Virus record (IMG/VR): IMGVR_UViG_3300045988_022004 | DNA from: a virus | DNA length: 60,777 bases | Reading direction: 5' to 3' (one strand) | Shown here: one piece after another, positions 1 to 60,777 of the stretch | How the letters are laid out: each line of letters begins with the position of its first letter | Numbering within the stretch: position 1 is the first letter of the stretch | Notes under the pieces: generated by a model | Seen by the model: the letters and a program-made list of their open reading frames with translations, nothing else | Database searches by the model: none | Told to the model about the DNA's origin: nothing | Translations under genes and position numbers: made by a program

Positions 1-89
1 GTTTTTTTGTTTCTTTTTCTCAAGCTGGACTGCTTTAGTTCTTTCTCTTCGTTTATAATTTTGTTTTTCAGCCCCACTCTTTTTAGAAA
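1..89. repeat. 89-bp terminal direct repeat, identical to 60689..60777. It marks genome closure: either a circular-assembly overlap or a short terminal redundancy.
   Basis: Bases 1-89 recur exactly at 60689-60777. An ORF crossing the junction stays in frame. Confidence 0.95.
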
Positions 90-273
90 AGCTTTTTATA
101 AACTTCTCACCAGCTTTAGCCGATGATCCAAGACTTTGATACGGATCTTTCCCAGATCCCCATTTGTATCTTCCGGATCGTCTTGGCAATCCGTAGTGTT
201 CCAGATGATCGTTTAAGAGTTCTTGATTATCGACTAAGAAATCTCGAACGTCATCCGCTGAGTAATTAGCCAT
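1..273 (-). CDS. 5' part (91 codons) of a junction-spanning gene. The product is a basic protein carrying the N-terminal motif HYGLPRRSGRYKWGSGKDPYQ. It continues at 60688 down to 60395, for 188 aa in total.
   Basis: The ATG at 273-271 overlaps the upstream stop. The frame is open to base 1 and continues in frame from 60688 into track ORF 60395..60613. Confidence 0.8.
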   Translation of the reverse strand, partial: MANYSADDVRDFLVDNQELLNDHLEHYGLPRRSGRYKWGSGKDPYQSLGSSAKAGEKFIKSFSKKSGAEKQNYKRRERTKAVQLEKKKQKN

Positions 274-640
274 CGTCGCTCTTTCCTTTCTCGTCATCTT
301 CTGAAATAGGATAGTAAAGCATGTACAATCTCCATTCCATTTCCCTAAGTTGCTCTTTCAAACTGTCCATTAACGAACCACTTGTCGGCGGATCAAATAA
401 CAGACGAGTTTTAATATACACGTAATCTTTTATCAAACTTAACTTTTGGGTATCCTCTTCAAATTCGCTCCAGGCATTGTCTACCCCTGTAATTCTGTAT
501 CCTTCTTTTGGTCCAACTCCCAAATGAGTAAGGGTTGCAAATGCTGAATTGATGTGAATCGTTAAATCCAAGTCAAACTGCTCGAAGTCATCAGGACATC
601 CAACAAGCTGCTTGATAGTTTTAAGAATGCTCTGTTCCAT
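266..640 (-). CDS. Hypothetical protein with an acidic C-terminus. It has a weak resemblance to gp6-type head-tail connector proteins.
   Basis: Track ORF 266..670. The internal ATG at 640 follows GAGGAGG with a 6-nt spacer and avoids overlap with the HNH gene. Confidence 0.6.
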   Translation of the reverse strand: MEQSILKTIKQLVGCPDDFEQFDLDLTIHINSAFATLTHLGVGPKEGYRITGVDNAWSEFEEDTQKLSLIKDYVYIKTRLLFDPPTSGSLMDSLKEQLREMEWRLYMLYYPISEDDEKGKSDDG

Positions 641-651
641 TGAATTCCTCC

Positions 652-1083
652 TCAATGTTTCCAAGGGCATGTGTCGTTTGGTCTCCTTATAACAGGCCCA
701 CTACGAATATTTGTATCGTGTCCGTAGTGTATTGCATTATGCGTTTGATGAGTTGTTGTCACAACGTTGTTCATGTCGAATATCATTGGGTCTCGGTTGA
801 GAACCATCTCTTTGGTAATTGGATTTATGTGATGTATCAACGGTCGGTTCTCTATCTCGTATCCTTCAACACCTAAATCACAACCGCCATCTCTGACAAT
901 TACTCTATGCCGAAACTCTCTCCATTCGCTCGATGAATATAATGCCTGATTAACCCATCGATCATAGCCGAATGTCTCGTACCCAACTGAACCTGACAGC
1001 ATTAAATATTGCAGTCGTTCTTCAAACGTAAGATACTTGATCATTTCCATATATGATCGTGACATAAGACTTGATCTACTCAT
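652..1083 (-). CDS. HNH endonuclease, of the type associated with packaging modules.
   Basis: Motif reading: GGCDLGV...IHHINPIT...NNVVTTTHQTHNAIH (H-N-H with Cys and His ligands). It lies close to the terminase genes. The start was chosen at ATG 1083. Confidence 0.75.
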   Translation of the reverse strand: MSRSSLMSRSYMEMIKYLTFEERLQYLMLSGSVGYETFGYDRWVNQALYSSSEWREFRHRVIVRDGGCDLGVEGYEIENRPLIHHINPITKEMVLNRDPMIFDMNNVVTTTHQTHNAIHYGHDTNIRSGPVIRRPNDTCPWKH

Positions 1084-1402
1084 CTTCGATACCCTGGTAT
1101 CTACGCATTGCTTCAATTGCTGCAGCATACCTCTCTTCGCTCTTAGCAGAAGCTTCCAACGAATCGATTTTGGCTTTAGTCTGCTTGGTTTCTTCTCTGA
1201 GCTTGTCCTGTTCCAGCTGCTCTCTTGAAGAACCGAGTTTTAAGAAATGTGTAATGACCTGTGATGAGGCTGTGCCTTCACGTAACTGCTTTTCAGCAGC
1301 ATCGAGTGAGAGATTGATCAAGTACTGTTCCCTGTCTTCAGGAGTCATAGGAACCCTTGAACGCTTCTTTGCGGAAGTGGCTGTCGCTGCTCTTCTTCCC
1401 AT
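1076..1402 (-). CDS. Small basic coiled-coil protein; candidate small terminase subunit or DNA-binding packaging protein.
   Basis: 108 aa with an Arg/Lys-rich N-terminus. It is the first gene after a long structured intergenic region and lies upstream of HNH and TerL. The call rests on position only. Confidence 0.35.
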   Translation of the reverse strand: MGRRAATATSAKKRSRVPMTPEDREQYLINLSLDAAEKQLREGTASSQVITHFLKLGSSREQLEQDKLREETKQTKAKIDSLEASAKSEERYAAAIEAMRRYQGIEDE

Positions 1403-1641
1403 ATACTTTCGTCTCCTTTCTAATATCTTTTGCCGAGACGTCGAATACTTTACGTACTCTCTATAAGAGATCTAGGTATGTTTTAATAACCCTGAAAGGA
1501 GTCTTCAACTGAAAGAGGGTCCTTCTATGTGCGACAAAAGAAGACCAAGATCCCTTATAGAGAGGGCGTAAAGCTGTCAATCTAAAATCCATTTTGACAG
1601 GATTTTGACCCCCGGAGAATTTTTAAGGAGACCGGCGATGA

Positions 1642-1673
1642 CGGAGGGGGTGCTATTTTGACGACCCCCTCCG
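1642..1673. repeat. GC-rich perfect 10-bp inverted repeat (CGGAGGGGGT / ACCCCCTCCG) with a 12-nt loop.
   Basis: Read directly from the sequence. It sits in the 383-bp non-coding gap 1403-1785 and is flanked by three ATTTTGAC copies. Confidence 0.8.
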
Positions 1674-1749
1674 GGTGCTAGCTGAGACACTCGAACGCTA
1701 TTTAGAGTCTTCATGTTTGTGAAAGCTCTAAAAACATTCAAATCTCAGC

Positions 1750-1822
1750 TTTTGTTTACTTGTTTCTATGGATTTTTGGTTTTGTTTACTTGTTGCTATG
1801 AATCTTTGGTTTTGTTTCTCCG
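1750..1822. repeat. About 2.4 tandem copies of a 30-bp unit (TTTTGTTTACTTGTTTCTATGGATTTTTGG).
   Basis: Units lie at 1750-1779 and 1780-1809, with a partial unit at 1810-1822. The repeat duplicates the last codons and stop of gene 1786..2124. Confidence 0.85.
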
Positions 1823-2124
1823 TTTACACGAGTTACTCTAAAGTATTGGCCCATGAAATCATTATTGAGAATCTTGTTGATAGCAATAGCCAAACACTCT
1901 TCGTACTCAGCATCGCTCATATCTGATGTGTCAGTATCAAAGTATCTAGCTAAGTATCCTGAAGTGCAATAGCCTTTTGACTCGTCAAACCTGTACCAAT
2001 TGTCGAAATCAACAAAAGGATCAAAAGGGTTATCCACTGTTGTGATCCATATATGTAATGTATCATTACGATCAGCAGGACTTTGCGTTGCTAACTTAAG
2101 TGATCCATCTTCTGCATTGCTCAT
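1786..2124 (-). CDS. Hypothetical protein containing the motif NPFDPFVDFDNWYRFDE..GY.
   Basis: Track ORF; its ATG is preceded by AGGAAAGGAG. Confidence 0.7.
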   Translation of the reverse strand: MSNAEDGSLKLATQSPADRNDTLHIWITTVDNPFDPFVDFDNWYRFDESKGYCTSGYLARYFDTDTSDMSDAEYEECLAIAINKILNNDFMGQYFRVTRVNGETKPKIHSNK

Positions 2125-2141
2125 TCCCTAATTCTCCTTTC

Positions 2142-4841
2142 CTATAAATATTTATTGATAGTTGATACAGAAAGTCCAGTTGCTTCAGCGACTTCAGCTT
2201 GTGTATAGCCGAAGTTAAGCATAGACTTGATTCGTGAAACTTGTGAAGCATTAACTGTAACAGCTTTTCTAGGTGAAGCGAATTGCTTAACCTTGTCTGA
2301 ATCGGCATTGTTAAGTATTTGCTCAAGTTTTGATGTACTGATTGCACCAGCTTGAATTGCTTGCCATTCTCTTTCAGATATGTCTACCTGAACATTAGAC
2401 TTAGATGCACCAACCTTTGCTCTAGCTGCTGTTAAAGCCTGCTGACCAGCTCGTTTGATTTCATCTGGTGTCCAATCAGGATTGGCTTCCTGCTTCTTCT
2501 TTAATGTCTTATTAGCTAATATCTGCGCCTGTCTTTCTTTTGGCGCGTTTTGTAGCGCCCTATTAAGCTTAGCGTTAAGACTTGCAACTTCAGTTGAATA
2601 CACTTCTTTAGCTTTAGCATTCATTTCGATGTTCTTAGTTGCAACCATGTTCTTTCTAGCTATGTTAGCCATAGACTTAAGGGAGTTGGCATAGTCGGCA
2701 TATGCAACCTCTTTTGGATTCGGATCTTTAGATAACAAGGTACGGGCATCCGTAGTAGCTGCCATCTTTGTTGTTTTTGTGGTAGCCAGTTTTTCTCCTC
2801 TTGATTCCCATGTCCCATCCTTATTTCTTTTCCAGTCCGTATAGGTACGCCCTGTAAGCTCCGGATGTACTTCACCAGTCTTAGGATCAATGTCCTTCAA
2901 ACGAATCTGTTTTGCTTCAGGAACATAGGCTACTGACTTAGACCGGGATAGGAGTGTGGATGCACCAGCATCACTGGCACCCTGGTACTTTCTTTTTAGC
3001 TCGGCTATACGGTTCTCTTCAAAGGACCGCTTATAGTCCAAGCCATGTTTAGGAGCATCGATTACAACCATTGAGTGACGTACTGCTCTTGCAATTTCCT
3101 CAGGCTTTGCTCCTTTCAATGTCATATCAGTAATAAGGTTGGAGATCTTACCCATTTCCAATCCTTTACGTTTCTCTGGAAGTTTTGCTGTAACTCCTTC
3201 AATTCCACGGTACGCAATCTTAGGGTCGAAATCCTTTAAACCAATATATGCACTAATATCAGAAGTAGTTATTTTAACTTTTGATCTTGGCGAGTTAGAC
3301 GGAATTACTACTGCCGTATCTCCGTCAAAGTCAGCTCCTGATAATCTTTCTGCAACCTTAGAGTTAATACCAACTGCATCGATTGCATTACCAAGCATTG
3401 ACTTTCCTTGTGGATTCTTATTGTTTACTTTAAGCTCTGGAATCTCGAATGTACCACCATGTGGGAAACGAACAAGACATACAGTTTCTCCATTCTTGTA
3501 CGATGGTGCATATATTTCGTTGTCTTTTAGAGAAGAAACAGGTAAGATTACTTTAGAGCTTTGCCTTGGAAGTGCTGCTGCTTTAAGATCTACTGCCTGG
3601 CTGTCGCAACCCTCAGCAAAGTCTGCTAACAACTTCCGTTTAACAACCGGGTTTGTCATTTTGAGTATCTTATCAAGCTCATCCTGGCGATTGTCAATCG
3701 ATTGCTTAAGCTGCTTTTTGATCAATGGGAGCTGCTGTTTTGACAGGAACTGAGAAGCAAGGTTCTTAGAATAATGATCCCAATCGCCTTCCTCTTTCAG
3801 CTTGTTGATAGCTCCTAACTTCTCATTGCCATCCTTATCTTTGTAATGGTACTGACCATTTGCTTTAATTGTTGCTCCAAACGGATTATCCGGATCGTCT
3901 TTCATTTTCTTGAAGACATCCATTTTTGGTACATCACTTGTCTTGTTGGTATTGAATATTACATCAACGCCTTTTGGCATGTCGTCTGAATAGATTGCCA
4001 TACCTTTCAGATAGTGAGTACCATCAACAGCGATTCTTACCTGTGCGTAATGTGAATCGCCAAGGTCGAGATCCTTAACGCCTCTTCGAAGTTCGATAAC
4101 TCCATCTTTCTCCAGACCACCTTTGTCACCATATCTTACAGCAACTCGACTTGATGAGATACTTGTAGGGTATTCCGGAGCCCAGAAAGTAGTTCCGCCA
4201 TCATTGGAATACTTGTTTACTGGCTGGATCTTATCAGTATGCTGCTGAACATCTTTCCATTCAGTTCCTGGAGGGCAAAGAACTTTAGTAGTTGTATACT
4301 GCCCTTTTTGATTGATCTGTGGAACTCTTACAGAATGTACTACATATCCGGCTTCTTTTAAGATCTGAAGAGAAACATCCAATCTTGTTTTGGTGATTCC
4401 CATCTCTCTTTCGACTCCAGTACCAACATCGATGAAGTTCTTGGTTCCAACTTTCTTAGCTAAGGTTTCGGCTGCATTGATGCATGCGTCTTTCTTAAGC
4501 TTTTCACCTTGGTTCAATAACGATCGAACTGTTGATTCTTTCGATGTTGAATTGAACATAAGTTCGGCTATTTTTACATTAGAGTATCCATGCTCTTTTA
4601 ATTTCATAGCTCTGTTGATTCGATCGACCTTTTCGGCATTGACATAAATCGACTGTTTATTTCTAAACTCAGTTGTCTTCATGCCCATGAATGCAGCAAT
4701 CTCTTTCTCACTCTTGCCACGAGCTTTCATTTCCTGAACGGTTTTCAAGAACTCTGCATTGTGCTGATATGGGTTGTCGCCAGAACCCCATGGGTATCTC
4801 CCCGAATGTCGAGGAGTACCATAGTGTGCTAAGTAGCTCAT
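2142..4841 (-). CDS. Single-chain double-psi beta-barrel (DPBB) RNA polymerase-like protein of the YonO / RNAi-RdRP / crAss-vRNAP type. It carries HTH-like modules and an N-terminal HYGTPRHSGRYPWGSGDNPYQ motif.
   Basis: aa 454-512 read VCLVRFPHGGTFEIPEL...ERLSGADFDGDTAVVIP. This is an R-x-P strand followed by a DxDGD metal loop (nt 3318-3332). HTH-like segments occur at aa 40-108 and 875-899. Confidence 0.6.
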   Translation of the reverse strand: MSYLAHYGTPRHSGRYPWGSGDNPYQHNAEFLKTVQEMKARGKSEKEIAAFMGMKTTEFRNKQSIYVNAEKVDRINRAMKLKEHGYSNVKIAELMFNSTSKESTVRSLLNQGEKLKKDACINAAETLAKKVGTKNFIDVGTGVEREMGITKTRLDVSLQILKEAGYVVHSVRVPQINQKGQYTTTKVLCPPGTEWKDVQQHTDKIQPVNKYSNDGGTTFWAPEYPTSISSSRVAVRYGDKGGLEKDGVIELRRGVKDLDLGDSHYAQVRIAVDGTHYLKGMAIYSDDMPKGVDVIFNTNKTSDVPKMDVFKKMKDDPDNPFGATIKANGQYHYKDKDGNEKLGAINKLKEEGDWDHYSKNLASQFLSKQQLPLIKKQLKQSIDNRQDELDKILKMTNPVVKRKLLADFAEGCDSQAVDLKAAALPRQSSKVILPVSSLKDNEIYAPSYKNGETVCLVRFPHGGTFEIPELKVNNKNPQGKSMLGNAIDAVGINSKVAERLSGADFDGDTAVVIPSNSPRSKVKITTSDISAYIGLKDFDPKIAYRGIEGVTAKLPEKRKGLEMGKISNLITDMTLKGAKPEEIARAVRHSMVVIDAPKHGLDYKRSFEENRIAELKRKYQGASDAGASTLLSRSKSVAYVPEAKQIRLKDIDPKTGEVHPELTGRTYTDWKRNKDGTWESRGEKLATTKTTKMAATTDARTLLSKDPNPKEVAYADYANSLKSMANIARKNMVATKNIEMNAKAKEVYSTEVASLNAKLNRALQNAPKERQAQILANKTLKKKQEANPDWTPDEIKRAGQQALTAARAKVGASKSNVQVDISEREWQAIQAGAISTSKLEQILNNADSDKVKQFASPRKAVTVNASQVSRIKSMLNFGYTQAEVAEATGLSVSTINKYL

Positions 4842-5404
4842 TCAATGCCCTCCTCTTTCTTGACTGATACAATGATCTTATCAAACGATTTAATCTTGTC
4901 CATGATAGGTAATATAATTTCAGGTGTTGGAGTCTCTTTAAGAATTTCGTTATTTTGATAGATTCTCAATTCAATTCCAATATCGCCTGGTTTGATTCCA
5001 TACTCTAAGCAGAACAGTGCAGTGTAGATTTCCAACTGCTGCATGTGAGCAGGAATATCGCCTGTCTTTAAATCATGGATTCTGAGATAGTCTTTTGCAA
5101 ACTTAATTGCGTCAGCTGTACCAAAACAATTCTCAGAATAATACAACACCTGCTCTGGTGTCATTCTGTACCCAATTGCATCATTGACATGCATGTTGAG
5201 TGTTAACGGTGATCTTGGCAATCTTTGCCGAAGCTTAATACATTTTGCTGCAAACTCATGCAACTCAGTTCCTTGCTGAGCTTTCAGAAATCTTCGGTAT
5301 GTGTTTTCAAGTTTCTCAGCATCATAGTTTATCCAATGATACTTGCTAGCTCCGAGATATGCGTGATCTCCTTCTTTTACTTGCGAATGCTTCCTGAATT
5401 CCAT
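4838..5404 (-). CDS. PD-(D/E)xK family nuclease (RecB/Cas4-like, phage exonuclease type).
   Basis: GASKYHW near the N-terminus; D..AIKF...IHDLKTG (D-x(n)-D-x-K). The ATG at 5404 follows AAAAAGGAGA. The track start at 5461 is an upstream extension. Confidence 0.55.
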   Translation of the reverse strand: MEFRKHSQVKEGDHAYLGASKYHWINYDAEKLENTYRRFLKAQQGTELHEFAAKCIKLRQRLPRSPLTLNMHVNDAIGYRMTPEQVLYYSENCFGTADAIKFAKDYLRIHDLKTGDIPAHMQQLEIYTALFCLEYGIKPGDIGIELRIYQNNEILKETPTPEIILPIMDKIKSFDKIIVSVKKEEGIE

Positions 5405-5672
5405 TATATATCTCCTTTTTGTTTTGAGGGTAAATGAAACTTCCGTATTGGCCCATTTCATTTGCCTTGTTTACATAGTAATCCTGATTAGGTCTGTGAC
5501 TAGCGTCGGCATCTCTTTTTACTTCAAGTAACGCCCATCCTTCTTTTGCTAACAAAACCAAATCAGGAATGCCCTGTTTATAATTAGGGTCGTTCTTTAA
5601 AATAATAGAATCTGGAAATAACTCTTTTAATTCCGAAATTATATCGGACTGAATTTTGTTTTCTTTATTCAT
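5346..5672 (-). CDS. VRR-NUC domain nuclease.
   Basis: GIPDLVLLAKEGWALLEVKRDADASHRPNQ matches the G-x-PD...E-x-K...Q pattern. Confidence 0.6.
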   Translation of the reverse strand: MNKENKIQSDIISELKELFPDSIILKNDPNYKQGIPDLVLLAKEGWALLEVKRDADASHRPNQDYYVNKANEMGQYGSFIYPQNKKEIYNGIQEAFASKRRRSRISRS

Positions 5673-5807
5673 TGTTCTCCTTTCGTAGGGCCGGAGGTAA
5701 ACGTAATGGCAGAATTTATTTTATACAGTTGCAGAACTTTAATCAATAAAAAGAGCCCCACGAAAAGATGAGCAAAAGGAAAAGAGGCAGATTCGTCTCT
5801 CTCCCCT

Positions 5808-5832
5808 ATAATAAGCTATGTTTTTTTCGCGA
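5808..5832 (-). promoter_or_regulatory. Promoter-like cassette P1: TCGCGA-N13-TATTAT on the minus strand.
   Basis: It has the same geometry as 15 other copies. It lies directly after the helicase stop and is followed by a leader of about 135 nt before gene 5346..5672. Confidence 0.45.
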
Positions 5833-5834
5833 GG

Positions 5835-7040
5835 CTATTTTATGAAAGCAGACTCATTGAAATTCTTTTTCTGAGCTAGAGCTCTAGTGATACGAAGTTC
5901 AATTGGACTTCTGCATTTCAAATGAAAGTACTTAAGTTCTTTGTATGGAGTTGTAAGTCTGTCGATTCTTCCGCTAGCCTGCTTCATCATTTTATATGAG
6001 TAGTTCTGAGAATAGAAGACCATCGTATCAGTCTTTATACAATTCCATGCTTCCGACCCAGCATTGTATTGAACAAGGTAAATCCATTTTGAATGATCGA
6101 ATGGTTCTAGATCATGCCTGTGTCCATTCAGTTCAGCGATTGCTACATCTTCGCCGAAGCCTATGTTTTTTATTATTTCCAATTCATAATCGAAATTGTA
6201 GAATACGATAAGTTTGTTATGTTCTTCGAAAATGTTTCGCAATGCTTCAGCTCTACTTTCATCAGCATAGCAAATCTTTCTTAGCTTGTAACATAACTCA
6301 CTAATGTTTTCTATTGGTTCGTTCTTCTCATAATCCCACCTGTCTTTCATAAGATTCTTATAAGCTTCTTTATCAAATGAGCACCAAACATCTTCGTGAT
6401 GTTGAACTGCTGGATTTTGATATGGCATGTCTACTAAGACTCTTCGTCTCAATCTGTTTAATCTTTCAGTTCCAATGATTCTTTCAATCTGCGGAAACTT
6501 ACTGAATCTCGAATATACACAATGCTCTGCTGTGAATTCACTTTTGTTCTTGTAGAATCCATTGGCAATAAACACTGGCATGTAATCCATAAAATTATCG
6601 CCAGGAGTTGCCGACAGCAATATCCATTCATTGGACTTTGCAATCTTTAGGAATGCTTTAGTCCAAGCGCCATAGCCAACTACTCGTTGTTCGTCAAAAA
6701 TAAAGAAGCTGTTTTTAACATCTGCATACTTCTTAATATTGTTCCACGAATCAATAACAACTTTATGATCGTAGATTTTTGTTTTATCGTCTGGTGTTAA
6801 GTGAAACCAACTCATGTCCCCAATCCATTCACCGCTATCTCTCTTTTTGGCAGTTGTTATAATATATAAATCTTTTGGATTAACCATTTTAGTCATTGGT
6901 TCAACGGTTCCACCATTTCGAATGAAGTAGTACGCGAGTCCGGTAATAGATTTACCAGACCCTGTACCACCACAAAGTATACAGCCGTTATGCATTTTCT
7001 TTATTGCACTTCTTTGGTGCGGTTTCAGCTTTAATCCCAT
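5835..7040 (-). CDS. SF2 (DEAD/SNF2-like) helicase.
   Basis: Motifs read by eye: GGTGSGKS (Walker A), IFDEQR (motif II), LSATPG (motif III), QASGRIDR (motif VI). Confidence 0.75.
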   Translation of the reverse strand: MGLKLKPHQRSAIKKMHNGCILCGGTGSGKSITGLAYYFIRNGGTVEPMTKMVNPKDLYIITTAKKRDSGEWIGDMSWFHLTPDDKTKIYDHKVVIDSWNNIKKYADVKNSFFIFDEQRVVGYGAWTKAFLKIAKSNEWILLSATPGDNFMDYMPVFIANGFYKNKSEFTAEHCVYSRFSKFPQIERIIGTERLNRLRRRVLVDMPYQNPAVQHHEDVWCSFDKEAYKNLMKDRWDYEKNEPIENISELCYKLRKICYADESRAEALRNIFEEHNKLIVFYNFDYELEIIKNIGFGEDVAIAELNGHRHDLEPFDHSKWIYLVQYNAGSEAWNCIKTDTMVFYSQNYSYKMMKQASGRIDRLTTPYKELKYFHLKCRSPIELRITRALAQKKNFNESAFIK

Positions 7041-7041
7041 A

Positions 7042-7497
7042 CTAATCTAAATCAGCGTATTTTTCGGCGAACTTGTTCTCACGAATTGTAACATACATGG
7101 AATCTACATATGCTGTAATTCCGGAACGACCAGACATCTCCCATTCGTAAGGGCGAATTGAAATATCACAATTTACAATGTCAACGACATCGAGCTGCGC
7201 TACTGTGTTCTCATCCAGTAAGTTTTTATGATTACCAACAATAAGCCATACCTGAGTGTATCTGTTCATGTTAAGCTTTACAGGGAGCGTCCATTCCTGT
7301 TCTGAGGAATCCGCCCCTTCAGGAAGAGGACGTTCTTTGACGTTCCATCCCTCATTGCTTAATTCATCAGCCATTACCGGATCATCGATTACAACACTGA
7401 ATCCTCTTTTACCAGGATTGTATTTGTCTCTTTCTCCTGAGAAGTTCTTCCAAATAATAAGTGCACCTTCAATATTAATGTTGTTTACGTTTGCCAT
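7042..7497 (-). CDS. Candidate OB-fold ssDNA-binding protein, T7 gp2.5-like.
   Basis: 151 aa. ISIRPYEWEMSGRSGITAYV resembles the gp2.5 core. It has an acidic C-terminal tail (KFAEKYADLD) and lies between the helicase and polymerase genes. Confidence 0.45.
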   Translation of the reverse strand: MANVNNINIEGALIIWKNFSGERDKYNPGKRGFSVVIDDPVMADELSNEGWNVKERPLPEGADSSEQEWTLPVKLNMNRYTQVWLIVGNHKNLLDENTVAQLDVVDIVNCDISIRPYEWEMSGRSGITAYVDSMYVTIRENKFAEKYADLD

Positions 7498-7512
7498 GAT
7501 AGACCTTCCTTT

Positions 7513-10500
7513 CTATGCTGCCATTTCGGCATGTTCATCAATTGCAAATTTTTCAAAGTCAGTAAATTCAGAAATTGTCTCAATTGCTTCATCAGCAAGT
7601 TTGTCATAGTAAGACATATCGATCTCATCCTGAATATTGTTTATTAATACATCTTCTGATTCTAACCAACGATATCCCTTTGTTCCAGACGGAGCGAAGT
7701 ATTTGTCGTCTTTCATGCGGAACAACTGAGCACCGCCGCATCCTTCTTTAACAGGACAGAATCTTCCTACTTTACCAACGAACTTGTAGTCATGTTCTCC
7801 TTCAGCGAGATTCTCATTGAAGTCAAGATCCAGTTCACCACCATTGCTAACTGCAATTGTCTGGCACAAGTCATCAAATTCAATCTTCTCGTGAGTGAAG
7901 AGTTTCTTCTTTACATATGGCACCGCAAACTGAGTTCCAGTTGCTGTCCATCCTTCACCTTTCTCATATGCAATGTAGACCGCATTGTTAACTAAGCAGA
8001 TCTTCTCGTACTCAGCTTCGATCTCAAATGTATATCCATATTTCTTTCCAAAGTCATAAATAAACTGCTCAACTTCTGGAGTTGGATTATCAATCTTGAT
8101 AGAATCTGTTTTGATGTGAACTACGTGAGCCCCAAGTTTCTCAACTTCACCCTTAAGTGTTGCCATAAAGAGTGATCCACGCTTAGCAACAATATTATCA
8201 ATGTTTCTTTCATCCTTAAATAGATTAGTGAAATGAGCTGAAGTTAATCCATATACAGAATTGATAACAATTTTCAACGCCTTGGCTAACTTATCCAGTT
8301 CGTCATTAGCAACATTCACAAATCTAGCAAATGCTCCGCCAAACAGAGTTTTCAGTGCTTCGATGTCACGATGCTTAATTGCAATACGAGCATCAACCAA
8401 ATCCTTGAATCTAGCAGTATACTTCTTACCAAACAGATTGAGTGCAATTACTGAATGGGGATGCATTGATGCTATATCAAATGTTTTGACATTTCTGTAC
8501 ATTCCAGGATCAGCAATTACTAATCCGCCTTCGTTGAGCTTGATTCCTCGATAAGTCGATACACCGTGATCATATACATAGCCTTCAAACTTATTCATTT
8601 CGTTGTATGTTTCATTGCCGTCCATGTCGACAGAGATACCTGTAGAAAGATCGGTGTATATGAATTCTCGCTGTGGGTTCTTGTCTTTACCAAAGATCAG
8701 TTTACCAGACAACATGTTGTTCGTGTCGTTTGGACATCCACCAGCAATCTCAGCCAGTACACATCTTGCTTCAAAGTCTGCAATGTTAGCTTCAAATGTT
8801 GCTTCTGTTGCAATGACATCGTTGTCGCAGTATTCTGCAACCTTAGGCCACAGCTCTTCTGGTACAGGCTGATCCCAAGGTAAAGCCCATTCCTGATGGT
8901 GAATACCTAATTCGATTTCCCACTTCTTTAAGCTCTGTTTCTTAGCACAGAAGTCATAGACATCTGTATAGCTCAGGTTGTATGCTGATCCAAAGAAAGC
9001 ATTCGGACTCTTAGCAATAATATCTTGTGAGAGCTGGAACAAAGCTTCCAACGAATATCCCATCATTCTTGCATATAGGATGTGGTTATCATATCTTCGA
9101 CAGTTAAATCCAACAAGTTTCATTTTGAGGAACTCTTCAACCTCAGCTGATGATGGATTGATCATTCTTGTACAAGGCCCAGGTTCACCTCTATATTTCC
9201 AGTTAACCAATAACAGGTTTGGGAACACCTCAATATCAAAGAATACAATTCTGTCATCCTTTGGAGAGTCTGCTCCAGCAACATCATCCGAACAATAATG
9301 AATCTTTCCAACCTGCTCGAGGCAGTAGTCTGCATGATTTGTACTTGACGCTGCGAATGCTACAATATCATTACGCATGTCTGTTACGTCGTAGTGCTCG
9401 CCTGACTCGTATGCATCATCCAGAATCTTTTTGATAAAGTCAACGCTTGGTTTAGTTCCAGGATGACTTTCTTTCCGAAGATTCTTTTTGATCAATGCTC
9501 GAATCATCTTCTCGCTAGCAACTACTTTAAAGTCTACCATATTTTCACTCCTTTTCTTTAAAGGTAATCCCGAAGATATAGTAGCAATAGCTAAGGTGTT
9601 GCAAGCTGTTACAATTCTTCGCAATGCTCCTTTGCCACTATAAACTTTGATTTCGATATTGTCGCTATATACATTATCAAGTTGCTTCGGGTCACCACTG
9701 TAATAGTAATGCAGATGAACTCCTGCACCACTCTTTGAGAACTCAGCATATGTAGGCGGCCATTTTGACGCCGCCTTTAAGTTCAGTTCTTTAGACTTAT
9801 TGCCATCGGCATCTTTTAGATCAAAGTCAATCACAATCAAGTTCTCTGGAACTCTAACATAATGTAACTTGCTAGTGTCCAGATCTTTAAGAGTGGTTCC
9901 AACTCGATCCCACGCTTTTGATGGCGCATCGCCTTTCGCATATTGAGCCGGACAGTTCTTGCACGCTTCGTCTAGAATCGATTTAGTGCTATCCATTTTA
10001 AGCCATGACTCTTTGGCCTTATCTGGTGTAAGCTCTTTTTCAGTGAACTTATCTTTCTTGAAGCCTTTGTAATAGCTTCTAACTCTTGTTCCATCATCCA
10101 ATGTTGCTCTGTCAAGGAATTCTTCAAAGTAATCCTTTAAGTCTTCCCTAAACTTATACATAGGCATCTTATTCGGAAGTCCAGTATTGTCACAGTACTC
10201 TTTGTAGAGACTATATGCTGCTTTTAATGTTGTACCATTATCCTGTTCAAAGAACGGATAGCAGCTCTCGACAAAGTTGAAGAATACATCGGTTTTAAAC
10301 ATCATGTCTAATGGCTTATATCCATCATAATAATGCTTACCATATTTCTTATATACTTTCATACAATGATTAGCTATAGCTCCAAGTTCATACTGAACCT
10401 GCCCCATGCATTCCTGATAAGTATCTGGATCAAGTAACTCGCCAGTTGGCTTGACATCTATAAGACGTCTAATAATACCCGACTTTGCATCAGTGATTTT

Positions 10501-11343
10501 GACTGGTCGGTTCGTTCCCATAAACAGCATACTGTTAACTCGCATTGGATACTCTGCTTTATATTTTTCAGAAATGCCAATTTCCTCATGAGCAATTATA
10601 GAATTAAGAAGGGTGTTATCTTCAATTCTACTTAAGTCACCGTCGTGCTGTATCATTACCAGCGGATTATCTTTGAACACTGCTGTTGCAAACGATTTTG
10701 ACGAGTTGGCTAAGTCTTTAGCATTAAATGTTCCGCAATATCCATCAAACAGCATTTGGATAATATTAAGGATTGTTGACTTACCGGTTCCAGCTTCGCC
10801 ATAGAATACTAAGAACTTCTGAATCTTTTTAGAGTCGCCAGATATTACTGATCCAATGGCCCACTCGATCTTTCGCCGTTCTTCCGAGTCGTACAGTGTT
10901 GAGATGATTTTCTCATAGCCTGGTATCTTACCTTCTTTGATGTCATATGGTAAGGTCTTGGAACGATAGTCCTCTTTGCTTGTCTTCTGGTTTAGGAATG
11001 TAATATCAGAATCTAACTGTATTGGAGACGATGGGCTAAGCTGGCAATACTTCTTGTACTTTTCCCAGCGTCCATTATCAAAGTCCCTTAAATAGTCCTT
11101 TTCAATTTTGCTGGTTGTAGTTTTGCAAACCTTTTCAAACGTTTCATCAACTAAACGATCCACATAATCAATAACATCATATTCATCAGTAGACCATCTG
11201 TTCTTCTTCTCATCCCAGATAGCATAGAACGCCTTACCTTTGCATAACAGATTATCGACTTCTTTAGAAACAGCGAACGTCGGGTGAATGACCGTTGCAT
11301 CCCTAGACTTGACATATGAACTCTTAATTGTTACAAAATTCAT
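7513..11343 (-). CDS. Fusion replicase: SF3 (D5/P4-type) helicase, then AEP primase-polymerase, then family B DNA polymerase.
   Basis: 1276 aa from ATG 11343; the track start at 11388 is a TTG.
- SF3 helicase: Walker A GEAGTGKS (nt 10777-10800), MIQHDGD, MGTN.
- AEP primase: VIDFDLKD and SGAGVHLHYYY (about nt 9700-9840).
- PolB: FFDIEVFPN, NCRRYDNHIL, YCDNDV, DIASMHPHS, KIVINSVYG, HIKTDSI. Confidence 0.85.
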   Translation of the reverse strand: MNFVTIKSSYVKSRDATVIHPTFAVSKEVDNLLCKGKAFYAIWDEKKNRWSTDEYDVIDYVDRLVDETFEKVCKTTTSKIEKDYLRDFDNGRWEKYKKYCQLSPSSPIQLDSDITFLNQKTSKEDYRSKTLPYDIKEGKIPGYEKIISTLYDSEERRKIEWAIGSVISGDSKKIQKFLVFYGEAGTGKSTILNIIQMLFDGYCGTFNAKDLANSSKSFATAVFKDNPLVMIQHDGDLSRIEDNTLLNSIIAHEEIGISEKYKAEYPMRVNSMLFMGTNRPVKITDAKSGIIRRLIDVKPTGELLDPDTYQECMGQVQYELGAIANHCMKVYKKYGKHYYDGYKPLDMMFKTDVFFNFVESCYPFFEQDNGTTLKAAYSLYKEYCDNTGLPNKMPMYKFREDLKDYFEEFLDRATLDDGTRVRSYYKGFKKDKFTEKELTPDKAKESWLKMDSTKSILDEACKNCPAQYAKGDAPSKAWDRVGTTLKDLDTSKLHYVRVPENLIVIDFDLKDADGNKSKELNLKAASKWPPTYAEFSKSGAGVHLHYYYSGDPKQLDNVYSDNIEIKVYSGKGALRRIVTACNTLAIATISSGLPLKKRSENMVDFKVVASEKMIRALIKKNLRKESHPGTKPSVDFIKKILDDAYESGEHYDVTDMRNDIVAFAASSTNHADYCLEQVGKIHYCSDDVAGADSPKDDRIVFFDIEVFPNLLLVNWKYRGEPGPCTRMINPSSAEVEEFLKMKLVGFNCRRYDNHILYARMMGYSLEALFQLSQDIIAKSPNAFFGSAYNLSYTDVYDFCAKKQSLKKWEIELGIHHQEWALPWDQPVPEELWPKVAEYCDNDVIATEATFEANIADFEARCVLAEIAGGCPNDTNNMLSGKLIFGKDKNPQREFIYTDLSTGISVDMDGNETYNEMNKFEGYVYDHGVSTYRGIKLNEGGLVIADPGMYRNVKTFDIASMHPHSVIALNLFGKKYTARFKDLVDARIAIKHRDIEALKTLFGGAFARFVNVANDELDKLAKALKIVINSVYGLTSAHFTNLFKDERNIDNIVAKRGSLFMATLKGEVEKLGAHVVHIKTDSIKIDNPTPEVEQFIYDFGKKYGYTFEIEAEYEKICLVNNAVYIAYEKGEGWTATGTQFAVPYVKKKLFTHEKIEFDDLCQTIAVSNGGELDLDFNENLAEGEHDYKFVGKVGRFCPVKEGCGGAQLFRMKDDKYFAPSGTKGYRWLESEDVLINNIQDEIDMSYYDKLADEAIETISEFTDFEKFAIDEHAEMAA

Positions 11344-11522
11344 ACTTTTCCCTTTCCTGACCATTTGGGCACAAAAATGTGCTTTCAAAAACTTTTATAT
11401 ATTTTCATACTTTTCTAAAAAGTTTTTTAAACTATATAAAAAATGGGTTTTTGGCCAATAAGGGCTTAAAATACCCCTAAAAAGCCACTTTTTCACCAAT
11501 TTTTGAAATTCACTGGTCAAAT

Positions 11523-11759
11523 TTATTTTGCGTTTTCACCCGTTAAAAAGGCATATAATTGGTCAGCAGAAGCCCCTCTAACCACTGAAATCAGTTGCAA
11601 TTTCCCTTTTTGGTCATTTTTGGCACATTCTCCAGCGACCGATAACCAGCTTTCCTGCTTCCCATCAGACGGATTATACTGCAAAATCAGCAGTTTTCCA
11701 CCCTCCGAATTAGGTAAAACCTTACTAACATAGTCCTCATTGTTCTTCGTATTTCCCAT
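11523..11759 (-). CDS. Hypothetical small protein; MGNTK...QYNPSDG paralog A.
   Basis: Track ORF. It shares its start region and the QYNPSDG motif with 11791..12006. Confidence 0.65.
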   Translation of the reverse strand: MGNTKNNEDYVSKVLPNSEGGKLLILQYNPSDGKQESWLSVAGECAKNDQKGKLQLISVVRGASADQLYAFLTGENAK

Positions 11760-11790
11760 AATATCTACCTCAACTTTCTTTTATTTCTAC

Positions 11791-12006
11791 CTAAATCGCC
11801 TTATTATTTACGATGATATCGTGTATTTTATCGGCCTGATTACCTTTCCAACATGCTACAGCTCGCAATCCAGCGCTTTTGCCATCCTCAATTTTCTCTT
11901 TGGCAACAGTAAAGTAGCTAGGACTAGCGCCATCGGAAGGATTGTATTGACATATAAACATCTCAGATTTATCCATATTAGGAATAAATTTCTTCGTATT
12001 TCCCAT
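11791..12006 (-). CDS. Hypothetical small protein; MGNTK...QYNPSDG paralog B.
   Basis: Track ORF. Its 5' region is duplicated (GAGGTAGATATTATGGGAAATAC). Confidence 0.65.
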   Translation of the reverse strand: MGNTKKFIPNMDKSEMFICQYNPSDGASPSYFTVAKEKIEDGKSAGLRAVACWKGNQADKIHDIIVNNKAI

Positions 12007-12016
12007 AATATCTACC

Positions 12017-12436
12017 TCAACTTTCTTTATTTTCTGTATTAACTGCTACTACTTTCTTATAATCGGCACCCGTAGCTAATACCTCTTTACAATCTACGCA
12101 CCCTATAAAATGCCCGGAACGCTGCTGCACTCCTTCAATCTTATTCTTAGCGTCCCTAATGTCTCTAACCGGATCTGGCATAACCTTACCATCATCAATG
12201 GTTGCTCTATTTTTGTATACTCTGGCGTGATCCCAGATTAACTCATTCTTACCAAATGCTTCCGCCAAAATAGTAAGTAGTTTGACATCATTCCTCCGCT
12301 GTTTGGAAGTACCCTCAAACGGCTTCCCTGATTCTTTCTCCATTGTTTCAAGGTTCTGTGTAACACGTACCAAGGCTTCCAAAACCATGTCGTGCTGAGC
12401 CGCTAAACTGAATCCCATAAATTCTTTCTTTGTCAT
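12017..12436 (-). CDS. Hypothetical protein.
   Basis: Co-oriented track ORF in a tightly packed operon. Confidence 0.65.
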   Translation of the reverse strand: MTKKEFMGFSLAAQHDMVLEALVRVTQNLETMEKESGKPFEGTSKQRRNDVKLLTILAEAFGKNELIWDHARVYKNRATIDDGKVMPDPVRDIRDAKNKIEGVQQRSGHFIGCVDCKEVLATGADYKKVVAVNTENKES

Positions 12437-12684
12437 TCTTCGTCCCTCCCTAAATCTTTAACCCAATCTAATTCACCTGCAGCGAACGCAAAAGCAATAG
12501 CGCTGAGAACGTCGATGGCTGAATCAGAGAACGCACCAGCCGGTCCGTTCTTCACTAAATATCTAGTAGCATTTAACACACTACCGCGGCATTCATCGCA
12601 AGTAAACATACCTTCTACACACCGCTCTACTTTTACTTTTTTGAGCTCTTCCTCTGTCATTTTCATAACTGTAGGTCTTTTCAT
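12433..12684 (-). CDS. Hypothetical protein.
   Basis: Co-oriented track ORF; its stop overlaps the next gene's start by 4 nt. Confidence 0.6.
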   Translation of the reverse strand: MKRPTVMKMTEEELKKVKVERCVEGMFTCDECRGSVLNATRYLVKNGPAGAFSDSAIDVLSAIAFAFAAGELDWVKDLGRDEE

Positions 12685-12722
12685 TGTAATTACCTCCTTA
12701 TATATGCTTTTATTGCAATAGA

Positions 12723-13277
12723 CTATAAATGGATCTCTTCCTTATAATTTGCATTGAGATACTCACACATCTGATCCCAGATCTGCATACGTCTCAAGTT
12801 CTTTTTAGTTCCTTTGACCCACCATAAACCGCCTTCTCCATCCTGCTCATACTTACGTGCAGCGCATCTTTTGAGGATAGTTTCATCGTCTTCAGAGCAG
12901 TCCAGATAAAGGCCAAGCGAGTCGATCATAACGTTAAACCAATGCGGCGTACGGTCTCCAAATTCATCATTGCCCATGATAGAATCTTCGCAACGGATAG
13001 CCAAGCCAACCATCATTTCAAGCCATGAACACTGTTTATCAAGTAATGCTTTTCTGACTTCTGGATAGCTATAGCCACACTCGTATGCGAACGTTGAACG
13101 AAGATCGACACCGTCTGCAGCTCGGTTAGCGTCAAGTTTATGGGACCATTCAAAGTCGGTTGAGAACAGCCATTTGAACCCCTGAATGTGCTCATTTTTC
13201 GCTGGATCAACGGCGATTTTGCTTAAAAGCCACTCGAAATAGTCCATTTTGACCCTATTTTTGTCGATTTTTGTCAT
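12723..13277 (-). CDS. Conserved-looking hypothetical phage protein (FEWSHKLDANRAADGVDLR motif).
   Basis: Co-oriented track ORF of 184 aa. Confidence 0.65.
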   Translation of the reverse strand: MTKIDKNRVKMDYFEWLLSKIAVDPAKNEHIQGFKWLFSTDFEWSHKLDANRAADGVDLRSTFAYECGYSYPEVRKALLDKQCSWLEMMVGLAIRCEDSIMGNDEFGDRTPHWFNVMIDSLGLYLDCSEDDETILKRCAARKYEQDGEGGLWWVKGTKKNLRRMQIWDQMCEYLNANYKEEIHL

Positions 13278-13371
13278 TTTTTTCCTTTCTAGACTGTTTT
13301 TCAGCCTCTTTTATAGCTTTTTCATACCTGTAGACGCTATGCAATGTGTCTGGATAATATTCTTTTATCAT
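13255..13371 (-). CDS. Possible 38-aa micro-ORF (MIKEYYPDTLHSVYRYEKAIKEAEKQ...).
   Basis: Its ATG overlaps the upstream TGA (ATGA) and follows GGAGGTCACATT. It is not in the track because it is under 60 aa. Confidence 0.3.
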   Translation of the reverse strand: MIKEYYPDTLHSVYRYEKAIKEAEKQSRKEKNDKNRQK

Positions 13372-14027
13372 AATGTGACCTCCTCTAGGAATTCATCATA
13401 AGTCATGTCCTCGTACTGGATACAGTCGATCTTGATGCCTTCGCGAGCGTTCTTCACGTACAAAGTATCAACCTCGAACTCGCCAAATGAGTCTAAGTTC
13501 TCTTCACCAAGAAGCTCGATACCGTCCATAATTTCTTCAGTACCATCCTCTGAGTATACCTTGTTCTCCTTAGGTAAGTAGTTCCATACAACTCTCTTAA
13601 GACCATCATCTTCCATATAGTCGGAAGGATCGATGATCACTGGACCAATAGCAGCTCCAACTCTCTTTTCTACGTCAATCTCGTCGATTTTCTCGATATC
13701 TGGAGTACGGATCTTGGCATAATTGATCCTTTCGAGCTTTGCATCGGCCTCATCTTTGCCTGTATCTACGCTGGAAATGCTCTTTTCTGTCGCTGTGGAG
13801 TACCTTTTCAGTGCTTTTTCGGCATCTTCTTCCAGGTTTTTCTCCATTTCCTTCAGATCTTCGCTCTTTTCTTCGGCTTTTTCCTTGTGTGCAGCCTCAT
13901 AATCAGCCTTAAACTGGCTAATTTCATTGTCAATGTAGGTCTCACAGGCCTTTTTCATTCCAAAATACATTGCTGTAGCACCACCAGCAGCTCCTAATAT
14001 AAAACTTAATACTACTTTTCCACTCAT
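13368..14027 (-). CDS. Membrane-anchored acidic protein.
   Basis: Hydrophobic N-terminal segment (VVLSFILGAAGGATAMYFGM), followed by an E/D/K-rich region. Confidence 0.65.
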   Translation of the reverse strand: MSGKVVLSFILGAAGGATAMYFGMKKACETYIDNEISQFKADYEAAHKEKAEEKSEDLKEMEKNLEEDAEKALKRYSTATEKSISSVDTGKDEADAKLERINYAKIRTPDIEKIDEIDVEKRVGAAIGPVIIDPSDYMEDDGLKRVVWNYLPKENKVYSEDGTEEIMDGIELLGEENLDSFGEFEVDTLYVKNAREGIKIDCIQYEDMTYDEFLEEVTL

Positions 14028-14222
14028 TTATTTTTCCTCCTTATTTGGACTAAGATCAACACCTAAGATATACTTCTTTTTAGTGTACGGATTGTCCTGA
14101 CAATTAAACCTGCATGCTCCCTGATTTCTTACCTGAATATAACATTCATCAAAGTAAGGACATGACCGCTCCTCTTCAGTATATGTACGATCGTCCCTAG
14201 ATGTATGTTCAAACTCCTGCAT
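14028..14222 (-). CDS. Small Cys-rich protein.
   Basis: Track ORF containing CPYFDECY...ACRFNC. Confidence 0.55.
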   Translation of the reverse strand: MQEFEHTSRDDRTYTEEERSCPYFDECYIQVRNQGACRFNCQDNPYTKKKYILGVDLSPNKEEK

Positions 14223-14232
14223 AATAACCTCC

Positions 14233-14415
14233 TTATATTTTGACCATCCACGATATAATCATGGCCGCAGCGAAAAATACAATTATAAGATACGATATAA
14301 TATCTATGTCATGCTTCTTGAAGATGGTCTTTATAGTGTGTATTATAGCAGCTACAATAGCACCGCCTAAAAGAAATAAGCTTAAAACTCTGAAGAATAT
14401 AAATATGTATACCAT
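14233..14415 (-). CDS. Small two-helix membrane protein; paralog of 14426..14605.
   Basis: Hydrophobic 60 aa. It shares the I/LKxIFKKHD motif and has the GGAGGTCAAAATG start context. Confidence 0.6.
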   Translation of the reverse strand: MVYIFIFFRVLSLFLLGGAIVAAIIHTIKTIFKKHDIDIISYLIIVFFAAAMIISWMVKI

Positions 14416-14425
14416 TTTGACCTCC

Positions 14426-14605
14426 CTAGTCCAATGGAATGAACCATGATACTCCTGAATAGATGAATACGAAGATAATAAAAGCTAATGTAATAGTCAA
14501 TCCCACATCGTGTTTCTTAAATATCTGTTTTAATGGATTCATAATTCCTACGCCAACAAACCCACACAAAATGAGTATGTTTAAGCCTCTTACAAGGATA
14601 ATCAT
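14426..14605 (-). CDS. Small two-helix membrane protein; paralog of 14233..14415.
   Basis: The track ORF starts at TTG 14614. The ATG at 14605 aligns with the paralog's start. Confidence 0.55.
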   Translation of the reverse strand: MIILVRGLNILILCGFVGVGIMNPLKQIFKKHDVGLTITLAFIIFVFIYSGVSWFIPLD

Positions 14606-14606
14606 A

Positions 14607-14756
14607 CTATTCAACTCTGATCACCGTCCCTGTCTGAGCGTTAACATAATACTTATGGTGCTTGTAAGTTACAAAGTCACCGTCAAATGCACCGCCAGTA
14701 CTAAAAAGTTTGCGCATGATTTCTAGTTTTCTAAACCAATCGATAATTCTCTTCAT
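14607..14756 (-). CDS. 49-aa hypothetical protein (MKRIIDWFRKLEIMRKLF...).
   Basis: ATG preceded by AGGAGGAATTAAA; stop is a TAG at 14607. It is not in the track because it is under 60 aa. Confidence 0.45.
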   Translation of the reverse strand: MKRIIDWFRKLEIMRKLFSTGGAFDGDFVTYKHHKYYVNAQTGTVIRVE

Positions 14757-14787
14757 TTTAATTCCTCCTATTTTCGAAAAATGAAAG

Positions 14788-14866
14788 GAGATGCAAACGG
14801 GATATGAACCCGCATCTCTGGTATAGGGAAATACCAGTGCACTGCTATTGTGCTATTACGCATCTC
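14788..14866 (-). ncRNA. Promoter-proximal structured leader of about 79 nt. It can fold as a cloverleaf (tRNA-like) or, alternatively, as a terminator hairpin.
   Basis: GAGATGC (14866-14860) and a second GAGATGC (14818-14812) can each pair with GCATCTC (14794-14788). Three internal hairpins are present. One has a T-arm-like GGTTCATATCC. A U-rich tract follows. Confidence 0.4.
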
Positions 14867-14871
14867 TTCTC

Positions 14872-14896
14872 ATTATAACATGTGTTTTTTCTGCGA
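14872..14896 (-). promoter_or_regulatory. Promoter-like cassette P2: TCGCAG-N13-TATAAT, with a TGT extension.
   Basis: Consensus geometry. The predicted transcription start falls at the first base of the structured leader. Confidence 0.5.
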
Positions 14897-14897
14897 G

Positions 14898-15164
14898 TTA
14901 TTCTGGTTTGTTCATAGGGAAGTTGTCATCCCTAGACATTTTGATCCAGTTGTAGAATCGCTCGAAGCAATTCGGACAAAGATCTATAACTGCTGGCATA
15001 TCAGTAAGCTTATCACCACTCTGTGTGCTTAACTGGGAAGTTGACGCCGGAAACTTGTTTTCTCCAGCCTTGTTTTTCCACCAGACAGTGATTCCATCAT
15101 ATACAGGGTTCTCCTTTTCACTGTATACATTACCACATAAATCGCATTTACAAATTCCTCTCAT
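14898..15164 (-). CDS. CxxC...CxxC zinc-ribbon protein; paralog 1 of 3.
   Basis: CKCDLCG ... CPNCFERF, shared with the next two genes. Confidence 0.7.
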   Translation of the reverse strand: MRGICKCDLCGNVYSEKENPVYDGITVWWKNKAGENKFPASTSQLSTQSGDKLTDMPAVIDLCPNCFERFYNWIKMSRDDNFPMNKPE

Positions 15165-15415
15165 TATTTTTTCTCCTCCTTAATACTTTTTACCAAGTCA
15201 CAGAATCGCTCGAAGCAATCAGGACAAATATCCATAACCTCTGGAACATCTTTCATCGATTCACCATTTGGAGCAACGATATTATATTTTCTGTCCCCGT
15301 GCATAGTAGTGTCTGTCTCTTTGTCGAAATACCAGACCATGAGTCCATCATAGTTCTTATTCTCACCTCTGTGATATATCTTACCACAAATATCGCATTT
15401 ACAAAATCCAATCAT
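15164..15415 (-). CDS. CxxC...CxxC zinc-ribbon protein; paralog 2 of 3.
   Basis: CKCDICG ... CPDCFERF. Confidence 0.7.
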   Translation of the reverse strand: MIGFCKCDICGKIYHRGENKNYDGLMVWYFDKETDTTMHGDRKYNIVAPNGESMKDVPEVMDICPDCFERFCDLVKSIKEEKK

Positions 15416-15591
15416 TTCGTTTCCTCCTTAACCATTTTAATCCAGTTGCAGAATTTCTCAAAGCAATCTGGACAAATATCTATCATTTCTGGAACATCAG
15501 TAATGTATTTGCCTTCTGGAGTACACAGTTTTTTCATCATCACATTGTGGTATATACTACCACACACATCACACATACAATATCCTCCCAT
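15412..15591 (-). CDS. CxxC...CxxC zinc-ribbon protein; paralog 3 of 3.
   Basis: CMCDVCG ... CPDCFEKF. The ATG at 15591 follows GGAGGTAATTGAA. The longer track ORF overlaps the upstream gene. Confidence 0.65.
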   Translation of the reverse strand: MGGYCMCDVCGSIYHNVMMKKLCTPEGKYITDVPEMIDICPDCFEKFCNWIKMVKEETK

Positions 15592-15604
15592 TTCAATTAC
15601 CTCC

Positions 15605-16075
15605 TTAAAATTCTTTATAGTATTTTGACGTAAGTTTCTTGATTTTCTTAATAAACGTCTTACTTTTGCTGCTTTTAGCATAATTCGTTTTGTTAGTATA
15701 TTCTTCGAAATCAATGTCATCCTCGCCGCAATAACACCACGTAGAAGTAACATACATAGTGCCATGAACTATTGCCCCGTAAGCATTAGAAGCTGCATAA
15801 TCAACCTTCCAAGTAATTGTCTTGTAGTCATCAAGAATTCCCAATGCTGCATATACATCGAAATTATCCTTGCTAAGTGTATATTTAACACTACTAATTT
15901 TTCTTATTTTGAATGAGTCTGGGTCCCACAGTTCATTATTCTGGAAGACAGCTATTGTGTAAGCTAAATTCTTTTCATCCTTAGTGTATTTAGTTTTGGC
16001 ATTTACTGGTTGAACCATACCTAAGCAAATAGCAACTGCAAGTAACAAATATAATCCTTTAGTAATTTTCTTCAT
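15605..16075 (-). CDS. Secreted protein with a signal peptide.
   Basis: The N-terminus MKKITKGLYLLLAVAICLGMVQPVNA has n-, h- and c-regions ending in an AxA-type site. Confidence 0.6.
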   Translation of the reverse strand: MKKITKGLYLLLAVAICLGMVQPVNAKTKYTKDEKNLAYTIAVFQNNELWDPDSFKIRKISSVKYTLSKDNFDVYAALGILDDYKTITWKVDYAASNAYGAIVHGTMYVTSTWCYCGEDDIDFEEYTNKTNYAKSSKSKTFIKKIKKLTSKYYKEF

Positions 16076-16092
16076 TTTAATTCCTCCAATTT

Positions 16093-16500
16093 TTATTCTG
16101 ATTTTTTATTCTGCTCTTCTTCACGTCTCTGGCGCATGAAGTCATCAAGCTGAACAAGTATTTTTCTTTCAATGGTGTCCCCGATGCCCGGTATGCTTGT
16201 TAGCCTGTTATACTTGACCCATCCAGACAGCTCTTTAATATTTTTAGCTCCTCTTTTAACTAAAAATTTTCTAGTTCTAGGAGTAATTGACTGAAGGTAT
16301 CTAAGATCATACGGATCTTTATAGACCTCTTCGCCACGAAATAATCGTACCTTAGTAATTATCTCGTATATTCGCTGTGTAGAGACATATTCATCCATTG
16401 CTATCATACGAACACTATCGCCATTCCGCCAACGTTTAAAGATGGCTAAGTCACGTTCGGTTACGGTCCAATTTCCCATTTTTCTCTTTTTGTCGCACAT
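16093..16500 (-). CDS. Putative transcription factor: a sigma region-4-like HTH plus a helix-hairpin-helix resembling the RNAP alpha C-terminal domain.
   Basis: GDSVRMIAMDEYVSTQRIYEIITK (HTH); NIKELSGW...LTSIPGIGDTIERKIL (HhH). Confidence 0.4.
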   Translation of the reverse strand: MCDKKRKMGNWTVTERDLAIFKRWRNGDSVRMIAMDEYVSTQRIYEIITKVRLFRGEEVYKDPYDLRYLQSITPRTRKFLVKRGAKNIKELSGWVKYNRLTSIPGIGDTIERKILVQLDDFMRQRREEEQNKKSE

Positions 16501-16516
16501 AGAAGTACCCTCCTTT

Positions 16517-17203
16517 TTAATTGATTACTTTCTTTATAGCAATATCAATCGTATTCTGTATTGGTGTAGCAGTATCTTTAGCCTTTTCAAGATCGCTCTT
16601 TGTTACAGAGATGCTGAAGACCAAGTTATTTTTGCTGGATTCGAAATGAATTCCTACGGCTGTCATATAAACCTCTAATTCGACGCCTGTTTCTGATTTA
16701 ATAGAATTTAGATCTTTATAGACGGCAGCAACAGAATCAAACATATTTGTTACTATGTCATGCTCTACACTATCATCTTTAGAGAAGTTAATTTCAGCAC
16801 TGTTGGTCGTGACGTCAACCTCTGCTATCGGGACAGACTCAGACTTAATTGTTTTGATGTAATTGTAGATCTCTACTAAATGCTTGGCTACATTTCTTGT
16901 GCCGCATTCTTTTTGATCCTCATCGAGTTTGAACATCAAGAACAGGCTCATACTCTCAGGTTCCTTGTATAACCCTACATCGTTGATGCCATAGATCTTA
17001 GACTTTAAATCTTTGATTCCGAATATTTCCAGGATTTCTTTTTCTGCATCGATTCCCAAACGATCTAAGAGCTCAAACCATATCATATTGCCCGTTAAAA
17101 CTCCATAGTTGCTTTTTACAAGCTCATTCAGTCTGTCCACCAGCACAGCAACAGAAGTTTTTCTATATATTACTAAGTCAGTTCTTAAACAAACTTCTTT
17201 CAT
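16517..17203 (-). CDS. Hypothetical protein; paralog of 17217..17759.
   Basis: Shared N-terminal half (GVLTGNMIW..., EILE.FGI.DL..KIYGI..V.LYK.P). Confidence 0.65.
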   Translation of the reverse strand: MKEVCLRTDLVIYRKTSVAVLVDRLNELVKSNYGVLTGNMIWFELLDRLGIDAEKEILEIFGIKDLKSKIYGINDVGLYKEPESMSLFLMFKLDEDQKECGTRNVAKHLVEIYNYIKTIKSESVPIAEVDVTTNSAEINFSKDDSVEHDIVTNMFDSVAAVYKDLNSIKSETGVELEVYMTAVGIHFESSKNNLVFSISVTKSDLEKAKDTATPIQNTIDIAIKKVIN

Positions 17204-17216
17204 TTTGACTCCTCCT

Positions 17217-17759
17217 TTAATCCATCATTTTCTTTATAGCATCATTAAGCGTATTATCTATTACCATTGTGATGTCTACTGCTTCATCGAGCTCGAATTT
17301 CGGTATCATGATACGGTATACAAGATGGCCCTTAGAAGACTCAATGTTTATGCCATCAGTTGTGATAGTAGCAGCTATTTTGACACCTGTCTGTTCCTGA
17401 AGTGAATTCAGTTTTGCATAGATTTTTGCAAATGCTTCAGCTTCTAACTCTACGTCGGCGTCGAAGTCTCCTTCGTTTTCAACATTGAACTGGAATAGTA
17501 AGTGATCGTTTCTAGGATCTTTATATAAGTCTACTGATTTGATACCATATATTTTGTCCCCTAAATCATGAATACCGAAAGCCTCTAAGATCTCTAATTC
17601 AGCCTCAATATTCAAGCCGTGAAACATTTTGTTCCATATCATGTTGCCAGATAAAACACCATCGGTGCTACTAATAAGTATCTTAAATCTTTTGAGCACT
17701 GCGCTAACAGCATCTCTTTTGCACATGGCTAAGTTACACTTTAAGTAAATCTTTTTCAT
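17217..17759 (-). CDS. Hypothetical protein; paralog of 16517..17203.
   Basis: As for 16517..17203. Confidence 0.65.
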   Translation of the reverse strand: MKKIYLKCNLAMCKRDAVSAVLKRFKILISSTDGVLSGNMIWNKMFHGLNIEAELEILEAFGIHDLGDKIYGIKSVDLYKDPRNDHLLFQFNVENEGDFDADVELEAEAFAKIYAKLNSLQEQTGVKIAATITTDGINIESSKGHLVYRIMIPKFELDEAVDITMVIDNTLNDAIKKMMD

Positions 17760-17895
17760 TTTTCTTCTCCTTTCTTACAAACAGATTTGCCAGGCATTTA
17801 CTGCACAGACTTCGTGCTGGTATACCTTGAAACCATTCTAACTCTGTGAGTTCATTTGGATCGCATTCCTCACCGCATCCATCACATCTATACAT
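17734..17895 (-). CDS. Small zinc-ribbon protein.
   Basis: MYRCDGCGEEC...CSKC. The ATG at 17895 follows GGAACGGAGAC. Confidence 0.5.
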   Translation of the reverse strand: MYRCDGCGEECDPNELTELEWFQGIPARSLCSKCLANLFVRKEKKNEKDLLKV

Positions 17896-18250
17896 TTTTG
17901 TCTCCGTTCCTAAACTTGTATCCTGAGTTGCTAAACGAACCAGCGCCATAAATTTTGTCTAGCATCTGTTTAATCTGCTCAGCTGTCATTTTTGGATTGT
18001 CAGTGTCAAAGTATCCAGTAGGTCTTCCAATGTAGGCTATAACTGGTTTTCCTTTGAACTTGAGCTGGCCATCCATAGTCAGACTTGTGTTGTATTCATA
18101 AACCGCATGATCCTGGAAATAATCAATAGCAGCATCCATATCATCATGACTAACAACAATACAGTCTGCGTCTGGATAATGATTATATGCCGTAGCAATG
18201 TTAATCGAAGCAGTTGCTATACCTGTTATTTTACGATTTGTTCTATTCAT
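17888..18250 (-). CDS. Hypothetical protein.
   Basis: Track ORF with the GGAGTCAAAATG start context. Confidence 0.65.
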   Translation of the reverse strand: MNRTNRKITGIATASINIATAYNHYPDADCIVVSHDDMDAAIDYFQDHAVYEYNTSLTMDGQLKFKGKPVIAYIGRPTGYFDTDNPKMTAEQIKQMLDKIYGAGSFSNSGYKFRNGDKNV

Positions 18251-18347
18251 TTTGACTCCTTCCTACGGTCCTAGACCGCCCTTAGTAGCACCACTGCTGC
18301 CAAGGGTAATCTAATACACCGTCTCTAAACATTATTTGTTCATCGAT

Positions 18348-19316
18348 TCATCTCGGTGATACTTCTCCGTAGATGCAACCATCACAATTGAAATCGATCA
18401 GTAATACTCTCTCATTTTCACCGGTCTCCTCGTTCGGGATCATAACCCACTTGGTAAGGAATGTTACATTGTTGTCATACTTACCGTACTCTGGGTCTTT
18501 CTGACTACGATATTTCCATCCGTGAGTCAGACCAATGTCAGTAGGCTTTAAACCGATCATACGGTATACATCATTCAGTGTAAGGATGCCTTCACATTTT
18601 AACCGGGTATCTGCTTCCTTCTCACGCTGAGCGAGCATAAATTCATTCTGCGGATTGTCATTGAACCATTCAGTAGAGTTCTCTTTTGTGAAGAGTCGTG
18701 CGTACGGTGAGCCGCCGAAGTTTCTGATAATCTCCTGCTCTTCAGTTACTTTCTTTTTCTCACCTGTCTCTGGGTCTGTCTCAGTCTTCTTGACTGTCTT
18801 CTTCTCTGAACCGTACAGCATTTCCTTGTCAACTTCTTCACCATACTTGTTAATTACATTTTGACGGTATGTCTGGTAAGCCTTAGCGATTGCTGCACAA
18901 GATGCTGCTAATGCTGCCTGACGCTGCTTCATAATGTGATGAGATCCGAGAATAAGACCAATAGATACTGCTTCAAGAATGACAGGTCCTGCATAGAGCT
19001 TAATATACTCCAGTGCTGTCTTACGCTTTAAGAGAACCATGTCATTGGTTGCGTCTTCTCTTGTGTAAGCCTGATCAAGAGATTCTGGATCTTCTTCATA
19101 CTTTGCTGCTGTCTCTACAATCTTCTGCTTTGTTGCTTCCTCATTACTCTTTACTGCTGCCACTTTAAGAGTAGCTTTCTGTGTCATGATCAGAGCTCCA
19201 ATGCCTACTCCAATACCTGCAAATAACATGATCTCCGGAGAGTTCATTTTGGTCCAGGCCTTAGTATGACCTACTACTGTTGATAAACTTGTTACTGCTG
19301 TGTCTAATGCTTTCAT
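18348..19316 (-). CDS. Two-TM membrane protein; family member 1 of 3.
   Basis: Two hydrophobic helices followed by AALAA...YxxYRxxV, shared with 22164..22994 and 23011..23838. Confidence 0.65.
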   Translation of the reverse strand: MKALDTAVTSLSTVVGHTKAWTKMNSPEIMLFAGIGVGIGALIMTQKATLKVAAVKSNEEATKQKIVETAAKYEEDPESLDQAYTREDATNDMVLLKRKTALEYIKLYAGPVILEAVSIGLILGSHHIMKQRQAALAASCAAIAKAYQTYRQNVINKYGEEVDKEMLYGSEKKTVKKTETDPETGEKKKVTEEQEIIRNFGGSPYARLFTKENSTEWFNDNPQNEFMLAQREKEADTRLKCEGILTLNDVYRMIGLKPTDIGLTHGWKYRSQKDPEYGKYDNNVTFLTKWVMIPNEETGENERVLLIDFNCDGCIYGEVSPR

Positions 19317-19334
19317 TTATTTGTCCTCCTTATT

Positions 19335-20636
19335 TTAGAAATATGCATACCATTCTTCGCCATTTAAACGATCATCATCATTCTCTGCTGACTCTAATAT
19401 CTTATGAGTGTAGACGAAATCCAAAATATACTTTCCGTCTTCGGTGCGCGGTTTGAATCTTGAAAAGAGATCCTTCCACGGAAGCTTAACAATAAAAGTA
19501 TCTGTGTCCTCAGGAATAATGAAATTCGCATCAGCGAGAATATCGCGAATAGAAAATGTCTTTTTGCCAAGCTTATTAAAGAAGTTTGCAATGAACATAT
19601 CTCTAACCAGTTCGCTGGTAAATACAATTGATGTACATGTTCCAGCATACATATTCATAGAATAGTATACTTCTGCATGTCCTGAAATCTTTGACTCATA
19701 GATAACACATGGACCATGATCAGTCTTGATATTCTTTGATGTCTCAGTACTGGAATCTTTGTAATAGAACACTAATGCATACTTTCTATCTTTTTTAGTT
19801 AATGCAAAGCTTGTAAAGATGTCCTTCCACTGTACTTTTTCTGAAAAGCAATCAGTTTCTTCTGGCAGAGGTATAGAGATATCTGATAAAACATCTCTGA
19901 TAGAAAACGGCTTGTATGTAGCACTGGTAAGCTTTTTAAAGAAGCTATTAGAGAATCGTTTTCTAGCAGCTCTACTGTTAAACAGAATTGTTGTGCACAT
20001 ACCTGGATGCATGTTTGCAGAATAGAACACGTCGACAGAACCAAGATCATTCGATTCATAGACAATTCGCGAATCCGGCGCTTTATAGTTGAATATCAAT
20101 TCATACTTACCGTCATCTTCGTTAATAGAGAAACTATCAAGAACTCTGTCCCAGTACACAAGATCATCCCAATTATTCCATTTGTTTCTTTTTGTGAACT
20201 TGAATTTCATCTCTAATGAAACATCTGCAATAGAAAACTCGGTATATCCTTCGCTAATTATATCGTAAAGTACACTCTCGAATTCTTCTGCAGCGTCCTT
20301 CGTTTCAAAGATTAACTTTGTAGGCATTCCGTTAGGATTCGTTCCTGCGAATATCCATACGCGTCCGTATTCGTTCGAATACCATGTATCCCACAGTTTC
20401 TCTGCTGCATCGCATACTGCGTCCATATCTGTGATCAGATAGTCCAGATAATTCCGAGCTTTCTTCAGATCCTCGACTCCATTTTTCTTCTGGAATCTAA
20501 GCAGATACTTTAAAGTATTCCATAACATTGCAGCCCGCTTTCCTGGCAGGTCCTTGACTACATCATTCAGAATATCAATAGCTTCAACACCTGCAATATT
20601 CTGATAATGCTCTGGATGATTTATATTGTCTGACAT
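19335..20636 (-). CDS. DUF3310-like N-terminal domain followed by three internal repeats of about 95-105 aa.
   Basis: HPEHYQN...EAIDIL...NTLKYLLRFQKKNGVEDLKKARNYLDYL, then a thrice-repeated motif (V.VFYSANM..G.CT.I.F.S...FS.RD.L.D....). Confidence 0.6.
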   Translation of the reverse strand: MSDNINHPEHYQNIAGVEAIDILNDVVKDLPGKRAAMLWNTLKYLLRFQKKNGVEDLKKARNYLDYLITDMDAVCDAAEKLWDTWYSNEYGRVWIFAGTNPNGMPTKLIFETKDAAEEFESVLYDIISEGYTEFSIADVSLEMKFKFTKRNKWNNWDDLVYWDRVLDSFSINEDDGKYELIFNYKAPDSRIVYESNDLGSVDVFYSANMHPGMCTTILFNSRAARKRFSNSFFKKLTSATYKPFSIRDVLSDISIPLPEETDCFSEKVQWKDIFTSFALTKKDRKYALVFYYKDSSTETSKNIKTDHGPCVIYESKISGHAEVYYSMNMYAGTCTSIVFTSELVRDMFIANFFNKLGKKTFSIRDILADANFIIPEDTDTFIVKLPWKDLFSRFKPRTEDGKYILDFVYTHKILESAENDDDRLNGEEWYAYF

Positions 20637-20649
20637 TTTCTATTCCTCC

Positions 20650-20877
20650 TTATGCTCTCTGCATTTTAATTGAAATAACCGTAAGATCCTTTCCACACTG
20701 TGGGCACAATACATAATACTCAAATAATTTTGGAAGTTTTTGTAATACTTGGCGCGCATATCCATCAGGTGTCTTGTGTGGACGACTCTGAATATCTTCT
20801 TTCTCATAAGAGAACTTACAACCGCAGCTATTGCATTCGGCCACGGTTTTAGTTCCTGGTTCAATAATTTTGATCAT
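20650..20877 (-). CDS. Zinc-ribbon protein; paralog pair member A.
   Basis: MIKIIEPGTKTVAECNSCGC...CPQCG. Confidence 0.65.
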   Translation of the reverse strand: MIKIIEPGTKTVAECNSCGCKFSYEKEDIQSRPHKTPDGYARQVLQKLPKLFEYYVLCPQCGKDLTVISIKMQRA

Positions 20878-20879
20878 TT

Positions 20880-21068
20880 CTATTCCTCCTTGTTTACTTT
20901 GTGCTGCTTACCACAACGTGGACATTCGATGTAAGATATAACCGCCTGCAATTTTCCCATACCATAAAGCTTGTCTTTTTTAATATCTTTTTCATCATAA
21001 GAGAATCTGCATCCACAGTTTTCACACTCACCGATTGTCTTGGTTCCACGCTCAATAACTTTAATCAT
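20880..21068 (-). CDS. Zinc-ribbon protein; paralog pair member B.
   Basis: MIKVIERGTKTIGECENCGC...CPRCG. Confidence 0.65.
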   Translation of the reverse strand: MIKVIERGTKTIGECENCGCRFSYDEKDIKKDKLYGMGKLQAVISYIECPRCGKQHKVNKEE

Positions 21069-21706
21069 TAGTCAAGCTCCTCCAATCTTGGCATCTCTAA
21101 TACGTATCCGCCATTTCTAGACTTTCTGATATGTGCTCCGCCAAGCTCATACCATCCGTAACGGAAGTCGTTTGCCTGCGTAGGAATATCAAGTGATTCG
21201 AATACATCACCGACTGATACTGAATCGTACTTGTCAAGATACTCAGTCAAAGTATCCAGTAATGTGTCTGCATCTGCTCTGCTATCGAATATAAGATTAT
21301 CCATTTCGTATCTAGCCCTACCTCGAGGAGCCGATCTACGTCTACTGCGGCTGTCGAATCTATCATCGTATGGTATTCTCTCGATACTTGTACGACTAAT
21401 GTTGCTACGTCCACGTGATCTGCGTCTGGTATCACCGTAGAATGCCATATTGATAGCACCTTCAACCATATCGACAAATGTATCTTTTAATGCTGGAATA
21501 AGCACATCATTGAAGATATATGATCCAACACCTCCTGATTCATCGCTTAAGAACGTCTCTCCGAATTTCTGACTCAGGGATTTTTTCTGAGTTGTTACCC
21601 TGTTCTTTACTACTTTTTCAATCTTCTGACGCTCTTCAGCTTTAGTAGGCTTTCTCTTTGTAGCCTTAGCGCCAGTTGTGATTGAGTTACTTTCAAGTCT
21701 TTCCAT
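21068..21706 (-). CDS. Hypothetical protein with an Arg/Ser-rich centre.
   Basis: The ATG at 21706 has the GGAGTCAAAATG context. The track's upstream extension runs through a terminator hairpin. Confidence 0.65.
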   Translation of the reverse strand: MERLESNSITTGAKATKRKPTKAEERQKIEKVVKNRVTTQKKSLSQKFGETFLSDESGGVGSYIFNDVLIPALKDTFVDMVEGAINMAFYGDTRRRSRGRSNISRTSIERIPYDDRFDSRSRRRSAPRGRARYEMDNLIFDSRADADTLLDTLTEYLDKYDSVSVGDVFESLDIPTQANDFRYGWYELGGAHIRKSRNGGYVLEMPRLEELD

Positions 21707-21731
21707 TTTGACTCCTTTCTTAAACAAAAAG

Positions 21732-21759
21732 TCTAAGACCATGTTTCCATGATCCCAGA
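21732..21759 (-). terminator. GAAA-tetraloop hairpin with a U-tract (GNRA hairpin family, copy 1).
   Basis: 12-bp stem including G-U pairs, GAAA loop, followed by CUUUUUGUUU. Confidence 0.5.
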
Positions 21760-21784
21760 CCCAAGATTCCAAACCTTTTAATTC

Positions 21785-22099
21785 TTACTTTTTTGTGTCT
21801 TCTTCGTCACAATCATCATCCAGCTCTGGATCTTCATCCTCTGCTTCACGATAATCTGCGTCCTTCGAATCCTTCAGTCTCTTCAGGTCGGCTTTCTTTT
21901 CCTTAGCTTTCTCGACCAGCTTCATGCCTCCCTTAATTGCTGCTTTACCCAGCGTATAAGTTCCGACAGCTGCCAGAGCAATTAAGCCAATTCCAAGTGT
22001 ACCTAATGAATCGTCTTTAGTCTCCTCAGTTACAGGCGTCGTAGAAACAACGTCCTCTGATACCATAACCTCTGTGTTCTCGTTCTGTAATTCTGACAT
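21785..22099 (-). CDS. Acidic protein with one TM helix.
   Basis: The ATG at 22099 follows AAGGAGGAC. Hydrophobic stretch GTLGIGLIALAAVGTYTLG; D/E-rich C-terminus. Confidence 0.6.
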   Translation of the reverse strand: MSELQNENTEVMVSEDVVSTTPVTEETKDDSLGTLGIGLIALAAVGTYTLGKAAIKGGMKLVEKAKEKKADLKRLKDSKDADYREAEDEDPELDDDCDEEDTKK

Positions 22100-22136
22100 A
22101 ATTTTGTCCTCCTTAAAATTTTTTTGTATATCTCTC

Positions 22137-22161
22137 ATTATAGAATATGATTTTTTTGCGA
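22137..22161 (-). promoter_or_regulatory. Promoter-like cassette P3: TCGCAA-N13-TATAAT.
   Basis: Consensus geometry, immediately after the stop of 22164..22994. Confidence 0.5.
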
Positions 22162-22163
22162 GC

Positions 22164-22994
22164 CTACATTATCTCACGATAATCAAATCTTGGGTTTGCA
22201 AAATATCCAACAGTCAGGCATGGCTTCCCGTTTCGTAACGTCGAGTCGAACTGAACATCCAGATAAGTGTCAGGAGTCCATCCTACATCATCACCAACTT
22301 CCACATGGTTTGCGTCTACTTCGTCGTAGAATTCATTCAGAGATATAAACATTTCTCCAGAGAGGAATCGATCTTTGATCCTGCTAACCGCCTGCAATAC
22401 ATCATTTCTTGTTGAGTAGAATACGTTGCCGGTGAACAGATCAATACAAACTTCTTTTCCGTCAGGAGCACCTTCAAACTTAGATTCTGGGATCTCCTTT
22501 ACCTGCTCGTCTCTAGCAGCCTTGGTAGCTTTGGCATCAGTCTTCGGGGATACCTTGGCTACGTTTCTACGGTATCTGTCGTACGCATTTGCTGTAAACT
22601 CATACATTGCTGTCATGGCAGTAAGTCTAGCTGTGCTGATCTTATACGATCCAACGAATGCCGAGATACTTAATGCTCCCAAAATTACTGTAGGGACATA
22701 GCACTTCCAGCAAGACTTTACAATCTGCTTAGGTCCAAGTTCTTCAAATCTATAAGCCATATCGGATTTTGCTACAGACATTGGGAGTTCCTCGTATTCA
22801 ATCTCTCCCCTTTCATACCTGTTCGCAATCTCGTCATCCATTTTGTCGATTGCTAATGGTGTAGCTTTGACCGCACTTATTACAGTAGCAGCCAGCCCTC
22901 CAATTCCAGCGATCATAAGAAGCATAGGCGCATTCTTATCGGCAACTACTGGAATCTTGTTTGCCTCCTTGATTAAGTTGTTTAAAAAGCTCAT
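22164..22994 (-). CDS. Two-TM membrane protein; family member 2 of 3.
   Basis: See 18348..19316. Confidence 0.65.
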   Translation of the reverse strand: MSFLNNLIKEANKIPVVADKNAPMLLMIAGIGGLAATVISAVKATPLAIDKMDDEIANRYERGEIEYEELPMSVAKSDMAYRFEELGPKQIVKSCWKCYVPTVILGALSISAFVGSYKISTARLTAMTAMYEFTANAYDRYRRNVAKVSPKTDAKATKAARDEQVKEIPESKFEGAPDGKEVCIDLFTGNVFYSTRNDVLQAVSRIKDRFLSGEMFISLNEFYDEVDANHVEVGDDVGWTPDTYLDVQFDSTLRNGKPCLTVGYFANPRFDYREIM

Positions 22995-23010
22995 TTTGTT
23001 TTCTCCTTTC

Positions 23011-23838
23011 TTATATCATGCTTGACTGATACTCTAAATCTTTGAACCAGCCTTTGGCTTCTCGTTTCTCTGTTTTTGTTGCCATAAATAATCCATGCGG
23101 TAAGTCGAGATATCTTATATAATATCCTTCGCTATTTTCAAACGGTACTAACTGAATATCAATCCATTCGTCAGTCTTATCATTTTCATCCATATCAATC
23201 TTAGACCAACCAACGATGTCTCCAAAACATGTCGGATTTAAATCAAGATCATATCTAAACTGATTCAAAGTCACTGTCTGATTTGGATTCATGACTAATT
23301 TCCTATTTAGTTTTAGTATAGCAGATTCTACTGTTGCTTTATCGGCATAGAATCCTTGGTCTGTCAGGCTGTCAATGAAGAATATCAATCCAGTAGTATC
23401 TACGAATTTTGATTCCTGCTCAGATACTGTTTTCGTTATTGGTGTTCTGCTTGCCTTCCAAATATCTTCTTCTTTTTCTTTACCTACCTCGTGTACTACT
23501 TCGTCTCTATATCTTTTAAAGTTCGCCTGTAAAAGACTCATAGCACCTGCTAATGCAGCGAGCTGTTTCTTATTTAAGAAGTTTGATCCAAAGATGCACC
23601 CTATTGTAGCAGCGCCAACTACAATAGACGGAGCATAAATCGGAGCTACAACCTTTACTTCTTCAATAAACGTAAGCTCTCTATGCTTCTTTTTCTCGAC
23701 CTCATCGATTTTAAGTGTCGCCTTTATAGATGCCTTATTAGTAAGCATATTAGATACGACTACGCCTATAGCCGCACCTATAGACAAGATAGTAGGCATG
23801 TTTCTTTTAATAAAATATCCCACCTGTTCAGTGTTCAT
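23011..23838 (-). CDS. Two-TM membrane protein; family member 3 of 3.
   Basis: See 18348..19316. GGAGTCAAAATG start context. Confidence 0.65.
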   Translation of the reverse strand: MNTEQVGYFIKRNMPTILSIGAAIGVVVSNMLTNKASIKATLKIDEVEKKKHRELTFIEEVKVVAPIYAPSIVVGAATIGCIFGSNFLNKKQLAALAGAMSLLQANFKRYRDEVVHEVGKEKEEDIWKASRTPITKTVSEQESKFVDTTGLIFFIDSLTDQGFYADKATVESAILKLNRKLVMNPNQTVTLNQFRYDLDLNPTCFGDIVGWSKIDMDENDKTDEWIDIQLVPFENSEGYYIRYLDLPHGLFMATKTEKREAKGWFKDLEYQSSMI

Positions 23839-23862
23839 TTTGACTCCTTTCTAGAAAAGCTT

Positions 23863-23886
23863 AAAGGCCATGTTTCCATAGCCTTT
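23863..23886 (-). terminator. GAAA-tetraloop hairpin (family copy 2).
   Basis: AAAGGCUAUG-GAAA-CAUGGCCUUU, then AAGCUUUUCU, then RBS and ATG. Confidence 0.5.
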
Positions 23887-23896
23887 AGCCGATCAC

Positions 23897-24172
23897 TTAA
23901 TGATTCTCACAATGTTTAATGTTGAAATCCACTAATGCTTTGAGGACTTCTGGGTTCTTTACATTCTCATTGATCATCAGGTTGAAACAGCAATTCATTC
24001 CCTGGTCGAATCCTTTATGGTACATCGATTCCATGCCATTTGCAATGCCATGTCCAATACGATTACCAATCAGATAACAACCAGCTAACCATGCTACTGT
24101 TTCAATCTGATCTTTATGATCGTGCACAAACTCCTTTACTCCGTTCAACTTCTGTTTAGTTTCTTCTTTCAT
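23897..24172 (-). CDS. Hypothetical protein with one TM helix.
   Basis: Track ORF; ATG follows GAAAGGAG. Confidence 0.6.
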   Translation of the reverse strand: MKEETKQKLNGVKEFVHDHKDQIETVAWLAGCYLIGNRIGHGIANGMESMYHKGFDQGMNCCFNLMINENVKNPEVLKALVDFNIKHCENH

Positions 24173-24207
24173 TTTAATACTCCTTTCGTGTTAAACAATA
24201 AGTTCTC

Positions 24208-24259
24208 ATTATAATACATGATTTTGTTGCGAAAGAAGAGAGGACCTGAATTAGTCCTC
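24208..24259 (-). promoter_or_regulatory. Terminator-promoter cassette P4: hairpin GAGGAC-N8-GUCCUC, U/C tract, TCGCAA-N13-TATAAT-GAGAAC.
   Basis: Hairpin at 24240-24259, TCGCAA at 24227-24232, -10 box at 24208-24213. Confidence 0.55.
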
Positions 24260-24406
24260 ATCCTCTTTTGAGTCGGTTGACTCTATAGCTTTTACTCTTT
24301 CATCGACTGCTTTATCGATATGCATCTGTGTTAAACAGATTCCTAAGAATCCTGCTATCGCTGTGCATCCGATCTGTCCAATCTTTAACAAAGTTTCTTT
24401 GCTCAT
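24251..24406 (-). CDS. 51-aa membrane micro-protein ending in EDED.
   Basis: MSKETLLKIGQIGCTAIAGFLGICLTQ...KEDED. ATG follows AGGAGGTGATAAA. The stop codon lies in the hairpin loop. It is not in the track. Confidence 0.5.
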   Translation of the reverse strand: MSKETLLKIGQIGCTAIAGFLGICLTQMHIDKAVDERVKAIESTDSKEDED

Positions 24407-24419
24407 TTTATCACCTCCT

Positions 24420-24444
24420 ATTATATACTATGATTTAGTTGCGA
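24420..24444 (-). promoter_or_regulatory. Promoter-like cassette P5: TCGCAA-N13-TATAAT.
   Basis: Overlaps the last codons of 24428..24667. Confidence 0.45.
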
Positions 24445-24667
24445 GACGGTTGAGTTCATTCATCATGATGTGTATGCCTTCAAGCCTGCCTGTTAAACGT
24501 TCTGTTTCCTTAATAATTTTCAGTCCTTCCGCTGATTCTTCATCTGGCAATGCTTCTGCTTCCTTATTTAATTCTTTTGCTCTTGCTAAGATTTTCTCTG
24601 CTTCTCTGTTAGCAAAGTCAATCATAACTAATAACTTATTGGTTTCTATGATTTTTTCTACTGTCAT
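24428..24667 (-). CDS. Coiled-coil protein; paralog of 27645..27875.
   Basis: Shared ...AKELN...ALPD..S.EGLKI..ETE.L.G..EGI... Confidence 0.6.
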   Translation of the reverse strand: MTVEKIIETNKLLVMIDFANREAEKILARAKELNKEAEALPDEESAEGLKIIKETERLTGRLEGIHIMMNELNRLATKS

Positions 24668-24684
24668 ATTTAACTCCTTATAAT

Positions 24685-24759
24685 TTACTTGTGATCACGT
24701 CTATCGCATACTATCATGACTATAAACACGGTTAAAACTGCTAATAAGAATGTATCCAT
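24685..24759 (-). CDS. Possible 24-aa hydrophobic micro-ORF (MDTFLLAVLTVFIVMIVCDRRDHK).
   Basis: ATG follows AGGAGTAGTTATT; it fills the 24668-24770 gap. Confidence 0.3.
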   Translation of the reverse strand: MDTFLLAVLTVFIVMIVCDRRDHK

Positions 24760-24770
24760 AATAACTACTC

Positions 24771-25433
24771 CTAATAAATGTCGATGTGGTCCACTTCGCT
24801 TTGCCATTGTGGGTAGGCGTACGCACAACTGCCATGTTTCTTAACTTCTGATGATAAGCTTGACTCGTTTACTACGAATTCTACAATCGATCCATTTGCA
24901 TTTTGACGTCTTGTAGAATCGGTATCTTTGTCTGCTTTACAGTCAGCAAGTATACCTGTTATAGTTGTACCATTCTTAAGCACAATATCAATGTATTGTC
25001 CAACCTTAGTGGTATAGTATGATCCTACGGCAATACACCATCGTCCGTCGTACGTCCAAATGCCAGATGAATCGAGTCGATATTTTGGTTTCATTTCGTG
25101 CTGGTCCGTCCCTACACTCGTAATACAATCTGCATCCATGTATGAGAAGAATCCATTTTGATCCGGAACTGATTTTGTCTCACCGATAGGAGATCCTACA
25201 ACGGGCGTATCATTTTCTTCCACACTAACAGTCGGTTCAAAGTGATACGGTGCCATGTAAGTATTTTCTAATTGAGCAGTCTTTTTCTGCAGCTCTTTTA
25301 CGATTCGGTTAGTTTCTTCTTGCTGCTGTTTGTATTCATATTGCGCCCATACCAGAAGCGATACAAATATTATGATAAAGATTATGAATAATTTATTTTC
25401 CTTTTTCAACCTCTTCTCTCCTTTTAGCTTCAT
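24771..25433 (-). CDS. Membrane-anchored exported protein; possibly a RlpA/3D-like beta-barrel acting on the cell wall (weak).
   Basis: N-terminal TM helix (LFIIFIIIFVSLLVW). C-terminal IAVGSYYTTKVGQYIDIVLKNGTTITGILADCKA. An alternative TTG start at 25409 follows AAAGGAGAG. Confidence 0.5.
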   Translation of the reverse strand: MKLKGEKRLKKENKLFIIFIIIFVSLLVWAQYEYKQQQEETNRIVKELQKKTAQLENTYMAPYHFEPTVSVEENDTPVVGSPIGETKSVPDQNGFFSYMDADCITSVGTDQHEMKPKYRLDSSGIWTYDGRWCIAVGSYYTTKVGQYIDIVLKNGTTITGILADCKADKDTDSTRRQNANGSIVEFVVNESSLSSEVKKHGSCAYAYPQWQSEVDHIDIY

Positions 25434-25731
25434 TGTATTCTATTGGAGTTGCAGACCAGCAATACCAATTGTCTTGTACACGCCGACCAGCATGAACTCT
25501 ACAATCTCCTGCACCATGATTATATTTATCTGGTTTGCATCTCTCACAATAATAGTCACAGTCTTTACAGAAACATTTTGCTGTAGGACCTCCTTTGAAC
25601 CTGCTCTTTAGTTTCTTCTGATATCTACGTTTTTCTGCTGCTTCCTCAGCAAGTGTAGTAAGTACTGCTATCGCTGCAACGACAATTATAAATACTGATA
25701 CTACCCCAATACTTGCAAATATCTTAATCAT
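25393..25731 (-). CDS. TM-anchored Cys-rich protein.
   Basis: N-terminal TM helix, then CFCKDCDYYCERC...C. GGAGTCAAAATG start context. Confidence 0.6.
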   Translation of the reverse strand: MIKIFASIGVVSVFIIVVAAIAVLTTLAEEAAEKRRYQKKLKSRFKGGPTAKCFCKDCDYYCERCKPDKYNHGAGDCRVHAGRRVQDNWYCWSATPIEYNEAKRREEVEKGK

Positions 25732-25755
25732 TTTGACTCCTTTCTAGAAAAGCTT

Positions 25756-25779
25756 AAAGGCCATGTTTCCATAGCCTTT
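25756..25779 (-). terminator. GAAA-tetraloop hairpin (family copy 3).
   Basis: Same sequence as 23863-23886. Confidence 0.5.
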
Positions 25780-25796
25780 AGCCTTAACTTTTGTTC

Positions 25797-26225
25797 TTAG
25801 ATCTTTGTCTTTGGGAAGATCCCAGGAAATGCCTTACTGAGTATTGCGCCTCCGTTACCTTCGAAAACCATAACCCCGATGCTCAAACCAGTCCAAGCTG
25901 CCAGCGTCAAGCCAGACTTGATCATTTCTAACTTTGAGTTAGTTTTGGATAGTAGCAGTTCACGCTCTCTAATGTCAAGCTCCCGTTCTTTGTGGCTCAT
26001 CTCTTTTTCAGATAAGCGTTCTTTACTAAGGATCTCTTTCGTTTTGAGATCGTACTCCTGTTTGAGTTTATCCTCTTCTAACTTCAATTTGTAGAAATCG
26101 ACCAAGTTTCCGGCAATAGCGTTTCGCTCGTCTCCGATTTTCTCATCAAAGAGTTTATTGTCCTCCTCGATAATTGTCTGTTCCAACACTTCTCTTAAGT
26201 CTGTAGTTCCTTCTTCTCTTGCCAT
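25797..26225 (-). CDS. Coiled-coil protein with a C-terminal TM helix.
   Basis: Track ORF. Confidence 0.6.
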   Translation of the reverse strand: MAREEGTTDLREVLEQTIIEEDNKLFDEKIGDERNAIAGNLVDFYKLKLEEDKLKQEYDLKTKEILSKERLSEKEMSHKERELDIRERELLLSKTNSKLEMIKSGLTLAAWTGLSIGVMVFEGNGGAILSKAFPGIFPKTKI

Positions 26226-26258
26226 TTTAAACTCCTTTCTAATTTACAACAAGTTCTC

Positions 26259-26283
26259 ATTATAAGCTTTGTTTTATTTGCGT
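26259..26283 (-). promoter_or_regulatory. Promoter-like cassette P6: ACGCAA-N13-TATAAT-GAGAAC.
   Basis: The -10 box overlaps the stop codon of 26260..26508. Confidence 0.45.
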
Positions 26284-26508
26284 TTCTGGCATTCGTCGCA
26301 CTTCGAAGGTTACAGTATCTGACTCATACATTTTCTTGAGAGAATCTTTATCTTTAACCTCCAGAGCACAATAATATGCATCGTGGTCCTCATCGTCCCT
26401 AGCCATTTTGATAATTCCAGGACAAGTGGATTTCAGTGCTCTCTGGCCAACATGCACACCTACACAGTACGCAATAGTTACTAATATAATACACAGAATA
26501 ATATTCAT
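26260..26508 (-). CDS. Small protein with an N-terminal TM helix.
   Basis: The ATG at 26508 follows AAGGAGGGGATCAAA. Confidence 0.6.
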   Translation of the reverse strand: MNIILCIILVTIAYCVGVHVGQRALKSTCPGIIKMARDDEDHDAYYCALEVKDKDSLKKMYESDTVTFEVRRMPETQIKQSL

Positions 26509-26921
26509 TTTGATCCCCTCCTTAAACAATTGTACAGACTGATCTTACATCCTATTGTGTCGCCGTCTTCGTTTGCTATAGTTTCGACATTTCTTCCATA
26601 AGGATTTCTTCGAACGACTTCATAGGCGAATCTTTCGTATGCCTTTTTGAATTCTTCTGAAGAAAATTTTGTCCCCTGCATAAATCGCTTCCCATAAATA
26701 TCGGATTTATAGTAATATTTACTATGTTCTTCACAATCTTTCACCGCCTTTTCGAATGCATGTACCTTATAGTATTGGTACCACTTATAATAGAAGTAGA
26801 AGCTTACACGTCCTGTCTCAACGACAATTGTGCATATAGGCCATCCATTGCTATCAATCGTGTTCTTTACGATCTCTGGTGCATGTCCAACCGCAGCCAC
26901 ACTTACACTAGTTTTTAACAT
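26505..26921 (-). CDS. Hypothetical protein.
   Basis: Track ORF with a 4-nt stop/start overlap. Confidence 0.6.
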   Translation of the reverse strand: MLKTSVSVAAVGHAPEIVKNTIDSNGWPICTIVVETGRVSFYFYYKWYQYYKVHAFEKAVKDCEEHSKYYYKSDIYGKRFMQGTKFSSEEFKKAYERFAYEVVRRNPYGRNVETIANEDGDTIGCKISLYNCLRRGSK

Positions 26922-27373
26922 TATTTTCCCTCCTTCATACTTTTAAACAGGATCTCGAAGCTGTCATCATTGAACTCAATTGCATGAGCAATATCTTTTG
27001 CAACAGCTCGAGCGTCTACAGGCATATTTGGCAACTTACCTGACACTAACGGACTCTTACCAATTGTCTTCATAACAGTATTCAGGTCAATGTATTTTGA
27101 CATCTTTACAGCTTTAAAGCCAGATAAGTCAACGATACCAGTTACAACATGGATATCAAGTATATTGTTGTCCAGATACACCATCTTCTTATCGATATCT
27201 TTTCCAGAGAATGGAATAATCATACTCTGATCATTGTCCCGATATAAGAATACAGCAGACAACAGGTCTCCACAATCCGGAACTAACCGAATAGAATTGC
27301 ACTCAGATGCAACCTTACTCTCATGAAACTTTCCATCCAAACCAATAAAATCCTCTAAATACTTTGCTACCAT
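26921..27373 (-). CDS. Hypothetical protein.
   Basis: Track ORF; ATG follows AAAGGAGGAAAC. Confidence 0.65.
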   Translation of the reverse strand: MVAKYLEDFIGLDGKFHESKVASECNSIRLVPDCGDLLSAVFLYRDNDQSMIIPFSGKDIDKKMVYLDNNILDIHVVTGIVDLSGFKAVKMSKYIDLNTVMKTIGKSPLVSGKLPNMPVDARAVAKDIAHAIEFNDDSFEILFKSMKEGK

Positions 27374-27410
27374 TTTTTGTTTCCTCCTTTAAAATAAAAA
27401 TATAAAAAGA

Positions 27411-27430
27411 AGAAGCCCGTGAAGGCCCCT
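27411..27430 (-). terminator. Rho-independent terminator candidate.
   Basis: 7-bp stem including G-U pairs, followed by UCUUUUUAUAUUUUUAUUUU. Confidence 0.5.
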
Positions 27431-27431
27431 C

Positions 27432-27608
27432 CTATTTTTTGTGATGCTTTTTCCAAATGTGTCTGATAATAACATAAATTATTAAACCAGCTACTATAAC
27501 ATCTCCGAAAGACAGCAGTAATGAAATACCTCCTGCTAAAAGCAGTAATACTCCAACTACTATCACTCCTAATAAAATAGCTCCTAAAATCAATAATGTA
27601 ATCATCAT
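27432..27608 (-). CDS. 58-aa two-helix membrane micro-protein (MMITLLILGAILLGVIVVGVLLLLAGG...).
   Basis: ATG follows AAGGAGGAATGT. It replaces the implausible overlapping track ORF 27367..27639. Confidence 0.55.
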   Translation of the reverse strand: MMITLLILGAILLGVIVVGVLLLLAGGISLLLSFGDVIVAGLIIYVIIRHIWKKHHKK

Positions 27609-27627
27609 ACATTCCTCCTTTCATCTC

Positions 27628-27652
27628 ATTATAGCACATGAGATTTATGCGA
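27628..27652 (-). promoter_or_regulatory. Promoter-like cassette P7: TCGCAT-N13-TATAAT, with a TGC extension.
   Basis: Overlaps the last codons of 27645..27875. Confidence 0.45.
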
Positions 27653-27875
27653 GGCGCTCGAGTTCTTCCATGACAAGGTTAATACCTTCAACTTTACCGG
27701 CTAAGTGTTCAGTCTCGACAAGAATTTTTAATCCTTCTTCCGAACTCTTATCTGGCAATGCTGCCATTTTTACATTCAATTCTTTTGCTCGATTCAATGC
27801 TTTCTCCATTTCCATGTTTACGAAATCATACAACAGGACTGTCTTGTCACGTTCAATAATGTCTTTTACTTTCAT
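27645..27875 (-). CDS. Coiled-coil protein; paralog of 24428..24667.
   Basis: ATG at 27875 in the GGAGTCAAAATG context. Confidence 0.6.
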   Translation of the reverse strand: MKVKDIIERDKTVLLYDFVNMEMEKALNRAKELNVKMAALPDKSSEEGLKILVETEHLAGKVEGINLVMEELERLA

Positions 27876-27900
27876 TTTGACTCCTTTCTGCGAAAAGCTT

Positions 27901-27924
27901 AAAGGCCATGTTTCCATAGCCCTT
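27901..27924 (-). terminator. GAAA-tetraloop hairpin (family copy 4).
   Basis: AAGGGCUAUG-GAAA-CAUGGCCUUU. Confidence 0.5.
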
Positions 27925-27929
27925 ATGCT

Positions 27930-28094
27930 TTAATCCTCCTTATCATTTTTCTTAGTTTTCTTCTTGAATGGAAGTTTAATAATTCCTAACCACATGAGTT
28001 CTCCAACTGTGATCACCATCGAAATCAATGATCCGATAAGTGTCATTTTGAACCATCCTCCGTAAGTAATTGGTTTACTAAATAATCCTTTCAT
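27930..28094 (-). CDS. 54-aa membrane micro-protein (MKGLFSKPITYGGWFKMTLIGSLISMVITVGELMWLGII...).
   Basis: ATG follows AAGGAGGTAATTATA. It is not in the track. Confidence 0.5.
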   Translation of the reverse strand: MKGLFSKPITYGGWFKMTLIGSLISMVITVGELMWLGIIKLPFKKKTKKNDKED

Positions 28095-28129
28095 TATAAT
28101 TACCTCCTTATGATAATAGTTTATTTCTC

Positions 28130-28186
28130 ATTATAATATATGAGATTTTTGCGAGAAAAAGAAAGAGCCAATGTTTCCATTAGCCC
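28130..28186 (-). promoter_or_regulatory. Terminator-promoter cassette P9: GAAA-loop hairpin (family copy 5), U tract, TCGCAA-N13-TATAAT-GAGAAA.
   Basis: Hairpin at 28165-28186, TCGCAA at 28149-28154, -10 box at 28130-28135. Confidence 0.55.
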
Positions 28187-28193
28187 ATCCTAG

Positions 28194-28304
28194 TTAAAAT
28201 AGCAAAGCTCCTAATCCAAGCCCAATTCCTACCAGTGCAATTACCGGTCCCAGAATTGCCAATGTAATAAATACCTTTACTATGTTTGCTAAGAATTCTT
28301 TCAT
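28194..28304 (-). CDS. 36-aa hydrophobic micro-protein (MKEFLANIVKVFITLAILGPVIALVGIGLGLGALLF).
   Basis: The ATG at 28304 follows AAGGAGGAGCTAAA. The upstream part of the track ORF is leader sequence. Confidence 0.5.
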   Translation of the reverse strand: MKEFLANIVKVFITLAILGPVIALVGIGLGLGALLF

Positions 28305-28325
28305 TTTAGCTCCTCCTTTCTTCCT

Positions 28326-28377
28326 ATTATAGGAGAAGAATTTATTGCGAAAGAAGAGAGGACCTGAATTAGTCCTC
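28326..28377 (-). promoter_or_regulatory. Terminator-promoter cassette P10.
   Basis: Hairpin GAGGAC/GUCCUC at 28358-28377, TCGCAA at 28345-28350, TATAAT at 28326-28331. Confidence 0.55.
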
Positions 28378-28608
28378 ATCCTCACTCTTAATGACTTTCA
28401 TTTTTCCTTTCTGCACAAGTCTTTTTAAATCCTTATCCGTATACCCGAGTGCTCTAAGAGCATTTTCAGCCTTGGCTATTTCCTCTTCTACTTTGGCAGT
28501 TTCTTTTTGCCTTTCGATAAGGATCTTGTCAAGTCTTTCATTCTCCTCTCTTAACATCTCCAGTATGGGATCTGATTTCTTCTTTGTGCGTATAAAAAAT
28601 CTAAACAT
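28369..28608 (-). CDS. 79-aa coiled-coil protein ending in EDED.
   Basis: The ATG at 28608 follows GGAGGTGATTAGT; the track start is a GTG at 28617. Confidence 0.6.
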   Translation of the reverse strand: MFRFFIRTKKKSDPILEMLREENERLDKILIERQKETAKVEEEIAKAENALRALGYTDKDLKRLVQKGKMKVIKSEDED

Positions 28609-28622
28609 ACTAATCACCTCCT

Positions 28623-28673
28623 ATAAAGAGATATGAATTTCTTGCGAAAAGGAAACGGGCTTTGAATCGCCCG
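28623..28673 (-). promoter_or_regulatory. Terminator-promoter cassette P11, with a weak -10 box.
   Basis: Hairpin CGGGC/GCCCG at 28656-28673, TCGCAA at 28642-28647, CTTTAT at 28623-28628. Confidence 0.35.
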
Positions 28674-28684
28674 CGTCCCTAGAC

Positions 28685-28903
28685 CTATTTAGTTTTCTTC
28701 TTTGATTTTCTAGAATCATACCACATCTGCAGTTGGCCATACTCCCATACGCATGCACCATATCCAACTATGCTAAGTGCTAATCCGATATAGAGACCTA
28801 CATTGTAGATCATCCAGAATCCGATTATCATTAGTAATGTTGGTGCACATACAAAGCTCAAAGCTGCCAACAGTGCAAATGCTCGTTCAATCTTTCTTTT
28901 CAT
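28685..28903 (-). CDS. 72-aa two-TM membrane protein.
   Basis: Track ORF; ATG follows TAGGAGGTAAC. Confidence 0.6.
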   Translation of the reverse strand: MKRKIERAFALLAALSFVCAPTLLMIIGFWMIYNVGLYIGLALSIVGYGACVWEYGQLQMWYDSRKSKKKTK

Positions 28904-28930
28904 ATTAGTTACCTCCTAAATATAATCTTC

Positions 28931-28981
28931 ATTATAACCCATGAATATATCGCGAAAAGAAAGAGACCTTGATTAAGCCTC
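28931..28981 (-). promoter_or_regulatory. Terminator-promoter cassette P12.
   Basis: Hairpin at 28963-28981, TCGCGA at 28950-28955, TATAAT at 28931-28936. Confidence 0.55.
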
Positions 28982-29152
28982 AATCTCGCTTTCGTTCATT
29001 TCATTTACAATTCTGTCATATGCTCTTAAACCAGTGTCCTTGTCGCATGTTCTTTTTAATACCTCGTCAGTTCTTCTATCAACCACCAAGTATCTTTCAT
29101 TTTCATCCTGAACAAGTGCAATAGTTCCGTTACTTTTTACAAAATTATACAT
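28973..29152 (-). CDS. 59-aa hypothetical protein ending in EIEA.
   Basis: The ATG at 29152 follows AAAGGAGTGATTTAT. Confidence 0.55.
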   Translation of the reverse strand: MYNFVKSNGTIALVQDENERYLVVDRRTDEVLKRTCDKDTGLRAYDRIVNEMNESEIEA

Positions 29153-29168
29153 ATAAATCACTCCTTTC

Positions 29169-29221
29169 ATTATACGAATAGAAAATATTGCGAAAAGAAG
29201 AGAGGACCTGAATTAGTCCTC
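29169..29221 (-). promoter_or_regulatory. Terminator-promoter cassette P13.
   Basis: Hairpin at 29202-29221, TCGCAA at 29188-29193, TATAAT at 29169-29174. Confidence 0.5.
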
Positions 29222-29398
29222 ATCCTCGTCATCATAACTAAACCTTATTGCTACTAAATATGCAATAATTCCGCATCCAAATGATGCTATTGGATTCATG
29301 ATTCCTGTCATAGTCAATACTGCAATTACAAGTACTGCTACTGGGAATATCATAATTACCCATCTTCCATCTTTGAATGTATTTAATAATTTTTTCAT
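29213..29398 (-). CDS. 61-aa membrane protein ending in DEDED.
   Basis: Track ORF with two hydrophobic helices. Confidence 0.6.
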   Translation of the reverse strand: MKKLLNTFKDGRWVIMIFPVAVLVIAVLTMTGIMNPIASFGCGIIAYLVAIRFSYDDEDED

Positions 29399-29436
29399 AT
29401 CTGTGTACCTCCATAATTTTGTTTAGTATAGTTCTC

Positions 29437-29489
29437 ATTATACTAAAAGAATTAAATGCGAGGCAAAAGAAAGAGGCCTTGATAGCCTC
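29437..29489 (-). promoter_or_regulatory. Terminator-promoter cassette P14.
   Basis: Hairpin at 29473-29489, TCGCAT at 29456-29461, TATAAT at 29437-29442. Confidence 0.5.
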
Positions 29490-29652
29490 AATCATCGTAG
29501 TGATATACCCATCTATAAACTCTAATGAGTAATGCTATTGGGAATAACACAATTCTTATGGGTGTATATACGAATTTATTTATCCTGTTCCGTTTCCGGA
29601 CCCAATCCTTATATTCATCCGATTTCATCCATTCCGAATATGTTTGTGCCAT
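29488..29652 (-). CDS. 54-aa membrane micro-protein (MAQTYSEWMKSDEYKDW...IRIVLFPIALLIRVY...).
   Basis: ATG follows AAGGAGGTAACTATT. It is not in the track. Confidence 0.5.
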   Translation of the reverse strand: MAQTYSEWMKSDEYKDWVRKRNRINKFVYTPIRIVLFPIALLIRVYRWVYHYDD

Positions 29653-29688
29653 AATAGTTACCTCCTTAAATATAATGGTTTATCTCTC

Positions 29689-29740
29689 GTTATATGACGT
29701 GAGATTTTTGCGAAAAGAAAGAGACCTTGAATTAGGCCTC
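29689..29740 (-). promoter_or_regulatory. Terminator-promoter cassette P15.
   Basis: Hairpin at 29721-29740, TCGCAA at 29708-29713, TATAAC at 29689-29694. Confidence 0.5.
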
Positions 29741-29926
29741 AATCTCCTTTAAATAATTCTTATGTAATTTTTTCATACGATATATGAATTTTACCATATT
29801 CAACACAGATCCAGATACTCTGTAAAGACCATCGTCGTCAACGCTTTTATACTCAATGCTATGACTCTTACAATAAGTCTTAAACTGTCCATCCAATTCA
29901 TCTGCAATTTCAATATATCCTTTCAT
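29732..29926 (-). CDS. 64-aa hypothetical protein ending in EIEA.
   Basis: Track ORF; ATG follows AAGGAGGAAAATGAT. Confidence 0.6.
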   Translation of the reverse strand: MKGYIEIADELDGQFKTYCKSHSIEYKSVDDDGLYRVSGSVLNMVKFIYRMKKLHKNYLKEIEA

Positions 29927-29961
29927 ATCATTTTCCTCCTTATAAATAAGTATTATTTCTC

Positions 29962-30016
29962 ATTATAAGATATGGAATTTTTGCGAGGTAAAAGAAGAGG
30001 CCCTGAATCAGGCCTC
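29962..30016 (-). promoter_or_regulatory. Terminator-promoter cassette P16.
   Basis: Hairpin GAGGCC/GGCCUC at 29997-30016, TCGCAA at 29981-29986, TATAAT at 29962-29967. Confidence 0.55.
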
Positions 30017-30277
30017 TACTCTTTGATCATCAATAATTTTGAAGTATTCAATTTTAATGTCCGGATAGCATTCTGTTATATACTTTCTTATTTTGAGATA
30101 TGTTCCATAGTGCATCTTGCAATTCAATACCCATTCTCCATTGATGAATAATACATCTGCCGATTGTATCTTACCTTCAGTGTATCCGCACCAATCAAGT
30201 ATTCCTGATATTCGTCCCAAGATATAGTCGTTAACATCATTCTCTTTGATTATAATTTGATATAACATTTTATCCAT
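30008..30277 (-). CDS. 89-aa hypothetical protein ending in VEA.
   Basis: Track ORF; ATG follows AAGGAGGATTTTAT. Confidence 0.6.
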   Translation of the reverse strand: MDKMLYQIIIKENDVNDYILGRISGILDWCGYTEGKIQSADVLFINGEWVLNCKMHYGTYLKIRKYITECYPDIKIEYFKIIDDQRVEA

Positions 30278-30313
30278 TATAAAATCCTCCTTAAATATAA
30301 TTATTTAGTTCTC

Positions 30314-30338
30314 ATTATACTCGGTGAAAATTTAGCGA
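30314..30338 (-). promoter_or_regulatory. Promoter-like cassette P8: TCGCTA-N13-TATAAT-GAGAAC. It is the first promoter after the late/lysis operon.
   Basis: Consensus geometry, 83 nt downstream of the holin stop. Confidence 0.5.
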
Positions 30339-30377
30339 AAAAGAAACACTCCATGAATATCCAGCGATAATGTAACG

Positions 30378-30408
30378 TCCCTAGACCCTCGCATAGAAAG
30401 TCTAGAGA
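30378..30408 (-). terminator. Hairpin with a TC(C/T)CTAGAC / GTCTAGRGA stem at the end of the late operon.
   Basis: Stem of 8 of 9 bp with a 13-nt loop, directly after the holin stop. The same stem sequence occurs at 33034-33065. Confidence 0.4.
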
Positions 30409-30420
30409 CATATATGCATA

Positions 30421-30645
30421 CTACTGCCTTTTTGCCGAAGCAGCTTTGCGTTTGTTATGCTGGCTGGTGCTAATACCGAGCAGAGCACCAAGAAAAGTAT
30501 CTACTGCAGTAATAGTTCCTACGACCTGGTCTCCATACGGAAGACCCCAGATGGTAGCAAGTGTAAAATACAGAGTACCAATCGCTGGTAAGGCAATCAA
30601 TGCAATCCATTTAAGAATATCATACTGTTTATTTGTTAACTTCAT
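30421..30645 (-). CDS. Holin, resembling the Dp-1/phi-LC3-type small two-TM holin family.
   Basis: MKLTNKQYDILKWIALIALPAIGTLYFTLATIWGLPYGDQVVGTITAVDTFLGALLGIS with a basic tail. The ATG at 30645 follows GGAAGGAGAAAG. It is the last gene of the late operon. Confidence 0.6.
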   Translation of the reverse strand: MKLTNKQYDILKWIALIALPAIGTLYFTLATIWGLPYGDQVVGTITAVDTFLGALLGISTSQHNKRKAASAKRQ

Positions 30646-30973
30646 TTTGACTTTCTCCTTCCGATATTGGTGGTACGGTAAATATTTTGAGTCGGTTGAC
30701 TCCCTCCATAACCCTCTTTGCTGAGCCATTTCCGCCTAGTGCTTTGTACGGTTCGTAAAGATAGTCGCTCAGATTCTCATATTCATCTTTGGTGATCCAT
30801 CCGCGTTCGATGTATGTCATTCCTAACGCTACAATGCGGTCATGGGCCAGTCCAATGAGCATCTGACTTTGTAACGATTTTTTGTCATCTTTTTTCTGGA
30901 GCCAAGCCCAGAATCCCGAGGATGCAATAACCGAGCACAACACAGTAATAATTATCGATACGATGCTTTCCAT
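30629..30973 (-). CDS. Protein with an N-terminal TM helix, in the lysis-cassette neighbourhood.
   Basis: Hydrophobic N-terminus (IVSIIITVLCSVIASSGFWAWL); adjacent to the holin. Confidence 0.55.
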   Translation of the reverse strand: MESIVSIIITVLCSVIASSGFWAWLQKKDDKKSLQSQMLIGLAHDRIVALGMTYIERGWITKDEYENLSDYLYEPYKALGGNGSAKRVMEGVNRLKIFTVPPISEGESQNEVNK

Positions 30974-30983
30974 AATTTCCTCC

Positions 30984-31367
30984 TTATGCGATTACTCTAT
31001 CAAGTTCATAAGGAATAAACATCCATGCGTCATTACCTAATACAGAATAAGCTATTGAAAATATCTTAGTTCCATAATCGGCTATAAAGTTGCAGACCCA
31101 TTCTTCAGCCCATATCCAATATTCTGGCTTTACAACCTTATGAATATCGTCTAGCAAACTGTAACTAACAAGAGCACAATGACCTAGCTCATGGATAAGA
31201 ACCTTCATAAGGAGTGCACCAGATAAGCTCCTCGACATGAATATAGTTGCAAGGTTTGAGTCTGTGGTGGCTAATGTCATTTTTCCAGTCCTATCCATAA
31301 GCATTTTGTCATTTGGGTTTACGAACTTTATCCTCCATAAATATCCATTCATTGAGAATCTGTCCAT
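30984..31367 (-). CDS. Small HExxH zinc metallopeptidase (ImmA/IrrE- or SprT-like minimal fold).
   Basis: The VLIHELGHCAL motif in a 127-aa protein. Confidence 0.5.
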   Translation of the reverse strand: MDRFSMNGYLWRIKFVNPNDKMLMDRTGKMTLATTDSNLATIFMSRSLSGALLMKVLIHELGHCALVSYSLLDDIHKVVKPEYWIWAEEWVCNFIADYGTKIFSIAYSVLGNDAWMFIPYELDRVIA

Positions 31368-31381
31368 AATCGCAGTTCTCT

Positions 31382-32014
31382 TTAGATACTCATGCTGTCT
31401 ACTAATGTAGAAAGTTCGGTTTTCATTCTGCGTTTCAATTCAGGGCTGGCTTCACTCCAAATGTCACGCATAGAGATAATGGCCTTCTCGACATGTTCTT
31501 CTCCATGCTGTTCCATTCTCTCTTTATCTTCTGATGATCCAGTTTTTGTATAATGTTTTCTTGCATCAGACCAAGAATCATATGCAGCCCCATAAGTGCT
31601 GACTGGTTTATTCATCATTTTTGGATCATTTTGATCAATGTAACCGTAACGAAGTTTCATCTGATCTGCAAACTCTGTTGGATCTCCAGTGAGATACTGC
31701 TGCATAATGTAGTCTTCACCTTCTAAATATGGCATATATCCATATCTGGTTCCATGCCCAGTTGAAGCATATCTACCACTAGAAGCATAACGATTTGGGT
31801 TGTAACCGTAAGATCCATCGCCCATAGCCTCTACAATCGACTTATAATATTTCGACTGCATGCAGTAGTTCTCAGCTTCATAAATATCTTTGATCATATC
31901 GACAACTTCGCCCATTTCATGAGCATCTACGCACTCAATTCCATGAGAAAGCTGTTCTTTGACCGAATCTACAAGAGTTGCCTTAATAGAACAGAGATCT
32001 TTCATCTTTTCCAT
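31382..32014 (-). CDS. Hypothetical Tyr/Gly-rich protein.
   Basis: Track ORF with the central stretch GSYGYNPNRYASSGRYASTGHGTRYGYMPY. Confidence 0.6.
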   Translation of the reverse strand: MEKMKDLCSIKATLVDSVKEQLSHGIECVDAHEMGEVVDMIKDIYEAENYCMQSKYYKSIVEAMGDGSYGYNPNRYASSGRYASTGHGTRYGYMPYLEGEDYIMQQYLTGDPTEFADQMKLRYGYIDQNDPKMMNKPVSTYGAAYDSWSDARKHYTKTGSSEDKERMEQHGEEHVEKAIISMRDIWSEASPELKRRMKTELSTLVDSMSI

Positions 32015-32029
32015 TTTGACGACACCTCC

Positions 32030-32434
32030 TTAGGCAAGCCTACGAACAATAAAAGCGCTGTTAGCAGCGACAGTTACGTCCGCAGTACCATTATTAGTTA
32101 CGGTTATACGATCGTAGTCCCCGCAGCAATTCTTGATTAAAGTTGAAGTAGCTACGTTATTAGAAGCGTTAGCGGCTCCAGGAGTAGCAACCATAGTTGT
32201 CTCTGCCAGGGTTACGCCACCTAATTGAAAAGCAAGCTGCACTGGAGTGCCTGCAACGGCACCCGAGATGTTACCAGCAAAAGAAGCTTCATAAATACCA
32301 TTAGCTCTCATTTTGACAGATCCTGTGTTTTCCCTATGGCACTCAGCACAGCCTGTTTTGAGAAGAACTTTGTCAAAGGTAATGGACTGACCCGCAGGTA
32401 TTACCTGGGCAGTAGTATTTGATAATTCAATCAT
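32030..32434 (-). CDS. Stand-alone beta-rich domain resembling the BclA C-terminal / C1q-TNF-like trimeric head.
   Basis: 134 aa, rich in A/T/G/N/V. The pattern is IPAGQSITFD...NGIYEASFAGN...LAFQLGGVTL...ITVTNNG...AFIVRRLA. The assignment is by pattern only. Confidence 0.3.
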   Translation of the reverse strand: MIELSNTTAQVIPAGQSITFDKVLLKTGCAECHRENTGSVKMRANGIYEASFAGNISGAVAGTPVQLAFQLGGVTLAETTMVATPGAANASNNVATSTLIKNCCGDYDRITVTNNGTADVTVAANSAFIVRRLA

Positions 32435-32453
32435 TTTATAATACCTCCATACA

Positions 32454-32481
32454 AGGGAGAGCCAATTTCTAGACCCTCCCT
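32454..32481 (-). other. Intergenic hairpin: AGGGAG / CUCCCU stem with a 16-nt loop containing GGUCUAGA.
   Basis: Read directly from the sequence, between 32499 and 32434. Confidence 0.4.
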
Positions 32482-32498
32482 AATCATTTTGACGTTAA

Positions 32499-32978
32499 TT
32501 AGCAGCAACCGTTATTAGTTGATCCGCAGTAGCATCCAAACCCGTAATTAGCATATGGATTTGGTACTGTAAATGCCGGAACAGCAGCTGGACGTAACTG
32601 ATTAACGAGATACTGGTTCTGAGCACACTGAGATGCTGTAAGCTCCAGTTTGTTAATAGCAGCCTGCTGGCTAGCGATTGTCTGATCTTTTGCATCCATC
32701 TGCATTTTGACCATTTCATCATGCAGAGCGCGATAGTTGGCATTATCATTGTCAATAATGTCTCTTGTCTGATTTTGAATAGCGTTAGTGATAGCGCATG
32801 TATTTGTAGCCATATCATACTGAATCTGAGCCTGACCCTGACGGTTCTGGCAGCAGCAATCAGCTAACTGTGTCTGGATAGCATTTGTTGACTGTAAATT
32901 TGCGATATTGGAAGCATTAGCACTGTCACTAATAGCATTCTGAAGAGCGTTAGTAGACTGAAGCAGGCTAGTGTTCAT
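32499..32978 (-). CDS. Q/N/A-rich coiled protein with an internal CCC and a C-terminal Cys cluster (GFGCYCGSTNNGCC).
   Basis: 159 aa from ATG 32978. It has three NA(L/I)QN-type repeats. The track's TTG start at 33104 runs through the leader hairpin. Confidence 0.55.
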   Translation of the reverse strand: MNTSLLQSTNALQNAISDSANASNIANLQSTNAIQTQLADCCCQNRQGQAQIQYDMATNTCAITNAIQNQTRDIIDNDNANYRALHDEMVKMQMDAKDQTIASQQAAINKLELTASQCAQNQYLVNQLRPAAVPAFTVPNPYANYGFGCYCGSTNNGCC

Positions 32979-32992
32979 AGCATAGAATCCAT
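32975..32992 (-). promoter_or_regulatory. 5-codon upstream ORF (MDSML) whose TGA overlaps the ATG of 32499..32978.
   Basis: AAAGGAG-N10-ATGGATTCTATGCTATGA. The ATGA overlap suggests translational coupling. Confidence 0.35.
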
Positions 32993-33033
32993 AGCAAAAC
33001 AGCTCCTTTCTTATTTTGATTGAAATGTTCTTA

Positions 33034-33065
33034 TCCCTAGACACAAACGAGTAAAAGTCTAGGGA
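33034..33065 (-). other. Perfect 9-bp hairpin TCCCTAGAC-N14-GTCTAGGGA in the leader of 32499..32978.
   Basis: Read directly from the sequence. Confidence 0.6.
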
Positions 33066-33144
33066 TGTTATTAAATTTTCTTTTAACGTCGCTTGGACGA
33101 TCAAAAATTACTGCAATGGAATCACCTCCCTAAACCATTTTGAT

Positions 33145-33483
33145 TTATGTCAAAGACTCGCTGGTAGCCTCTGATTCGGATGTAACAATTGGATCGTTCT
33201 TGTAGGCTCTGATGGTGACATCATTAGATAACCCATCATGGATCTCAATAACATTGTCCAGTTTGAACCCGTCGAATGTAGTGACATTTTCATTGTCGTC
33301 TGTGATCTCCATATGAGAGATATTGTCGGCATTGCGGGCCGTAGAAGCGATTCTGTCAAACACTGCTGGGGATTCATATGTTGAAGTAATGTTCAGATAA
33401 GTTCTACCTGATTGATTCTGAGCATACTCTCTTGTAAATTTGCGAATATCAACTGTCGTTCCGTTTCCGAATTTAAGTTTCAT
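33145..33483 (-). CDS. Hypothetical protein.
   Basis: Track ORF; its start overlaps the radical-SAM gene's stop by 11 nt. Confidence 0.6.
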   Translation of the reverse strand: MKLKFGNGTTVDIRKFTREYAQNQSGRTYLNITSTYESPAVFDRIASTARNADNISHMEITDDNENVTTFDGFKLDNVIEIHDGLSNDVTIRAYKNDPIVTSESEATSESLT

Positions 33484-34810
33484 TTTGATCCTCCTTACTT
33501 AATTCTTTAAGCATATTAAGTTCTTCCTCTCCAATAATAGGAATGGCCCATTCATCTGGGCAGTATATTTTGAATCTCTGTTTCCAATGTTTCTTACGAT
33601 ACCACTTATTCCAGAAGTATGCATTTGCAAGAGATCGGGTCTTGTGCATATCGCAAATATAAGTACAACGAGAATCTGGAGTTCCATTTTCTTGGTAGTT
33701 GTACGCAGAGCACCAACTGCAACCCTCGGCTATAGGGCAATAGAAGCATTCGTCACTAGACTCTGTTCTTCTGTTGATCTTATTCAGACATTCAACGCAT
33801 TGCTTGTCGCATGTTCTCTGTGCAATCCCGAAATTTACGTGGCCAATTCTAAGCGGTTCTCGAGATGTTCCTAGACTGCTCTCCATATATCTTATACATG
33901 GATAAAGCCATCCGTCTGGGTCCATCGCCAGCATGAAGCCAGTTCCTCCACACCAGTTTTCGACATCCGTTTCTTCCTTTGGTTTGAAGAAGTCATTCTC
34001 GAATAATGCCATGAAATGGTCGTCGGCTAAGTCATTTTCAAGCCAATAATCGGCTAACATTTTGAGCTGCTCATAATAGATTTTTGCATGCTCCAATGTC
34101 CATCCCTTTTCATAAACGACGTTCGCATTGATATCTTTGTATCCAAGTTCTACCATATGTTTAATCGCCGAGAATAGATGCTGCACATTACCTGGTGCTA
34201 TGGTGATCTTAGAGCCCATATAGTATCCTCTTGATATCCAATCACGAGCTCCAGCTACTGCCACATCATAAGACCCAGTACCATCTGGAAAGACTCTACA
34301 AGCATCATGCAGAGCCTTATTTCCATCGATGGTAATTGAGAAAGAGAGATTATGCCGCCATTTGTTCAGGAACTTCTGAACCTTAGGCTCAAAATATAAT
34401 ACACCATTTGAGCAAATCGAAATACAAAATTTTGTTGCCCATGGGTGCATCAACTCGATAGCCTTATCATAGAAATACGTGCAAATCTGATCAATAAGAT
34501 CCACGCATAAGAAAGGCTCTCCGCCAATAAACTCAATGATAATGCCAGGTGATGTAGAGGCGTCGATGTAGTTACCGAGGCGTTCATCTCCAGTAAGAAG
34601 CATATCAATGAGTTTCTTTGCATCTTCGAATTTCATTTTTCTCTTACCTTTGTTTATCTGATAGCAGTAAGTACAGCATAAATTGCACTCGTCTGTTACT
34701 TGAAAGGTCACGGTACGAGATAAAGTTCTTCTGTCAGATGCATTATTTGTAATAATTGTCTCAGGATACAACCTTCCGATCATATCCTGAAACTGTTCGA
34801 ACTTCTTCAT
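33473..34810 (-). CDS. Radical SAM enzyme with a C-terminal SPASM-type auxiliary cluster domain (peptide-modifying / anSME-like class).
   Basis: CNLCCTYC (CxxxCxxC, nt 34664-34687), FIGGEPFL, WCGGTGFMLAMDPDGWLYPC, and CFYCPIAEGCSWC...C. Confidence 0.8.
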   Translation of the reverse strand: MKKFEQFQDMIGRLYPETIITNNASDRRTLSRTVTFQVTDECNLCCTYCYQINKGKRKMKFEDAKKLIDMLLTGDERLGNYIDASTSPGIIIEFIGGEPFLCVDLIDQICTYFYDKAIELMHPWATKFCISICSNGVLYFEPKVQKFLNKWRHNLSFSITIDGNKALHDACRVFPDGTGSYDVAVAGARDWISRGYYMGSKITIAPGNVQHLFSAIKHMVELGYKDINANVVYEKGWTLEHAKIYYEQLKMLADYWLENDLADDHFMALFENDFFKPKEETDVENWCGGTGFMLAMDPDGWLYPCIRYMESSLGTSREPLRIGHVNFGIAQRTCDKQCVECLNKINRRTESSDECFYCPIAEGCSWCSAYNYQENGTPDSRCTYICDMHKTRSLANAYFWNKWYRKKHWKQRFKIYCPDEWAIPIIGEEELNMLKELSKEDQNET

Positions 34811-34814
34811 AGGC

Positions 34815-35144
34815 TTAGCCCTCTAATACGGTAATGTGTACGAGGTGCTCTGAAAAGTCTGTTACTGCCCATCTGAATTTAACATCTTTTCCTTCATGCT
34901 CCAGAACACGAGGCTGTAAAGACTTTTCTAACTCAGCTTTAGCAATGTCGTAGGAACACTCAGCCTCTTCAAGCAGTTTGTGATAATGCTTAAATGGTAC
35001 TGAGTCCAGCACTGAAGCATCCGTATCATCTTTCGCCGACTCAAGCATATGAGCTACAACGTCTTTTCTAGTCATAACCTCGTATGCAAGTCTCTGTAAA
35101 TAGTCAGCTGTTTCCTTGTTAAGTTCTAATGTAAAGTTTTTCAT
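34815..35144 (-). CDS. Hypothetical acidic helical protein; possible partner or chaperone of the radical-SAM enzyme.
   Basis: Track ORF between the Cys-rich gene and the radical-SAM gene. Confidence 0.55.
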   Translation of the reverse strand: MKNFTLELNKETADYLQRLAYEVMTRKDVVAHMLESAKDDTDASVLDSVPFKHYHKLLEEAECSYDIAKAELEKSLQPRVLEHEGKDVKFRWAVTDFSEHLVHITVLEG

Positions 35145-35217
35145 ATTGGTTAACTCCTTTTCTTTTAATTCATTTTATATTTCTGTTATTTCGAATAGCA
35201 CTTCGATATAGGATCTA

Positions 35218-36285
35218 CTATCCTGAGACTACAGCTCCAAATGCTTGAGCTTGACAGGTACCAGTGCACGTTGCTGAACATGTGGTAGCGCATGCGTTTT
35301 TACACTGACCGCTACACCCATTACTACACCCATCACAATTTCCAGTACATGAACCGTAACATCCAGAACCACATCCTGAACATCCACCACAGCCTCCAGA
35401 GCAGCCAGCACAACCTTGGCATCCAGTTGTACATGACGATTCGCAGCTGGCCGAACACCCACTACACCCACTACAGGATAAACTACACGAGCCAGAGCAT
35501 GCGCCATCACATGAGGAACAAGTTGATCCGCAACCGCTACAACCGCTACAACCGCTACATGACGAACATGATGAGCATGAGCTAGCACACCCCGTGCAAC
35601 TATAGCATGTTGCGCATGACGAACCTTTACCACTTGCTGAACATGAACTAGAACAAGATCCTCCACATCCAGCGCACCCAGAACAACTCTGGCATGATCC
35701 ACTGCACCCATTGCATCCACTGCACCCATTGCTACATCCGTCACAGCTACCAGTACATCCACTACATCCAGTTGTACATGTGCCAGAGCATGAGGAACAT
35801 TCGCTACACCCACCACCGCAATTACCGCTGCATCCGCCGCATCCGCTTGATCCACTGCCACCAGATCCTCCAGATCCAGTACATCCACCAGAGCAGCTAC
35901 TACAGCCGCTACATGTATTACCGCACGTCCCTACACATAGTCCAGAGCATGCTCCACGACATGAAGAGGTAGCCCCATCGATTGGCTCTTTAGACAATGT
36001 GTCAGTGTAAGATAGTAACTCGTTGTTGAACGATGACGGAATCTTAGATCCTGTCTTAAGATCGGCAGTATTCAAATTGCCATGGTCCTTAATATTCAAC
36101 AAAGGCTCGATTACTTTTTTGCCTTGGTCAGCGGTGACTTTGGTTCCAGATGTAGGAGTTGTGGAGAAGTCGTACGATGCAGATGCGAACCCAGTCATAG
36201 AACCATTGTATGCTCTACGCTGCATTTCCGTTTTTACCTTAGCTTTTAGAGAGTTTACCTCTGCCGCGGTAAGAAAATTAGGCAT
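35218..36285 (-). CDS. Hyper-cysteine repeat protein: a 108-aa N-terminal domain followed by about 235 aa of (C-X2-3)n made of C/S/G/T.
   Basis: The ATG at 36285 follows AAGGAGGTTGAAGATA. There are 63 Cys after residue 108, for example CSGCSGCSGCGSTCSSCDGACSGSC. Confidence 0.7.
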   Translation of the reverse strand: MPNFLTAAEVNSLKAKVKTEMQRRAYNGSMTGFASASYDFSTTPTSGTKVTADQGKKVIEPLLNIKDHGNLNTADLKTGSKIPSSFNNELLSYTDTLSKEPIDGATSSCRGACSGLCVGTCGNTCSGCSSCSGGCTGSGGSGGSGSSGCGGCSGNCGGGCSECSSCSGTCTTGCSGCTGSCDGCSNGCSGCNGCSGSCQSCSGCAGCGGSCSSSCSASGKGSSCATCYSCTGCASSCSSCSSCSGCSGCSGCGSTCSSCDGACSGSCSLSCSGCSGCSASCESSCTTGCQGCAGCSGGCGGCSGCGSGCYGSCTGNCDGCSNGCSGQCKNACATTCSATCTGTCQAQAFGAVVSG

Positions 36286-36416
36286 TATCTTCAACCTCCT
36301 TTTCAAAAGATTTATCTGATTTTTCCTCCAGGGGATTTTTTACATTTCGTTTTTCGTTATCTTTTGTAAAACGATCATTTCCCGATAAATACATTATCCA
36401 TATCCCCCATTTTGAA

Positions 36417-38801
36417 TTATCCCCATATCGCTGCTAATGGTACCCAGGCAGAACCATTGTAAAACCTAGCTACACCTGACGTATCAATCCATAGAAGCTT
36501 TGTATTAGATGGGGCTGAAGCGCCGTAAGAAGTTCCACCAGACGATAGCTCGGTTACAGTTCCATCTTCAGCAACATGCTTCATAGCATTTCCATTACCA
36601 GAGTCAATCCATAAAGTGCTCCTTTTGGCGTTTGGCTTTGAATCTGATTTAACAACGTCAGAACCATATATATCTAAAGCTCTAGTTGGAGTCCATTTAC
36701 TTCCGGTCCAATATTGTATGAGACTTCCACTAGATGGGTCAATCCATAAATCTCCAACTTTAGGATTAGTAGGAGCGTTTACCCCATAGCTAACGCCTCC
36801 AGACTCTGCTGATTTCTTGATTGACTCTAACAGATATTTACCATTAGGAGCATCTGCGTGGAATGACTGAACATTTCCTGGAGAGATTATATGAGTAACC
36901 GAATCGAATGATTTTAGATCGAAATTAGGAAACTTTGTATCTTCGGTGATCTTCATAGTAGAGGATTGGTATGGGGCGAATACTGTTGTGTCGGAATCGT
37001 CAAGAGTTACCATGATGTCCGAAATTGTAGCATTAACATTTGAAGCTGGGTTATTATGTTGAATCGCAATAATGACATGATGTTCGCTCCAATCATAAGC
37101 ATCATGTTTTAAAATATCAGAAAAGTTTTTAACATATACATTTGTATTTGTAAAAACTTGAATGTACGCTTCAACATTAGTTACACTTTTTTTAGCGCTT
37201 ATTTTTAGGTCATGTCCCGCTTTTAGCATTCTCAAAAGAAATGCATTACATTCATCCGTACTAATAATGAAAGCTAAAAATGATTTTTCAGTTGTTCCTT
37301 CGATTTTAATCATTCCTTCTTTTAAAGCTGTAAATGTGAGACCATTATTATTCGCAGTTTTCTGAGCATACGGATAAGAAAGAATATTCTTCCCGTATGT
37401 CTTAATATCATATCCAGAATATGGGACGAAATCGTCTATTGTAGCTTCTAGATCAGTTGTAACCATTGGCTTAAATATAAGATTTGTCACTGTTGTTCCC
37501 TTATTAATATATAACCGATAATTTAAATAAGGATAAGCATCATTTATAATTACCCCATTTCCAATATCAGATGCTACAGCTTTCAATTCTGAATTTAATT
37601 CGGAACTATTATAATAACAAACGTCAATTCGGTAAGTGTCTTGGCTTCCATTTATAGGGCAACCTAGCATCTTACATCCCCCAACAGTATTTTCAAATGG
37701 GACCGATTGCGAGCTATTACCTTGTAAATAAAACACATAGTTTTCACGTGCAGTGCCATCCAGTTTCAGCGTACCATCATTGATTTTAGTCATTTTTATC
37801 CCATAACCACTATGCGCTGCGAATGGTGGTTTTAATAAATTCCTCATGGCATTACCTAACATTAACGGAGCTTCGACAGTACCTGTTAGATCTGTTTTCG
37901 TTGACTCGATAAGAGACACTTTCTCTTTGCCTAGCTTTTCTGTTTCCAGAGTAAGTTTAGCACCAAGGTCGCCTTCGAGTTTGTTTTTCATATTCTCAAA
38001 CCACTTATCGAACTCGGCCTGAGATGATTTTTCCCACTGCTGGAATGTTGACCAGTTAGCATCGTAAGCGGCTTTAATCGTAGCAAACCACTGGTCATAG
38101 CCGTTCTTAATACTATCATACCATTCCTGATAATCCGATTTTGAAGTTGCTTCCCAATCAGCAATCTCTTTCTTAGCGGCAGCAAGCCAAGCCTGATAAT
38201 CCTGTTTCTCGCCATTCATCCAGGTATTGAAATTTGCGGTATTCTCCTCTACAAACTTATTCAAGATATCTTTCCACTGAGGTATAAGCTGTTCGATGCT
38301 AATTACCTCAAGAATACCTGTAACAAACGGGCAAGCGCTCGTCCCTACACAGTTCTCAATATCTGCCTGCCTAATGGACGTAACCTCTTTGCCAACCTTA
38401 ACGTAAGCCAACGGATACTGATGAACTTCCTTAGTATTTGTCAGTGCTGGCTTGGTAGGTGTAGAAGATGGCGTTCCTTTAATTAGTTTAATGCTGTTTG
38501 CTCTTACGGCCTCAACAGAGTTTATCTCCAAAACAATTGCGTCAATTCGGTCCATAAGAATCTCTGATGGTGGAATTGTCACTGGGTAAAGCGCATCGTT
38601 GTAACTCCAAGTATGATTGAACCATGCTCGGCCAGTTCCAACTGTTACGTTCATCTGGTTGCTTTGCTTAACGACCATACAGTCACCAATAGATGCAAAA
38701 ATTCCATCTCGAATTAAGCCATCAAATAATCTTGAAATGTCGGTAGCATCATATAATCTATCATGATCTACGGAATTAAAAAATCCAGATGCAAAACTCA
38801 T
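36417..38801 (-). CDS. Tail fibre / receptor-binding protein.
   Basis: 794 aa directly after Tal. The N-terminus FFNSVDHDRLYDATDISRLFDGLIRDGIF is typical of Firmicutes phage fibre proteins. The C-terminus has a threefold ...LWID...W.P repeat. Confidence 0.65.
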   Translation of the reverse strand: MSFASGFFNSVDHDRLYDATDISRLFDGLIRDGIFASIGDCMVVKQSNQMNVTVGTGRAWFNHTWSYNDALYPVTIPPSEILMDRIDAIVLEINSVEAVRANSIKLIKGTPSSTPTKPALTNTKEVHQYPLAYVKVGKEVTSIRQADIENCVGTSACPFVTGILEVISIEQLIPQWKDILNKFVEENTANFNTWMNGEKQDYQAWLAAAKKEIADWEATSKSDYQEWYDSIKNGYDQWFATIKAAYDANWSTFQQWEKSSQAEFDKWFENMKNKLEGDLGAKLTLETEKLGKEKVSLIESTKTDLTGTVEAPLMLGNAMRNLLKPPFAAHSGYGIKMTKINDGTLKLDGTARENYVFYLQGNSSQSVPFENTVGGCKMLGCPINGSQDTYRIDVCYYNSSELNSELKAVASDIGNGVIINDAYPYLNYRLYINKGTTVTNLIFKPMVTTDLEATIDDFVPYSGYDIKTYGKNILSYPYAQKTANNNGLTFTALKEGMIKIEGTTEKSFLAFIISTDECNAFLLRMLKAGHDLKISAKKSVTNVEAYIQVFTNTNVYVKNFSDILKHDAYDWSEHHVIIAIQHNNPASNVNATISDIMVTLDDSDTTVFAPYQSSTMKITEDTKFPNFDLKSFDSVTHIISPGNVQSFHADAPNGKYLLESIKKSAESGGVSYGVNAPTNPKVGDLWIDPSSGSLIQYWTGSKWTPTRALDIYGSDVVKSDSKPNAKRSTLWIDSGNGNAMKHVAEDGTVTELSSGGTSYGASAPSNTKLLWIDTSGVARFYNGSAWVPLAAIWG

Positions 38802-38825
38802 ATTTTTCCTCCTTTATCTTATTCT

Positions 38826-39965
38826 TTAAGAGCCGACTGGTATTCTGTTATCATCGGCGCTTACAAAGTCTGTAAAAGTAGGGTATGAAGTTTCCCCACT
38901 AGAATCTTGGGACATAATAAATTCCGACACGGTCGACGTCCCCTTAATACCATAGTCGTTTTCTATCTGTACTATATCCCCCATTTTGAAATCTCTTCCA
39001 TACACAAACATAGTATGAGGATCGACGTCCCCGTCCATAGATATTGTATGTGGCTTCTCAGCTAGAGCCTCTTTGCCCTTCTGAGCAACTACTTTTAATC
39101 GTTCGGCGTCGCTCATCTTATGGTCCTCATCCTCAGATGTTATAGATCCCGCGTCAACATATATCTCACATCTATGCATTCCGCTTAATTGTTTCTGGGA
39201 TTCCCCATCCCTAGTTACTTCTTTAGTAATCTTCAATGGATTCCCTGATAACGTCTGTGTATCTCCATCCTCCCCAACAGTTAATGCAACATTCGCGTAA
39301 TCTTCTTTACTGTCAAGATAAGATGTGTTATTTAAGTTTTCAAATGACGGACTGAATACAACATATGGAGTTAATTGCTGTGCATAAGATCTATCGATAC
39401 CTTTGTACAGCTCAAACTCGAATTGTTTATTTTCATTTAGTGTAATTTTAAACCCAATTTGTTTCTCGACACAAAGTGAGTTTATTGCCTCGTATAAGTT
39501 TTCATGTTGCTCATATTTAGCGTCAATTGTTAAAGCAGTTATTCTGCTGTCTGTACTCTTCTTGAATACAAAGTTAGAAATCTTTCTTTCTGATTTTGAC
39601 GGCGATATGATAGCGTCATTTATTAGCTTCTGTACGCCATCTTGGAAATTGCCACTCAGGGTAGTATTGTCCCAGATGATCCTACGCTTCAATAAGCTCT
39701 CAAGGGAATAACCTATTACTTTAATTGTAGGTCCTTCTGTGGCATTTGTTTCTAGAAGCATTCCCTGAATAATCATCATGTGAACTGAACTATCATTTTG
39801 AAGATAGTAATCGTTGACTAGATAAGGGAATACCCCATCCATATCCAAAGTGAGGTATAGTTCAAAGTCCCCATTTTCTTGATACCTATCAGTCCAAATG
39901 AAGGACTTGAACCTGTCAATGATGGCTACTTTTTCAAACCGTGAGTTTAATATTGTAGCTTCCAT
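38826..39965 (-). CDS. Tail-associated protein (Tal; prophage-tail endopeptidase N-terminal type).
   Basis: Follows Dit. The N-terminus ILNSRFEKVAIIDRFKSFIWTDRY is typical of siphophage Tal proteins. Confidence 0.65.
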   Translation of the reverse strand: MEATILNSRFEKVAIIDRFKSFIWTDRYQENGDFELYLTLDMDGVFPYLVNDYYLQNDSSVHMMIIQGMLLETNATEGPTIKVIGYSLESLLKRRIIWDNTTLSGNFQDGVQKLINDAIISPSKSERKISNFVFKKSTDSRITALTIDAKYEQHENLYEAINSLCVEKQIGFKITLNENKQFEFELYKGIDRSYAQQLTPYVVFSPSFENLNNTSYLDSKEDYANVALTVGEDGDTQTLSGNPLKITKEVTRDGESQKQLSGMHRCEIYVDAGSITSEDEDHKMSDAERLKVVAQKGKEALAEKPHTISMDGDVDPHTMFVYGRDFKMGDIVQIENDYGIKGTSTVSEFIMSQDSSGETSYPTFTDFVSADDNRIPVGS

Positions 39966-39981
39966 TATTTACCTCCTTAAA

Positions 39982-40890
39982 TTATACTCCTTCATAGATT
40001 GTATCATTTTCAATCTTGAACTGAATACTCATTGCGCCTTCTGTAGCATTGTAAATGAAGATGTTATCTCCTTTTGACAGCTGAAACCAACTAGATCCTT
40101 TGCCTAGACAGTTTAGAATGTTTGTTGTCAGTCCAGCTCTCAATAATGTAACTGACTTTTCTCCTCGCTTAGTGTTAATGATAATATCATCTCCAGCACC
40201 ATATGCTTGTCCAGTTAAGGTCTGTATAAAGTCAGTATTTATCCTCATAACTTCACGAGTTCTAGCATTATAGATTACGATATCTTTTACCGTATCTAAT
40301 GCATGAATCGTTATTATTATGCCAACCGAAGCATCTCCTTTGTACGTTACTATATTCTCGTACATATGCACAATATCGCCGAAGTTTATGAGCTTTTCAG
40401 TTAACGAGTTGTTTTCAAATGGAAATTCAAATTTAGGATTGACGCCACTAAATAATGTAAGCGTCTTTCCATTAGTTGCATAAAAGTATGGATCTGGACA
40501 AATTACGGAAATCTGAGTTGCTTCGTGTTCCTGGAATATTGCAGGTTCATTTGACTCGACGTAACCGAAAGCGTCAAGAGATCTCTGATCCGTTACAAAT
40601 GTCAACGTGACGTATCTCTTGATAGGGAAATACTTATATGTAGTATGTCTAATAGTTTCGATGTCCGTTCCGAATCTAAAGTCCAGATCCATAACAATGT
40701 TTCTAGTTTCAAGCTTAGCACTATTGTATAATGCTCCGTCGCCGGTCGCTATCTCACTAGTATTGATCGTGGCCTTTACAGGCCCTAATCCATCGATGTT
40801 TGTTATAGCTAGACCCGAAACCTCAGGCCTAGCTAATTCCATTTCTAGGGATTCCCCTAAATAATTAGTAACAATTACTTTCTTTATCAT
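39982..40890 (-). CDS. Distal tail protein (Dit).
   Basis: Directly after the tape measure gene. Contains VTNYLGESLEMELARPEVSGLAITNIDGLGPVKATIN. Confidence 0.75.
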   Translation of the reverse strand: MIKKVIVTNYLGESLEMELARPEVSGLAITNIDGLGPVKATINTSEIATGDGALYNSAKLETRNIVMDLDFRFGTDIETIRHTTYKYFPIKRYVTLTFVTDQRSLDAFGYVESNEPAIFQEHEATQISVICPDPYFYATNGKTLTLFSGVNPKFEFPFENNSLTEKLINFGDIVHMYENIVTYKGDASVGIIITIHALDTVKDIVIYNARTREVMRINTDFIQTLTGQAYGAGDDIIINTKRGEKSVTLLRAGLTTNILNCLGKGSSWFQLSKGDNIFIYNATEGAMSIQFKIENDTIYEGV

Positions 40891-43800
40891 TTAAGAGCCC
40901 CCTTTAACTGACTAAACTGATTCTTTGTCTGTCGATATATCTCTGTATTAGATAATGCAACAGGGGAATTGTTTGTCTGATTGAATGTGTAGTTATTAGT
41001 TACATTGGTACTAGATCCTTTTAGAGCGCGACCAGTTTTACCCCTTCCGCCGTTCTGCAATGCCGCTAAGGCTTTGCTAAGACCGCTACCTTTGCCAAAC
41101 ACACTTCCGGCTATTCCACTAGCTATAGAAGCTGCCAAACCAGCGCTAGTTCCAGCTGCAGAAGATCCTGTTGCTGTTGCCACTGTACCGGATACTATAC
41201 TTGAAAGATTTGACGTATTTACATTAGCAGATAACGTAGGCATTCTTATCTTCGATAATACAGCGTTTACGGCATCTACTAAAGCTTGAGCAGCACTTAC
41301 AGCTGAAGGTATTGCACCTTTTATTCCGTTAGCGAATGAATTACCGAGTGAAGTTCCTTTTGATCCGGCTTTTCCACTGCCTTTTCCAAATTCAGACAAC
41401 GCTTTATTGACTACAGCTTTACAAGAGGCTTCTACAGTTGACAATACTGATGAAGATGAGAGTCCGATAGCAAAGCGCGTACCCATAGATTCTCCAGCAG
41501 ATTTAAAAGCTTTCTTGAAGTTTGTCTCTACGTAATTCGTGAAAGTAGAGCAAGCGTTCTTAGCAGATTTCTTTGCTGACTTTGCAACGCTGTCTGCAGT
41601 AGAGTCAATTCCAGCTTTAAATTGTCCTCCAGCTTTCTTGCCAGAAGACTTAAATGACGTATTTGTGTTAAGTGCTTCGCCAAATGACTTAGCAACTGCA
41701 TTAACTGTCTTTGTCGCTGCAGACCCTTTTAGATTTCTAGATGATCCTTTCTTAGAAGAGGTGGCTTTACCGGTAGCGGCATCAATCATTCCTTGATACA
41801 TAGAATTAACAGCTCCTAAACCTGCTTCTTTGTATGAGTCTGATACTTCTTTAGAAACTTCTTCGTTCATAGACAGTGTGTCTTTGTAATACTGATTTAT
41901 CTGTTTCTTTTCTTCAGGCGTCATTTGAAAATACGCGTCAACAATATCTGCGCCATCTAATCCTTTGTTGATTAACTCTTGAAGTAATCTAGGATCTAGA
42001 TCTTTCGATAGCACTACAATTTCGTCTCGCCATTTCTTAACAGATTCCATATTATCTTTTGCCTGCTGTAATATCTGATCTTTAGTCATTTGCATCTTCT
42101 CTTTGAATACTGCATTTGTTCGTTCAATCTGATCAGCCGTAGCAAGTCTGAATCCTTCGATATATGGTATTGCTTGTGTTCCTAGACTTTTAAGATAGTC
42201 AAGGAGCCCATCTGCGAAATTCATCTTTCGTAGTTCCTCGATACCTTCGATAACTCTCTTTTCAGCATTAACCTGAGACCACATACGGTCTATGATGGTA
42301 TCATTGCCAAGATCATTAACGACTTCTTCATATCTGGTAAAGTAATCCGTAGAACTTGAAATATCAAAGTTTGCGAATGATGTAAAACTGTCAAGGCTGC
42401 TCTTTACAGATTCTGCCATAGACTTAGCAGTATCTTCGATTTTCTTCTTCGCATCATCCCAATCATTATTAATTTTCTTGAGATTCTTCTCCATTTCTTT
42501 GGCTGCTTCTGAAACAGCATTAGGGATTTCTTTTACGTCCTTCTTAACCTCTTTCGCAGTTTTCTTTACATTCTTCTTAGCCTTCTTCTTAGCTGCCTCT
42601 TTTTCCTTCTTTAAAGCAAACGACTTAATAATATCATTAGCTCCAGACTTTTGAAGTTTAAGATTCTTAACGTATACATTGTTGATTTCTTTACGCTCTT
42701 CGTCTGAAAACGTTAGCATCTCTAATACTTTACTAAGATTTCCAGGTCCTTCATCAACCAATTCCTGAACAAGGCGAATATCCCAACCTTGGTTGAGCAT
42801 CTTCTTTATGGAATTCTTCCATTTAACAGCATCTTGATAGGTTTTCTTATAAGAAGCAATAATGTCTTCTTTGCTTTGTTTACTGGCTTCTGCATAAGCT
42901 GTATTCGCTCTATCGATTTCTTCTTTCGAAGCATTAGCGAATAGCTTAATGTACGCATAACCAGACTCACCCATACCTTTAAGAGTGTCGATAAGTCCCT
43001 TGCTAAGTCCCTTCTTTGCCGCCTGCGCAAGATTATCTTTCATTTCCTGATAACCTTCAACCTGACTTTCCATGTTCTTAAGAACAGTACTCATTTCGTC
43101 GTCCATAGAATCAGAGAACTCTGAGAATATATTTCTAGAGTTATCGAATGCAATATTCGTAAACTTAGTATATTCTTTTATTGAATTAATGATGTTGTTT
43201 CTATATTCTTTGAACGTTGAGTTAATGTTAGATTGTATGCTTTTCTGATCTTCTTTCAGCTGTTTTACAGCATTTTTGATTGCTGTGTTATTTTCCTTAA
43301 TGGCTGAATTAAGATTCTTTTTATTAAGCTTCTTACCTGATGCGCTAAGGCCCTTCTTCAAACGATCCTGTGTTTTAAGAAGCTTCTTCAAAGCTGCTTC
43401 GTGCTGTTTAACGGACTTTGTATCTTCTTTATACTGATCTGATTCCTTATACAGGGCAATAGCAAAATTCTTGATAGTTTTTTCGGCAGTTTTAGTAGCT
43501 TTACTAAGTGTCTTAAGCTTAGGTGTTGTCTTAAGCAGCTCTTTTCCTAAACTCTTAGAAATTTTAGTAATCGTCTCATACGGAGTTTTATTGAATGAGC
43601 TTACAGCCTTATCGAAAGTCTTTCCAAACTGATAAGCGACCTTAATGATTTTGGTCATCTTTATCTTTGCTTTCTTACTGTTCTTTTTAGACTTACTTGC
43701 GATCTTCTTAGAAGTTGCATCGTATGCGCTAGTTACGCCAGCTCCAGTTTTGTTAGCATTTTTGATAATATCTTTTGTCGTTTTATCCATTTGATCAGAG

Positions 43801-46800
43801 AATGTACTGTTACCGGAATTAAGAATACCATTTACAGTGTTCATGATCTTGTCGACATCAGAATTTCCAACTGATTTATTAATCGATTTCTTTATCCCCT
43901 TAACGTATCCGCTAACTGCTTTTTCTGCTTTCTTAGCGCCATCCTTTATACCTTTTCCTGCGCCTAGCAAAGCCCCTCTTCCAGCGTCGATACCTGCAAG
44001 TTCAATGTCTCCAGCTGTTGATTTAACACCTTTAACAAAACCTTCTCCAGCATAAACACCAACTTTATTGGTTTTCTTGGAAGGGGAATGCTCGTCAAGA
44101 GATTTCTTGCTCTTCATGCCCTTAAGTAATTGATTTCCTAAGGAAACGCCAGTAGAGTATACATCCGAACTCTTGTTCTTCGCCCCGCTCATAAATCCTA
44201 TAGCCGCGTTAGCTCCAGCTGTACTAAAATCTTTAGAATTAGATCTCATGCCGCTAGCAAGATTCTTAGCTAATGACGAACCTGCATCTTTGAATTTTGA
44301 ATTGTAATCCTTGAATGTGCTATTAGCGGTACTAAGAGCGCTATTTACCACTGAATTAAATCCATCGGTAGTATCTGTATCCGATTTAAATGCATCAGTG
44401 ACGTATTTCAAGAACTTCTTAGCTACGCTTGATGACGGAGACTTCATATCTTCGCTGTTATTTTTCATTCCAGTGGAAATCCACCCAACAACCTTAGAGC
44501 CAACCTTTTCAAAGTCCCCCGATTTTGATTCAAATCCATTCTGTACGGATTTTAGAGAAGTCTTACCCAAAGCCTTAAATGCTTTGTTCATATCCTTGAC
44601 TTTCTTGTCCAGTCCACCCTTAACACCGTTCAGAGAATTGATGAAATCGGACAATTGCTTAGCGATAGTTCCTGCGTTAGATGTATCAGCTCCTTTTATT
44701 GTAGTTGAAAAGCTGACAAAACTCTCACCAAATGATACAAGGTTCTTTCCGAACTTCTTTAAGCTCTCCTTGTTTCCACCAAAGAGTATGCTTTTAGCAG
44801 ATGTCGCTTCTGGAAGGTCATCGTTCAACTTCGCAACAGATGTAGCAGCAGCCGATGTAGCTGTTATAGTTGAGGTATCGATTCCGGATACTGTTTTAGA
44901 GTATTTAGCAAATGATTTACCAAATGAGACCATACTCTTACCGAAAGTCCCTAAGTCCTGAGAACCTCCGACAAACCATTCTTTCATGCCATCCAAACTC
45001 GGTATTGTTCCAGCTAATTTTGTAATTGTCATTGCTGCTGATGACGTTGCCTTTATCGATTCAGTATCAACTTTAGATACAGTGTCAGAGTATTTAGCAA
45101 ATGATTTACCAAATGAGACCATACTCTTACCGAAAGTTCCCAAATCTTCAGAGCCACCAACAAACCATTCTTTCATGCCGTCCAAACTAGGAATGGAGTT
45201 GGCAAATTCTGTTATTGTCATTGCGGCCGCAGATGTTGCTTTTACGGTTTCTGTATTAACGCCGGCCACTAGACTAGAATAAGTAGCAAATGCTGCTCCA
45301 AACGGTATAAGAGATAAACCGAATAAAGTTAAACTTTTAGATCCTGTTAATAGCTGTTTTAATCCACCAGCTTCAGGTATAGCATTTGCTAAATCAGTCA
45401 ATGTTTGTGCCGCAGAAGATGTTCCTTTGATTACCCCAGGATTTATGTTAGCAACTTCCGTAGCATACATTGCAAATGCTGCTCCAAATGGTATAAGAGA
45501 TAATCCAAAATCAGCGAGATCCTTTGTCCCGGCTAATAGCTGCGCTAATCCTCCAGATCTTGGTATGGCTTTTGCCAACTCGACTAGTGTTTTGGCCGCT
45601 ACAGCAGTGCCCTTAACTGTTTCTGGATTGACATTTGCTACTTGATCGCCATATGCTTTCATACCAGCGCCAAGATACAGTAACTGATAAGCAAATTTCT
45701 TAATTGGATCTTGGCCAAGGTTAATAAATGTTGAGATAGCATTCACAATCTCAGCTCCAGCTATTTTGACAATGCATCCTGCTAGTACAGACATAGACGA
45801 TCCTATCTCTGGTTTGACTTTACCCATCGTAGCCAAGAATGGCTGCAGTTTCTTTGCAAAGTCCGATAAGTTAGTAGCTATTTGCGGTAGTCCATCTGTG
45901 ATTCCCTGGCCAACACCGGATATAATTCCGCCGACTAACTTTCCTAAGCCTTCGCCTAGAAGTTCCATTATCTGAACTCCACCATTCATGAAATCCTGGA
46001 ATCCAGGTATCTTATTAAGACCTCCTAGTACGGCTATAATTGCTGCGAGTCCAGCAACAAATATAGAGAAACTCTCTAATGCAGATACGGCTCCAGGAAA
46101 TGGAATGGCTTGCAATATTAGCATAGATGCCGATACAGATAATAGAACCATACTTAATCCGGCTGACGCTGCTAACGATCGCTTCCAATCTAATTGAGCT
46201 AACAGCGCAATGACCCCAGTGATTTCCAAAAGAATTGCGCCAGCTAAAAGAACACTAGGCTGTACTTTTTCGACGCCAGAGAATCCTTTTAAACATAATG
46301 TAAATACACTTAAAAGCAATGATATTGCTGCTGATCCTGCTATAACTCCAGTTGGATCTAATTGAGCTAACAGCGCTATAACTCCAGCTATCTCTCCAAC
46401 AACCAAGGCAGCCACTATTACTGACTTCTTAGCGTCGATTGACACATCACCGGCTTTTATCATGGCAGACATACATAATATTATAGAATCTACAGCTGCG
46501 GTCGCTCCTGCCATTTTCGATTGATCTAGACCAGATAATACGGCAATAGCTGCAGTCAATATCAATATAGATCCAGCAACCGTTACCATCATCACACCGG
46601 CTCTAGCGGCATATTGACCAGCTTTAGCTGAAGCTTTTATTAGAGTACCAATAGGAATCATTAAAGCTATCAGATCGGCTATACATTTTGCAGTCGTCTT
46701 AAGGTCGTACCTTTGAAGCTTTTCGAATGCTTTTAATAAAACATGCAGACTAACTGTAAAACTAAGGAGCAGAACACCTGCTTTTGCGGCATTTGGTCCA

Positions 46801-49682
46801 GCTTTAGCAGATGCTTTAAATAGCAGCATCATTGTTCCGAATACCACTGCAAATTGTTTCCATCCTTTTTTCATGGAACTAAAGTCCATTTTGGAAATTT
46901 TAGACATCGCTTTTGCTAATCCATATATAGCCGCTACTGAAGCCAATAATGTAATAGCTCCTCTAGTACCACCTAGAGCATTTGCTTTTCCAACTGCGAT
47001 CATAAGTACTGATAATGATCCAACGGCTAATACCAATGCCCCAATTGTACTTCCGGCATCATCTATATAATACCCGGATAATTGTTTAAGGGCTTTAACC
47101 ATAAGTAGCAACGAAGCTGCTAATGCTACAATTTGAAGAGCTCCAGCAGCTGCTAATTTGGAATCAGCGCCCATTGTATATTTAGCTAATGCTCCAGAAC
47201 ATATAGTAATTACTCCAACTAAACCAGTAATTACTCCAATGTTAATAGCCATAGACTTGTTAATGGTCACATTTTGAAGTTTTTCTAATGCTATTGTCAT
47301 TAGCAGAATGCTTCCAGCAATAGAAATGACCATTGCAGATACACCAGAAAATCCTTTTGCTAACTTTTCTGTAGAAATAGAACCAATTGTATAAGCAAAT
47401 GCTGCTAATGCTGTTCCTAATATACCTATTAAAACAACTGCTCCTTCTACACGATCCTGAGGTAGCATGGTAAGTAAAGCTATAGACCCAACCAATATAG
47501 CGATTGCTTTCGCTATCTTAATAACTATATCAGCTTTGATTGAGTCTTGCCAGGTTTTAAGTGTTAAAGCTCCCTGGTTCATAAGCTTAATAAAACTATT
47601 ACCAATCGCTGCTGGCAAGGCAAATAAACCACCGAACCTATCGGTAAGCACTGATAATAACTTAGAGAGATTATAAAGGGCCTTTACAGAAACCCCTCCT
47701 AACAATATGGTTAAGATGTTAGCTGTATTAACCTTTCCAGATTTATCTTCAACGAAAGAAAATACACCATTAAATGTATCAATCATCGTTTTCTTAAATC
47801 CGTCTGCCTGATCGGTCCAACCTTTAAAATATCCTGTTATCTTAGACCTAAGAGAATATAATTTCGAAGTAAAAGAATCTATCGAATCTCCTGCTCCACC
47901 AAAACTCTCTTTGGCAACCGCTCCTATTCCAAGGATGGTACTGAGTAAAGCTTTGAAATCTATATGCCCAACTTCTTTACAATGATCGATAAACTCATCA
48001 ATCAGTTTTCCTGCATTTTCGCCAAAGTCTTTTATATCTGGCCACAGTGTTTTAACTATTAATTCGTCTAACAGTTTTATTACTTCCTGTGTACCTTTCC
48101 AATTCCATATCGCTTTTGCGAAATACTCAATGTTTTTGATTGAAAACGCTATTGCTGATGATATCAGATTAACGCCTTTGGCCACTACATCAGATACCTT
48201 CGCAAACTTGTCAAATTGAACGATTCCATCACCGAGAACTGCAGTAAGATCAAGTACACTATTTACAGATACTCCCAATAATTTAGAAATAATCTGTAAA
48301 GAGATTTTAAGTCCTACGCCAAGAACATTTTTAACAATTTTTATAATTGTAAACAGACCCTTTAAAGTTCGATATAATTTATCGACTTTATCTCTAGACA
48401 TTATCAGTTTCTTAGTAAAGACTTCGAATGCATCAGTTATACTCTTTATTTCTTTTGCATTCTTTTCTGGGAATATAGCCCTATAAGCAACTCTAAAGGT
48501 ATCTAATATCCCTACCGCAGATGCCATTACATTAACAAATGAACGCATTAAAGAATTTCGTCCACCCATTTTCTTCCAAGCATCTAGAGTAGCATTCTTA
48601 GCGGCAAATGTTTTTACGATGTAGTTACCGATTATATTGTCTAAGAAGCCCCAAAGTTTTTTAGATTCTTCGAAGTTACCAAATATCGTTTCCCATGTAT
48701 GTTCCCATCCAGAACCGATAGCTTCTTTCCAAGCTGCGAACATCTGCCCAGCATCTTTAAATTCTGAAGCCGCAGCATATGCTTTTTGACCAAGTTCTGT
48801 TGTTTCATCGGTATATTTGCTAAGCGTCTGAACAAGAACATCAGTAGTCATCCACTGATACTGAAGGTTATCATTCCAGTTCTTTGTAGCATTAAATGCG
48901 TCGGATGTAGCTCCTTTAGCATTCGTAGTTGTTGTATAATAGTCCTCGCCTTTTTTGACGACTGTACCTAGAGCAACGGCAGTATCAAGCAAGTTCTGTT
49001 TGAAATCCATTGTAGCCATATTCGCAACTTCGATTGATTTCCAGTCGATAAGTTTTACGTATCCAGCCGATAATGCCTGAGCAAAGTTATACATTGCGTG
49101 GGACGCCTGTTCTGCATTTGCACCAGAAATTGCTGCTTCGTTTGATACACCTTTGATTGCCGCAACTGCGTCTTTTAACCCAACACCAGCATTCGTAAAT
49201 TTTCCAATATTTGCGGTCATGTCTGAGAACGAATAAATAGTTCTATCCGAGTACGTATTAAGTTCGTCAAGATACTTATTTACCGTAGACAAACTTTCTC
49301 CAGTGGACATAATAATTGTCTGAATAGAGTTCATCTTTAATTTATATTCGTTCCAACCATCGGACATACCATCAAAAGCTAAAGCCGATACTATTTTTTT
49401 GCCTGCGTCAACAGCTGCATTTGTAAGTCGATTCAACACACTCATAACTACGGTATCCATAGCTGAGAATTTGACTTGAACTGCTTCTACCGCTCTGCCC
49501 ATTCCGTCCATGTTGAACTTTTTAGTCTCATTTTGAAATTTAGCAAGACTCTTTCCAGACTCACTAAAGTCGATGCTTTTCTTAAGAGCTTCTATAGATT
49601 TTTGACTTTGACGAATTTTTTTCTCGAATTGTCCATTCTCAAATTGCATTCGAACAACGTCGTCTTCAACAACTTTACCCAT
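40887..49682 (-). CDS. Tape measure protein, 2931 aa.
   Basis: The ATG at 49682 follows AAGGAGGTCACTGGATA. It has coiled-coil regions, a central block of many hydrophobic helices, internal repeats, and sits between the chaperones and Dit. Confidence 0.9.
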   Translation of the reverse strand: MGKVVEDDVVRMQFENGQFEKKIRQSQKSIEALKKSIDFSESGKSLAKFQNETKKFNMDGMGRAVEAVQVKFSAMDTVVMSVLNRLTNAAVDAGKKIVSALAFDGMSDGWNEYKLKMNSIQTIIMSTGESLSTVNKYLDELNTYSDRTIYSFSDMTANIGKFTNAGVGLKDAVAAIKGVSNEAAISGANAEQASHAMYNFAQALSAGYVKLIDWKSIEVANMATMDFKQNLLDTAVALGTVVKKGEDYYTTTTNAKGATSDAFNATKNWNDNLQYQWMTTDVLVQTLSKYTDETTELGQKAYAAASEFKDAGQMFAAWKEAIGSGWEHTWETIFGNFEESKKLWGFLDNIIGNYIVKTFAAKNATLDAWKKMGGRNSLMRSFVNVMASAVGILDTFRVAYRAIFPEKNAKEIKSITDAFEVFTKKLIMSRDKVDKLYRTLKGLFTIIKIVKNVLGVGLKISLQIISKLLGVSVNSVLDLTAVLGDGIVQFDKFAKVSDVVAKGVNLISSAIAFSIKNIEYFAKAIWNWKGTQEVIKLLDELIVKTLWPDIKDFGENAGKLIDEFIDHCKEVGHIDFKALLSTILGIGAVAKESFGGAGDSIDSFTSKLYSLRSKITGYFKGWTDQADGFKKTMIDTFNGVFSFVEDKSGKVNTANILTILLGGVSVKALYNLSKLLSVLTDRFGGLFALPAAIGNSFIKLMNQGALTLKTWQDSIKADIVIKIAKAIAILVGSIALLTMLPQDRVEGAVVLIGILGTALAAFAYTIGSISTEKLAKGFSGVSAMVISIAGSILLMTIALEKLQNVTINKSMAINIGVITGLVGVITICSGALAKYTMGADSKLAAAGALQIVALAASLLLMVKALKQLSGYYIDDAGSTIGALVLAVGSLSVLMIAVGKANALGGTRGAITLLASVAAIYGLAKAMSKISKMDFSSMKKGWKQFAVVFGTMMLLFKASAKAGPNAAKAGVLLLSFTVSLHVLLKAFEKLQRYDLKTTAKCIADLIALMIPIGTLIKASAKAGQYAARAGVMMVTVAGSILILTAAIAVLSGLDQSKMAGATAAVDSIILCMSAMIKAGDVSIDAKKSVIVAALVVGEIAGVIALLAQLDPTGVIAGSAAISLLLSVFTLCLKGFSGVEKVQPSVLLAGAILLEITGVIALLAQLDWKRSLAASAGLSMVLLSVSASMLILQAIPFPGAVSALESFSIFVAGLAAIIAVLGGLNKIPGFQDFMNGGVQIMELLGEGLGKLVGGIISGVGQGITDGLPQIATNLSDFAKKLQPFLATMGKVKPEIGSSMSVLAGCIVKIAGAEIVNAISTFINLGQDPIKKFAYQLLYLGAGMKAYGDQVANVNPETVKGTAVAAKTLVELAKAIPRSGGLAQLLAGTKDLADFGLSLIPFGAAFAMYATEVANINPGVIKGTSSAAQTLTDLANAIPEAGGLKQLLTGSKSLTLFGLSLIPFGAAFATYSSLVAGVNTETVKATSAAAMTITEFANSIPSLDGMKEWFVGGSEDLGTFGKSMVSFGKSFAKYSDTVSKVDTESIKATSSAAMTITKLAGTIPSLDGMKEWFVGGSQDLGTFGKSMVSFGKSFAKYSKTVSGIDTSTITATSAAATSVAKLNDDLPEATSAKSILFGGNKESLKKFGKNLVSFGESFVSFSTTIKGADTSNAGTIAKQLSDFINSLNGVKGGLDKKVKDMNKAFKALGKTSLKSVQNGFESKSGDFEKVGSKVVGWISTGMKNNSEDMKSPSSSVAKKFLKYVTDAFKSDTDTTDGFNSVVNSALSTANSTFKDYNSKFKDAGSSLAKNLASGMRSNSKDFSTAGANAAIGFMSGAKNKSSDVYSTGVSLGNQLLKGMKSKKSLDEHSPSKKTNKVGVYAGEGFVKGVKSTAGDIELAGIDAGRGALLGAGKGIKDGAKKAEKAVSGYVKGIKKSINKSVGNSDVDKIMNTVNGILNSGNSTFSDQMDKTTKDIIKNANKTGAGVTSAYDATSKKIASKSKKNSKKAKIKMTKIIKVAYQFGKTFDKAVSSFNKTPYETITKISKSLGKELLKTTPKLKTLSKATKTAEKTIKNFAIALYKESDQYKEDTKSVKQHEAALKKLLKTQDRLKKGLSASGKKLNKKNLNSAIKENNTAIKNAVKQLKEDQKSIQSNINSTFKEYRNNIINSIKEYTKFTNIAFDNSRNIFSEFSDSMDDEMSTVLKNMESQVEGYQEMKDNLAQAAKKGLSKGLIDTLKGMGESGYAYIKLFANASKEEIDRANTAYAEASKQSKEDIIASYKKTYQDAVKWKNSIKKMLNQGWDIRLVQELVDEGPGNLSKVLEMLTFSDEERKEINNVYVKNLKLQKSGANDIIKSFALKKEKEAAKKKAKKNVKKTAKEVKKDVKEIPNAVSEAAKEMEKNLKKINNDWDDAKKKIEDTAKSMAESVKSSLDSFTSFANFDISSSTDYFTRYEEVVNDLGNDTIIDRMWSQVNAEKRVIEGIEELRKMNFADGLLDYLKSLGTQAIPYIEGFRLATADQIERTNAVFKEKMQMTKDQILQQAKDNMESVKKWRDEIVVLSKDLDPRLLQELINKGLDGADIVDAYFQMTPEEKKQINQYYKDTLSMNEEVSKEVSDSYKEAGLGAVNSMYQGMIDAATGKATSSKKGSSRNLKGSAATKTVNAVAKSFGEALNTNTSFKSSGKKAGGQFKAGIDSTADSVAKSAKKSAKNACSTFTNYVETNFKKAFKSAGESMGTRFAIGLSSSSVLSTVEASCKAVVNKALSEFGKGSGKAGSKGTSLGNSFANGIKGAIPSAVSAAQALVDAVNAVLSKIRMPTLSANVNTSNLSSIVSGTVATATGSSAAGTSAGLAASIASGIAGSVFGKGSGLSKALAALQNGGRGKTGRALKGSSTNVTNNYTFNQTNNSPVALSNTEIYRQTKNQFSQLKGALK
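44690..45700 (-). repeat. About six tandem 62-63-aa (186-189 bp) repeats inside the tape measure gene.
   Basis: Two adjacent units are near-identical (SLDGMKEWFVGGS(E/Q)DLGTFGKSMVSFGKSFAKYS); their DNA is offset by 189 bp. The boundaries are approximate. Confidence 0.75.
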
Positions 49683-50056
49683 TATCCAGTGACCTCCTTC
49701 CAAGCATCTTTAGCTAGCCTATCAAATACCGGTTTTAAAGCCGGGTTAATATAGTCAACCCCCTGAACATATCCACCATTTCTAGTTCCATGCCCATATT
49801 GTAGAATAATAGCTATATTCACATGGTTCACTACATTAGAATTTTTAAACACTAAACTTATAGATCCGTTATCGCGCACTATTTCATAATACCACGATGC
49901 AGCTGTTACTCCTGTTGATACCGGAGTTGCAGCCTTGAGGGCGGCTACGCCTTCACGTCCGTACTTATTTAATATACCGACGTTAACGCCTTCCAAAAGC
50001 TTTTCGAAATAATTATCGAGCTTTTTAAAATTGCCCTCAAGTTTGCATCTGATCAT
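49682..50056 (-). CDS. HK97 gp10-like tail-completion / neck protein.
   Basis: ATPVSTGVTAASW...ILQYGHGTRNGGYVQG.DYINPAL pattern. Confidence 0.5.
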   Translation of the reverse strand: MIRCKLEGNFKKLDNYFEKLLEGVNVGILNKYGREGVAALKAATPVSTGVTAASWYYEIVRDNGSISLVFKNSNVVNHVNIAIILQYGHGTRNGGYVQGVDYINPALKPVFDRLAKDAWKEVTG

Positions 50057-50070
50057 GTCATTCTCCTTTA

Positions 50071-51000
50071 TTACACTAATTCAGAAATTTCTACAAATCC
50101 TGTATACTTCTTTCCCTTAATAGTTACTACGCACAGTAACCATACCGACTTTTTGTACTTGTTGAAATATCCGTAGCACTCAACCTTTCTTCCAGCAGGA
50201 ATCTCAACCATTAGCTTTTTGTTCCATCCGGCATCAATACGCATAGGTGTTTTATTAGAAGTTTTATAAGCCTTCTTATAAGAATCACTCACATAAGCTG
50301 CTGAACATGTAGTAGTAGCCAGACCACACGGAGTGTTGATTACTGCGTTTACTTCTTTTATAACCGCTGTAACATTGTAATGCTTTGCTTTAAGATTCGA
50401 TTTGTAATCTTCTCCCCATTGACCAGCGATCACTTCTCTTGCTACTGTTTTAATATCTTTACCAACACGGCGATGAGTGCTAGTGCTAATCTTTGACTGA
50501 TCCACATCGTATTTCGGTGTGATAAATCCTCTTATGAATTTACCATTGATGCTGACTGTCCTCTTCTTAACAGAATCTTTATAATTACCTTCTGTTACGA
50601 CAAAGTAGCCTTCATTCCTGTTAACATAGGTAACCATTCCCACATGCTTTGGTGTTCCTTTGTTGTCTCCAATCCCATTATCCTTCCAATCATAAAGACA
50701 CGCATCTCCAATTTTAGGGATGTAACCATCATTCTCTTTCCAGCAACCAATTTTCTGAGCCTTTTTAATAAGATAATAACAGCTGCACTCAACTGGCATG
50801 ATATCAGTATATCCAAGGGCAATTGCTACTGCAGACCAAGTTGTAGCGCACCACGCCATTCCAGGCTTCATAGTAACACCTCTTGGTTTCGTTTTCTGTT
50901 TGTTGTAAATATCAAGAATGGATTTATAAGATCCATCTTTTTCGTTTTTGCCAACCCAAGAATTAATAAGGTTAACAGCCGCTTTTCGTGTTCTGGCCAT
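50071..51000 (-). CDS. Peptidoglycan hydrolase: cysteine peptidase (CHAP / NlpC-P60-like) plus a C-terminal SH3b-like wall-binding domain.
   Basis: GMAWCATTWSAV (Cys), PKHVGMVTYV (His), VVTEGN, and a C-terminal beta-rich stretch of about 70 aa. The ATG at 51000 follows AAAGGGGTGACATT. Confidence 0.65.
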   Translation of the reverse strand: MARTRKAAVNLINSWVGKNEKDGSYKSILDIYNKQKTKPRGVTMKPGMAWCATTWSAVAIALGYTDIMPVECSCYYLIKKAQKIGCWKENDGYIPKIGDACLYDWKDNGIGDNKGTPKHVGMVTYVNRNEGYFVVTEGNYKDSVKKRTVSINGKFIRGFITPKYDVDQSKISTSTHRRVGKDIKTVAREVIAGQWGEDYKSNLKAKHYNVTAVIKEVNAVINTPCGLATTTCSAAYVSDSYKKAYKTSNKTPMRIDAGWNKKLMVEIPAGRKVECYGYFNKYKKSVWLLCVVTIKGKKYTGFVEISELV

Positions 51001-51004
51001 AATG

Positions 51005-51565
51005 TCACCCCTTTGTGTGTAATTCTTTTTTTCTTCGTTCATTTTCTTTCTTTTGCCATCTACGGATTTCTTCATTGGTCATTTTCTTAGGAGGATTTGT
51101 TTTTACTGCGTACAACTCTATGAGCATAAAAACGCGTCTAATATTCCATTTCTCACAGGGATCAAATGGTATTCTAGCCATAGCTAAGTAAGCATATATT
51201 AGCTCGCTTGTTAATGTCTCCGGTTTCCCTTTATCGTCATCACCAATTGTAAAAACCCTAGATGCTGTAGCTGGGTCATCGATATAGTCAATTATTTTTT
51301 TAAGTAAACTATCATCAAGTCGCTTAAAAAACTCAACCTTATCAAAAGACCCAACTATCATACAGTACATATAATCAAGAAACTCTTCGTCGGTTAGAGT
51401 TCCCTCATCCATAGATTTCAATAATGGTTTATGCCATACTTGCTCCCATTTTGAAATTGCTATTAGGGAATGCTCGAGCTTAATCTTAGTAGGTTTTACA
51501 ACCTTCCCAAAAGTTTGAGTTTCTTGATCAAACGGCTCATATCCAGGAAGAATTAATTCGAGCAT
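51005..51565 (-). CDS. Tail assembly chaperone-like protein (Gp15-like).
   Basis: Called from its position between the major tail protein and tape measure genes. It has its own RBS. Confidence 0.4.
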   Translation of the reverse strand: MLELILPGYEPFDQETQTFGKVVKPTKIKLEHSLIAISKWEQVWHKPLLKSMDEGTLTDEEFLDYMYCMIVGSFDKVEFFKRLDDSLLKKIIDYIDDPATASRVFTIGDDDKGKPETLTSELIYAYLAMARIPFDPCEKWNIRRVFMLIELYAVKTNPPKKMTNEEIRRWQKKENERRKKELHTKG

Positions 51566-51575
51566 TATTATCTCC

Positions 51576-52082
51576 TTAGTTTGCTTCTTTCACAGCGTCA
51601 TCTGTAGCAGCTACAGATCCTGCTACTTCTGCCATTGCTGCTGAAATCGCCTTTCTCTGAGCATCGCTTAATGTAGCATCGTCATAGACTCCAGATTCTG
51701 CTGCTTTCTTGATCTTGTCATTTACTTCGTCAGGCATGATATTAAGCAGAAACTCGGAAGCTTTTGCTTCATCCATACAAATTTCCATAAAGAACTTGTC
51801 ATATGCTGCAGTAGCCTTGAACTCTGCCAGTGCTTCAGGAGTCTTTGTAAATGTACGGCCGTCAAGAGATTTGATTCCGTAAGATGCATCAATAATCTTC
51901 TCAAAAAGATTCATGATATCCGGCTGAGACTGTTTCTGCACCATAAGGCTCATATATGATGTTAAGCCCCCGTTAAGGCTTGTTTCCAATTTTAAAATTT
52001 CACTCTGAGTAAGATTGAAGTAGAAATCTTCAGATCTCTCATTTCCGTCAAAGTCCTTGTAATTGATAGTTTTGATAAACAT
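51576..52082 (-). CDS. Tail assembly chaperone.
   Basis: Called from position after the major tail protein. Acidic, 168 aa. Confidence 0.5.
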   Translation of the reverse strand: MFIKTINYKDFDGNERSEDFYFNLTQSEILKLETSLNGGLTSYMSLMVQKQSQPDIMNLFEKIIDASYGIKSLDGRTFTKTPEALAEFKATAAYDKFFMEICMDEAKASEFLLNIMPDEVNDKIKKAAESGVYDDATLSDAQRKAISAAMAEVAGSVAATDDAVKEAN

Positions 52083-52111
52083 AATTTAGTCTCCTTTCAT
52101 TCTTAAAAATC

Positions 52112-52138
52112 CCAGTCTGCATATTTCAGCAGACTAGG
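52112..52138 (-). terminator. Rho-independent terminator candidate after the tail tube gene.
   Basis: CCUAGUCUGC-loop-GCAGACUGG stem followed by GAUUUUUAAG. Confidence 0.5.
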
Positions 52139-52145
52139 AAAAACT

Positions 52146-53203
52146 TTATTCTGTTTTAAGTGTTACACCTGTAAGTAAGTATTCTTTTGTTTCTGTCGCG
52201 CCTTTGTTAGTTGCTTTAATCAAGATGGACTGCTTATTAGCGTCCTTGATCTTAAGAACTGCCTGATGATCAGACTGGAGAAGTTTAGATGGGCCAGATG
52301 TTCCATTTTTAACTTCAACTGTTAATGATTCAGGGAAACCACTCTTTGGAGCAATGTCAAGAGCGATGTAATTACCACTCTGTTCGTCGACTTTACTGCT
52401 GAATCCAGTATAGCCCGTCACATAGTTAAGAGTACCAGAAATTACTCCGGTACTCTCATTCACCTTGATATTTGACTGAAGGTCAGCTGCCTTCTTGCCA
52501 AACAGGTCGTCTTCTCCTATAATAGGAGTTGCAGAGACGTCCAGTGACGGGTCAGTTATTTTAAAAGTTTAATGATCTCATCTGGAAGAAGCAATTTAGC
52601 TTCTGTATCTTCTGTTCCATACAAAGCATCCTCGATCTTCTTCATCTTGGTAGCTTCGACCTTTGTAGAATCGATCTCGAGGTGCGCTGTTGGCTTAAAG
52701 CCATCAACTGTAACTGGTGTTGTTGAAAGCTCCCAGCTAAATGAAATTGCCTCTGGAGAATCATTTACTGACTGGAAACCTTTCTCTGATGGAGAAGCCT
52801 TAGCTCCGTAAATGATGTGAATCTTGTAACCATAATCATTGCTCTTAACATCGTTGCCAATCAACGTGCGATAAGAGAAACCAAATGTATCTCTATTCTG
52901 CTGACCAATAGTAACTCCCTTGCTAATCTCAGCTGTTCCATTGCATCTTTCGAATGCTTCTGGATAAGTGTAAGCTTCAATTGTAGCTCCAAACTCCTCT
53001 GCTGACATAAGGCTAAGATACTTCATGTTATCAGCATATACAGCAGATGCTTCTGCTCCGGATGGAGATTCTGTAACTGCAGTGAGGCCGTTCCATGCAG
53101 AACCAGCGCCATATTCACCATCAACAACTGGATAAATAACGCCATGATCCACACCGGTCTCGTACTTACGTTCTCCGGTTTTGTCCCATGTTAATTTAGA
53201 CAT
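52146..53203 (-). CDS. Long isoform of the major tail protein (about 352 aa), made by a -1 frameshift that adds a 137-aa Ig-like C-terminal domain.
   Basis: The downstream frame is open from 52568. Slipping -1 on T_TTA_AAA joins K215 to ITDPSLDVSATP... Confidence 0.6.
52556..53203 (-). CDS. Major tail (tube) protein, short isoform.
   Basis: 215 aa, starting MSKLTWDKTGERKYETGVDHGVIYP. Called from its position after the connector genes. Confidence 0.75.
   Translation of the reverse strand: MSKLTWDKTGERKYETGVDHGVIYPVVDGEYGAGSAWNGLTAVTESPSGAEASAVYADNMKYLSLMSAEEFGATIEAYTYPEAFERCNGTAEISKGVTIGQQNRDTFGFSYRTLIGNDVKSNDYGYKIHIIYGAKASPSEKGFQSVNDSPEAISFSWELSTTPVTVDGFKPTAHLEIDSTKVEATKMKKIEDALYGTEDTEAKLLLPDEIIKLLK
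52559..52565 (-). promoter_or_regulatory. -1 programmed ribosomal frameshift heptamer T_TTA_AAA, immediately before the TAA stop.
   Basis: It fits X_XXY_YYZ in the zero frame (CTT TTA AAA TAA). The -1 frame continues for 137 codons. Confidence 0.6.
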
Positions 53204-53215
53204 GTTTTTCCTCCT

Positions 53216-53551
53216 TTAAAATATAATTACAAAGACCGAATGATACAGTCCATCTGATAAGTAAGATCTGTTAAATCTTGCCGTGGGTATTTCCACTATC
53301 TTATCGACTAATGTGTTATCCGGGTCTTTAGTTACCACTTCTACTGAGTATTCTTTATCAATACTATAATTCTTGTTATCTGCCGATCGAATATTGTAAT
53401 CATCGACAGAGTATATTACTGCCGGGTATTTGATGTTCTTTATAACTTTTTGCCCAGCACCGGATACATTGGAAGGTGGCTGGAAATATACATTGGCGCC
53501 CTTCCCAACAATATCTTTTAAATATCTATCGAAATCAAGTCTCGTCCTCAT
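53216..53551 (-). CDS. Head-tail joining protein (neck).
   Basis: Small ORF between the capsid and tail tube genes. Confidence 0.5.
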   Translation of the reverse strand: MRTRLDFDRYLKDIVGKGANVYFQPPSNVSGAGQKVIKNIKYPAVIYSVDDYNIRSADNKNYSIDKEYSVEVVTKDPDNTLVDKIVEIPTARFNRSYLSDGLYHSVFVIIF

Positions 53552-53867
53552 TCCAAAGCTCTCCCAATGTTATAATAAGTCTAGGGGACTGTGAAGCATC
53601 AACTTCTGTTGCCTTCCACTTAGCCCCCATAAACTCAACCCATCGCATATCAACGAAATGATCGCGTATATAGGCATCACCGATAACACTTATCTGATTA
53701 GAGATTGAAATGTTACTATTGATCTGCTGCGAATCCTGAAGACGTCTCGTATTACGAAGAATATCTCCTCGATAGATACGTTCCGTTATTTGCTCAGTCC
53801 AAACTGATTGAGCTACTTCTACTTGCTCAGCAAAGCCGATCTTGCCGTACCATCTATTCACGATCAT
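53535..53867 (-). CDS. Head-tail connector / head closure protein.
   Basis: Small ORF directly after the capsid gene. Confidence 0.5.
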   Translation of the reverse strand: MIVNRWYGKIGFAEQVEVAQSVWTEQITERIYRGDILRNTRRLQDSQQINSNISISNQISVIGDAYIRDHFVDMRWVEFMGAKWKATEVDASQSPRLIITLGELWNEDET

Positions 53868-53882
53868 TTCCTCCCATTTTGA

Positions 53883-55745
53883 TTAGTTGCCGCTCTGACC
53901 AGCTACCTTACTAAGGTCTGCTGTTGCAATCTTTGTCTCGATAGCAATAGCTGATAATGGTTTAATCAGTGCTCCAGAGATACGTGTCTCGATAAGGTAC
54001 TTCTGAGCGTTGTAGTCAATGTCGAAATCGTCGAACATATTGATAGCGCCGCCCTTGTCCGCACCAATGTTGTAGTCCTGCAGGTTTACAATGATACCCT
54101 GAAGAGCCAGTGTGTCAGTCTTGTCTACACGTGTGAGACCTTCCATAACCGGAACAGAAACAATCTTGGATACACGGCATGCTGTAGCCAGCTTCTCAAT
54201 GTTGTCGTAGATGATACGTCCGTTCTTATCCTTCAGCAGTAAGCACTCTGTAATGATTGACTCTGGAGCGAACAGTTTTGGATTACCCGAACCCTTGTAC
54301 TCGATACGTGCTCTTACGCAGGCCTCGATAAATGCTGTAGCCTTCTCAGCTGCGGTTGTTTCTTTCGTGATTGCAATAGGATACTTGATTGTGTAGAGAT
54401 CAGCATCTTTCCAGATAGGACGAATGTTGTCCTCTTTGATGTGATCATCGCTGGATGTAAGACGTCCATCACCAACCAGGACTGCTCTTGCAATTTCCTC
54501 GTTCAGCATCATTCTCATTTCTGCTTTAAGCCAAACGATTACATCGAAATCTGTAATATCGATAACATCATCACGGTCAATCTTCTGCTTCTTGTAGATT
54601 GTCTGCGGAGTGGTTGTTCTCTTCAGTAATGAGAATACTTCCTCCTTCTTGAGCTTACCTTTGATATAACCTCTTGCCCGGGCTTCGTCCTCTCTCAGGT
54701 CTGCGAACGTAGACTTGATTCTTGAGAATGGTGTGTGGTGTACTCCGTTCATTACTTCGGTTACCCATCCCTGATCTCTTGCAATGAAATCTGGCGGTGT
54801 GTTTAAATTTTTGGCATCCGGGAACAGGTACTCAATATTTGTAATACCATGAGCAAGGAATGATTCTTTCATAGAACCATATCTCTTACCGTCCTCGATA
54901 ATCTCCTGCATTTCGCTGTGGGACAGAACGTCTCTGTTGTCTGTATTGTTGCCTTCGAATAAGTTATGTGCGATTGCACCCATGTCGTCATCCTCCTCTT
55001 CATATTCTTCGGAATCGTCATCATCTTCGTCAGGATCTTCGACGTCCTCATCATCCTCTTCGTCAGGATCTTCGACGTTCTCATCATCCTCGTCTTCATA
55101 CTCTTCGTCCTCGTAATCATCGTTTTCGAGAGCACTAGGGTCTTCCGCTAATGCGCTTCCTACAGCTGCGTAGAAAGCATCTTGCTGTTCTGGTGTCATC
55201 GTATCGACGACATCTTGAATACTCTTGTTAGCCACTTCGTCTTCTCCTTCCTCATTAGAGTGCATAAGTTCAAGATACTCTCCTGAGTAAATATACGCCT
55301 CATAATCATCATTGTCGATTGTATCGCCATGCGCTAAGGCAACATCTTCAATATATGCGCCTGGATTTGCTCCTGCAAGAACAAGGCTTAATTCCTTAAT
55401 TTCGCCATGCTGAACATACGGTCCACGCTGCTGAAGATGATTCGCCCAAATACTAAGCGAATCCATATCTCCATGCTGAACTGCATACCTAGCGATCCTA
55501 GCATTATCCGAATCATTGAAGTATCCGTAGGCATACACGCCTTCATCACGGCATTCCATATAAGCATGTCCAAGCACGCTATTGACACTGTTGTGATCAT
55601 GGTTATACACCAACGGTACTTTAGTGCCATCGATGTCGTCGAAAGCACCATGCTGAATAATTCTTCCGTCAGCACAAAGGATACCAAACTTTGTAGCCCA
55701 GCCCTTAAAGTCGCAATCGGCATACTTTGAGCGTTTAGCTCCCAT
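53883..55745 (-). CDS. Fusion of an HK97-type prohead protease, a poly-acidic linker and the major capsid protein.
   Basis: N-terminus: VPLVYNHDHNSVNSVLGH...DSLSIWAN (His/Ser protease motifs). A D/E-rich linker of about 50 aa spans about nt 54990-55140. The C-terminal region of about 370 aa is capsid-like. Confidence 0.75.
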   Translation of the reverse strand: MGAKRSKYADCDFKGWATKFGILCADGRIIQHGAFDDIDGTKVPLVYNHDHNSVNSVLGHAYMECRDEGVYAYGYFNDSDNARIARYAVQHGDMDSLSIWANHLQQRGPYVQHGEIKELSLVLAGANPGAYIEDVALAHGDTIDNDDYEAYIYSGEYLELMHSNEEGEDEVANKSIQDVVDTMTPEQQDAFYAAVGSALAEDPSALENDDYEDEEYEDEDDENVEDPDEEDDEDVEDPDEDDDDSEEYEEEDDDMGAIAHNLFEGNNTDNRDVLSHSEMQEIIEDGKRYGSMKESFLAHGITNIEYLFPDAKNLNTPPDFIARDQGWVTEVMNGVHHTPFSRIKSTFADLREDEARARGYIKGKLKKEEVFSLLKRTTTPQTIYKKQKIDRDDVIDITDFDVIVWLKAEMRMMLNEEIARAVLVGDGRLTSSDDHIKEDNIRPIWKDADLYTIKYPIAITKETTAAEKATAFIEACVRARIEYKGSGNPKLFAPESIITECLLLKDKNGRIIYDNIEKLATACRVSKIVSVPVMEGLTRVDKTDTLALQGIIVNLQDYNIGADKGGAINMFDDFDIDYNAQKYLIETRISGALIKPLSAIAIETKIATADLSKVAGQSGN

Positions 55746-55763
55746 TTTGAATTCCTCCTTTAC

Positions 55764-57008
55764 TTATTGTTCTTCTGTTTCCTCGTCAGCAGAATCTGTA
55801 TTATACATCTGATCCAATTCAGCATTAGACGCTGAAATATTGTTGTTCGTCAACATGTCTGCCTTCGGATCATCTACTGGCCTTAAACCAATTACTTGAC
55901 GGAACTCATTGGATGTCATGATACAGTTTCTTGTGAACTTGTCAGCAAGCTCTGCAAGATTTGTAGTAGATACCAGTTTGAATGGGTCCCTGAAATATTT
56001 AATGGCATGTCCTTGTGTGCGTGCTGTCTTTGTTAAGAACTTTCTGTTCATTTCATCAACGACCGCAGCGAGTATCGGTTCGATTATACGATTGTAATAA
56101 TTGTTCATCGTATTCTCGTCTGCTGTACCATTAAGAATCTCCATTGTCATTCCTAACTGAGAGAATAACAAATTCGTGAAGTACTCAACCTGTTTAAGCA
56201 GATTGTTTTCAATCGAACGATTAAGCTGAGTGACATGCTCGGTTGAGTCTATGTAAGCGACTCCATATTTAGAGCTTGCCAATTGTTCAGCAAGCTCTTT
56301 ACGACGTTCTCTAGCCTGAGCTTTTCTTGCTTCAGACTTAATCGTGTATGGCAACTGAATAATCAAATCAAGTTTATCAGACCCGCTTCTATCGTCTATG
56401 AAATCGAGAATCGACAGTTTCCGTTTAAGTCGATGAGCTGTCGAATTCTGTTCATTCATGATTGCATAAAATGGATTCTCAACTATCGCTACTGTTTTCT
56501 TTGGTAGATCGAGTTCCTCGAATTGTCCAGTATGATCATTGTATATTCGCACTCTGACAGCGCGAGGATACCAATTGATTATCTTAGCTGTACGCATCGA
56601 TTGAATATCATAAACGTTTCCATGTACAGGGTCCATAGTCGTATCGACAGGAACTATAGCCACACATCCTTCGTCAAGAAGTTTCAGTACAATATCCTGT
56701 TTAAATGCACGAGATGTCTGATCAATATTAGCTTCTGTTGTAAGACAATAGTTAAGCCCATCTTCCACATTATCCGTAAACCTTTTATTATCATCCAACA
56801 TAACATGCTCTATATCGACTGCAGCAACGTCTGTTGACATCTTATTGTATATCGTTGTAATAATCGATCGTTCGTTTCCCATCGTCAGTCTAGGACGAGA
56901 TGGGTTATCATAGCTAACTGCACCAAGACCAGTTCCATACGAATATGGTGTCGGATCTTTGTTCATAAATGCATTCCAGCCATGCTTTAATCTGTTAATA
57001 AAACCCAT
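55764..57008 (-). CDS. Portal protein.
   Basis: 414 aa with an acidic C-terminus, located between the TerL region and the protease-capsid gene. Confidence 0.7.
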   Translation of the reverse strand: MGFINRLKHGWNAFMNKDPTPYSYGTGLGAVSYDNPSRPRLTMGNERSIITTIYNKMSTDVAAVDIEHVMLDDNKRFTDNVEDGLNYCLTTEANIDQTSRAFKQDIVLKLLDEGCVAIVPVDTTMDPVHGNVYDIQSMRTAKIINWYPRAVRVRIYNDHTGQFEELDLPKKTVAIVENPFYAIMNEQNSTAHRLKRKLSILDFIDDRSGSDKLDLIIQLPYTIKSEARKAQARERRKELAEQLASSKYGVAYIDSTEHVTQLNRSIENNLLKQVEYFTNLLFSQLGMTMEILNGTADENTMNNYYNRIIEPILAAVVDEMNRKFLTKTARTQGHAIKYFRDPFKLVSTTNLAELADKFTRNCIMTSNEFRQVIGLRPVDDPKADMLTNNNISASNAELDQMYNTDSADEETEEQ

Positions 57009-57019
57009 ATGCTATCTCC

Positions 57020-58078
57020 TTATTTAGTAAGGTAATTCAGATAAGCCTTTCCAGCTCTCTTTGCTCTGTTGAAAGTGTTACGTGCTTTTCTAACTTTCTT
57101 CTTTGCTGCTTTGTATGCTTTATTAGCATCTCTAGAAACACTGTTAATTTTCTTCTTTGCTGACTTGTATGCCTTATTGACATCTTTAGAAACGCTGTTG
57201 TATTTCTTCTTAGCCGATGAAATGTATGGTCTAGCGTCATTACTCAGCTTCTGACCAGCTCTACTAAGCTTATACTCTGCTTTTGATTTAACTGAGTTTG
57301 CCTTGTTACGAACTTCTGCAGAAGTAACCACACGGTCTCTAGCAGTTGACGTAGCTTTTCTGGCTGTCTTATAAGCACCAGTCTTCTTAACATCTCTAGC
57401 AAGTTTCTGTCCAGCTCTGGTAATCTTATACTCGCCTTTAGAAACTATTGATCTTGCTTTTGCTCTTGCGGCATTTGCTGTAGGTGACTTGGCTGCCTTA
57501 CTTACAAGATATTTTGTAGCTGCCATTTTGGCTGCAGCATCCCTAGTAGCTACTTTTGTAGCAAACTTAGCAGCTTTCTTGACTTTCGTCGATGGGGCAT
57601 TCTGCTTTTTGACGTTAGCTGCAATTTGCTTCATCTGCCTATCCTGTTTCTTCTTAAGCATATCAGCATTTTTCTTAGCTATGGTATGTGCATTCATTGC
57701 TCTTACACGTTTTTGAAAATCCTTTTCATGCTGAGCCTTCTGTGCCTGGATTGCATCAGTAGGTCCCTTGTAAAGGTTAGCTTTCTTACGCCGTTCCATT
57801 TCTACATGCTTTTTCTGCTGAACAGGCCCCTGCTTTACCCAAGAAGTAGGTGTGCCAGTTTCACTAACCTGCTTATCTTTAAAAGCATAATGCTTCTGAG
57901 CCTTCTGTGCACGCATTGCAGATGTCGGACCTTTATATGGCGCAGATGATTTTTTTACATCTTCTGGGTAAACGTACTTACCATTTTTTATGTACAAGTA
58001 TTTGTGCTTTTTCCAGCTATGCTTGAGAACAGTGTTACCATCCTCGTCTGTGGCTTTATAATATACGGAATCGCTCAT
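57020..58078 (-). CDS. Highly basic Lys/Ala-rich repeat protein.
   Basis: 352 aa from ATG 58078. It has three kinds of internal duplicate: YKGPT.A.QAQKAQ, SK.EYK..RAGQKL and KKK.NSVS.D.NKAYK.AKKK. Confidence 0.65.
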   Translation of the reverse strand: MSDSVYYKATDEDGNTVLKHSWKKHKYLYIKNGKYVYPEDVKKSSAPYKGPTSAMRAQKAQKHYAFKDKQVSETGTPTSWVKQGPVQQKKHVEMERRKKANLYKGPTDAIQAQKAQHEKDFQKRVRAMNAHTIAKKNADMLKKKQDRQMKQIAANVKKQNAPSTKVKKAAKFATKVATRDAAAKMAATKYLVSKAAKSPTANAARAKARSIVSKGEYKITRAGQKLARDVKKTGAYKTARKATSTARDRVVTSAEVRNKANSVKSKAEYKLSRAGQKLSNDARPYISSAKKKYNSVSKDVNKAYKSAKKKINSVSRDANKAYKAAKKKVRKARNTFNRAKRAGKAYLNYLTK

Positions 58079-58079
58079 A

Positions 58080-58637
58080 TTACCATCCTTTCTGTTTCTT
58101 TCTAAATTTTTGAACGTATTGCTTTCCACGTATGGAAGCTAACTCAGTATCCACTGTTTTCTTCTTTTCTGCAGTTTTTGTTGTTCGCCGTTTGATAGAT
58201 TCGGCTTTCTTGGTATACTTAGCTGCTTTCTTTCCATAACGATTTGCTTTCTTTCTAGCTCGTTCAGCTTTTTGAAGATTACCAGTGTATCCTATATCCG
58301 TAAGAGCATGATCACGCTTAATACGTTTTGACTCTTCTTTTTCTTTGAACTTAACTCGTTTGGCCATAGCTTCCGAAGCTTTTCGTTCATAATTCGAGAT
58401 ACGAGATTTTGTCTTCGCAGAGTTTTGTTTCTTCATTTGAGAGGCAAGCCGATTGGATTTTGATTCGAGGTGTGACGCTCTTCTTCCGGAATGCTGGTAC
58501 GGTTCTTTTCCTGATCCATACTTATAACGACCAGATCTTCTTGGCAAACCGTAATGCTCAAGATGGAGACCATCTAAGTCTGAATGAACTAGTGATATTG
58601 TTCCATCCTCATTCTTTACTTTTACGTACATAGCCAT
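58080..58637 (-). CDS. Basic protein with the HYGLPRRSGRYKYGSGKEPYQ motif.
   Basis: Track ORF; motif at nt 58494-58556. Confidence 0.7.
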   Translation of the reverse strand: MAMYVKVKNEDGTISLVHSDLDGLHLEHYGLPRRSGRYKYGSGKEPYQHSGRRASHLESKSNRLASQMKKQNSAKTKSRISNYERKASEAMAKRVKFKEKEESKRIKRDHALTDIGYTGNLQKAERARKKANRYGKKAAKYTKKAESIKRRTTKTAEKKKTVDTELASIRGKQYVQKFRKKQKGW

Positions 58638-58642
58638 TACTC

Positions 58643-60385
58643 CTATTCAAATGCGTCTTTGTTTACTTTATAAGCAACAAATGCATCCATCAATGCTGAT
58701 ACATTATCGATTTTGTCTTCGTAACGTTTCTTATACAGCTTTCTGTTTCCGTTTGTATCTTCCAATGTTATACAATGACCCATACAGAAACTCATCAAAG
58801 ATTCGTCGAATATCAACATTCTCATTTCTGATAATTTCTTAATTTCTCCGAGAGGAACTGTTTCAGTTCTAACACCCTGCGGAACTTTCTCAATACCAAA
58901 TGATCCATTCTCCTGAGCCCATCTTTCAATAAACTCTTTGGCATTATACGGATCGTATCCTAACGAGCAAACATCGTATTGTGAATCTATTATGAATTTG
59001 TCTAGATCTTCATATACGTCTTGCACATTAATGATACTTCCTTCCATAACAATAAGAGTACCTTCATCGATAAACTCTTGGTACTTTTGTCTCATTGCTA
59101 AGTTCAACTTACTAAGTGTAAGTGTAGTTATGTAACTTCTAACTTTAACGCCAAACATTCCATTTCGCAATGGGAATAAGAATGTAAATGCACAGAAGTC
59201 ATCACCTTGGGAAAGGTCTGCTCCCATCGAACACTGCATTTTCCAAAAGCTTCTGCGATGATGTGGAAGCGTTTCTTCGTATGAGAAGAAATATGTGTAT
59301 CCCTCCATAGGAATTCCGAAACGTTTTGCCAGAATATCATTTCTTGTAGCAGGTGCTTTCTCAGCTCGTTCAACATCTTGCTGGATTGTCTCATAGCTGA
59401 CTGTGATCGGTAGGTTAGGATTAGCCTTAGGCCACATGTCCGGGTCTCCAACTTCATCCACGCTGTCAAGCCTGTAATACCAAATACTAGTGTGCCAGTT
59501 CTGGTATTCACCTTTGAGAATATCCATCAGTTCCATTTTGATGGCATCTCCACATCCATTACGGACGGTACCTTCCGAACTTACAGCTAAGATTACATAT
59601 CCATCTATTTTGGCTGCACCCTGCTCAATAGCACCAATTGGATCTTCTCTCAATTCACCTGAGAGCCACTCATCAACTGTTGCTACCTTTACTCGTAATC
59701 CCTGAAGCTTATTAATACTCAGGGGTCTTATCTCTAGTAACGAATCTGTAAGAAAGTTCTGTATACCCTTTTTGGTACATGCAAGCTTAACGCGGTTCGC
59801 TTTGGAACCGGTAGTATTTTGAATAGAGCCTTCTGTCAAGAATTTGAACATAGGTCCTCTCGATCTTGCTATGGCAGTGCTAATTGCACTTGTAACCTCT
59901 TCGGCCTGTTTCATTGTTGGGGCTGTTGTGATCTGATGTGTCGTTGTTGTATCGACTGTCAGAAAATAAGCTTGCACTAAACTCTCGTATAACGATTTTG
60001 CATTACTTCGAGAAATAATAAGATACTGTTTGTTGACAAGGCGCTTTTTGACTGATTTCCTTACGAAATGTCCGCCTCGTCCAGAAGCATTTGGTTCGTA
60101 TACGGTTTTCTCAACGTAATAGAACCAACCAAATAATTGCTCTCCCCAAAGTTTAAACGTATCCAACAGTTCCAAGTCGGACCCGTCGGTCAAGACCATT
60201 TCGGATTCACAGAAAGCAATCCAACCTTCTACAGCATTGTCATCATAGTATACACCGGGGTTAGCTATCAGCCAATCAATACGGTTCATCTCCATAGAGA
60301 TCTCCCTGTTAACAGGGATCTCGCCATTCAGAACTTTATCTCGGAACTCCCCGTAGTACCTAGGCGTTGCCGTATTGCTTAGCAT
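58643..60385 (-). CDS. terL: Terminase large subunit (Terminase_1-like).
   Basis: 580 aa. Contains ISRSNAKS, ATVDEW (Walker B-like), GADLSQGDDFCA, GYDPYNAKEF and KIDNVSALMDA. Confidence 0.85.
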   Translation of the reverse strand: MLSNTATPRYYGEFRDKVLNGEIPVNREISMEMNRIDWLIANPGVYYDDNAVEGWIAFCESEMVLTDGSDLELLDTFKLWGEQLFGWFYYVEKTVYEPNASGRGGHFVRKSVKKRLVNKQYLIISRSNAKSLYESLVQAYFLTVDTTTTHQITTAPTMKQAEEVTSAISTAIARSRGPMFKFLTEGSIQNTTGSKANRVKLACTKKGIQNFLTDSLLEIRPLSINKLQGLRVKVATVDEWLSGELREDPIGAIEQGAAKIDGYVILAVSSEGTVRNGCGDAIKMELMDILKGEYQNWHTSIWYYRLDSVDEVGDPDMWPKANPNLPITVSYETIQQDVERAEKAPATRNDILAKRFGIPMEGYTYFFSYEETLPHHRRSFWKMQCSMGADLSQGDDFCAFTFLFPLRNGMFGVKVRSYITTLTLSKLNLAMRQKYQEFIDEGTLIVMEGSIINVQDVYEDLDKFIIDSQYDVCSLGYDPYNAKEFIERWAQENGSFGIEKVPQGVRTETVPLGEIKKLSEMRMLIFDESLMSFCMGHCITLEDTNGNRKLYKKRYEDKIDNVSALMDAFVAYKVNKDAFE

Positions 60386-60394
60386 TTACATCAC

Positions 60395-60688
60395 CTACTT
60401 CTTTTTCTTTTTCGTGCTCTTTGTTTCAGCTTTAACTGCTTCATTGATCATCTTCTGAGCGGCAGCATTGAGTTTACCCTTGATATAAACTTTTCCTTGT
60501 TCTTTTACAACTTCTGTAACTGCAGGAACAATAATATCTTTCATAGCTTTATCAACTAACTTCTTTGGCAACGGCTGCTTTTGTGGATGATTTTTAAGAT
60601 ATGTAGCTTCCATACTATCTCTAGTATTTATTCGTCTAAGCTCTTCATCGGATAAAGTTTTTACATATGCTTTTTCATTTCTGTATTT
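60395..60688 (-). CDS. 3' part (97 codons plus stop) of the junction-spanning HYG-motif gene.
   Basis: In frame with 273..1 across the closure point. Lys-rich C-terminus. Confidence 0.8.
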   Translation of the reverse strand, partial: KYRNEKAYVKTLSDEELRRINTRDSMEATYLKNHPQKQPLPKKLVDKAMKDIIVPAVTEVVKEQGKVYIKGKLNAAAQKMINEAVKAETKSTKKKKK

Positions 60689-60777
60689 GTTTTTTTGTTT
60701 CTTTTTCTCAAGCTGGACTGCTTTAGTTCTTTCTCTTCGTTTATAATTTTGTTTTTCAGCCCCACTCTTTTTAGAAA
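60689..60777. repeat. Second copy of the 89-bp closure repeat.
   Basis: Identical to 1-89. Confidence 0.95.

Follow-up and report, generated by a model that had tools for sequence, protein, structure and literature searches.

A radical-SAM/SPASM enzyme and a Cys-repeat protein beside a phage tail-fibre gene: a candidate fibre-adjacent maturation cassette and a separate accessory module

Relation to described radical-SAM systems

The closest described system is the NCBIfam family TIGR04115, named "radical SAM peptide maturase, CXXX-repeat target family". This family and its target models, TIGR04114 and TIGR04117, are already named in NCBIfam, where the family is defined in silico; a literature search returned no paper characterising a TIGR04115 system experimentally. 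Here, we analysed a viral DNA of 60,777 nucleotides (IMG/VR record IMGVR_UViG_3300045988_022004; this whole stretch is called the window), for which an earlier sequence-only reading knew of no described phage system of such a composition. Given the named families, that statement was too strong. The enzyme encoded in the window lies well above the curated TIGR04115 cutoff and its neighbour has a Cys at every third or fourth residue, as the family name describes. However, the target in the window, 355 aa long, has a conserved N-domain and a Cys spacing that mixes CXX with CXXX, it matches neither TIGR04114 nor TIGR04117, and the family name contains no hint of a phage tail-fibre cluster.

In the PapB/freyrasin ranthipeptide system, thioether rings of the Cys-X3-Asp type are formed (PMC12373016, PMC10177961). 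PapB is the second-best HMM match of our enzyme, both are SPASM enzymes devoid of an N-terminal RRE extension, and in both substrates a Cys recurs at every fourth residue, which points to small rings in series. On the other hand, the enzyme remains below the PapB cutoff (167 versus 340), and its putative substrate is a phage-encoded protein instead of a short peptide, with 63 donor Cys instead of six and with hardly any Asp/Glu. The QhpD/QhpC pair serves the maturation of quinohemoprotein amine dehydrogenase. This third-best HMM match is similar in that a SPASM enzyme makes several Cys thioethers in a protein subunit, not in a peptide destined for export, and no leader peptidase is involved, but the enzyme described here is far below the QhpD cutoff (106 versus 453), and the cross-links of QhpC are few, lead to Asp/Glu and belong to an enzyme complex, whereas our target belongs to a phage tail module and consists of low-complexity repeats. 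The SCIFF maturase CteB (5wgg) is likewise a thioether-forming SPASM enzyme of Clostridia with a Cys-rich substrate. It differs in having an N-terminal RRE and a peptide substrate of ~45 aa with six Cys; in the enzyme from the window the radical-SAM core begins at about residue 32, and a separate 109-aa partner lacks the RRE fold.

Some phage fibres have low-complexity stalks or tip adhesins, as in collagen-like GXY fibres and in the T2/S16-type gp38 adhesin, where conserved Gly-rich motifs flank hypervariable segments. The gene for the Cys-repeat protein comes immediately after the fibre gene. Its product joins an N-terminal domain to a low-complexity scaffold in which the scaffold positions, here Cys, stay constant and the intervening residues change, and some variants have exchangeable C-terminal domains. 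This likeness is one of architecture rather than of shown sequence or structural homology, and presence in the virion is putative. We know of no fibre protein that is Cys-based or dependent on a radical-SAM enzyme.

Composition of the locus and independence of its two modules

The segment 30984..36285 had been described as ten genes; we found eight ORFs, all on the minus strand, which form two independent modules. The flanks agreed with the earlier description, with a 794-aa fibre-like gene upstream and a TM protein and a Dp-1-type holin downstream. The features are as follows.

39982..40890: Dit, further upstream, precedes the fibre gene
38826..39965: Sipho_Gp37-like Tal, further upstream, precedes the fibre gene
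36417..38801, minus strand: tail-fibre-like protein of 794 aa, next to the cassette on its upstream side (matches to phrog_1220 and to virion-protein families related to it)
36420..36497, minus strand: fibre C-terminal motif LLWIDTSGVARFYNGSAWVPLAAIWG
33145..36285, minus strand: Module A, conserved four-gene cassette (Cys-repeat protein, 109-aa helical protein, radical-SAM/SPASM enzyme, 112-aa protein)
35218..36285, minus strand: Cys-repeat protein (probable target), 355 aa from ATG (ORF call)
35962..36285, minus strand: its N-domain, 108 aa (domain layout)
35920..35967, minus strand: its conserved junction motif SSCRGACSGLCVGTCG
35254..35961, minus strand: its CXX/CXXX repeat region, 63 Cys
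34815..35144, minus strand: 109-aa accessory protein, conserved ORF, pI 5.2
33473..34810, minus strand: radical-SAM/SPASM maturase, 445 aa (TIGR04115)
34664..34687, minus strand: CX3CX2C motif of the enzyme
33653..33952, minus strand: SPASM Cys motifs of the enzyme
33145..33483, minus strand: 112-aa accessory protein, conserved ORF
30984..32978, minus strand: Module B (Q/N-rich, 134-aa, Tyr-rich and HExxH proteins)
32499..32978, minus strand: Q/N-rich gene, 5'-truncated (phrog_16490)
32502..32543, minus strand: end of the Q/N-rich protein, GFGCYCGSTNNGCC
32030..32434, minus strand: 134-aa protein (phrog_20016, E 1.7e-16, function unknown)
31382..32014, minus strand: 210-aa acidic protein with a Tyr-containing segment (ORF call)
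30984..31367, minus strand: 127-aa protein, putative minimal zincin (HELGH motif)
31179..31193, minus strand: HELGH motif
30629..30973, minus strand: N-terminal-TM protein, 114 aa (hydropathy)
30421..30729, minus strand: Dp-1-type holin, likely start near 30645 (PF16938, E 1.4e-29; phrog_4105)

If all of 30984..36285 were one sactipeptide- or ranthipeptide-like system, as was first proposed, the HExxH protein would act as leader peptidase, the Q/N-rich protein, which ends in ...GCYCGSTNNGCC, as another substrate, and the Cys-rich protein together with the BclA-like one as a spore-surface mimic. The genes are indeed co-linear on a single strand, promoter and terminator signals along the segment do not exceed chance, and of the 10 Cys in the Q/N-rich protein five are among its last 11 residues. 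Nevertheless, none of the 17 genome loci in which the enzyme was found contains any of the four downstream genes; among 43 near-identical phages, with enzymes 98-100% identical, they are independently present, absent, deleted or fused; and they occur in order in the unrelated Dulem virus 39 and MT835516, which have neither the enzyme, nor the target, nor the 109-aa protein. Moreover, the Q/N gene in the window is truncated and the BclA resemblance is not significant. We consider such a single system very improbable. Module B is a separate, dispensable and deletion-prone accessory module.

Concerning the individual genes of this module, the Q/N-rich ORF and its ending had been described correctly, but its place in a maturation system did not hold, and the copy in the window is what is left of a 249-aa gene after truncation at the 5' end. 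In locus L005 the protein is full-length; it carries a hydrophobic segment in its N-terminal part and aligns with positions 17-279 of phrog_16490, while the window copy matches positions 96-279 only; homologues occur in phages without the enzyme. The 134-aa protein, previously called BclA/C1q-like, matched phrog_30509 ('collagen like minor tail') only weakly (E 5e-4), Pfam gave no match and PDB no significant one by sequence, and nothing specific supports a spore-surface-like mimic; the presence of this gene varies among close relatives. The 210-aa protein, named Tyr/Gly-rich, does contain 18 Tyr and 15 Gly, but Tyr is outnumbered by both Glu and Ser, with 20 residues each, and Lys, Asp and Met are at least as frequent as Gly. 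Profile searches gave no family match for it; its gene is variably present, with deletion fusions in L009 and L040, and in Dulem virus 39 and MT835516 weak homologues occupy the same place in the module. As for the supposed HExxH peptidase, the HELGH motif is present, but the family matches are phrog_1233 (E 4.4e-5, function unknown) and Pfam DUF6782 (E 0.27), and no PDB match was found. Within the phage collection, homologues of this protein are confined to the four records with the best Q/N-protein matches, and the gene is deleted in L003, L021, L031 and others. Since Module B varies alongside near-identical enzymes and occurs without them, the HExxH protein is not the leader peptidase of the cassette, and the idea of a small peptidase with a second substrate at 32499..32978 has to be given up.

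The enzyme, its conserved neighbours and the Cys-repeat protein

The motifs of the enzyme (C42-x3-C46-x2-C49 for radical SAM; C287-x12-G-x4-C305, C355-x2-C358-x5-C364-x2-C367 and C386 for SPASM) bore out its assignment. Its match to TIGR04115 spans model positions 2-359 of 359, with an E-value of 1e-148 and 495.6 bits against a cutoff of 350, and it is a bona fide member of this family, which is one of peptide maturases and not of nucleotide- or cofactor-modifying enzymes. Lower-ranked matches were PapB (167.4 bits), QhpD (106.2 bits), the SCIFF maturase (95.5 bits) and the anaerobic sulfatase maturase anSME (54.5 bits), and the solved structure closest by sequence is CteB 5wgg (E 1.2e-18). 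We found 3383 homologues at E<=1e-30. Among 43 variants, pS was 0.30 and pN 0.0077 (pN/pS 0.026), and the enzyme is thus under strong purifying selection.

A SPASM enzyme with a Cys-dense partner in a phage late or tail region, as originally noticed, recurs in prophages: a Cys-rich ORF adjoins the radical-SAM gene in 16 of 17 GTDB loci, the 17th being N-masked. These loci come from Clostridia (Agathobacter, Blautia, Eubacterium, Anaerosporobacter, Anaerolentibacter, Emergencia and other genera), and more instances of the pair are present in metagenome and phage loci. L061 has two tandem Cys-rich paralogues beside the enzyme (102 and ~100 Cys), L063 has one with 93 Cys, and L067 has a Cys-rich ORF although its enzyme is only 37% identical; the enzymes of L058 and L059 (42-45% identity) still exceed the TIGR04115 cutoff. 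Gene co-occurrence therefore held for the enzyme and its Cys-repeat target but not for the Q/N-rich, 134-aa, Tyr-rich and HExxH genes. The enzyme is genomically locked to the N-domain/Cys-repeat protein and to two small conserved proteins.

The first of these, the 109-aa protein, is mildly acidic, as was noted before, and its gene lies directly upstream of the radical-SAM gene in genome and metagenome loci. Its AF2 model (pLDDT 91.9) consists of a three-stranded sheet and a long helical hairpin; no PDB entry matched it at E<=1e-3, its fold is not the winged helix of an RRE, and its BFVD matches were uncharacterised gut-virome proteins of ~90 aa only. It may assist the maturase as an adaptor or chaperone. 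The 112-aa ORF, also recognised earlier, overlaps the end of the radical-SAM gene by 11 nt at its start and had no Pfam or PDB match. Divergent homologues (MK.xLKDGTE...; L044, L045, L047-L056, L061, L063) are placed either behind the radical-SAM gene or so that they separate the target from the 109-aa-type gene.

The hyper-Cys repeat protein at 35218..36285 was likewise confirmed, with an ATG start and a possible alternative TTG upstream at 36306. All of its 63 Cys fall within residues 116-351, at a spacing of 4 (32 cases) or 3 (28 cases) with two exceptions. In this 236-aa stretch C+S+G amount to 78%, and there are only 3 Asp and 2 Glu. The pattern is not a simple DNA repeat: Ser and Gly are encoded by their full sets of six and four codons, and TRF detected only short arrays of 9-18 nt. 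Across 41 distinct variants, conservation was 97.7% in Cys columns, 76% in other repeat columns and 96% in the N-domain; pN of the repeat region is 0.116, yet the Cys columns are kept at this level. Thus, the Cys are kept while the residues between them diversify. The N-domain (no usable structure model, pLDDT 44.9) defines a family of 516 cluster representatives at E<=1e-3; in 130 of the best 149 of these 516 clusters a Cys run follows it directly, and CXXX spacing predominates, with 1882 intervals of 4 against 423 of 3. Some loci, L052 and L053 among them, have a separate Cys-rich ORF that lacks the N-domain.

In the window the protein is 'headless', ending in ...CQAQAFGAVVSG, and about half of its close relatives have an extra C-terminal domain of 136-193 aa. 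At least two such 'head' families are fused to the repeat, a ~190-aa one with several divergent subtypes and a 136-aa type; they match nothing known, and are switched off by a stop codon, a frameshift or a deletion, depending on the variant. Headless forms are the norm in other genera, which weakens a simple picture of a stalk with a receptor-binding head.

These properties bear on the possibility that the repeat is a metallothionein-like metal, Fe-S or disulfide protein and that the enzyme performs another reaction on it or on another substrate. Reactions of this kind include Cys-to-formylglycine conversion, epimerisation and C-methylation. Ser/Gly-rich CXXC/CXXXC arrays do resemble metal-binding Cys clusters, anSME is among the relatives of the enzyme, and acceptor residues of the PapB/QhpD type are lacking in the target. 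However, the top characterised relatives are, with a clear lead, thioether formers (PapB 167, QhpD 106 and SCIFF 95, versus 54 for anSME), the strict co-occurrence with the enzyme argues that the repeat is its substrate, and NCBIfam curators made the same pairing. We therefore regard this explanation as improbable.

Genomic setting and proposed role of the cassette

The cassette always lies within or beside tail-fibre genes, in both siphovirus-like and P2-like baseplate contexts. In L061, L063, L067 and L058-L060 it is placed among fibre genes and not beside lysis genes; in L055 and L056 the radical-SAM gene is directly followed by a counterpart of the 114-aa TM protein, and then come another small membrane protein and a ~237-aa gene. 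Fibre identity is 54-90% among phages whose enzymes are 98-100% identical. The motif LLWIDTSGVARFYNGSAWVPLAAIWG ends the fibre gene preceding the Cys-rich gene in L044, L047, L049, L050, L053-L056, L061 and L063. It also ends another L061 fibre (9964-11394) with no Cys-rich gene after it, so the motif may be general rather than a docking site.

It is possible, though in our view unlikely, that Module A makes a very large RiPP-like product outside the virion, with the N-domain as leader, which would appear late in the cytoplasm and act after lysis as a toxin, signal or metal scavenger; release of a phage-borne RiPP toxin at lysis had been suggested before. The enzyme does belong to a peptide-maturase family, the absence of a signal peptide would imply lysis-dependent release, and in the window the cassette is upstream of the holin. 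In L052 and L053 the separate Cys-rich ORF without N-domain starts with MLKMNLQFFA/G, which we take to resemble the host-Prp cleavage motif of ribosomal protein L27 and which would fit leader removal by a host protease. Moreover, Erwinia jumbo phages encode leader-plus-Cys-repeat peptides of only 69 and 132 aa beside a related enzyme. Against this, the fibre-adjacent position is kept across different tail types, the targets span 150-540 aa and some have folded C-terminal domains, and no RRE, leader peptidase, exporter or immunity gene conserved with the cassette was found. Also, the purifying selection on the enzyme is very strong and the inter-Cys residues diversify like those of exposed virion proteins.

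Of the functions first proposed, oxygen-independent cross-linking of a fibre-associated protein fits best. We favour, with moderate confidence, two unrelated modules: Module A as a fibre-adjacent maturation cassette that introduces thioether cross-links into a fibre-associated Cys-repeat protein, and Module B as a separate accessory. The 63-Cys protein is probably the substrate that the enzyme cross-links. By homology with PapB, QhpD and CteB, 5'-deoxyadenosyl radical chemistry and auxiliary Fe-S clusters would join Cys thiols to carbons of nearby residues. Against such thioether formation, Asp/Glu acceptors of the PapB/QhpD type are nearly absent from the target.

In the proposed maturation pathway, neither a leader peptidase nor an exporter would be needed. 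Synteny and architecture suggest that the N-domain serves in recognition, docking or both, that adaptor or chaperone roles fall to the 109-aa and 112-aa proteins, and that the modified protein is a fibre-associated virion component, whose C-terminal globular domain would be exchangeable in about half of close relatives. Many thioether rings installed along the Ser/Gly/Cys-rich region may turn a floppy segment into a rigid rod resistant to reduction and to proteases. Cross-linking that is independent of O2 would suit an anaerobic gut host.

Setting and layout of the gene block

The block at 30984..36285 lies between a fibre-like gene and a pair of membrane-protein genes, and the genes of the window are on the minus strand throughout. 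Its features, their neighbours and four genes of the region downstream are the following:

36417..38801, minus strand: fibre-like gene (794 aa), bordering the block on its upstream side
35218..36285, minus strand: Cys-repeat target
34815..35144, minus strand: 109-aa protein
33473..34810, minus strand: radical-SAM enzyme (445 aa)
33145..33483, minus strand: 112-aa protein
32499..32978, minus strand: Q/N-rich gene
32030..32434, minus strand: 134-aa gene
31382..32014, minus strand: 210-aa gene
30984..31367, minus strand: HExxH gene (127 aa)
30629..30973 and 30421..30729, minus strand: transmembrane protein/holin pair (PF16938, E 1.4e-29)
23011..23838, 22164..22994 and 18348..19316, minus strand: three DUF6353 paralogues
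19335..20636, minus strand: DUF3310 protein

Eight ORFs were counted between the fibre gene and the transmembrane protein/holin pair, where the sequence-only reading had placed ten. Upstream of the fibre gene we found genes for a tape-measure protein, for Dit (PF22768/PF05709) and for a Sipho_Gp37-like Tal (PF14594, E 3.5e-57), which places the block in the distal tail region of a ~60-kb siphovirus. Promoter-like and terminator-like sites inside the block did not exceed the shuffled expectation, and a division of the block by such internal signals was therefore rejected. No endolysin was recognised among ten ORFs downstream of the holin, and the 26 kb on that side hold many small ORFs. The window (60,777 nt) is about as long as many related IMG/VR contigs (57-61 kb), mostly from dataset 3300045988, and probably represents a whole genome, drawn from a varied population in which synonymous sites diverge by about 0.3 and core proteins share 96-100% identity.

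The radical-SAM enzyme and the genes found with it

The radical-SAM enzyme was assigned with NCBIfam HMMs. It scored 495.6 bits (E 1.1e-148) against TIGR04115, 'radical SAM peptide maturase, CXXX-repeat target family', for which the cutoff is 350, and its residues 32-399 aligned to positions 2-359 of 359, i.e., to the whole model; it is thus a member of this family. The next scores were all below the cutoffs of the respective models: 167.4 bits for PapB (cutoff 340 bits), 106 for QhpD, 95 for the SCIFF maturase and 86 for CcpM. With 167.4 bits it is not a PapB-family member, and with 54.5 bits against a cutoff of 349 bits it does not belong to the anaerobic sulfatase-maturating enzymes (anSME) either. 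The cluster motif C42-x3-C46-x2-C49 is present and the SPASM Cys set is complete (C287-x12-G300-x4-C305; C355-x2-C358-x5-C364-x2-C367; C386), and an alignment of 12 sequences shows all of these Cys to be invariant. Among solved structures the nearest is that of the thioether-forming CteB (5wgg, E 1.2e-18), and homologues are numerous (3383 at E<=1e-30). The match to TIGR04115 places the protein among peptide or protein maturases, in line with the sequence-only reading, and not in a nucleotide- or cofactor-modifying family. PADLOC defence models gave no membership, the sole matches being of generic viperin-like radical-SAM similarity.

We then measured selection on the enzyme among 43 IMG/VR phages (loci L001-L043) whose radical-SAM proteins are 98-100% identical to that of the window. 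With pS of about 0.3, pN was 0.0077 (pN/pS 0.026). The protein is almost invariant despite synonymous divergence, which speaks for its importance to the phage.

Inteins, recognised by Pfam Hint, intein-splicing and LAGLIDADG domains, occur in about one tenth of the 120 radical-SAM homologues listed (P0077, P0055, P0043, P0065, P0071, P0080, P0084, P0090, P0092, P0097 and P0101). In both cases that were aligned the intein sits exactly at a Cys that is a SPASM cluster ligand, after C287 in P0077 and after C367 in P0055, thus inteins have been inserted independently at two sites or more, in functionally critical positions.

In order to establish which genes accompany the enzyme, we compared 17 GTDB genome loci (Agathobacter, Blautia, Eubacterium, Lachnoclostridium, Anaerosporobacter, Anaerolentibacter, Emergencia and unclassified Clostridiales; enzymes 41-75% identical), four metagenome-contig loci and one deposited gut phage (37% identity); loci outside the 43 relatives carry the numbers L044-L069. 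A Cys-rich ORF lies beside the radical-SAM gene in 16 of the 17 genome loci, the seventeenth being N-masked. A gene of the 109-aa type stands directly upstream of the radical-SAM gene, and one of the 112-aa type either follows the enzyme or lies between the target and the 109-aa-type gene. Two tandem targets are encoded in L061 (483 aa with 102 Cys, and 485 aa) and one, with 93 Cys, in L063; L067 has the same pattern with an enzyme 37% identical, and the enzymes of L058 and L059 exceed the TIGR04115 cutoff. Enzyme and Cys-rich target are very probably partners, and the two accessory genes are linked to them.

The target directly follows the fibre gene in the window and in L044, L047, L049-L051, L053-L056, L059-L061, L063 and L067. 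Nearly everywhere the four-gene cassette (33145..36285 in the window) is located behind a fibre gene, which often ends in LLWIDT..G...KY.NGS.W.P....WG (36420..36497 in the window). Further fibre genes follow the cassette in L061, L063, L067 and L058-L060, thus it is embedded in a fibre cluster and does not just fill the space ahead of the lysis genes.

No leader peptidase or exporter is conserved with the cassette, and no transporter was found in any locus; the target is a protein of 355 aa. An RRE (PqqD-like winged helix) was found neither fused to the enzyme nor encoded beside it, and since the radical-SAM core begins at about residue 32 there is no space for one at the N-terminus. The 109-aa protein was considered as such an element and rejected, as its confident model (pLDDT 91.9) has no such fold: a three-stranded sheet is packed on a long helical hairpin. 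Foldseek against the PDB gave no match for it at E<=1e-3, generic helical hairpins only, and its neighbours in BFVD are exclusively unnamed gut-virome proteins of about 90 aa. The 112-aa family is divergent, and searches of Pfam, PHROG, NCBIfam and the PDB were uninformative.

The region downstream of the cassette in L063 (9403..15224) encodes a protein of 705 aa whose C-terminus is extremely rich in Tyr, another radical-SAM protein (321 aa) that is unrelated to the first, a glycosyltransferase resembling GT8 and a GHMP kinase. These genes may be one more set for protein modification within that tail region.

The sequence-only reading had joined the four genes downstream of the cassette to the enzyme and target in a single system. 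The pairing of enzyme and target stood, whereas the Q/N-rich, 134-aa, 210-aa and HExxH genes occur with the enzyme in none of the 17 genome loci. Moreover, among the 43 relatives each of the four is present or absent independently. All are missing in L003, L021 and L031, L001 has only the HExxH gene, L043 has the 210-aa and HExxH genes, and deletion fusions are seen in L009, L013 and L040. A single system of eight to ten genes is contradicted by these co-occurrence data, and we regard it as highly improbable.

The four genes form a separate, mobile accessory module, which has the following copies:

30984..32978: window
9834..12796: L005, one of the 43 relatives
4357..7530: L066 (Dulem virus 39)
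18271..21078: L069 (MT835516, a 43-kb phage contig)

Dulem virus 39 and MT835516 keep the genes in order and lack homologues of the radical-SAM enzyme, the Cys-repeat protein and the 109-aa protein. The module occurs in unrelated gut phages at differing genomic positions, and in the phage population of the window it is eroded by deletions that create fusions. HExxH homologues in the phage collection were confined to four records, which also hold the best Q/N-protein matches. In L005, which has the fullest copy among the relatives, two extra genes (175 aa and 70 aa) are present, and the Q/N-rich protein is 249 aa long, carries a hydrophobic segment at its N-terminus and ends in ...GCYCGSSNNGCC; the order of the six genes is 175-aa Q/N/P-rich, 70-aa, 249-aa Q/N-rich, 134-aa, 210-aa and 127-aa HExxH. 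As the window lacks the 175-aa and 70-aa genes and the first ~90 residues of the Q/N-rich protein, its Q/N-rich gene is a 5'-truncated remnant.

Two labels given to these genes were also examined. For the 134-aa protein, called BclA/C1q-like, there was no Pfam match, and no PDB sequence match was better than E 0.11, none being BclA or C1q. A weak PHROG match to the C-terminal part of a 'collagen like minor tail' (E 5e-4) was the one sign in its favour, and the label stays tentative. In the 127-aa protein, called an HExxH peptidase, the motif is real (HELGH, residues 59-63); a recognisable peptidase family was not found in the Pfam and PDB searches, which gave DUF6782 at E 0.27 and no PDB match, and the protein, a putative peptidase, matches phrog_1233 (no assigned function). 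Searches of Pfam, PHROG, NCBIfam and the PDB with the other proteins of the module were uninformative, and PADLOC defence models did not match it. Since the module is separate, a 'peptidase plus second substrate' is the wrong basis for experiments.

The Cys-repeat target and its variation

The target consists of an N-terminal domain of ~108 aa (N-domain) followed by 236 residues with 63 Cys, and ends in ...CQAQAFGAVVSG. Successive Cys are spaced by 4 in 32 cases and by 3 in 28, and C, S and G make up 78% of the repeat region. Only 3 Asp and 2 Glu occur among the 236 residues, and Cys-X3-Asp/Glu donor-acceptor motifs of the PapB type do not characterise the region. A simple tandem DNA repeat or slippage artefact was ruled out, as all six Ser and all four Gly codons are used and TRF arrays are short. 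Likewise, a diversity-generating retroelement (DGR) was rejected as the source of variability, there being no template repeat within the window; blastn of the repeat DNA against the rest of the window returned nothing beyond chance matches of 12-25 nt.

An exhaustive profile search of 1.84 billion proteins with the N-domain gave 516 cluster representatives, and in 130 of the 149 top relatives a Cys run follows the domain directly. Across the family the spacing is 4 in 1882 cases and 3 in 423, which is the 'CXXX repeat' of the NCBIfam name. The target models TIGR04114 and TIGR04117 did not match the target of the window even at E<=10, a result in which HMMER composition filters may suppress low-complexity matches; the relative in L060 reached 19.5 bits against the TIGR04114 cutoff of 20. 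Word-indexed searches found 5 matches for the N-domain and 15 for the 109-aa protein. Most database copies of the target (P0121-P0125 and the profile-search matches) break off within the repeat, on contigs ~1 kb long. Short-read assembly thus seems to fail at this point, which probably leaves the family under-represented in catalogues. Neither the N-domain nor the C-terminal domains described below matched anything in Pfam, PHROG or the PDB, and the latter were also unmatched in deposited phages. The N-domain model (pLDDT 44.9, from a six-sequence alignment) was unusable for fold search.

From the relatives 41 target sequences were recovered, no two of them alike. Conservation was 97.7% at Cys columns, 96% in the N-domain and 76% at residues between Cys, figures which are approximate because the low-complexity repeat aligns imperfectly, although the contrast is large nonetheless. 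In the repeat region pN was 0.116. The fibre gene upstream is 54-90% identical among the 43 relatives, and the Tal gene 96-100%.

About 24 of the 43 relatives have a target that runs past ...AFGAVV through a short linker into a globular domain of 136-193 aa, which we call the head. The junction corresponds to 35218..35253 in the window and, after ...AFGAVV, to about 7050..7640 in L001-L043. There are at least two head families, one of ~190 aa with several divergent subtypes (52-64% mutual identity) and one of the 136-aa type. The DNA of the head is present and stopped by an in-frame TGA or TAA in L003, L004, L029 and L038, frameshifted in the Gly-rich linker in L001, L006, L010, L019, L020, L027, L030, L031 and L041, and cleanly deleted in the window and in L043, L018, L039, L017, L032 and L042. 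This pattern could be due to repeated loss, to on/off switching, or to programmed readthrough or frameshifting. The stand-alone 134-aa protein was considered as a head for headless targets and rejected, its presence showing no anticorrelation with a fused head. As a rule, the targets of other genera stop shortly behind their last Cys, in most cases no more than about a dozen residues later and often after a C..Q.FG-like motif.

Split targets were also seen. In L049, L050, L053, L055 and L056 a first ORF comprises the N-domain and ~12 Cys and ends ...CG(S/T)GC(A/S).... In four of these (L049, L050, L055 and L056) a second Cys-repeat ORF with 41-50 Cys and its own Met lies immediately downstream and partly overlaps the first (e.g., L055, 5780..6256 and 6205..6840); L053 has instead a separate 41-Cys ORF downstream of the radical-SAM gene. 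As several genera share the split, a sequencing error seems less likely than two real genes or a programmed frameshift.

Extra Cys-repeat ORFs 3' of the radical-SAM gene in L052 (2492..3145) and L053 (9383..9910) start with MLKMNLQFFG/A. This resembles the N-terminal extension that the host protease Prp removes from Firmicutes ribosomal protein L27 and from some staphylococcal phage capsid and scaffold proteins. Judging by this likeness, the start may be a host-processed leader.

Small Cys-repeat proteins are found in jumbo phages of Enterobacteria as well. Erwinia phage Asesino (KX397364, L068) has two adjacent radical-SAM genes within 2441..6302, and its gp180 is PapB/TIGR04115-like, with 130 and 122 bits, below both cutoffs. 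Just upstream lie the genes for gp185 (132 aa from Met) and gp183 (69 aa), each a leader of ~50 aa with a CSG/CSS/CXXX Cys-repeat tail like that of the window, beside a 'virion structural protein'. Similar adjacent pairs annotated 'radical SAM superfamily protein' occur in SPN3US-like Salmonella jumbo phages. These genes look like a sister system in Gram-negative phages.

The Cys-rich ORFs that are separate and devoid of an N-domain in some loci, the possible Prp cleavage motif in L052 and L053, and the short leader-plus-repeat peptides of jumbo phages would suit a product that stays outside the virion and is released at lysis. Set beside the constant company of the fibre gene, we consider such a product unlikely. 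Incorporation of the target into the virion, to which synteny and architecture point, has in our estimate a little less than an even chance.

Proposed cross-linking and its significance

By homology to PapB, QhpD and CteB, the enzyme would install Cys-derived thioether cross-links many times along the CXX/CXXX region, and we consider this chemistry probable. As Asp and Glu are nearly missing from the repeat, Ser, Gly, Thr, Ala or the next Cys would have to serve as the acceptor. The rarity of acidic acceptors is a real difference from PapB and QhpD. One might instead suppose a metal- or disulfide-type protein, with the enzyme performing another reaction; the composition of the repeat would permit this, yet the thioether-forming best-scoring relatives and the pairing of enzyme and repeat protein argue the other way, and we rate it as quite improbable. 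The product would be a fibre-associated virion protein with the repeat as a covalently braced scaffold, matured with neither leader peptidase nor exporter. That the enzyme cross-links a fibre-associated Cys-repeat protein is, as a whole, the picture we favour, if only slightly.

More tentatively, the phage enzyme may introduce thioether rings by the tens into a Cys-repeat protein docking on the tail fibre. With 63 donor Cys here and about 100 in relatives, the outcome would be a rod or tip that forms without oxygen and withstands both reduction and proteases, and in which the optional head and the exposed residues between Cys would diversify with host range.

The pairing of enzyme and target is already present in the curated NCBIfam names, thus the kind is known in silico. 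Full-text searches of the literature found no paper describing or testing CXXX-repeat radical-SAM systems or their phage setting, and the one paper naming TIGR04115 does so only as a domain match. The system differs from characterised thioether systems in substrate size and Cys count, in having no Asp/Glu acceptors, RRE, peptidase or transporter, in having two accessory proteins of its own, and in its location in phage tail-fibre clusters. Devoid of leader peptidase and exporter, it is closer to QhpD/QhpC and anSME/sulfatase, whose substrates are proteins, than to classical RiPPs.

The system is abundant, with more than 3000 enzyme homologues and about 500 target clusters. Tools of the antiSMASH type may class such prophage cassettes as ranthipeptide or sactipeptide clusters in gut Clostridia, and thereby inflate estimates of natural products. 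If the target is indeed a thioether-bridged virion protein, it would be the first phage structural protein with RiPP-type cross-links, and by far the most heavily thioether-bridged of all known proteins. Radical-SAM/SPASM enzymes, otherwise known from RiPP natural-product pathways, would here be used by phages to build a part of the virion, and RiPP enzymology would acquire a substrate of protein size, modified many times over, for studies of processivity and for stapled-protein engineering. Phage biology would gain a new and rapidly diversifying class of fibre accessory. Phages of strict anaerobes would then brace an extracellular protein covalently and post-translationally without disulfides, which bears on the stability of virions in the gut.

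Follow-up and report, generated by a model that had tools for sequence, protein, structure and literature searches.

A phage radical-SAM maturase of the TIGR04115 family that probably cross-links a fibre-like cysteine-repeat protein

A 60,777-nucleotide stretch of viral DNA (IMG/VR record IMGVR_UViG_3300045988_022004, referred to below as the window) encodes a radical-SAM/SPASM maturase of the TIGR04115 family which, in the reading that we favour with a probability of roughly 65%, acts on a 355-aa Cys-repeat protein encoded close by and introduces many thioether cross-links into this fibre-like phage protein. Directly seen are the family membership of the enzyme, its intact cluster motifs and a conserved four-gene module which lies in the tail region of many phages. 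The features concerned are as follows.

33145..33483, minus strand: accessory protein of 112 aa (local HMM; found in 22 of 29 diverse loci)
33473..34810, minus strand: radical-SAM/SPASM maturase of 445 aa, TIGR04115 family (HMM score 495.6 bits, cutoff 350)
33653..33952, minus strand: SPASM auxiliary-cluster region of the maturase, residues 287-386, with eight invariant Cys (alignment and motif coordinates)
34664..34687, minus strand: CX3CX2C radical-SAM cluster motif CNLCCTYC, residues 42-49, in which C42, C46 and C49 are invariant
34815..35144, minus strand: accessory protein of 109 aa, predicted as a strand, two long antiparallel helices and two strands (local HMM, AF2)
35145..35217, minus strand: 73-nt spacer where close relatives encode a C-terminal tip domain of 125-180 aa, deleted in the window (comparison with relatives)
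35218..36285, minus strand: Cys-repeat protein of 355 aa, the presumed substrate, two genes upstream of the maturase
35254..35961, minus strand: CXX/CXXX repeat region of this protein, residues 109-344, with 63 Cys in 236 residues
35962..36285, minus strand: its N-terminal domain, residues 1-108 (269 cluster representatives at E <= 1e-3)
36417..38801, minus strand: virion structural, tail-fibre-like protein of 794 aa, given as context outside the module (phrog_1220, phrog_5339)

The 445-aa enzyme matched the NCBIfam model TIGR04115, "radical SAM peptide maturase, CXXX-repeat target family", with an E-value of 1.1e-148 and over model positions 2-359 of 359, so that by this curated HMM it belongs to the family far beyond chance (E ~1e-148). 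The features that define the family, namely the score, an adjoining Cys-repeat target and the CX3CX2C and SPASM Cys set, are all present and we found no difference in any of them; NCBI and JGI likewise name the close homologues of the enzyme as TIGR04115-type maturases. The family thus had a curated name already, which had gone unnoticed in the earlier note. That note had nevertheless placed the enzyme correctly among the radical-SAM/SPASM proteins that act on peptides or proteins: the next-best models are all RiPP or protein maturases, and the cutoff that the enzyme passes is that of a peptide-maturase family and not of a non-peptide radical-SAM one. TIGR04115 itself is defined by bioinformatics only and our literature search found no paper characterizing any member, so the chemistry proposed in the present study rests on homology at 25-30% identity.

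All of the sequence motifs listed previously were recovered from the translated protein, CNLCCTYC lying exactly where it had been reported. The GGEPFL motif begins at residue 96 and WCGGTG at residue 286, the latter followed by G300-x4-C305 to give the CGG...G....C arrangement, and CFYCPIAEGCSWC, which is the CxxCx5CxxC element, begins at residue 355 with C386 after it. In an alignment of 15 sequences with 65-82% identity, the Cys residues of the SPASM region (C287, C305, C341, C355, C358, C364, C367 and C386) were invariant, no ortholog having lost an auxiliary-cluster cysteine, and the same was true of C133 and C171. Together with the CX3CX2C motif, the motifs for all three Fe-S clusters are thus invariant. 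One homologue (P0077) has an intein directly ahead of the position that corresponds to C287.

The PapB, QhpD and SCIFF maturases all form Cys thioethers, and NCBIfam identifies them, by name or by description, as enzymes that make thioether or protein cross-links. None of the three models claims the window enzyme: the PapB family ranthipeptide maturase (NF047865) was second best with 167.4 bits, below its cutoff of 340, followed by QhpD (106 bits, cutoff 453), and the SCIFF maturase (TIGR03974) scored 95.5 bits against a cutoff of 425, its N-terminal RRE domain also being absent from the window enzyme. QhpD puts intramolecular Cys thioether cross-links into a protein subunit and not into an exported peptide, and so provides the most apt precedent for a stapled structural protein, although its target is a small enzyme subunit that receives few cross-links to Asp/Glu, and is neither a long low-complexity repeat nor a phage protein. 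SCIFF precursors are peptides of ~45 residues with six Cys. The closest solved structure was CteB (5WGG; E = 1.2e-18), which we take to be a SCIFF thioether synthase; the alignment takes in the radical-SAM core and SPASM region from CteB residue 88 onwards, which leaves the N-terminal domain of CteB without an equivalent in the window enzyme. PapB shares the radical-SAM/SPASM architecture and a target built of a tandemly repeated motif, forming several short-range Cys thioether rings on CSANDA units with Asp or Glu as acceptors (PMC12373016). It differs in docking its leader peptide on an RRE of its own (PMC12373016), whereas the window enzyme has only ~30 residues ahead of the radical-SAM core, and in acting on a short peptide rather than on a 355-aa protein.

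The Cys-repeat gene starts at the ATG at 36285, which is preceded by an AAGGAGG ribosome-binding site, and not at the TTG at 36306. Its N-terminal domain stood elsewhere than at the N-terminus in just two of the sequences read, and a Cys repeat followed it every time. This domain gave no match in Pfam, NCBIfam, PHROG or PDB profile searches, and its AF2 model was poor (pLDDT 51, from a shallow alignment of 7 sequences). The repeat opens with a conserved SSCRGAC[ST]GLC, in which C109, C113, G115 and C117 are invariant, and the spacing between its cysteines is either 4 (32 times) or 3 (28 times); among 12 diverse substrates, 97% of the inter-Cys spacings were 3 or 4 residues. Apart from Cys the repeat consists chiefly of Ser, Gly and Thr, the same three dominating after Cys, and it does not follow the PapB pattern of Cys-X3-Asp/Glu acceptor motifs. 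As Asp (2.0%) and Glu (1.3%) are rare in the repeat, the acceptor must differ from that of PapB. In a minimal SSCRGACSGLCVGTCGNTCSGC unit, the bond to the acceptor could be at its alpha, beta or gamma carbon. Across loci the substrates range from 160 to 800 aa, and in three of them (L011, L012 and L018) only a short leader of 5-25 residues stands ahead of the repeat.

Between the Cys-repeat gene and the enzyme gene lies that for the 109-aa protein, which adjoins the enzyme in 28 of the 29 diverse loci searched with a local HMM. AF2 gave a confident model of it (pLDDT 91.9), a helical hairpin with a small sheet. A Foldseek search against the PDB returned only generic helical hairpins, the best at E = 0.2, and the similar models in BFVD were all uncharacterized gut-phage proteins. 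We had considered a detached RiPP recognition element (PqqD-like, winged-helix) and rejected it, the confident AF2 fold being a different one; as the protein lacks the RRE fold, its role as an adaptor is a guess. The second partner, of ~100 aa (112 aa in the window), varies in position and is found either after the enzyme gene or between the Cys-repeat and 109-aa genes. Neither partner matched any NCBIfam model, TIGR04114 included, even at E <= 10, and NCBI labels both as hypothetical. In one relative (P0154) the Cys-repeat protein and a protein of the 109-aa type are fused.

In the window the enzyme gene starts 4 nt past the stop of the 109-aa gene and its 3' end shares 11 nt (33473-33483) with the gene that follows (33145..33483); both the free start and the overlapping stop are thus as the earlier note had described them. 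Co-translation with the neighbours, which that note had drawn from the overlap, is hinted at by the tight gene spacing, and promoter-like and terminator-like sites between 30000 and 39000 were no more frequent than in shuffled sequence. The placement in a late operon is borne out by the same-strand order of terminase, portal, protease, tape measure, Dit, minor tail protein, 794-aa virion protein, module and holin. Beyond the window, the Cys-repeat, 109-aa and enzyme genes, with the ~100-aa gene in most loci, occur together in ~30 diverse phage and prophage loci of Lachnospiraceae and other Clostridia, always after the tail and tail-fibre genes. Among 30 neighbours in diverse loci, the annotated PHROG matches upstream of the module were tail protein, baseplate wedge, tail fibre, tail assembly, virion structural and 'head protein'. 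In nearly all of ~100 loci with enough flanking sequence, a Cys-rich ORF adjoins the enzyme gene on the same strand, mostly upstream, but downstream in L014 and L015, and in two loci (L002 and L071) a single enzyme gene is preceded by a pair of paralogous Cys-repeat genes. The only locus apparently lacking a Cys gene (L008) has a masked run of N just upstream, and so is not a clean counterexample. The module is also present in prophages of sequenced isolates, and prophage relatives occur in Eubacterium pyruvativorans i6 (NZ_FNBF01000017.1) and Anaerolentibacter hominis CSJ-1.

The pairing of enzyme and substrate, the thioether chemistry, the roles of the small proteins and the location in the virion are what we infer from here on. 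As the enzyme is devoid of an N-terminal RiPP-recognition domain, it probably relies on the 109-aa protein, and on the ~100-aa protein where present, to hold or present the substrate, which probably docks and enters by way of its conserved N-terminal domain and the invariant C-x3-C-x-G-L-C motif that opens the repeat. The enzyme would then reductively cleave SAM and take a hydrogen atom from an inter-Cys residue, mostly Ser, Thr or Gly, after which a Cys sulfur would be bonded to that carbon, and dozens of such rounds would give a ladder of small thioether rings. The product would most likely be a non-reducible rod, resistant to proteases, that serves as the shaft of a fibre-like phage protein. 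Synthesis would take place in the anaerobic host cytoplasm, where an oxygen-sensitive enzyme can work and where, as we assume, stable disulfides could not form. Because the Cys-repeat protein is built like a tail fibre, the phage may chemically staple part of its own particle.

This fibre-like build is best seen in relatives. Two of them, of 522 aa (P0142) and 715 aa (P0195), consist of the N-terminal domain, a Cys stalk and then a non-Cys C-terminal domain, and in phages whose enzymes are 98-100% identical at least four types of tip domain follow a conserved linker. The position of the gene and the layout of anchor, shaft and distal part are fibre-like in these relatives, and the window copy lacks the distal domain. 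Elsewhere the repeat is fused to two ALK-type glycine-rich domains (L098; E = 4.5e-102), and in one further protein (P0262) an insert weakly matches CBM_4_9, with 22.7 bits where the cutoff is 25.9. In L014 and L015 the protein starts with MLKMNLQFF, a match to the Prp cleavage motif (Prp-type leader), which also occurs at the N-termini of the capsid and scaffold proteins of phage 80alpha. No part of the Cys-repeat protein matched a known tail-fibre family in PHROG, Pfam, NCBIfam or PDB profile searches.

In close, near-identical relatives, a poly-G run of G4-G9 at the junction of stalk and tip sets whether the tip is in frame, a length variation to which homopolymer sequencing error may contribute. 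Homopolymer slippage in phage genes has been described (PMC12633550), and PMC10877375 was among the literature matches for poly-G tracts together with phage receptor-binding proteins. The run in the relatives resembles the poly-G tracts of Campylobacter phages and phage contingency loci, whereas the window itself has no such tract, the tip domain being deleted. Taken at its fullest, our proposal is that phages of gut Clostridia carry a tail-fibre-like appendage with a CXX(X) shaft, in which a dedicated radical-SAM enzyme and two partners install dozens of thioether bonds as a non-reducible substitute for disulfides and which in some lineages bears a poly-G-switched, swappable tip; we put this forward tentatively, and think it rather more doubtful than probable in all its parts.

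If correct, this would be the first RiPP-type radical chemistry to mature a virion structural protein, and would mean that enzymes known for small antibiotic-like peptides also harden the proteins of viral particles. The radical-SAM and RiPP fields would gain a very large repetitive natural substrate with 63 candidate sites and phage biology a new kind of fibre, and it would explain how phages of strict anaerobes might stabilize extracellular structures against gut proteases and reducing conditions. Relative to TIGR04115 as defined, what may be new is the location in a tail module, the substrates of 160-800 aa with an N-terminal domain and tip domains, and the two co-conserved small proteins. 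A phage-fibre context for the family appears to be undescribed, and our literature search found no paper on radical-SAM modification of phage fibres. Even on a conservative reading, a substrate and two unannotated partners are assigned to a named but unstudied enzyme. The family is abundant, the enzyme having 3392 homologues at E <= 1e-20 and its exact 109-aa partner occurring on 600 contigs, so that whatever it does would matter for the ecology of human-gut phages.

We also weighed other accounts of the same genes. The Cys-repeat protein might instead be an outsized RiPP-type precursor, with the N-terminal domain as leader and the repeat as core, that is freed at lysis or by lysogens and serves as a toxin, adhesin, metal binder or anti-defence factor outside the virion. 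Such a released product would fit an enzyme from the RiPP-maturase superfamily, the very short leaders of three substrates and the presence of the module in prophages of isolates. Phages commonly carry accessory cargo, too, at the site between tail and lysis genes, which makes position alone no proof of a structural role, and in the window variable cargo lies directly downstream. Nevertheless, no exporter, leader protease or immunity gene was seen beside the module in the loci examined, and no signal-peptide-like N-terminus was apparent by eye on the Cys-repeat proteins. The size of the substrates, their fibre-like layout, the swappable tips, the fusions to ALK-type glycine-rich domains and the weak CBM-like insert, together with the same post-tail place in unrelated phage lineages, likewise speak for a virion component, and we consider a released product unlikely.

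A different chemistry on the same substrate, i.e. conversion of Cys into formylglycine or dehydroalanine, epimerization, methylation or a metal or Fe-S scaffold, seems to us less probable again. It could be signalled by the extra invariant residues C133 and C171, since the aligned positions of CteB are not Cys, and it would accommodate the scarcity of acidic acceptors in the repeat and a family devoid of a characterized member; against it stand the thioether and protein cross-linking enzymes among the closest models. For formylglycine formation in particular, the window enzyme has the radical-SAM and SPASM architecture of anSME, yet the model for the latter (TIGR03942) gave only 54.5 bits where 349 are required, and these HMM scores set aside both the anSME and QueE types, as had been anticipated. 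The absence of a sulfatase and of any target motif also held, there being no [CS]xPxR in the repeat or anywhere in the 19,608 residues of the minus-strand ORFs of at least 90 aa. As to the target, the earlier note had regarded the Cys-rich neighbours in general as candidate substrates, and of these the 355-aa protein was retained. The 201-aa protein ending GFGCYCGSTNNGCC (32499-33104), which has clustered Cys, and the 134-aa protein (32030-32434) are on the same strand and less than 1.5 kb downstream, but together with a 210-aa gene they form mosaic cargo seen in close relatives only. No distant locus with the enzyme, 109-aa and Cys-repeat genes has them, and we rejected them as module members. 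Even some close relatives lack them: L023, whose enzyme is essentially identical to that of the window (100% by tblastn), retains the 201-aa gene only as a short fragment and has neither of the other two. We therefore regard these proteins as very improbable targets, and retain multiple thioether cross-linking of the 355-aa protein as the preferred reading.

A scan of genome contigs gave no matches with a single-protein query but did so with an alignment-based one, and a word-indexed homologue search returned 15 matches for the 109-aa protein and 6 for the N-terminal domain, many of the latter being fragments from contigs under 2 kb, possibly from assemblies that break in the repeat.

The open reading frame that the earlier note described is indeed present at 33473..34810 on the minus strand, where it encodes a 445-aa radical-SAM/SPASM protein (the enzyme) and overlaps the next gene at its stop by the 11 nt reported. 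The CNLCCTYC radical-SAM motif occupies residues 42-49 (nt 34687-34664), exactly as had been claimed, together with GGEPFL from residue 96 and twitch/SPASM-type cysteines, i.e. WCGGTG from residue 286, then G300-x4-C305, and CFYCPIAEGCSWC from residue 355. These clusters are intact: in an alignment of 15 homologs with 65-82% identity, C42, C46 and C49 were invariant, as were the auxiliary-cluster residues C287, C305, C341, C355, C358, C364, C367 and C386 and two further cysteines, C133 and C171. The reported absence of [CS]xPxR motifs also held, as none was found in the minus-strand ORFs of 90 aa or more (19,608 residues in total). Some homologs (P0043, P0055, P0065, P0071, P0077, P0080, P0084, P0090, P0092, P0097 and P0101) carry inteins with Hint and LAGLIDADG Pfam domains; the intein of P0077, roughly 325 aa in length, is inserted between NW and CGGTG, directly ahead of the cysteine equivalent to window C287, the first of the SPASM set.

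The NCBIfam model TIGR04115 ('radical SAM peptide maturase, CXXX-repeat target family') matched the enzyme over the whole length of the model with 495.6 bits (E = 1e-148; curated cutoff 350 bits). The models that came next, PapB (167 bits, cutoff 340), QhpD (106 bits, cutoff 453), SCIFF maturase (95.5 bits, cutoff 425) and anSME (54.5 bits, cutoff 349), all scored under their cutoffs, and the proposal that the enzyme acts on peptides or proteins and is not an anSME is supported by NCBIfam. Pfam returned Radical_SAM alone, below threshold, and the matching phage family in PHROGs was phrog_1802. Homologs are numerous (3392 proteins at E ≤ 1e-20), and those that are named in NCBI and JGI bear the TIGR04115 name. 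Since every testable defining feature of TIGR04115 is found in it, the enzyme is, as judged from its sequence, a new member of a known family, one that is already named but known from curation only; no paper on it was found in the literature searched. The nearest solved structure is CteB (5WGG; E = 1.2e-18), from which the enzyme differs in having no counterpart of the N-terminal domain, because the alignment begins at CteB residue 88.

The genome is siphovirus-like and all of its genes lie on the minus strand, in the order terminase, portal, head protease, 2938-aa tape measure, Dit, minor tail protein, 794-aa virion protein, the four-gene module containing the enzyme, variable small genes, holin and replication genes. 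The enzyme gene follows structural and tail genes and precedes the holin on the same strand, in agreement with the late-operon setting previously proposed; promoter-like and terminator-like sites near the module were not commoner than in shuffled sequence. The relevant features are as follows.

35218..36285 (-): Cys-repeat protein, 355 aa
34815..35144 (-): 109-aa protein
33473..34810 (-): radical-SAM/SPASM enzyme, 445 aa
33145..33483 (-): ~100-aa-type protein, 112 aa
31382-33104 (-): mosaic cargo block, lying after the module and ahead of the lysis genes

With an alignment of the enzyme as query, loci were retrieved from genomes (17) and from viruses (80); the named genome records (Agathobacter, Blautia, Lachnoclostridium, Anaerosporobacter, Eubacterium pyruvativorans i6 and Anaerolentibacter hominis) belong to Lachnospiraceae and other Clostridia. 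A scripted scan for Cys-rich ORFs (≥16 Cys per 80 residues) found one next to the enzyme, on the same strand, in essentially all loci with enough flank. When 29 diverse loci were scored with local HMMs, the conserved set comprised the Cys-repeat protein, the enzyme, the ~109-aa protein (28/29) and the ~100-aa protein (22/29), and the module is conserved in tail regions. Its gene order varies: the Cys gene lies downstream of the enzyme in L014 and L015, as does the 109-aa type in L021; the 100-aa type may follow the enzyme or come between the Cys and 109-aa genes; L002 and L071 each contain a pair of paralogous Cys-repeat genes; and in P0154 the Cys-repeat and 109-aa-type proteins are joined in one polypeptide.

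Both small proteins are labelled hypothetical in NCBI, and the exact 109-aa sequence occurs in 600 contigs. Its model, which is confident (pLDDT 91.9), predicts a strand, two long antiparallel helices and two strands. Because Foldseek matches in the PDB were generic helical hairpins only (best E = 0.2), the predicted fold rules out a PqqD-like recognition element; a search of predicted viral structures gave matches to uncharacterised proteins of gut phages only.

The Cys-repeat protein, encoded two genes upstream of the enzyme, starts at ATG 36285, preceded by an AAGGAGG site, and consists of a 108-residue N-domain, the Cys repeat and the tail QAQAFGAVVSG. The repeat holds 63 Cys in 236 residues, spaced by 4 (32 times) or 3 (28 times), and the intervening residues are mainly Ser, Gly and Thr; across 12 diverse putative substrates the Cys spacing is 3 or 4 in 97% of cases, and Asp accounts for only 2.0% and Glu for only 1.3% of repeat residues. 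The N-domain, for which Pfam, NCBIfam, PHROGs and the PDB gave no match, was found in 269 cluster representatives (E ≤ 1e-3), N-terminally in all but two sequences read and followed in every one by the Cys repeat, which an invariant C-x3-C-x-G-L-C opens. Word-indexed searches recovered very few Cys-repeat proteins, many of them fragments from contigs under 2 kb, and the exact window sequence was absent from a 15-billion-protein collection. This suggests that assemblies and gene callers often break within the repeat, and therefore the family may be under-counted.

By position, domain layout, tip swapping, divergence and a Prp-type leader, the presumed substrate looks like a fibre. Annotated PHROG matches of 30 upstream neighbours from diverse loci were tail protein, baseplate wedge, tail fibre, tail assembly and virion structural protein, and the Pfam domains BppU_N, Phage_fiber_rpt and Mtd_N occur near the module. 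P0142, whose N-domain is 99% identical to that of the window, runs on beyond ...QAFGAVVS with a 180-aa domain of non-Cys sequence (the tip), P0195 adds 430 residues, P0262 has an insert weakly matching CBM_4_9, and in L098 the repeat is joined to two ALK-type glycine-rich domains (E = 4.5e-102). Among about 40 IMG/VR phages with 98-100% identical enzyme proteins, the tip is of at least four sequence types, preceded by the conserved linker (G)(V)VEDPTVDLIANG. Within the module, nucleotide divergence is greatest in the repeat, whose median identity to the window is 74% (enzyme 94%, 109-aa gene 96.5%). The Cys-repeat proteins of L014 (2492-3145) and L015 (9353-9910) have no N-domain and start MLKMNLQFF[GA]. 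This fits the motif at which Prp cleaves ribosomal protein L27, MLxx(D/N)LQ(F/L)F'A; in phage 80alpha, the capsid and scaffold proteins both have a related sequence at the N-terminus (PMC9405229).

In many near-identical relatives (L023-L063, IMG/VR; about locus 7060-7640, equivalent to window 35145-35230), a run of G4-G9 at the junction of Cys repeat and tip sets the reading frame.

TCG(n)TTGAGGACC: in frame with G5, stop with G4 and G6
TCAG(n)TAGTTGAGG: in frame with G7, stop with G8
TCG(n)TGAGGACC: in frame with G9, stop with G7

L025, L026 and L060 have point stops at this junction, and in still other relatives the tip is deleted, the window among them, where there are only 73 nt between the stop of the Cys-repeat gene and the 109-aa gene. 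Phage genes are reported to contain hypermutable homopolymer tracts (PMC12633550; PMC10877375 was also among the literature matches), and homopolymer sequencing error may lie behind the differences in run length.

We consider it probable, at about 65%, that the enzyme cross-links the Cys-repeat protein at many sites. By analogy with its nearest characterised relatives, it would cleave SAM, take hydrogen from a residue between cysteines and link sulfur to an alpha, beta or gamma carbon many times along the repeat, with the N-domain and the two small proteins presumably taking over the part of the absent recognition domain. The product would be expected to be a non-reducible rod with many cross-links. 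A different chemistry on the same substrate, for which the additional invariant cysteines C133 and C171 and the want of acidic acceptors in the repeat leave room, seems improbable. That other Cys-bearing neighbours serve as the substrate is scarcely credible: the downstream 201-, 134- and 210-aa genes occur only in close relatives and, because they are missing from distant loci, are cargo and were rejected as module parts. This cargo block is present in roughly 25/40 close relatives and is often displaced by a further ~1 kb insertion; its 201-aa protein (phrog_16490) ends GFGCYCGSTNNGCC, and the 134-aa protein weakly matches the C-terminal part of a 'collagen like minor tail' PHROG.

That the cross-linked rod is a virion fibre we put forward only tentatively, and release of the product as a non-virion protein is considered unlikely. 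Radical-SAM maturation of a phage structural protein would surprise a specialist, and the module makes it directly testable. Neither the setting in a phage tail module, nor substrates of modular, fibre-like build, nor the two partner proteins appear to have been described in the literature searched.

In addition, the L071 phage contig carries, at 13420-15849, a second, divergent radical-SAM gene (E = 3e-18 to the family HMM) adjoining a different 364-aa Cys/Asp/Asn-rich repeat protein (CDCDSNKCYDCC...); the two appear to form a further enzyme-substrate pair, of a different type. The window phage also appears to encode its own replication machinery: its 1291-aa protein (7513-11388, minus strand) matches both DNA polymerase and primase PHROGs. 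An 899-aa protein (2142-4841, minus strand) matching phrog_4291 'RNA-dependent RNA polymerase' (E = 0) is probably a YonO-like single-subunit RNA polymerase.

Follow-up and report, generated by a model that had tools for sequence, protein, structure and literature searches.

What does a virus make of a 355-aa protein in which a Cys recurs at almost every third or fourth residue over most of its length? The question is raised by a gene in a 60,777-nucleotide stretch of viral DNA (the window; IMG/VR virus record IMGVR_UViG_3300045988_022004), whose features are listed in Table 1. The original prediction for this gene had described 63 Cys in a (C-X2-3)n array, and this is borne out by the protein sequence. 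The protein contains 63 Cys, 75 Ser, 69 Gly and 31 Thr, and its Cys run from residue 109 to residue 344, making up 27% of this 236-aa array and 18% of the whole protein. The spacing between successive Cys (n = 62) is 4 in 32 cases, 3 in 28, and 9 and 14 in one case each; the 60 spacings of 3 or 4 compare with a mean of 15.5 (sd 3.4, maximum 31) in 10,000 shuffles of the array residues. Spacings of 1 or 2 never occur, i.e. the protein has no CC and no CXC, and with its 355 aa it is not a metallothionein, as had been argued. Nor is it collagen-like, also in line with the earlier view, as Gly is enriched at position +2 after Cys (46-71%) and the period switches between 3 and 4 with no regular G-X-Y. 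The motif CDGCSNGCSG occurs twice as reported, aromatic residues are nearly absent (two Tyr), hydrophobic residues are few, and Asp, Glu and proline account for 3.5%, 1.3% and 0.2% of the array residues, respectively.

Table 1 Features of the Cys-array locus in the window
Feature	Position	Strand	Basis or remark
Cys-array protein gene, including stop codon	35218..36285	minus	355 aa, 63 Cys; 535 homologues at E <= 0.001
Shine-Dalgarno sequence AAGGAGGT	36294..36301	minus	Direct sequence reading; ATG 8 nt downstream
Conserved N-terminal domain, residues 1-108, family-defining	35962..36285	minus	Alignment, AF2, profile search
(C-X2-3)n array, residues 109-344	35254..35961	minus	Conserved entry motif CRGACSGLCVGTC at its start
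Short C-tail QAQAFGAVVSG, stop codon and 73-nt spacer with deletion scar	35145..35253	minus	Alignment A5
109-aa conserved partner, immediately upstream of the radical-SAM gene	34815..35144	minus	34/36 compared loci, 33/39 viral loci
Radical-SAM/SPASM maturase, 445 aa, TIGR04115 family	33473..34810	minus	NCBIfam match above cutoff
112-aa accessory protein, often conserved beside the radical-SAM gene	33145..33483	minus	14 matches in 36 compared loci
C-terminal 'LWIDxSxG...(K)YYNG..W.P...WG' module of the 794-aa fibre, residues about 683-794	36420..36755	minus	Conserved upstream neighbour

At the DNA level, the array is GC-rich as predicted (51.9% versus 39.2% for the whole window). Its description as repetitive holds for 9-nt micro-tandems of 2-4 copies and one 18-nt doublet, but a long perfect repeat is absent. 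Likewise, the array was said to be open in several frames, which is true of the sense +1 frame with its single stop but not of the two better antisense frames (3-4 stops) or the other two frames (18-26 stops). The ATG, rather than an upstream TTG, was taken as the start codon because homologues keep the start MPNFLTAAE. No signal peptide or transmembrane segment was predicted in the protein, and a promoter/terminator scan and folding of the flanking spacers gave nothing above background. Scans of the whole protein against Pfam, NCBIfam, PHROGs and PADLOC yielded no match, probably due to composition filtering, and PDB sequence searches with its N-domain, the C-terminal domain of relatives, the 109-aa partner and the whole array protein returned nothing significant.

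The N-terminal domain had been regarded as ordinary, but it is a conserved domain that defines a family. A profile search with this N-domain retrieved 678 clusters at 50% identity, in which a conserved domain of ~105 aa precedes a C-[S/T]-G-(x) array with 11-145 Cys, and the Cys number of the window protein is about three times the family median. Over 120 homologues, 3,630 of about 3,800 Cys intervals are 3 or 4 (4 in 2,592 and 3 in 1,038). Cys counts are even in 127 cases and odd in 126, and this random parity argues against obligatory Cys pairing. In the N-domain alignment (A2), E20 and R24 are invariant, and K14, R23, G28, D39 and P44 are near-invariant. The AF2 model of a full-length relative shows a helical fold for the N-domain (pLDDT 83-98), for which Foldseek found no PDB match and only two family members in BFVD. 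In the same model, the array has a pLDDT of 30-40 and no confident fold; since neither the array nor the C-terminal domain is confidently modelled, no stalk geometry can be claimed. Family proteins range from 200 to 970 aa, the large ones having arrays embedded between other domains, and two-gene versions include array-only proteins without the N-domain.

Among 40 near-identical phages, the array varies from 214 to 256 aa and all copies differ from one another, and yet the frame is intact in 40/40 and the Cys are retained. The length variation anticipated for this gene is thus real and in frame throughout, and the frame disruption and drifting Cys positions that would have spoken against the protein were not seen. 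Cys columns are 97.7% Cys compared with a majority-residue frequency of 85% in non-Cys array columns; synonymous TGT/TGC variation occurs in 61 of the 63 Cys columns, and a non-Cys codon ever occurs in only 7. The Cys of the array are under purifying selection. These comparative data bear on the notion that the array is an artefact, a non-coding GC-rich repeat open by chance, which might be entertained as the sense +1 frame is nearly open too (1 stop). The strong RBS, the homologues found both by direct search (535 at E <= 0.001) and by the N-domain profile (678 clusters), the frame held in all 40 relatives despite indels and the excess of synonymous over nonsynonymous change at Cys codons all stand against it, and we consider it effectively refuted. 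The RBS, the homologues and the position of the gene between fibre and holin genes agree with the earlier view of a real late protein.

The original prediction had missed that the window copy is truncated. Its close relatives are 456-538 aa long and have an additional C-terminal domain behind a variable poly-G tract; the C-terminal domains of relatives are of at least four exchangeable types. The 73-nt spacer 3' of the array gene keeps a 3' remnant of the coding sequence of this domain (alignment A5). Judged from this alignment, the window copy arose by a deletion that removed the swappable C-terminal domain. No informative family was found for the C-terminal domains of the relatives, for a domain inserted in homologue P0086 or for the C-terminal domain of phage L156.

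Two genes downstream of the array gene, the window encodes a radical-SAM (rSAM)/SPASM enzyme that matched TIGR04115, 'radical SAM peptide maturase, CXXX-repeat target family', with 495.6 bits (cutoff 350) over model positions 2-359 of 359. Its CX3CX2C cluster motif (C42/C46/C49) and a full set of SPASM cysteines (C287-x12-G-x4-C305; C355-x2-C358-x5-C364-x2-C367; C386) are all invariant in alignment A1. The next-best families included the thioether-forming maturases PapB, whose 167 bits lie far under its cutoff of 340, QhpD (106 bits) and the SCIFF maturase (95.5 bits), and the anaerobic sulfatase maturase family scored 54.5 bits. Among solved structures, the thioether synthase CteB (5WGG, E = 1.2e-18) is nearest; the alignment starts at CteB residue 88, indicating that the window enzyme lacks the N-terminal RRE that occupies CteB residues 1-87. 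Inteins at at least three sites in the rSAM indicate that its gene is under strong constraint. A role in defence was considered and rejected, as PADLOC showed only generic rSAM similarity to viperins. The 109-aa partner was modelled by AF2 with a pLDDT of 92 as a helical hairpin plus a three-stranded sheet, a fold that is not RRE-like and for which Foldseek found no PDB match; in homologue P0026, the array protein is fused to the partner family. Family scans gave no assignment for the 112-aa protein.

The linkage of these genes was conserved when approached from either side. At rSAM loci in bacterial genomes, an N-domain/array gene was present in 25 of 28, and in 24 of these it lay immediately upstream in the same orientation. 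Conversely, diverse viral loci found via the N-domain carried the rSAM in 34/39 and the partner in 33/39, and most of those without one or the other end at contig ends. The module, in the order fibre C-terminal module, array protein, 109-aa partner and rSAM, recurs in phages and prophages of gut Clostridia and also occurs in jumbo phages. Together with the TIGR04115 enzyme two genes downstream, this two-way conservation strongly supports the array protein as a very probable substrate of the rSAM, as the original prediction had suggested in proposing a polyvalent rSAM substrate. Neither the N-domain nor a nearby enzyme is strictly required, since array-only proteins exist and phages L046 and L156 have arrays but no rSAM inside the 6-8 kb flanks examined. 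No protease, exporter or transporter belongs to the conserved cassette among the loci compared, and at one locus, L045, a papain-like peptidase adjoins the rSAM. The hosts identified are all gut or rumen Bacillota and other anaerobe-associated lineages, which fits an oxygen-sensitive enzyme. Cultured hosts whose prophages bear the cassette include Anaerolentibacter hominis CSJ-1, Eubacterium pyruvativorans i6 and Desnuesiella massiliensis mt10. In the INPHARED collection of isolated phages, the N-domain had no match and the rSAM only two distant ones, both from uncultured gut-virome records.

The cassette lies within the tail morphogenesis module. In the window, the gene order is TMP, Dit, minor tail protein, 794-aa fibre and array gene, with a holin further downstream; the array gene is co-oriented with the tail genes and, as had been claimed, directly follows the fibre gene, which ends at 36417, 131 nt upstream. 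The array gene has the same position in L044, L080, L081 and L082. The fibre C-module, which has weak DUF2510 similarity and otherwise no informative family, was found directly upstream of the array gene in 21/32 relative loci compared and 27/39 viral loci. Usually the module sits between tail and lysis genes, and in unrelated siphovirus-type and contractile-tail prophages the cassette likewise follows tape-measure, baseplate and fibre genes and precedes a holin or amidase. The interval between fibre and lysis genes is also a site for phage cargo genes, which counts against a tail role. Searches of PHROGs, Pfam and the PDB yielded no match for the array protein.

What the original prediction had also missed is that the pairing of enzyme and target is already catalogued, as the TIGR04115 maturase with the TIGR04114 and PF27846 ('tSAM_targ_Cxxx') repeats, alongside TIGR04117 for Syntrophobacter-type targets. 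The CXXX-repeat rSAM target system was reportedly defined bioinformatically by Haft and Basu in J Bacteriol in 2011, and we know of no experimentally characterised member. The window pair shares with it an enzyme above the TIGR04115 cutoff, an adjoining target and a Cys at every third or fourth residue. Unlike the catalogued targets, the window protein falls below the cutoff of the TIGR04114 repeat model, to which its entry motif alone matched with 15.3 bits (cutoff 20); homologue P0045 exceeds this cutoff with 21.9 bits, and many homologues carry PF27846. The pair is a new member of this catalogued but uncharacterised kind. Our literature searches found no experimental work on the CXXX-repeat/TIGR04115 pairing, nor any account of its place in phage tail modules, of the N-domain and 109-aa partner or of the linkage to the fibre C-module.

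Taken together, we propose that the array protein is a fibre-associated, multi-site rSAM substrate that is made late and stapled by thioethers, a reading to which, as a whole, we give slightly less than an even chance. The array protein, the partner and the rSAM would be made in the host cytoplasm late in the infection of an anaerobic gut Clostridium. The maturase itself has no peptide-recognition domain and therefore probably acts together with the 109-aa partner; it most likely proceeds along the C-[S/T]-G-(x) array and installs many covalent staples. By analogy with the closest characterised relatives, the staples would be thioethers between the sulfur of a Cys and a carbon in a residue close by; the chemistry is not simply transferable, since Asp and Glu, the acceptors of PapB and QhpD, are rare in the array. 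Stapled in this way, the flexible Gly/Ser/Cys chain would become a rigid rod or spacer that resists proteases and cannot be reduced, and crosslinks of this kind would be of advantage in surroundings that destabilise disulfides. The crosslinked stalk suggested earlier is therefore plausible. We infer that the protein is incorporated into the virion, where the folded N-domain most likely docks onto the fibre C-terminal module or nucleates assembly and the product would form a distal component associated with the fibre. In relatives, the array bears the exchangeable C-terminal domain at its far end, whereas the window copy has lost this domain by deletion. A more far-reaching reading, for which we see perhaps one chance in a few, is that gut phages of anaerobes build a part of the tail fibre as an enzyme-made 'thioether ladder'. 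A dedicated rSAM would staple dozens of regularly spaced Cys into a non-reducible rod, the poly-G tract would toggle the presence of the exchangeable distal domain, and the array would keep its Cys register but diversify more quickly than other parts of the gene.

The proposed stapling has to be weighed against other modifications of a structural protein. The rSAM could instead carry out epimerisation, Cys-to-formylglycine or dehydro-residue conversion or C-methylation, and crosslinks could come from disulfides or metal bridges formed after release. The SPASM enzymes do include the anaerobic sulfatase maturase, to which the window enzyme retains some similarity, and free thiols are as abundant in the array as the Asp/Glu acceptors of PapB and QhpD are scarce. 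However, the best-scoring characterised relatives form thioethers, the array has no sulfatase-type C/S-x-P/A-x-R motif and hardly any proline, the random parity of Cys counts speaks against obligatory pairing, and disulfides would presumably be unstable in the reducing gut. We consider such chemistries unlikely. Somewhat less likely still is that the array protein is a released product resembling a RiPP, with the N-domain as a long leader (like NHLP/Nif11) and the array as a modified and cleaved core. Freed at lysis, this core peptide would serve the phage or lysogen as an antimicrobial, a signal or a metal scavenger. A leader-like domain, a Cys-rich core, an rSAM/SPASM maturase and a small partner would all suit this idea, the closest characterised enzymes produce RiPPs, and L045 has a peptidase beside the rSAM. 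Yet protease and exporter are absent from the conserved cassette, the products, at 200-970 aa and in some cases with a folded C-terminal domain, greatly exceed RiPPs in size, and array-only proteins have no leader. The tight adjacency to the fibre C-module and the presence of the cassette in jumbo phages besides prophages also argue against it.

The third possibility concerns metals, and we hold it to be very improbable. A giant metallothionein could bind metal or Fe-S clusters, buffering metals or donating sulfur and iron, e.g. for the phage's own Fe-S enzymes, with its linkage to the rSAM being secondary. The metallothionein-like composition, with a high Cys content and few aromatic or hydrophobic residues, points in this direction, as do the lack of an AF2 fold in the absence of ligands and the Fe-S enzymes encoded by the phages (rSAM, and NrdG in relatives). 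However, this would leave unexplained a dedicated TIGR04115 maturase and partner at about 90% of loci, the adjacency to the fibre module, the C-terminal domains and the conserved N-domain, and PDB sequence searches found no similarity to any solved metal-binding protein. The metal- or Fe-S-binding rod offered by the original prediction found no positive evidence.

Several known systems invite comparison with the array protein. Freyrasin, the ranthipeptide made by PapB, consists of six CX3D units, each with a Cys-Asp thioether, and resembles the window protein in offering tandem short Cys units, each presumably modified in turn. In contrast, the array largely lacks the Asp acceptor and has a further Cys at i+3/i+4. 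The window substrate, moreover, is no peptide of about 50 aa but has 355 aa and includes a folded domain, and it is encoded among phage late genes. CteB and SCIFF likewise pair an rSAM/SPASM enzyme of Clostridia with a Cys-rich substrate, but SCIFF has 45 aa and 6 Cys and its locus is housekeeping-like and chromosomal rather than phage-borne. QhpD, the third-best family, provides a precedent for rSAM/SPASM thioethers within a protein subunit that remains in a larger assembly; its target QhpC, the gamma subunit of quinohemoprotein amine dehydrogenase, differs in being a small, non-viral subunit with three Cys-Asp/Glu links and no repeat array. Ranthipeptide and sactipeptide precursors in general are short, lose a leader and have a peptidase or exporter in the cluster, features that the array protein does not share, and their maturases have or pair with a PqqD-like RRE, which neither the window rSAM nor the 109-aa partner contains. 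Repeat-built stalks are known from phage fibres, such as collagen-like Gly-X-Y repeats and the Gly-rich polyglycine-II domain of the phage S16/T4-type gp38 adhesin. The array resembles them as a Gly-rich low-complexity stretch between attachment and exchangeable distal domains next to a fibre gene, but it lacks G-X-Y periodicity, its Cys rather than Gly is periodic, and its own modifying enzyme is encoded. Metallothioneins and keratin-associated high-sulfur proteins share very high Cys with Ser, Gly and Thr in between, but show no sequence similarity, no strict 3/4 spacing and no rSAM linkage, and metallothioneins are under 100 aa with CXC/CC/CXXC clusters.

Our results give the CXXX-repeat/TIGR04115 pairing a biological setting and a hypothesis: it is overwhelmingly a phage late-gene module, with a specific fibre C-module, a folded N-domain, a small partner and an intein-hosting maturase. 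If the array is crosslinked into a part of the virion, rSAM peptide chemistry would reach from small natural products to viral machines, and phages of strict anaerobes would be seen to stabilise extracellular structures without disulfides. The thioether ladder, if true, would make this the first phage tail protein in which an enzyme installs covalent crosslinks, and these would replace disulfides in a redox-proof manner. The rSAM would then also appeal to biotechnology as an enzyme that staples many sites of a simple C-S/T-G repeat processively. As a released product, in contrast, the array would rank as a phage-encoded RiPP of unusual size.

The array genes of seven prophages appeared to be split. 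A frameshift or recoded-stop reading of these was dropped, as six of them (L051, L052, L054, L057, L059 and L061) are two separate genes, the second having its own start codon and, in four, a clear RBS. The remaining prophage, L072, has an in-frame TAG within the N-domain coding region followed by an array-only ORF, possibly reflecting a pseudogene or recoding.

The open reading frame (ORF) encoding the Cys-array protein starts with an ATG preceded by AAGGAGGT and specifies 355 aa, with 63 Cys that all lie within residues 109-344, behind the N-domain (residues 1-108). Successive Cys are spaced by 4 (32 times), 3 (28 times), 9 (once) and 14 (once), never by 1 or 2, and the 60 spacings of 3 or 4 compare with 15.5 ± 3.4 (maximum 31) in 10,000 shuffles of the array, indicating that the predicted poly-Cys array is real. 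The array DNA is indeed locally GC-rich (51.9% versus 39.2% for the whole window), but calling it repetitive and open in several frames slightly overstated the case: its repeats are short (9-nt micro-tandems in 2-4 copies, plus a single 18-nt doublet), so that it is no more than quasi-repetitive, and one other sense frame is nearly open (1 stop) while the rest contain 3-26 stops. No signal peptide was found in the protein.

Coordinates of the features discussed, in the window and in relative loci (L-numbers: phages, prophages and genomes)
Feature	Sequence	Coordinates	Strand
Cys-array ORF	window	35218-36285	minus
Array-coding segment	window	35254-35961	minus
Equivalent of poly-G junction	window	35218-35230	
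Poly-G junction, after "...AFGAVV"	L001-L043 (e.g. L021, L036, L028)	L021: ~5090-5110	
109-aa partner	window	34815-35144	minus
445-aa radical-SAM/SPASM protein (rSAM)	window	33473-34810	minus
201-aa ORF (phrog_16490)	window	32499-33104	minus
Counterparts of 201-aa ORF	L002	7717-7926 + 8598-9251	
Holin	window	30421-30729	minus
Small-ORF region (~3 kb)	window	27370-30420	minus
Region similar to MT835616.1	window	37834-41876	
Two-gene target	L052	6362-6787 + 6794-7345	
Target with in-frame TAG	L072	18-611	
Five consecutive array genes	L156	4135-12378	
Intein-containing rSAM gene	L154	4825-7212	
Intein-containing rSAM gene	L161	7400-9790	
Intein-containing rSAM gene	L163	7865-10330	
Intein-containing rSAM gene	L081	9919-11871	
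Intein-containing rSAM gene	L070	7995-9704	

The protein has 535 homologues at E ≤ 0.001 in the database searched; these share an N-terminal domain of ~105 aa (consensus LKA+VKxEMxRR...GS...Y..YDF...P) and a conserved entry motif, C-x2-[AS]-C-[ST]-G-[LM]-C. Their arrays repeat the unit C-[S/T]-G-(x), spacings of 4 (2,592) and 3 (1,038) making up nearly all intervals, with 0.2% proline and few aromatics. Some homologues match PF27846 ("tSAM_targ_Cxxx_rpt") or reach a passing score for TIGR04114, both models of CXXX-repeat targets; the window protein's own entry motif scores 15.3 bits, under the cutoff of 20. Exhaustive search of 1.84 billion representatives with an N-domain profile yielded 678 clusters at 50% identity, in which the domain is nearly always N-terminal. 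In a sample of 253 family sequences the median is ~200 aa with ~20-24 Cys, and by its 63 Cys the window protein falls in the top 5% or so. The AF2 model of a full-length relative (P0002, 86-sequence alignment) is confident for a helical N-domain (pLDDT 83-98 to about residue 110), drops to 56 by residues 121-130 and to 30-40 in the array, and is low in the C-terminal domain too. Foldseek found no PDB match for the N-domain model (best E = 0.66), and only two unnamed family members in BFVD.

The window genes all lie on the minus strand in a siphovirus-like order: a 2938-aa tape measure, Dit, a phrog_538 minor tail protein, the 794-aa fibre-like protein, the Cys-array protein, the 109-aa and 445-aa proteins, a 112-aa protein, several unknowns and a holin. 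The 445-aa protein scored 495.6 bits (cutoff 350) against TIGR04115, "radical SAM peptide maturase, CXXX-repeat target family", ahead of PapB (167 bits), QhpD (106 bits) and SCIFF maturase (95.5 bits), and carries CX3CX2C and a complete set of SPASM cysteines. Among solved structures, that of the thioether synthase CteB (5WGG) is closest; the two align only from CteB residue 88 onwards, and rSAM therefore lacks CteB's N-terminal peptide-recognition domain.

Linkage between enzyme and array was examined from both sides. A TIGR04115-like rSAM is present at 28 bacterial-genome loci, spanning Agathobacter (75% identity), Lachnoclostridium, Blautia, Eubacterium, Oscillospiraceae, Desnuesiella and others. 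An N-domain/array gene accompanies it at 25 of these, in 24 cases immediately upstream and co-oriented; the exceptions include one locus whose sequence does not extend upstream and one degraded prophage end in which sequence is masked. Conversely, 34 of 39 diverse viral loci with the N-domain contain rSAM and 33 a homologue of the 109-aa partner. Among the five lacking rSAM, three run into a contig end or locus boundary, and in L153 the upstream stretch that holds rSAM in its near-duplicate L152 is missing. The partner family lies directly upstream of rSAM, frequently overlapping it, and is fused to the array protein in one homologue (P0026). Its AF2 model is confident (pLDDT 92), showing a long helical hairpin on a three-stranded sheet, with no significant PDB match and no likeness to a PqqD-like RRE. 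The third conserved neighbour is the fibre C-module, the C-terminal 50-110 residues of the fibre (motif LWIDxSxG...(K)YYNG..W.P...WG), which ends a few nucleotides 5' of the array gene in 21/32 relative loci and 27/39 viral loci. As in the window, the cassette of array gene, partner and rSAM lies between baseplate/fibre genes and holin/amidase in a contractile-tail prophage (L044), and other siphovirus-type phages (L080, L081, L082) have it in the same position; in the large-phage loci L045 and L083 it falls outside any recognisable tail module.

Inteins were observed in five TIGR04115-type rSAM genes, four with LAGLIDADG homing endonucleases, at varying sites (near CX3CX2C, residue 295 or residue 360). 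The genes in which inteins persist are, as a rule, essential and highly conserved.

We compared 40 IMG/VR phages carrying the array gene and an rSAM 98-100% identical. Frame-disrupting variation and poorly conserved Cys, which the original prediction had named as contrary evidence, were both looked for: the array is in frame in 40/40, and Cys columns remain 97.7% Cys. TGT and TGC both occur at 61/63 Cys columns, and a non-Cys codon is ever seen at only 7. All 40 arrays differ (214-256 aa), and mean pairwise identity is 84.9% in the array versus 96.6% in the N-domain, with hot zones at residues 161-200 and 241-300. Synonymous diversity is ~1.9 extra codons per column in the array versus ~0.8 in the N-domain, a gap that alignment uncertainty may inflate. 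Replaced segments are mosaic with conserved anchors on either side, which suggests recombination or repeat-mediated turnover, not relaxed selection alone.

Seven prophages appeared to have split genes, but no array is disrupted in any. Six (L051, L052, L054, L057, L059, L061) are two-gene versions, in which gene 1 encodes the N-domain and a short array (11-33 Cys) and gene 2 an array alone (44-88 Cys) with its own start codon; four second genes begin MACS..., and four of the six loci have a clear RBS for them. The seventh, a Clostridium MAG copy (L072), has an in-frame TAG within the N-domain coding region and could be a pseudogene or a case of stop-codon recoding.

Close relatives are 456-538 aa long, extending beyond "...AFGAVVSGG" with a 129-185-aa C-terminal domain that occurs in at least four sequence types. 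Between array and domain lies a poly-G tract (G4-G9, three backgrounds) whose length sets the frame: G5 is in frame and G4 and G6 out in the first background, G9 in and G7 out in the second, G7 in and G8 out in the third. The distal domain is out of frame in at least eight relatives; four others carry nonsense mutations that arose independently, and several show differing deletions. Misassembly of G runs is possible for the homopolymer cases and excluded for the nonsense mutations and deletions. Every copy keeps both the N-domain and the array, so the distal domain is dispensable or switchable, and from these sequences it looks phase-variable or repeatedly lost. The window junction is deleted, identically to L043, and the 73-nt spacer there can still be aligned to the final ~25 nt of the full-length gene; judged by this alignment, the window copy is C-terminally truncated by deletion.

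The three genes target, partner and rSAM are linked, the Cys register is strictly conserved while the rest of the array diverges fast, and the array gene lies in the late operon beside a specific fibre module. With a TIGR04115 enzyme and linkage found in both directions, the predicted polyvalent radical-SAM substrate is strongly supported, and the array protein is very probably a substrate of rSAM, which would modify many Cys along the array. Whether this chemistry yields thioethers is evenly balanced; it is proposed by analogy, because the best characterised relatives form thioethers, QhpD within a protein subunit. A virion or fibre role has similarly even prospects. Taken together, an rSAM substrate bearing thioethers and forming a fibre-associated stalk is our best, still tentative, explanation, and the crosslinked stalk first suggested is plausible. 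The hosts found all belong to gut, rumen or other anaerobe-associated lineages, in which, on first principles, O2-sensitive rSAM chemistry would work and disulfides would be unreliable; non-reducible thioethers could then provide a stable extracellular structure. An all-disulfide design is also weakly disfavoured by random Cys-count parity in the family (127 even versus 126 odd), and the metal-binding rod found no support. The overall argument is weakened by scarce Asp and Glu acceptors in the array, by array-only proteins without the N-domain, and by a few arrays without a nearby rSAM, namely two phages (L046 and L156) in the 6-8 kb flanks examined.

The enzyme-target pairing, which Haft & Basu (2011) were reportedly the first to describe, is already catalogued (TIGR04114, TIGR04115, TIGR04117, PF27846). 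Our literature search found no experimental study of it and no description of its phage-tail context, N-domain, partner protein, fibre-module linkage or poly-G junction; the window gene is thus a new, unusually long, C-terminally truncated member of a known family.

Several further observations concern neighbouring genes. In L156, a 141-kb phage contig with no rSAM in the 6-kb flank, five Cys-array proteins in a row are encoded after a fibre gene with the same C-module, one of them (968 aa) comprising array, N-domain, array and a ~430-aa beta-rich domain. In the window, no gene near the holin was recognisable as an endolysin, and the adjoining small-ORF region holds only ORFs of 45-90 aa (none ≥100 aa), several with hydrophobic, membrane-like segments. 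A further deletion has produced the 201-aa ORF by fusion: residues up to ~39 correspond to a 69-aa ORF of L002, and the remainder to a 217-aa L002 protein, whose hydrophobic, GWGNG-rich N-terminus has been lost. The fused protein terminates in a small Cys cluster, GCYCGSTNNGCC, similar to the GCGCN end in L080. The sole GenBank phage record with nucleotide similarity, MT835616.1, an unannotated human-faecal "Bacteriophage sp." contig, resembles the window only across the fibre, minor-tail and Dit genes (86% identity), a match that fits a human-gut origin for the window.
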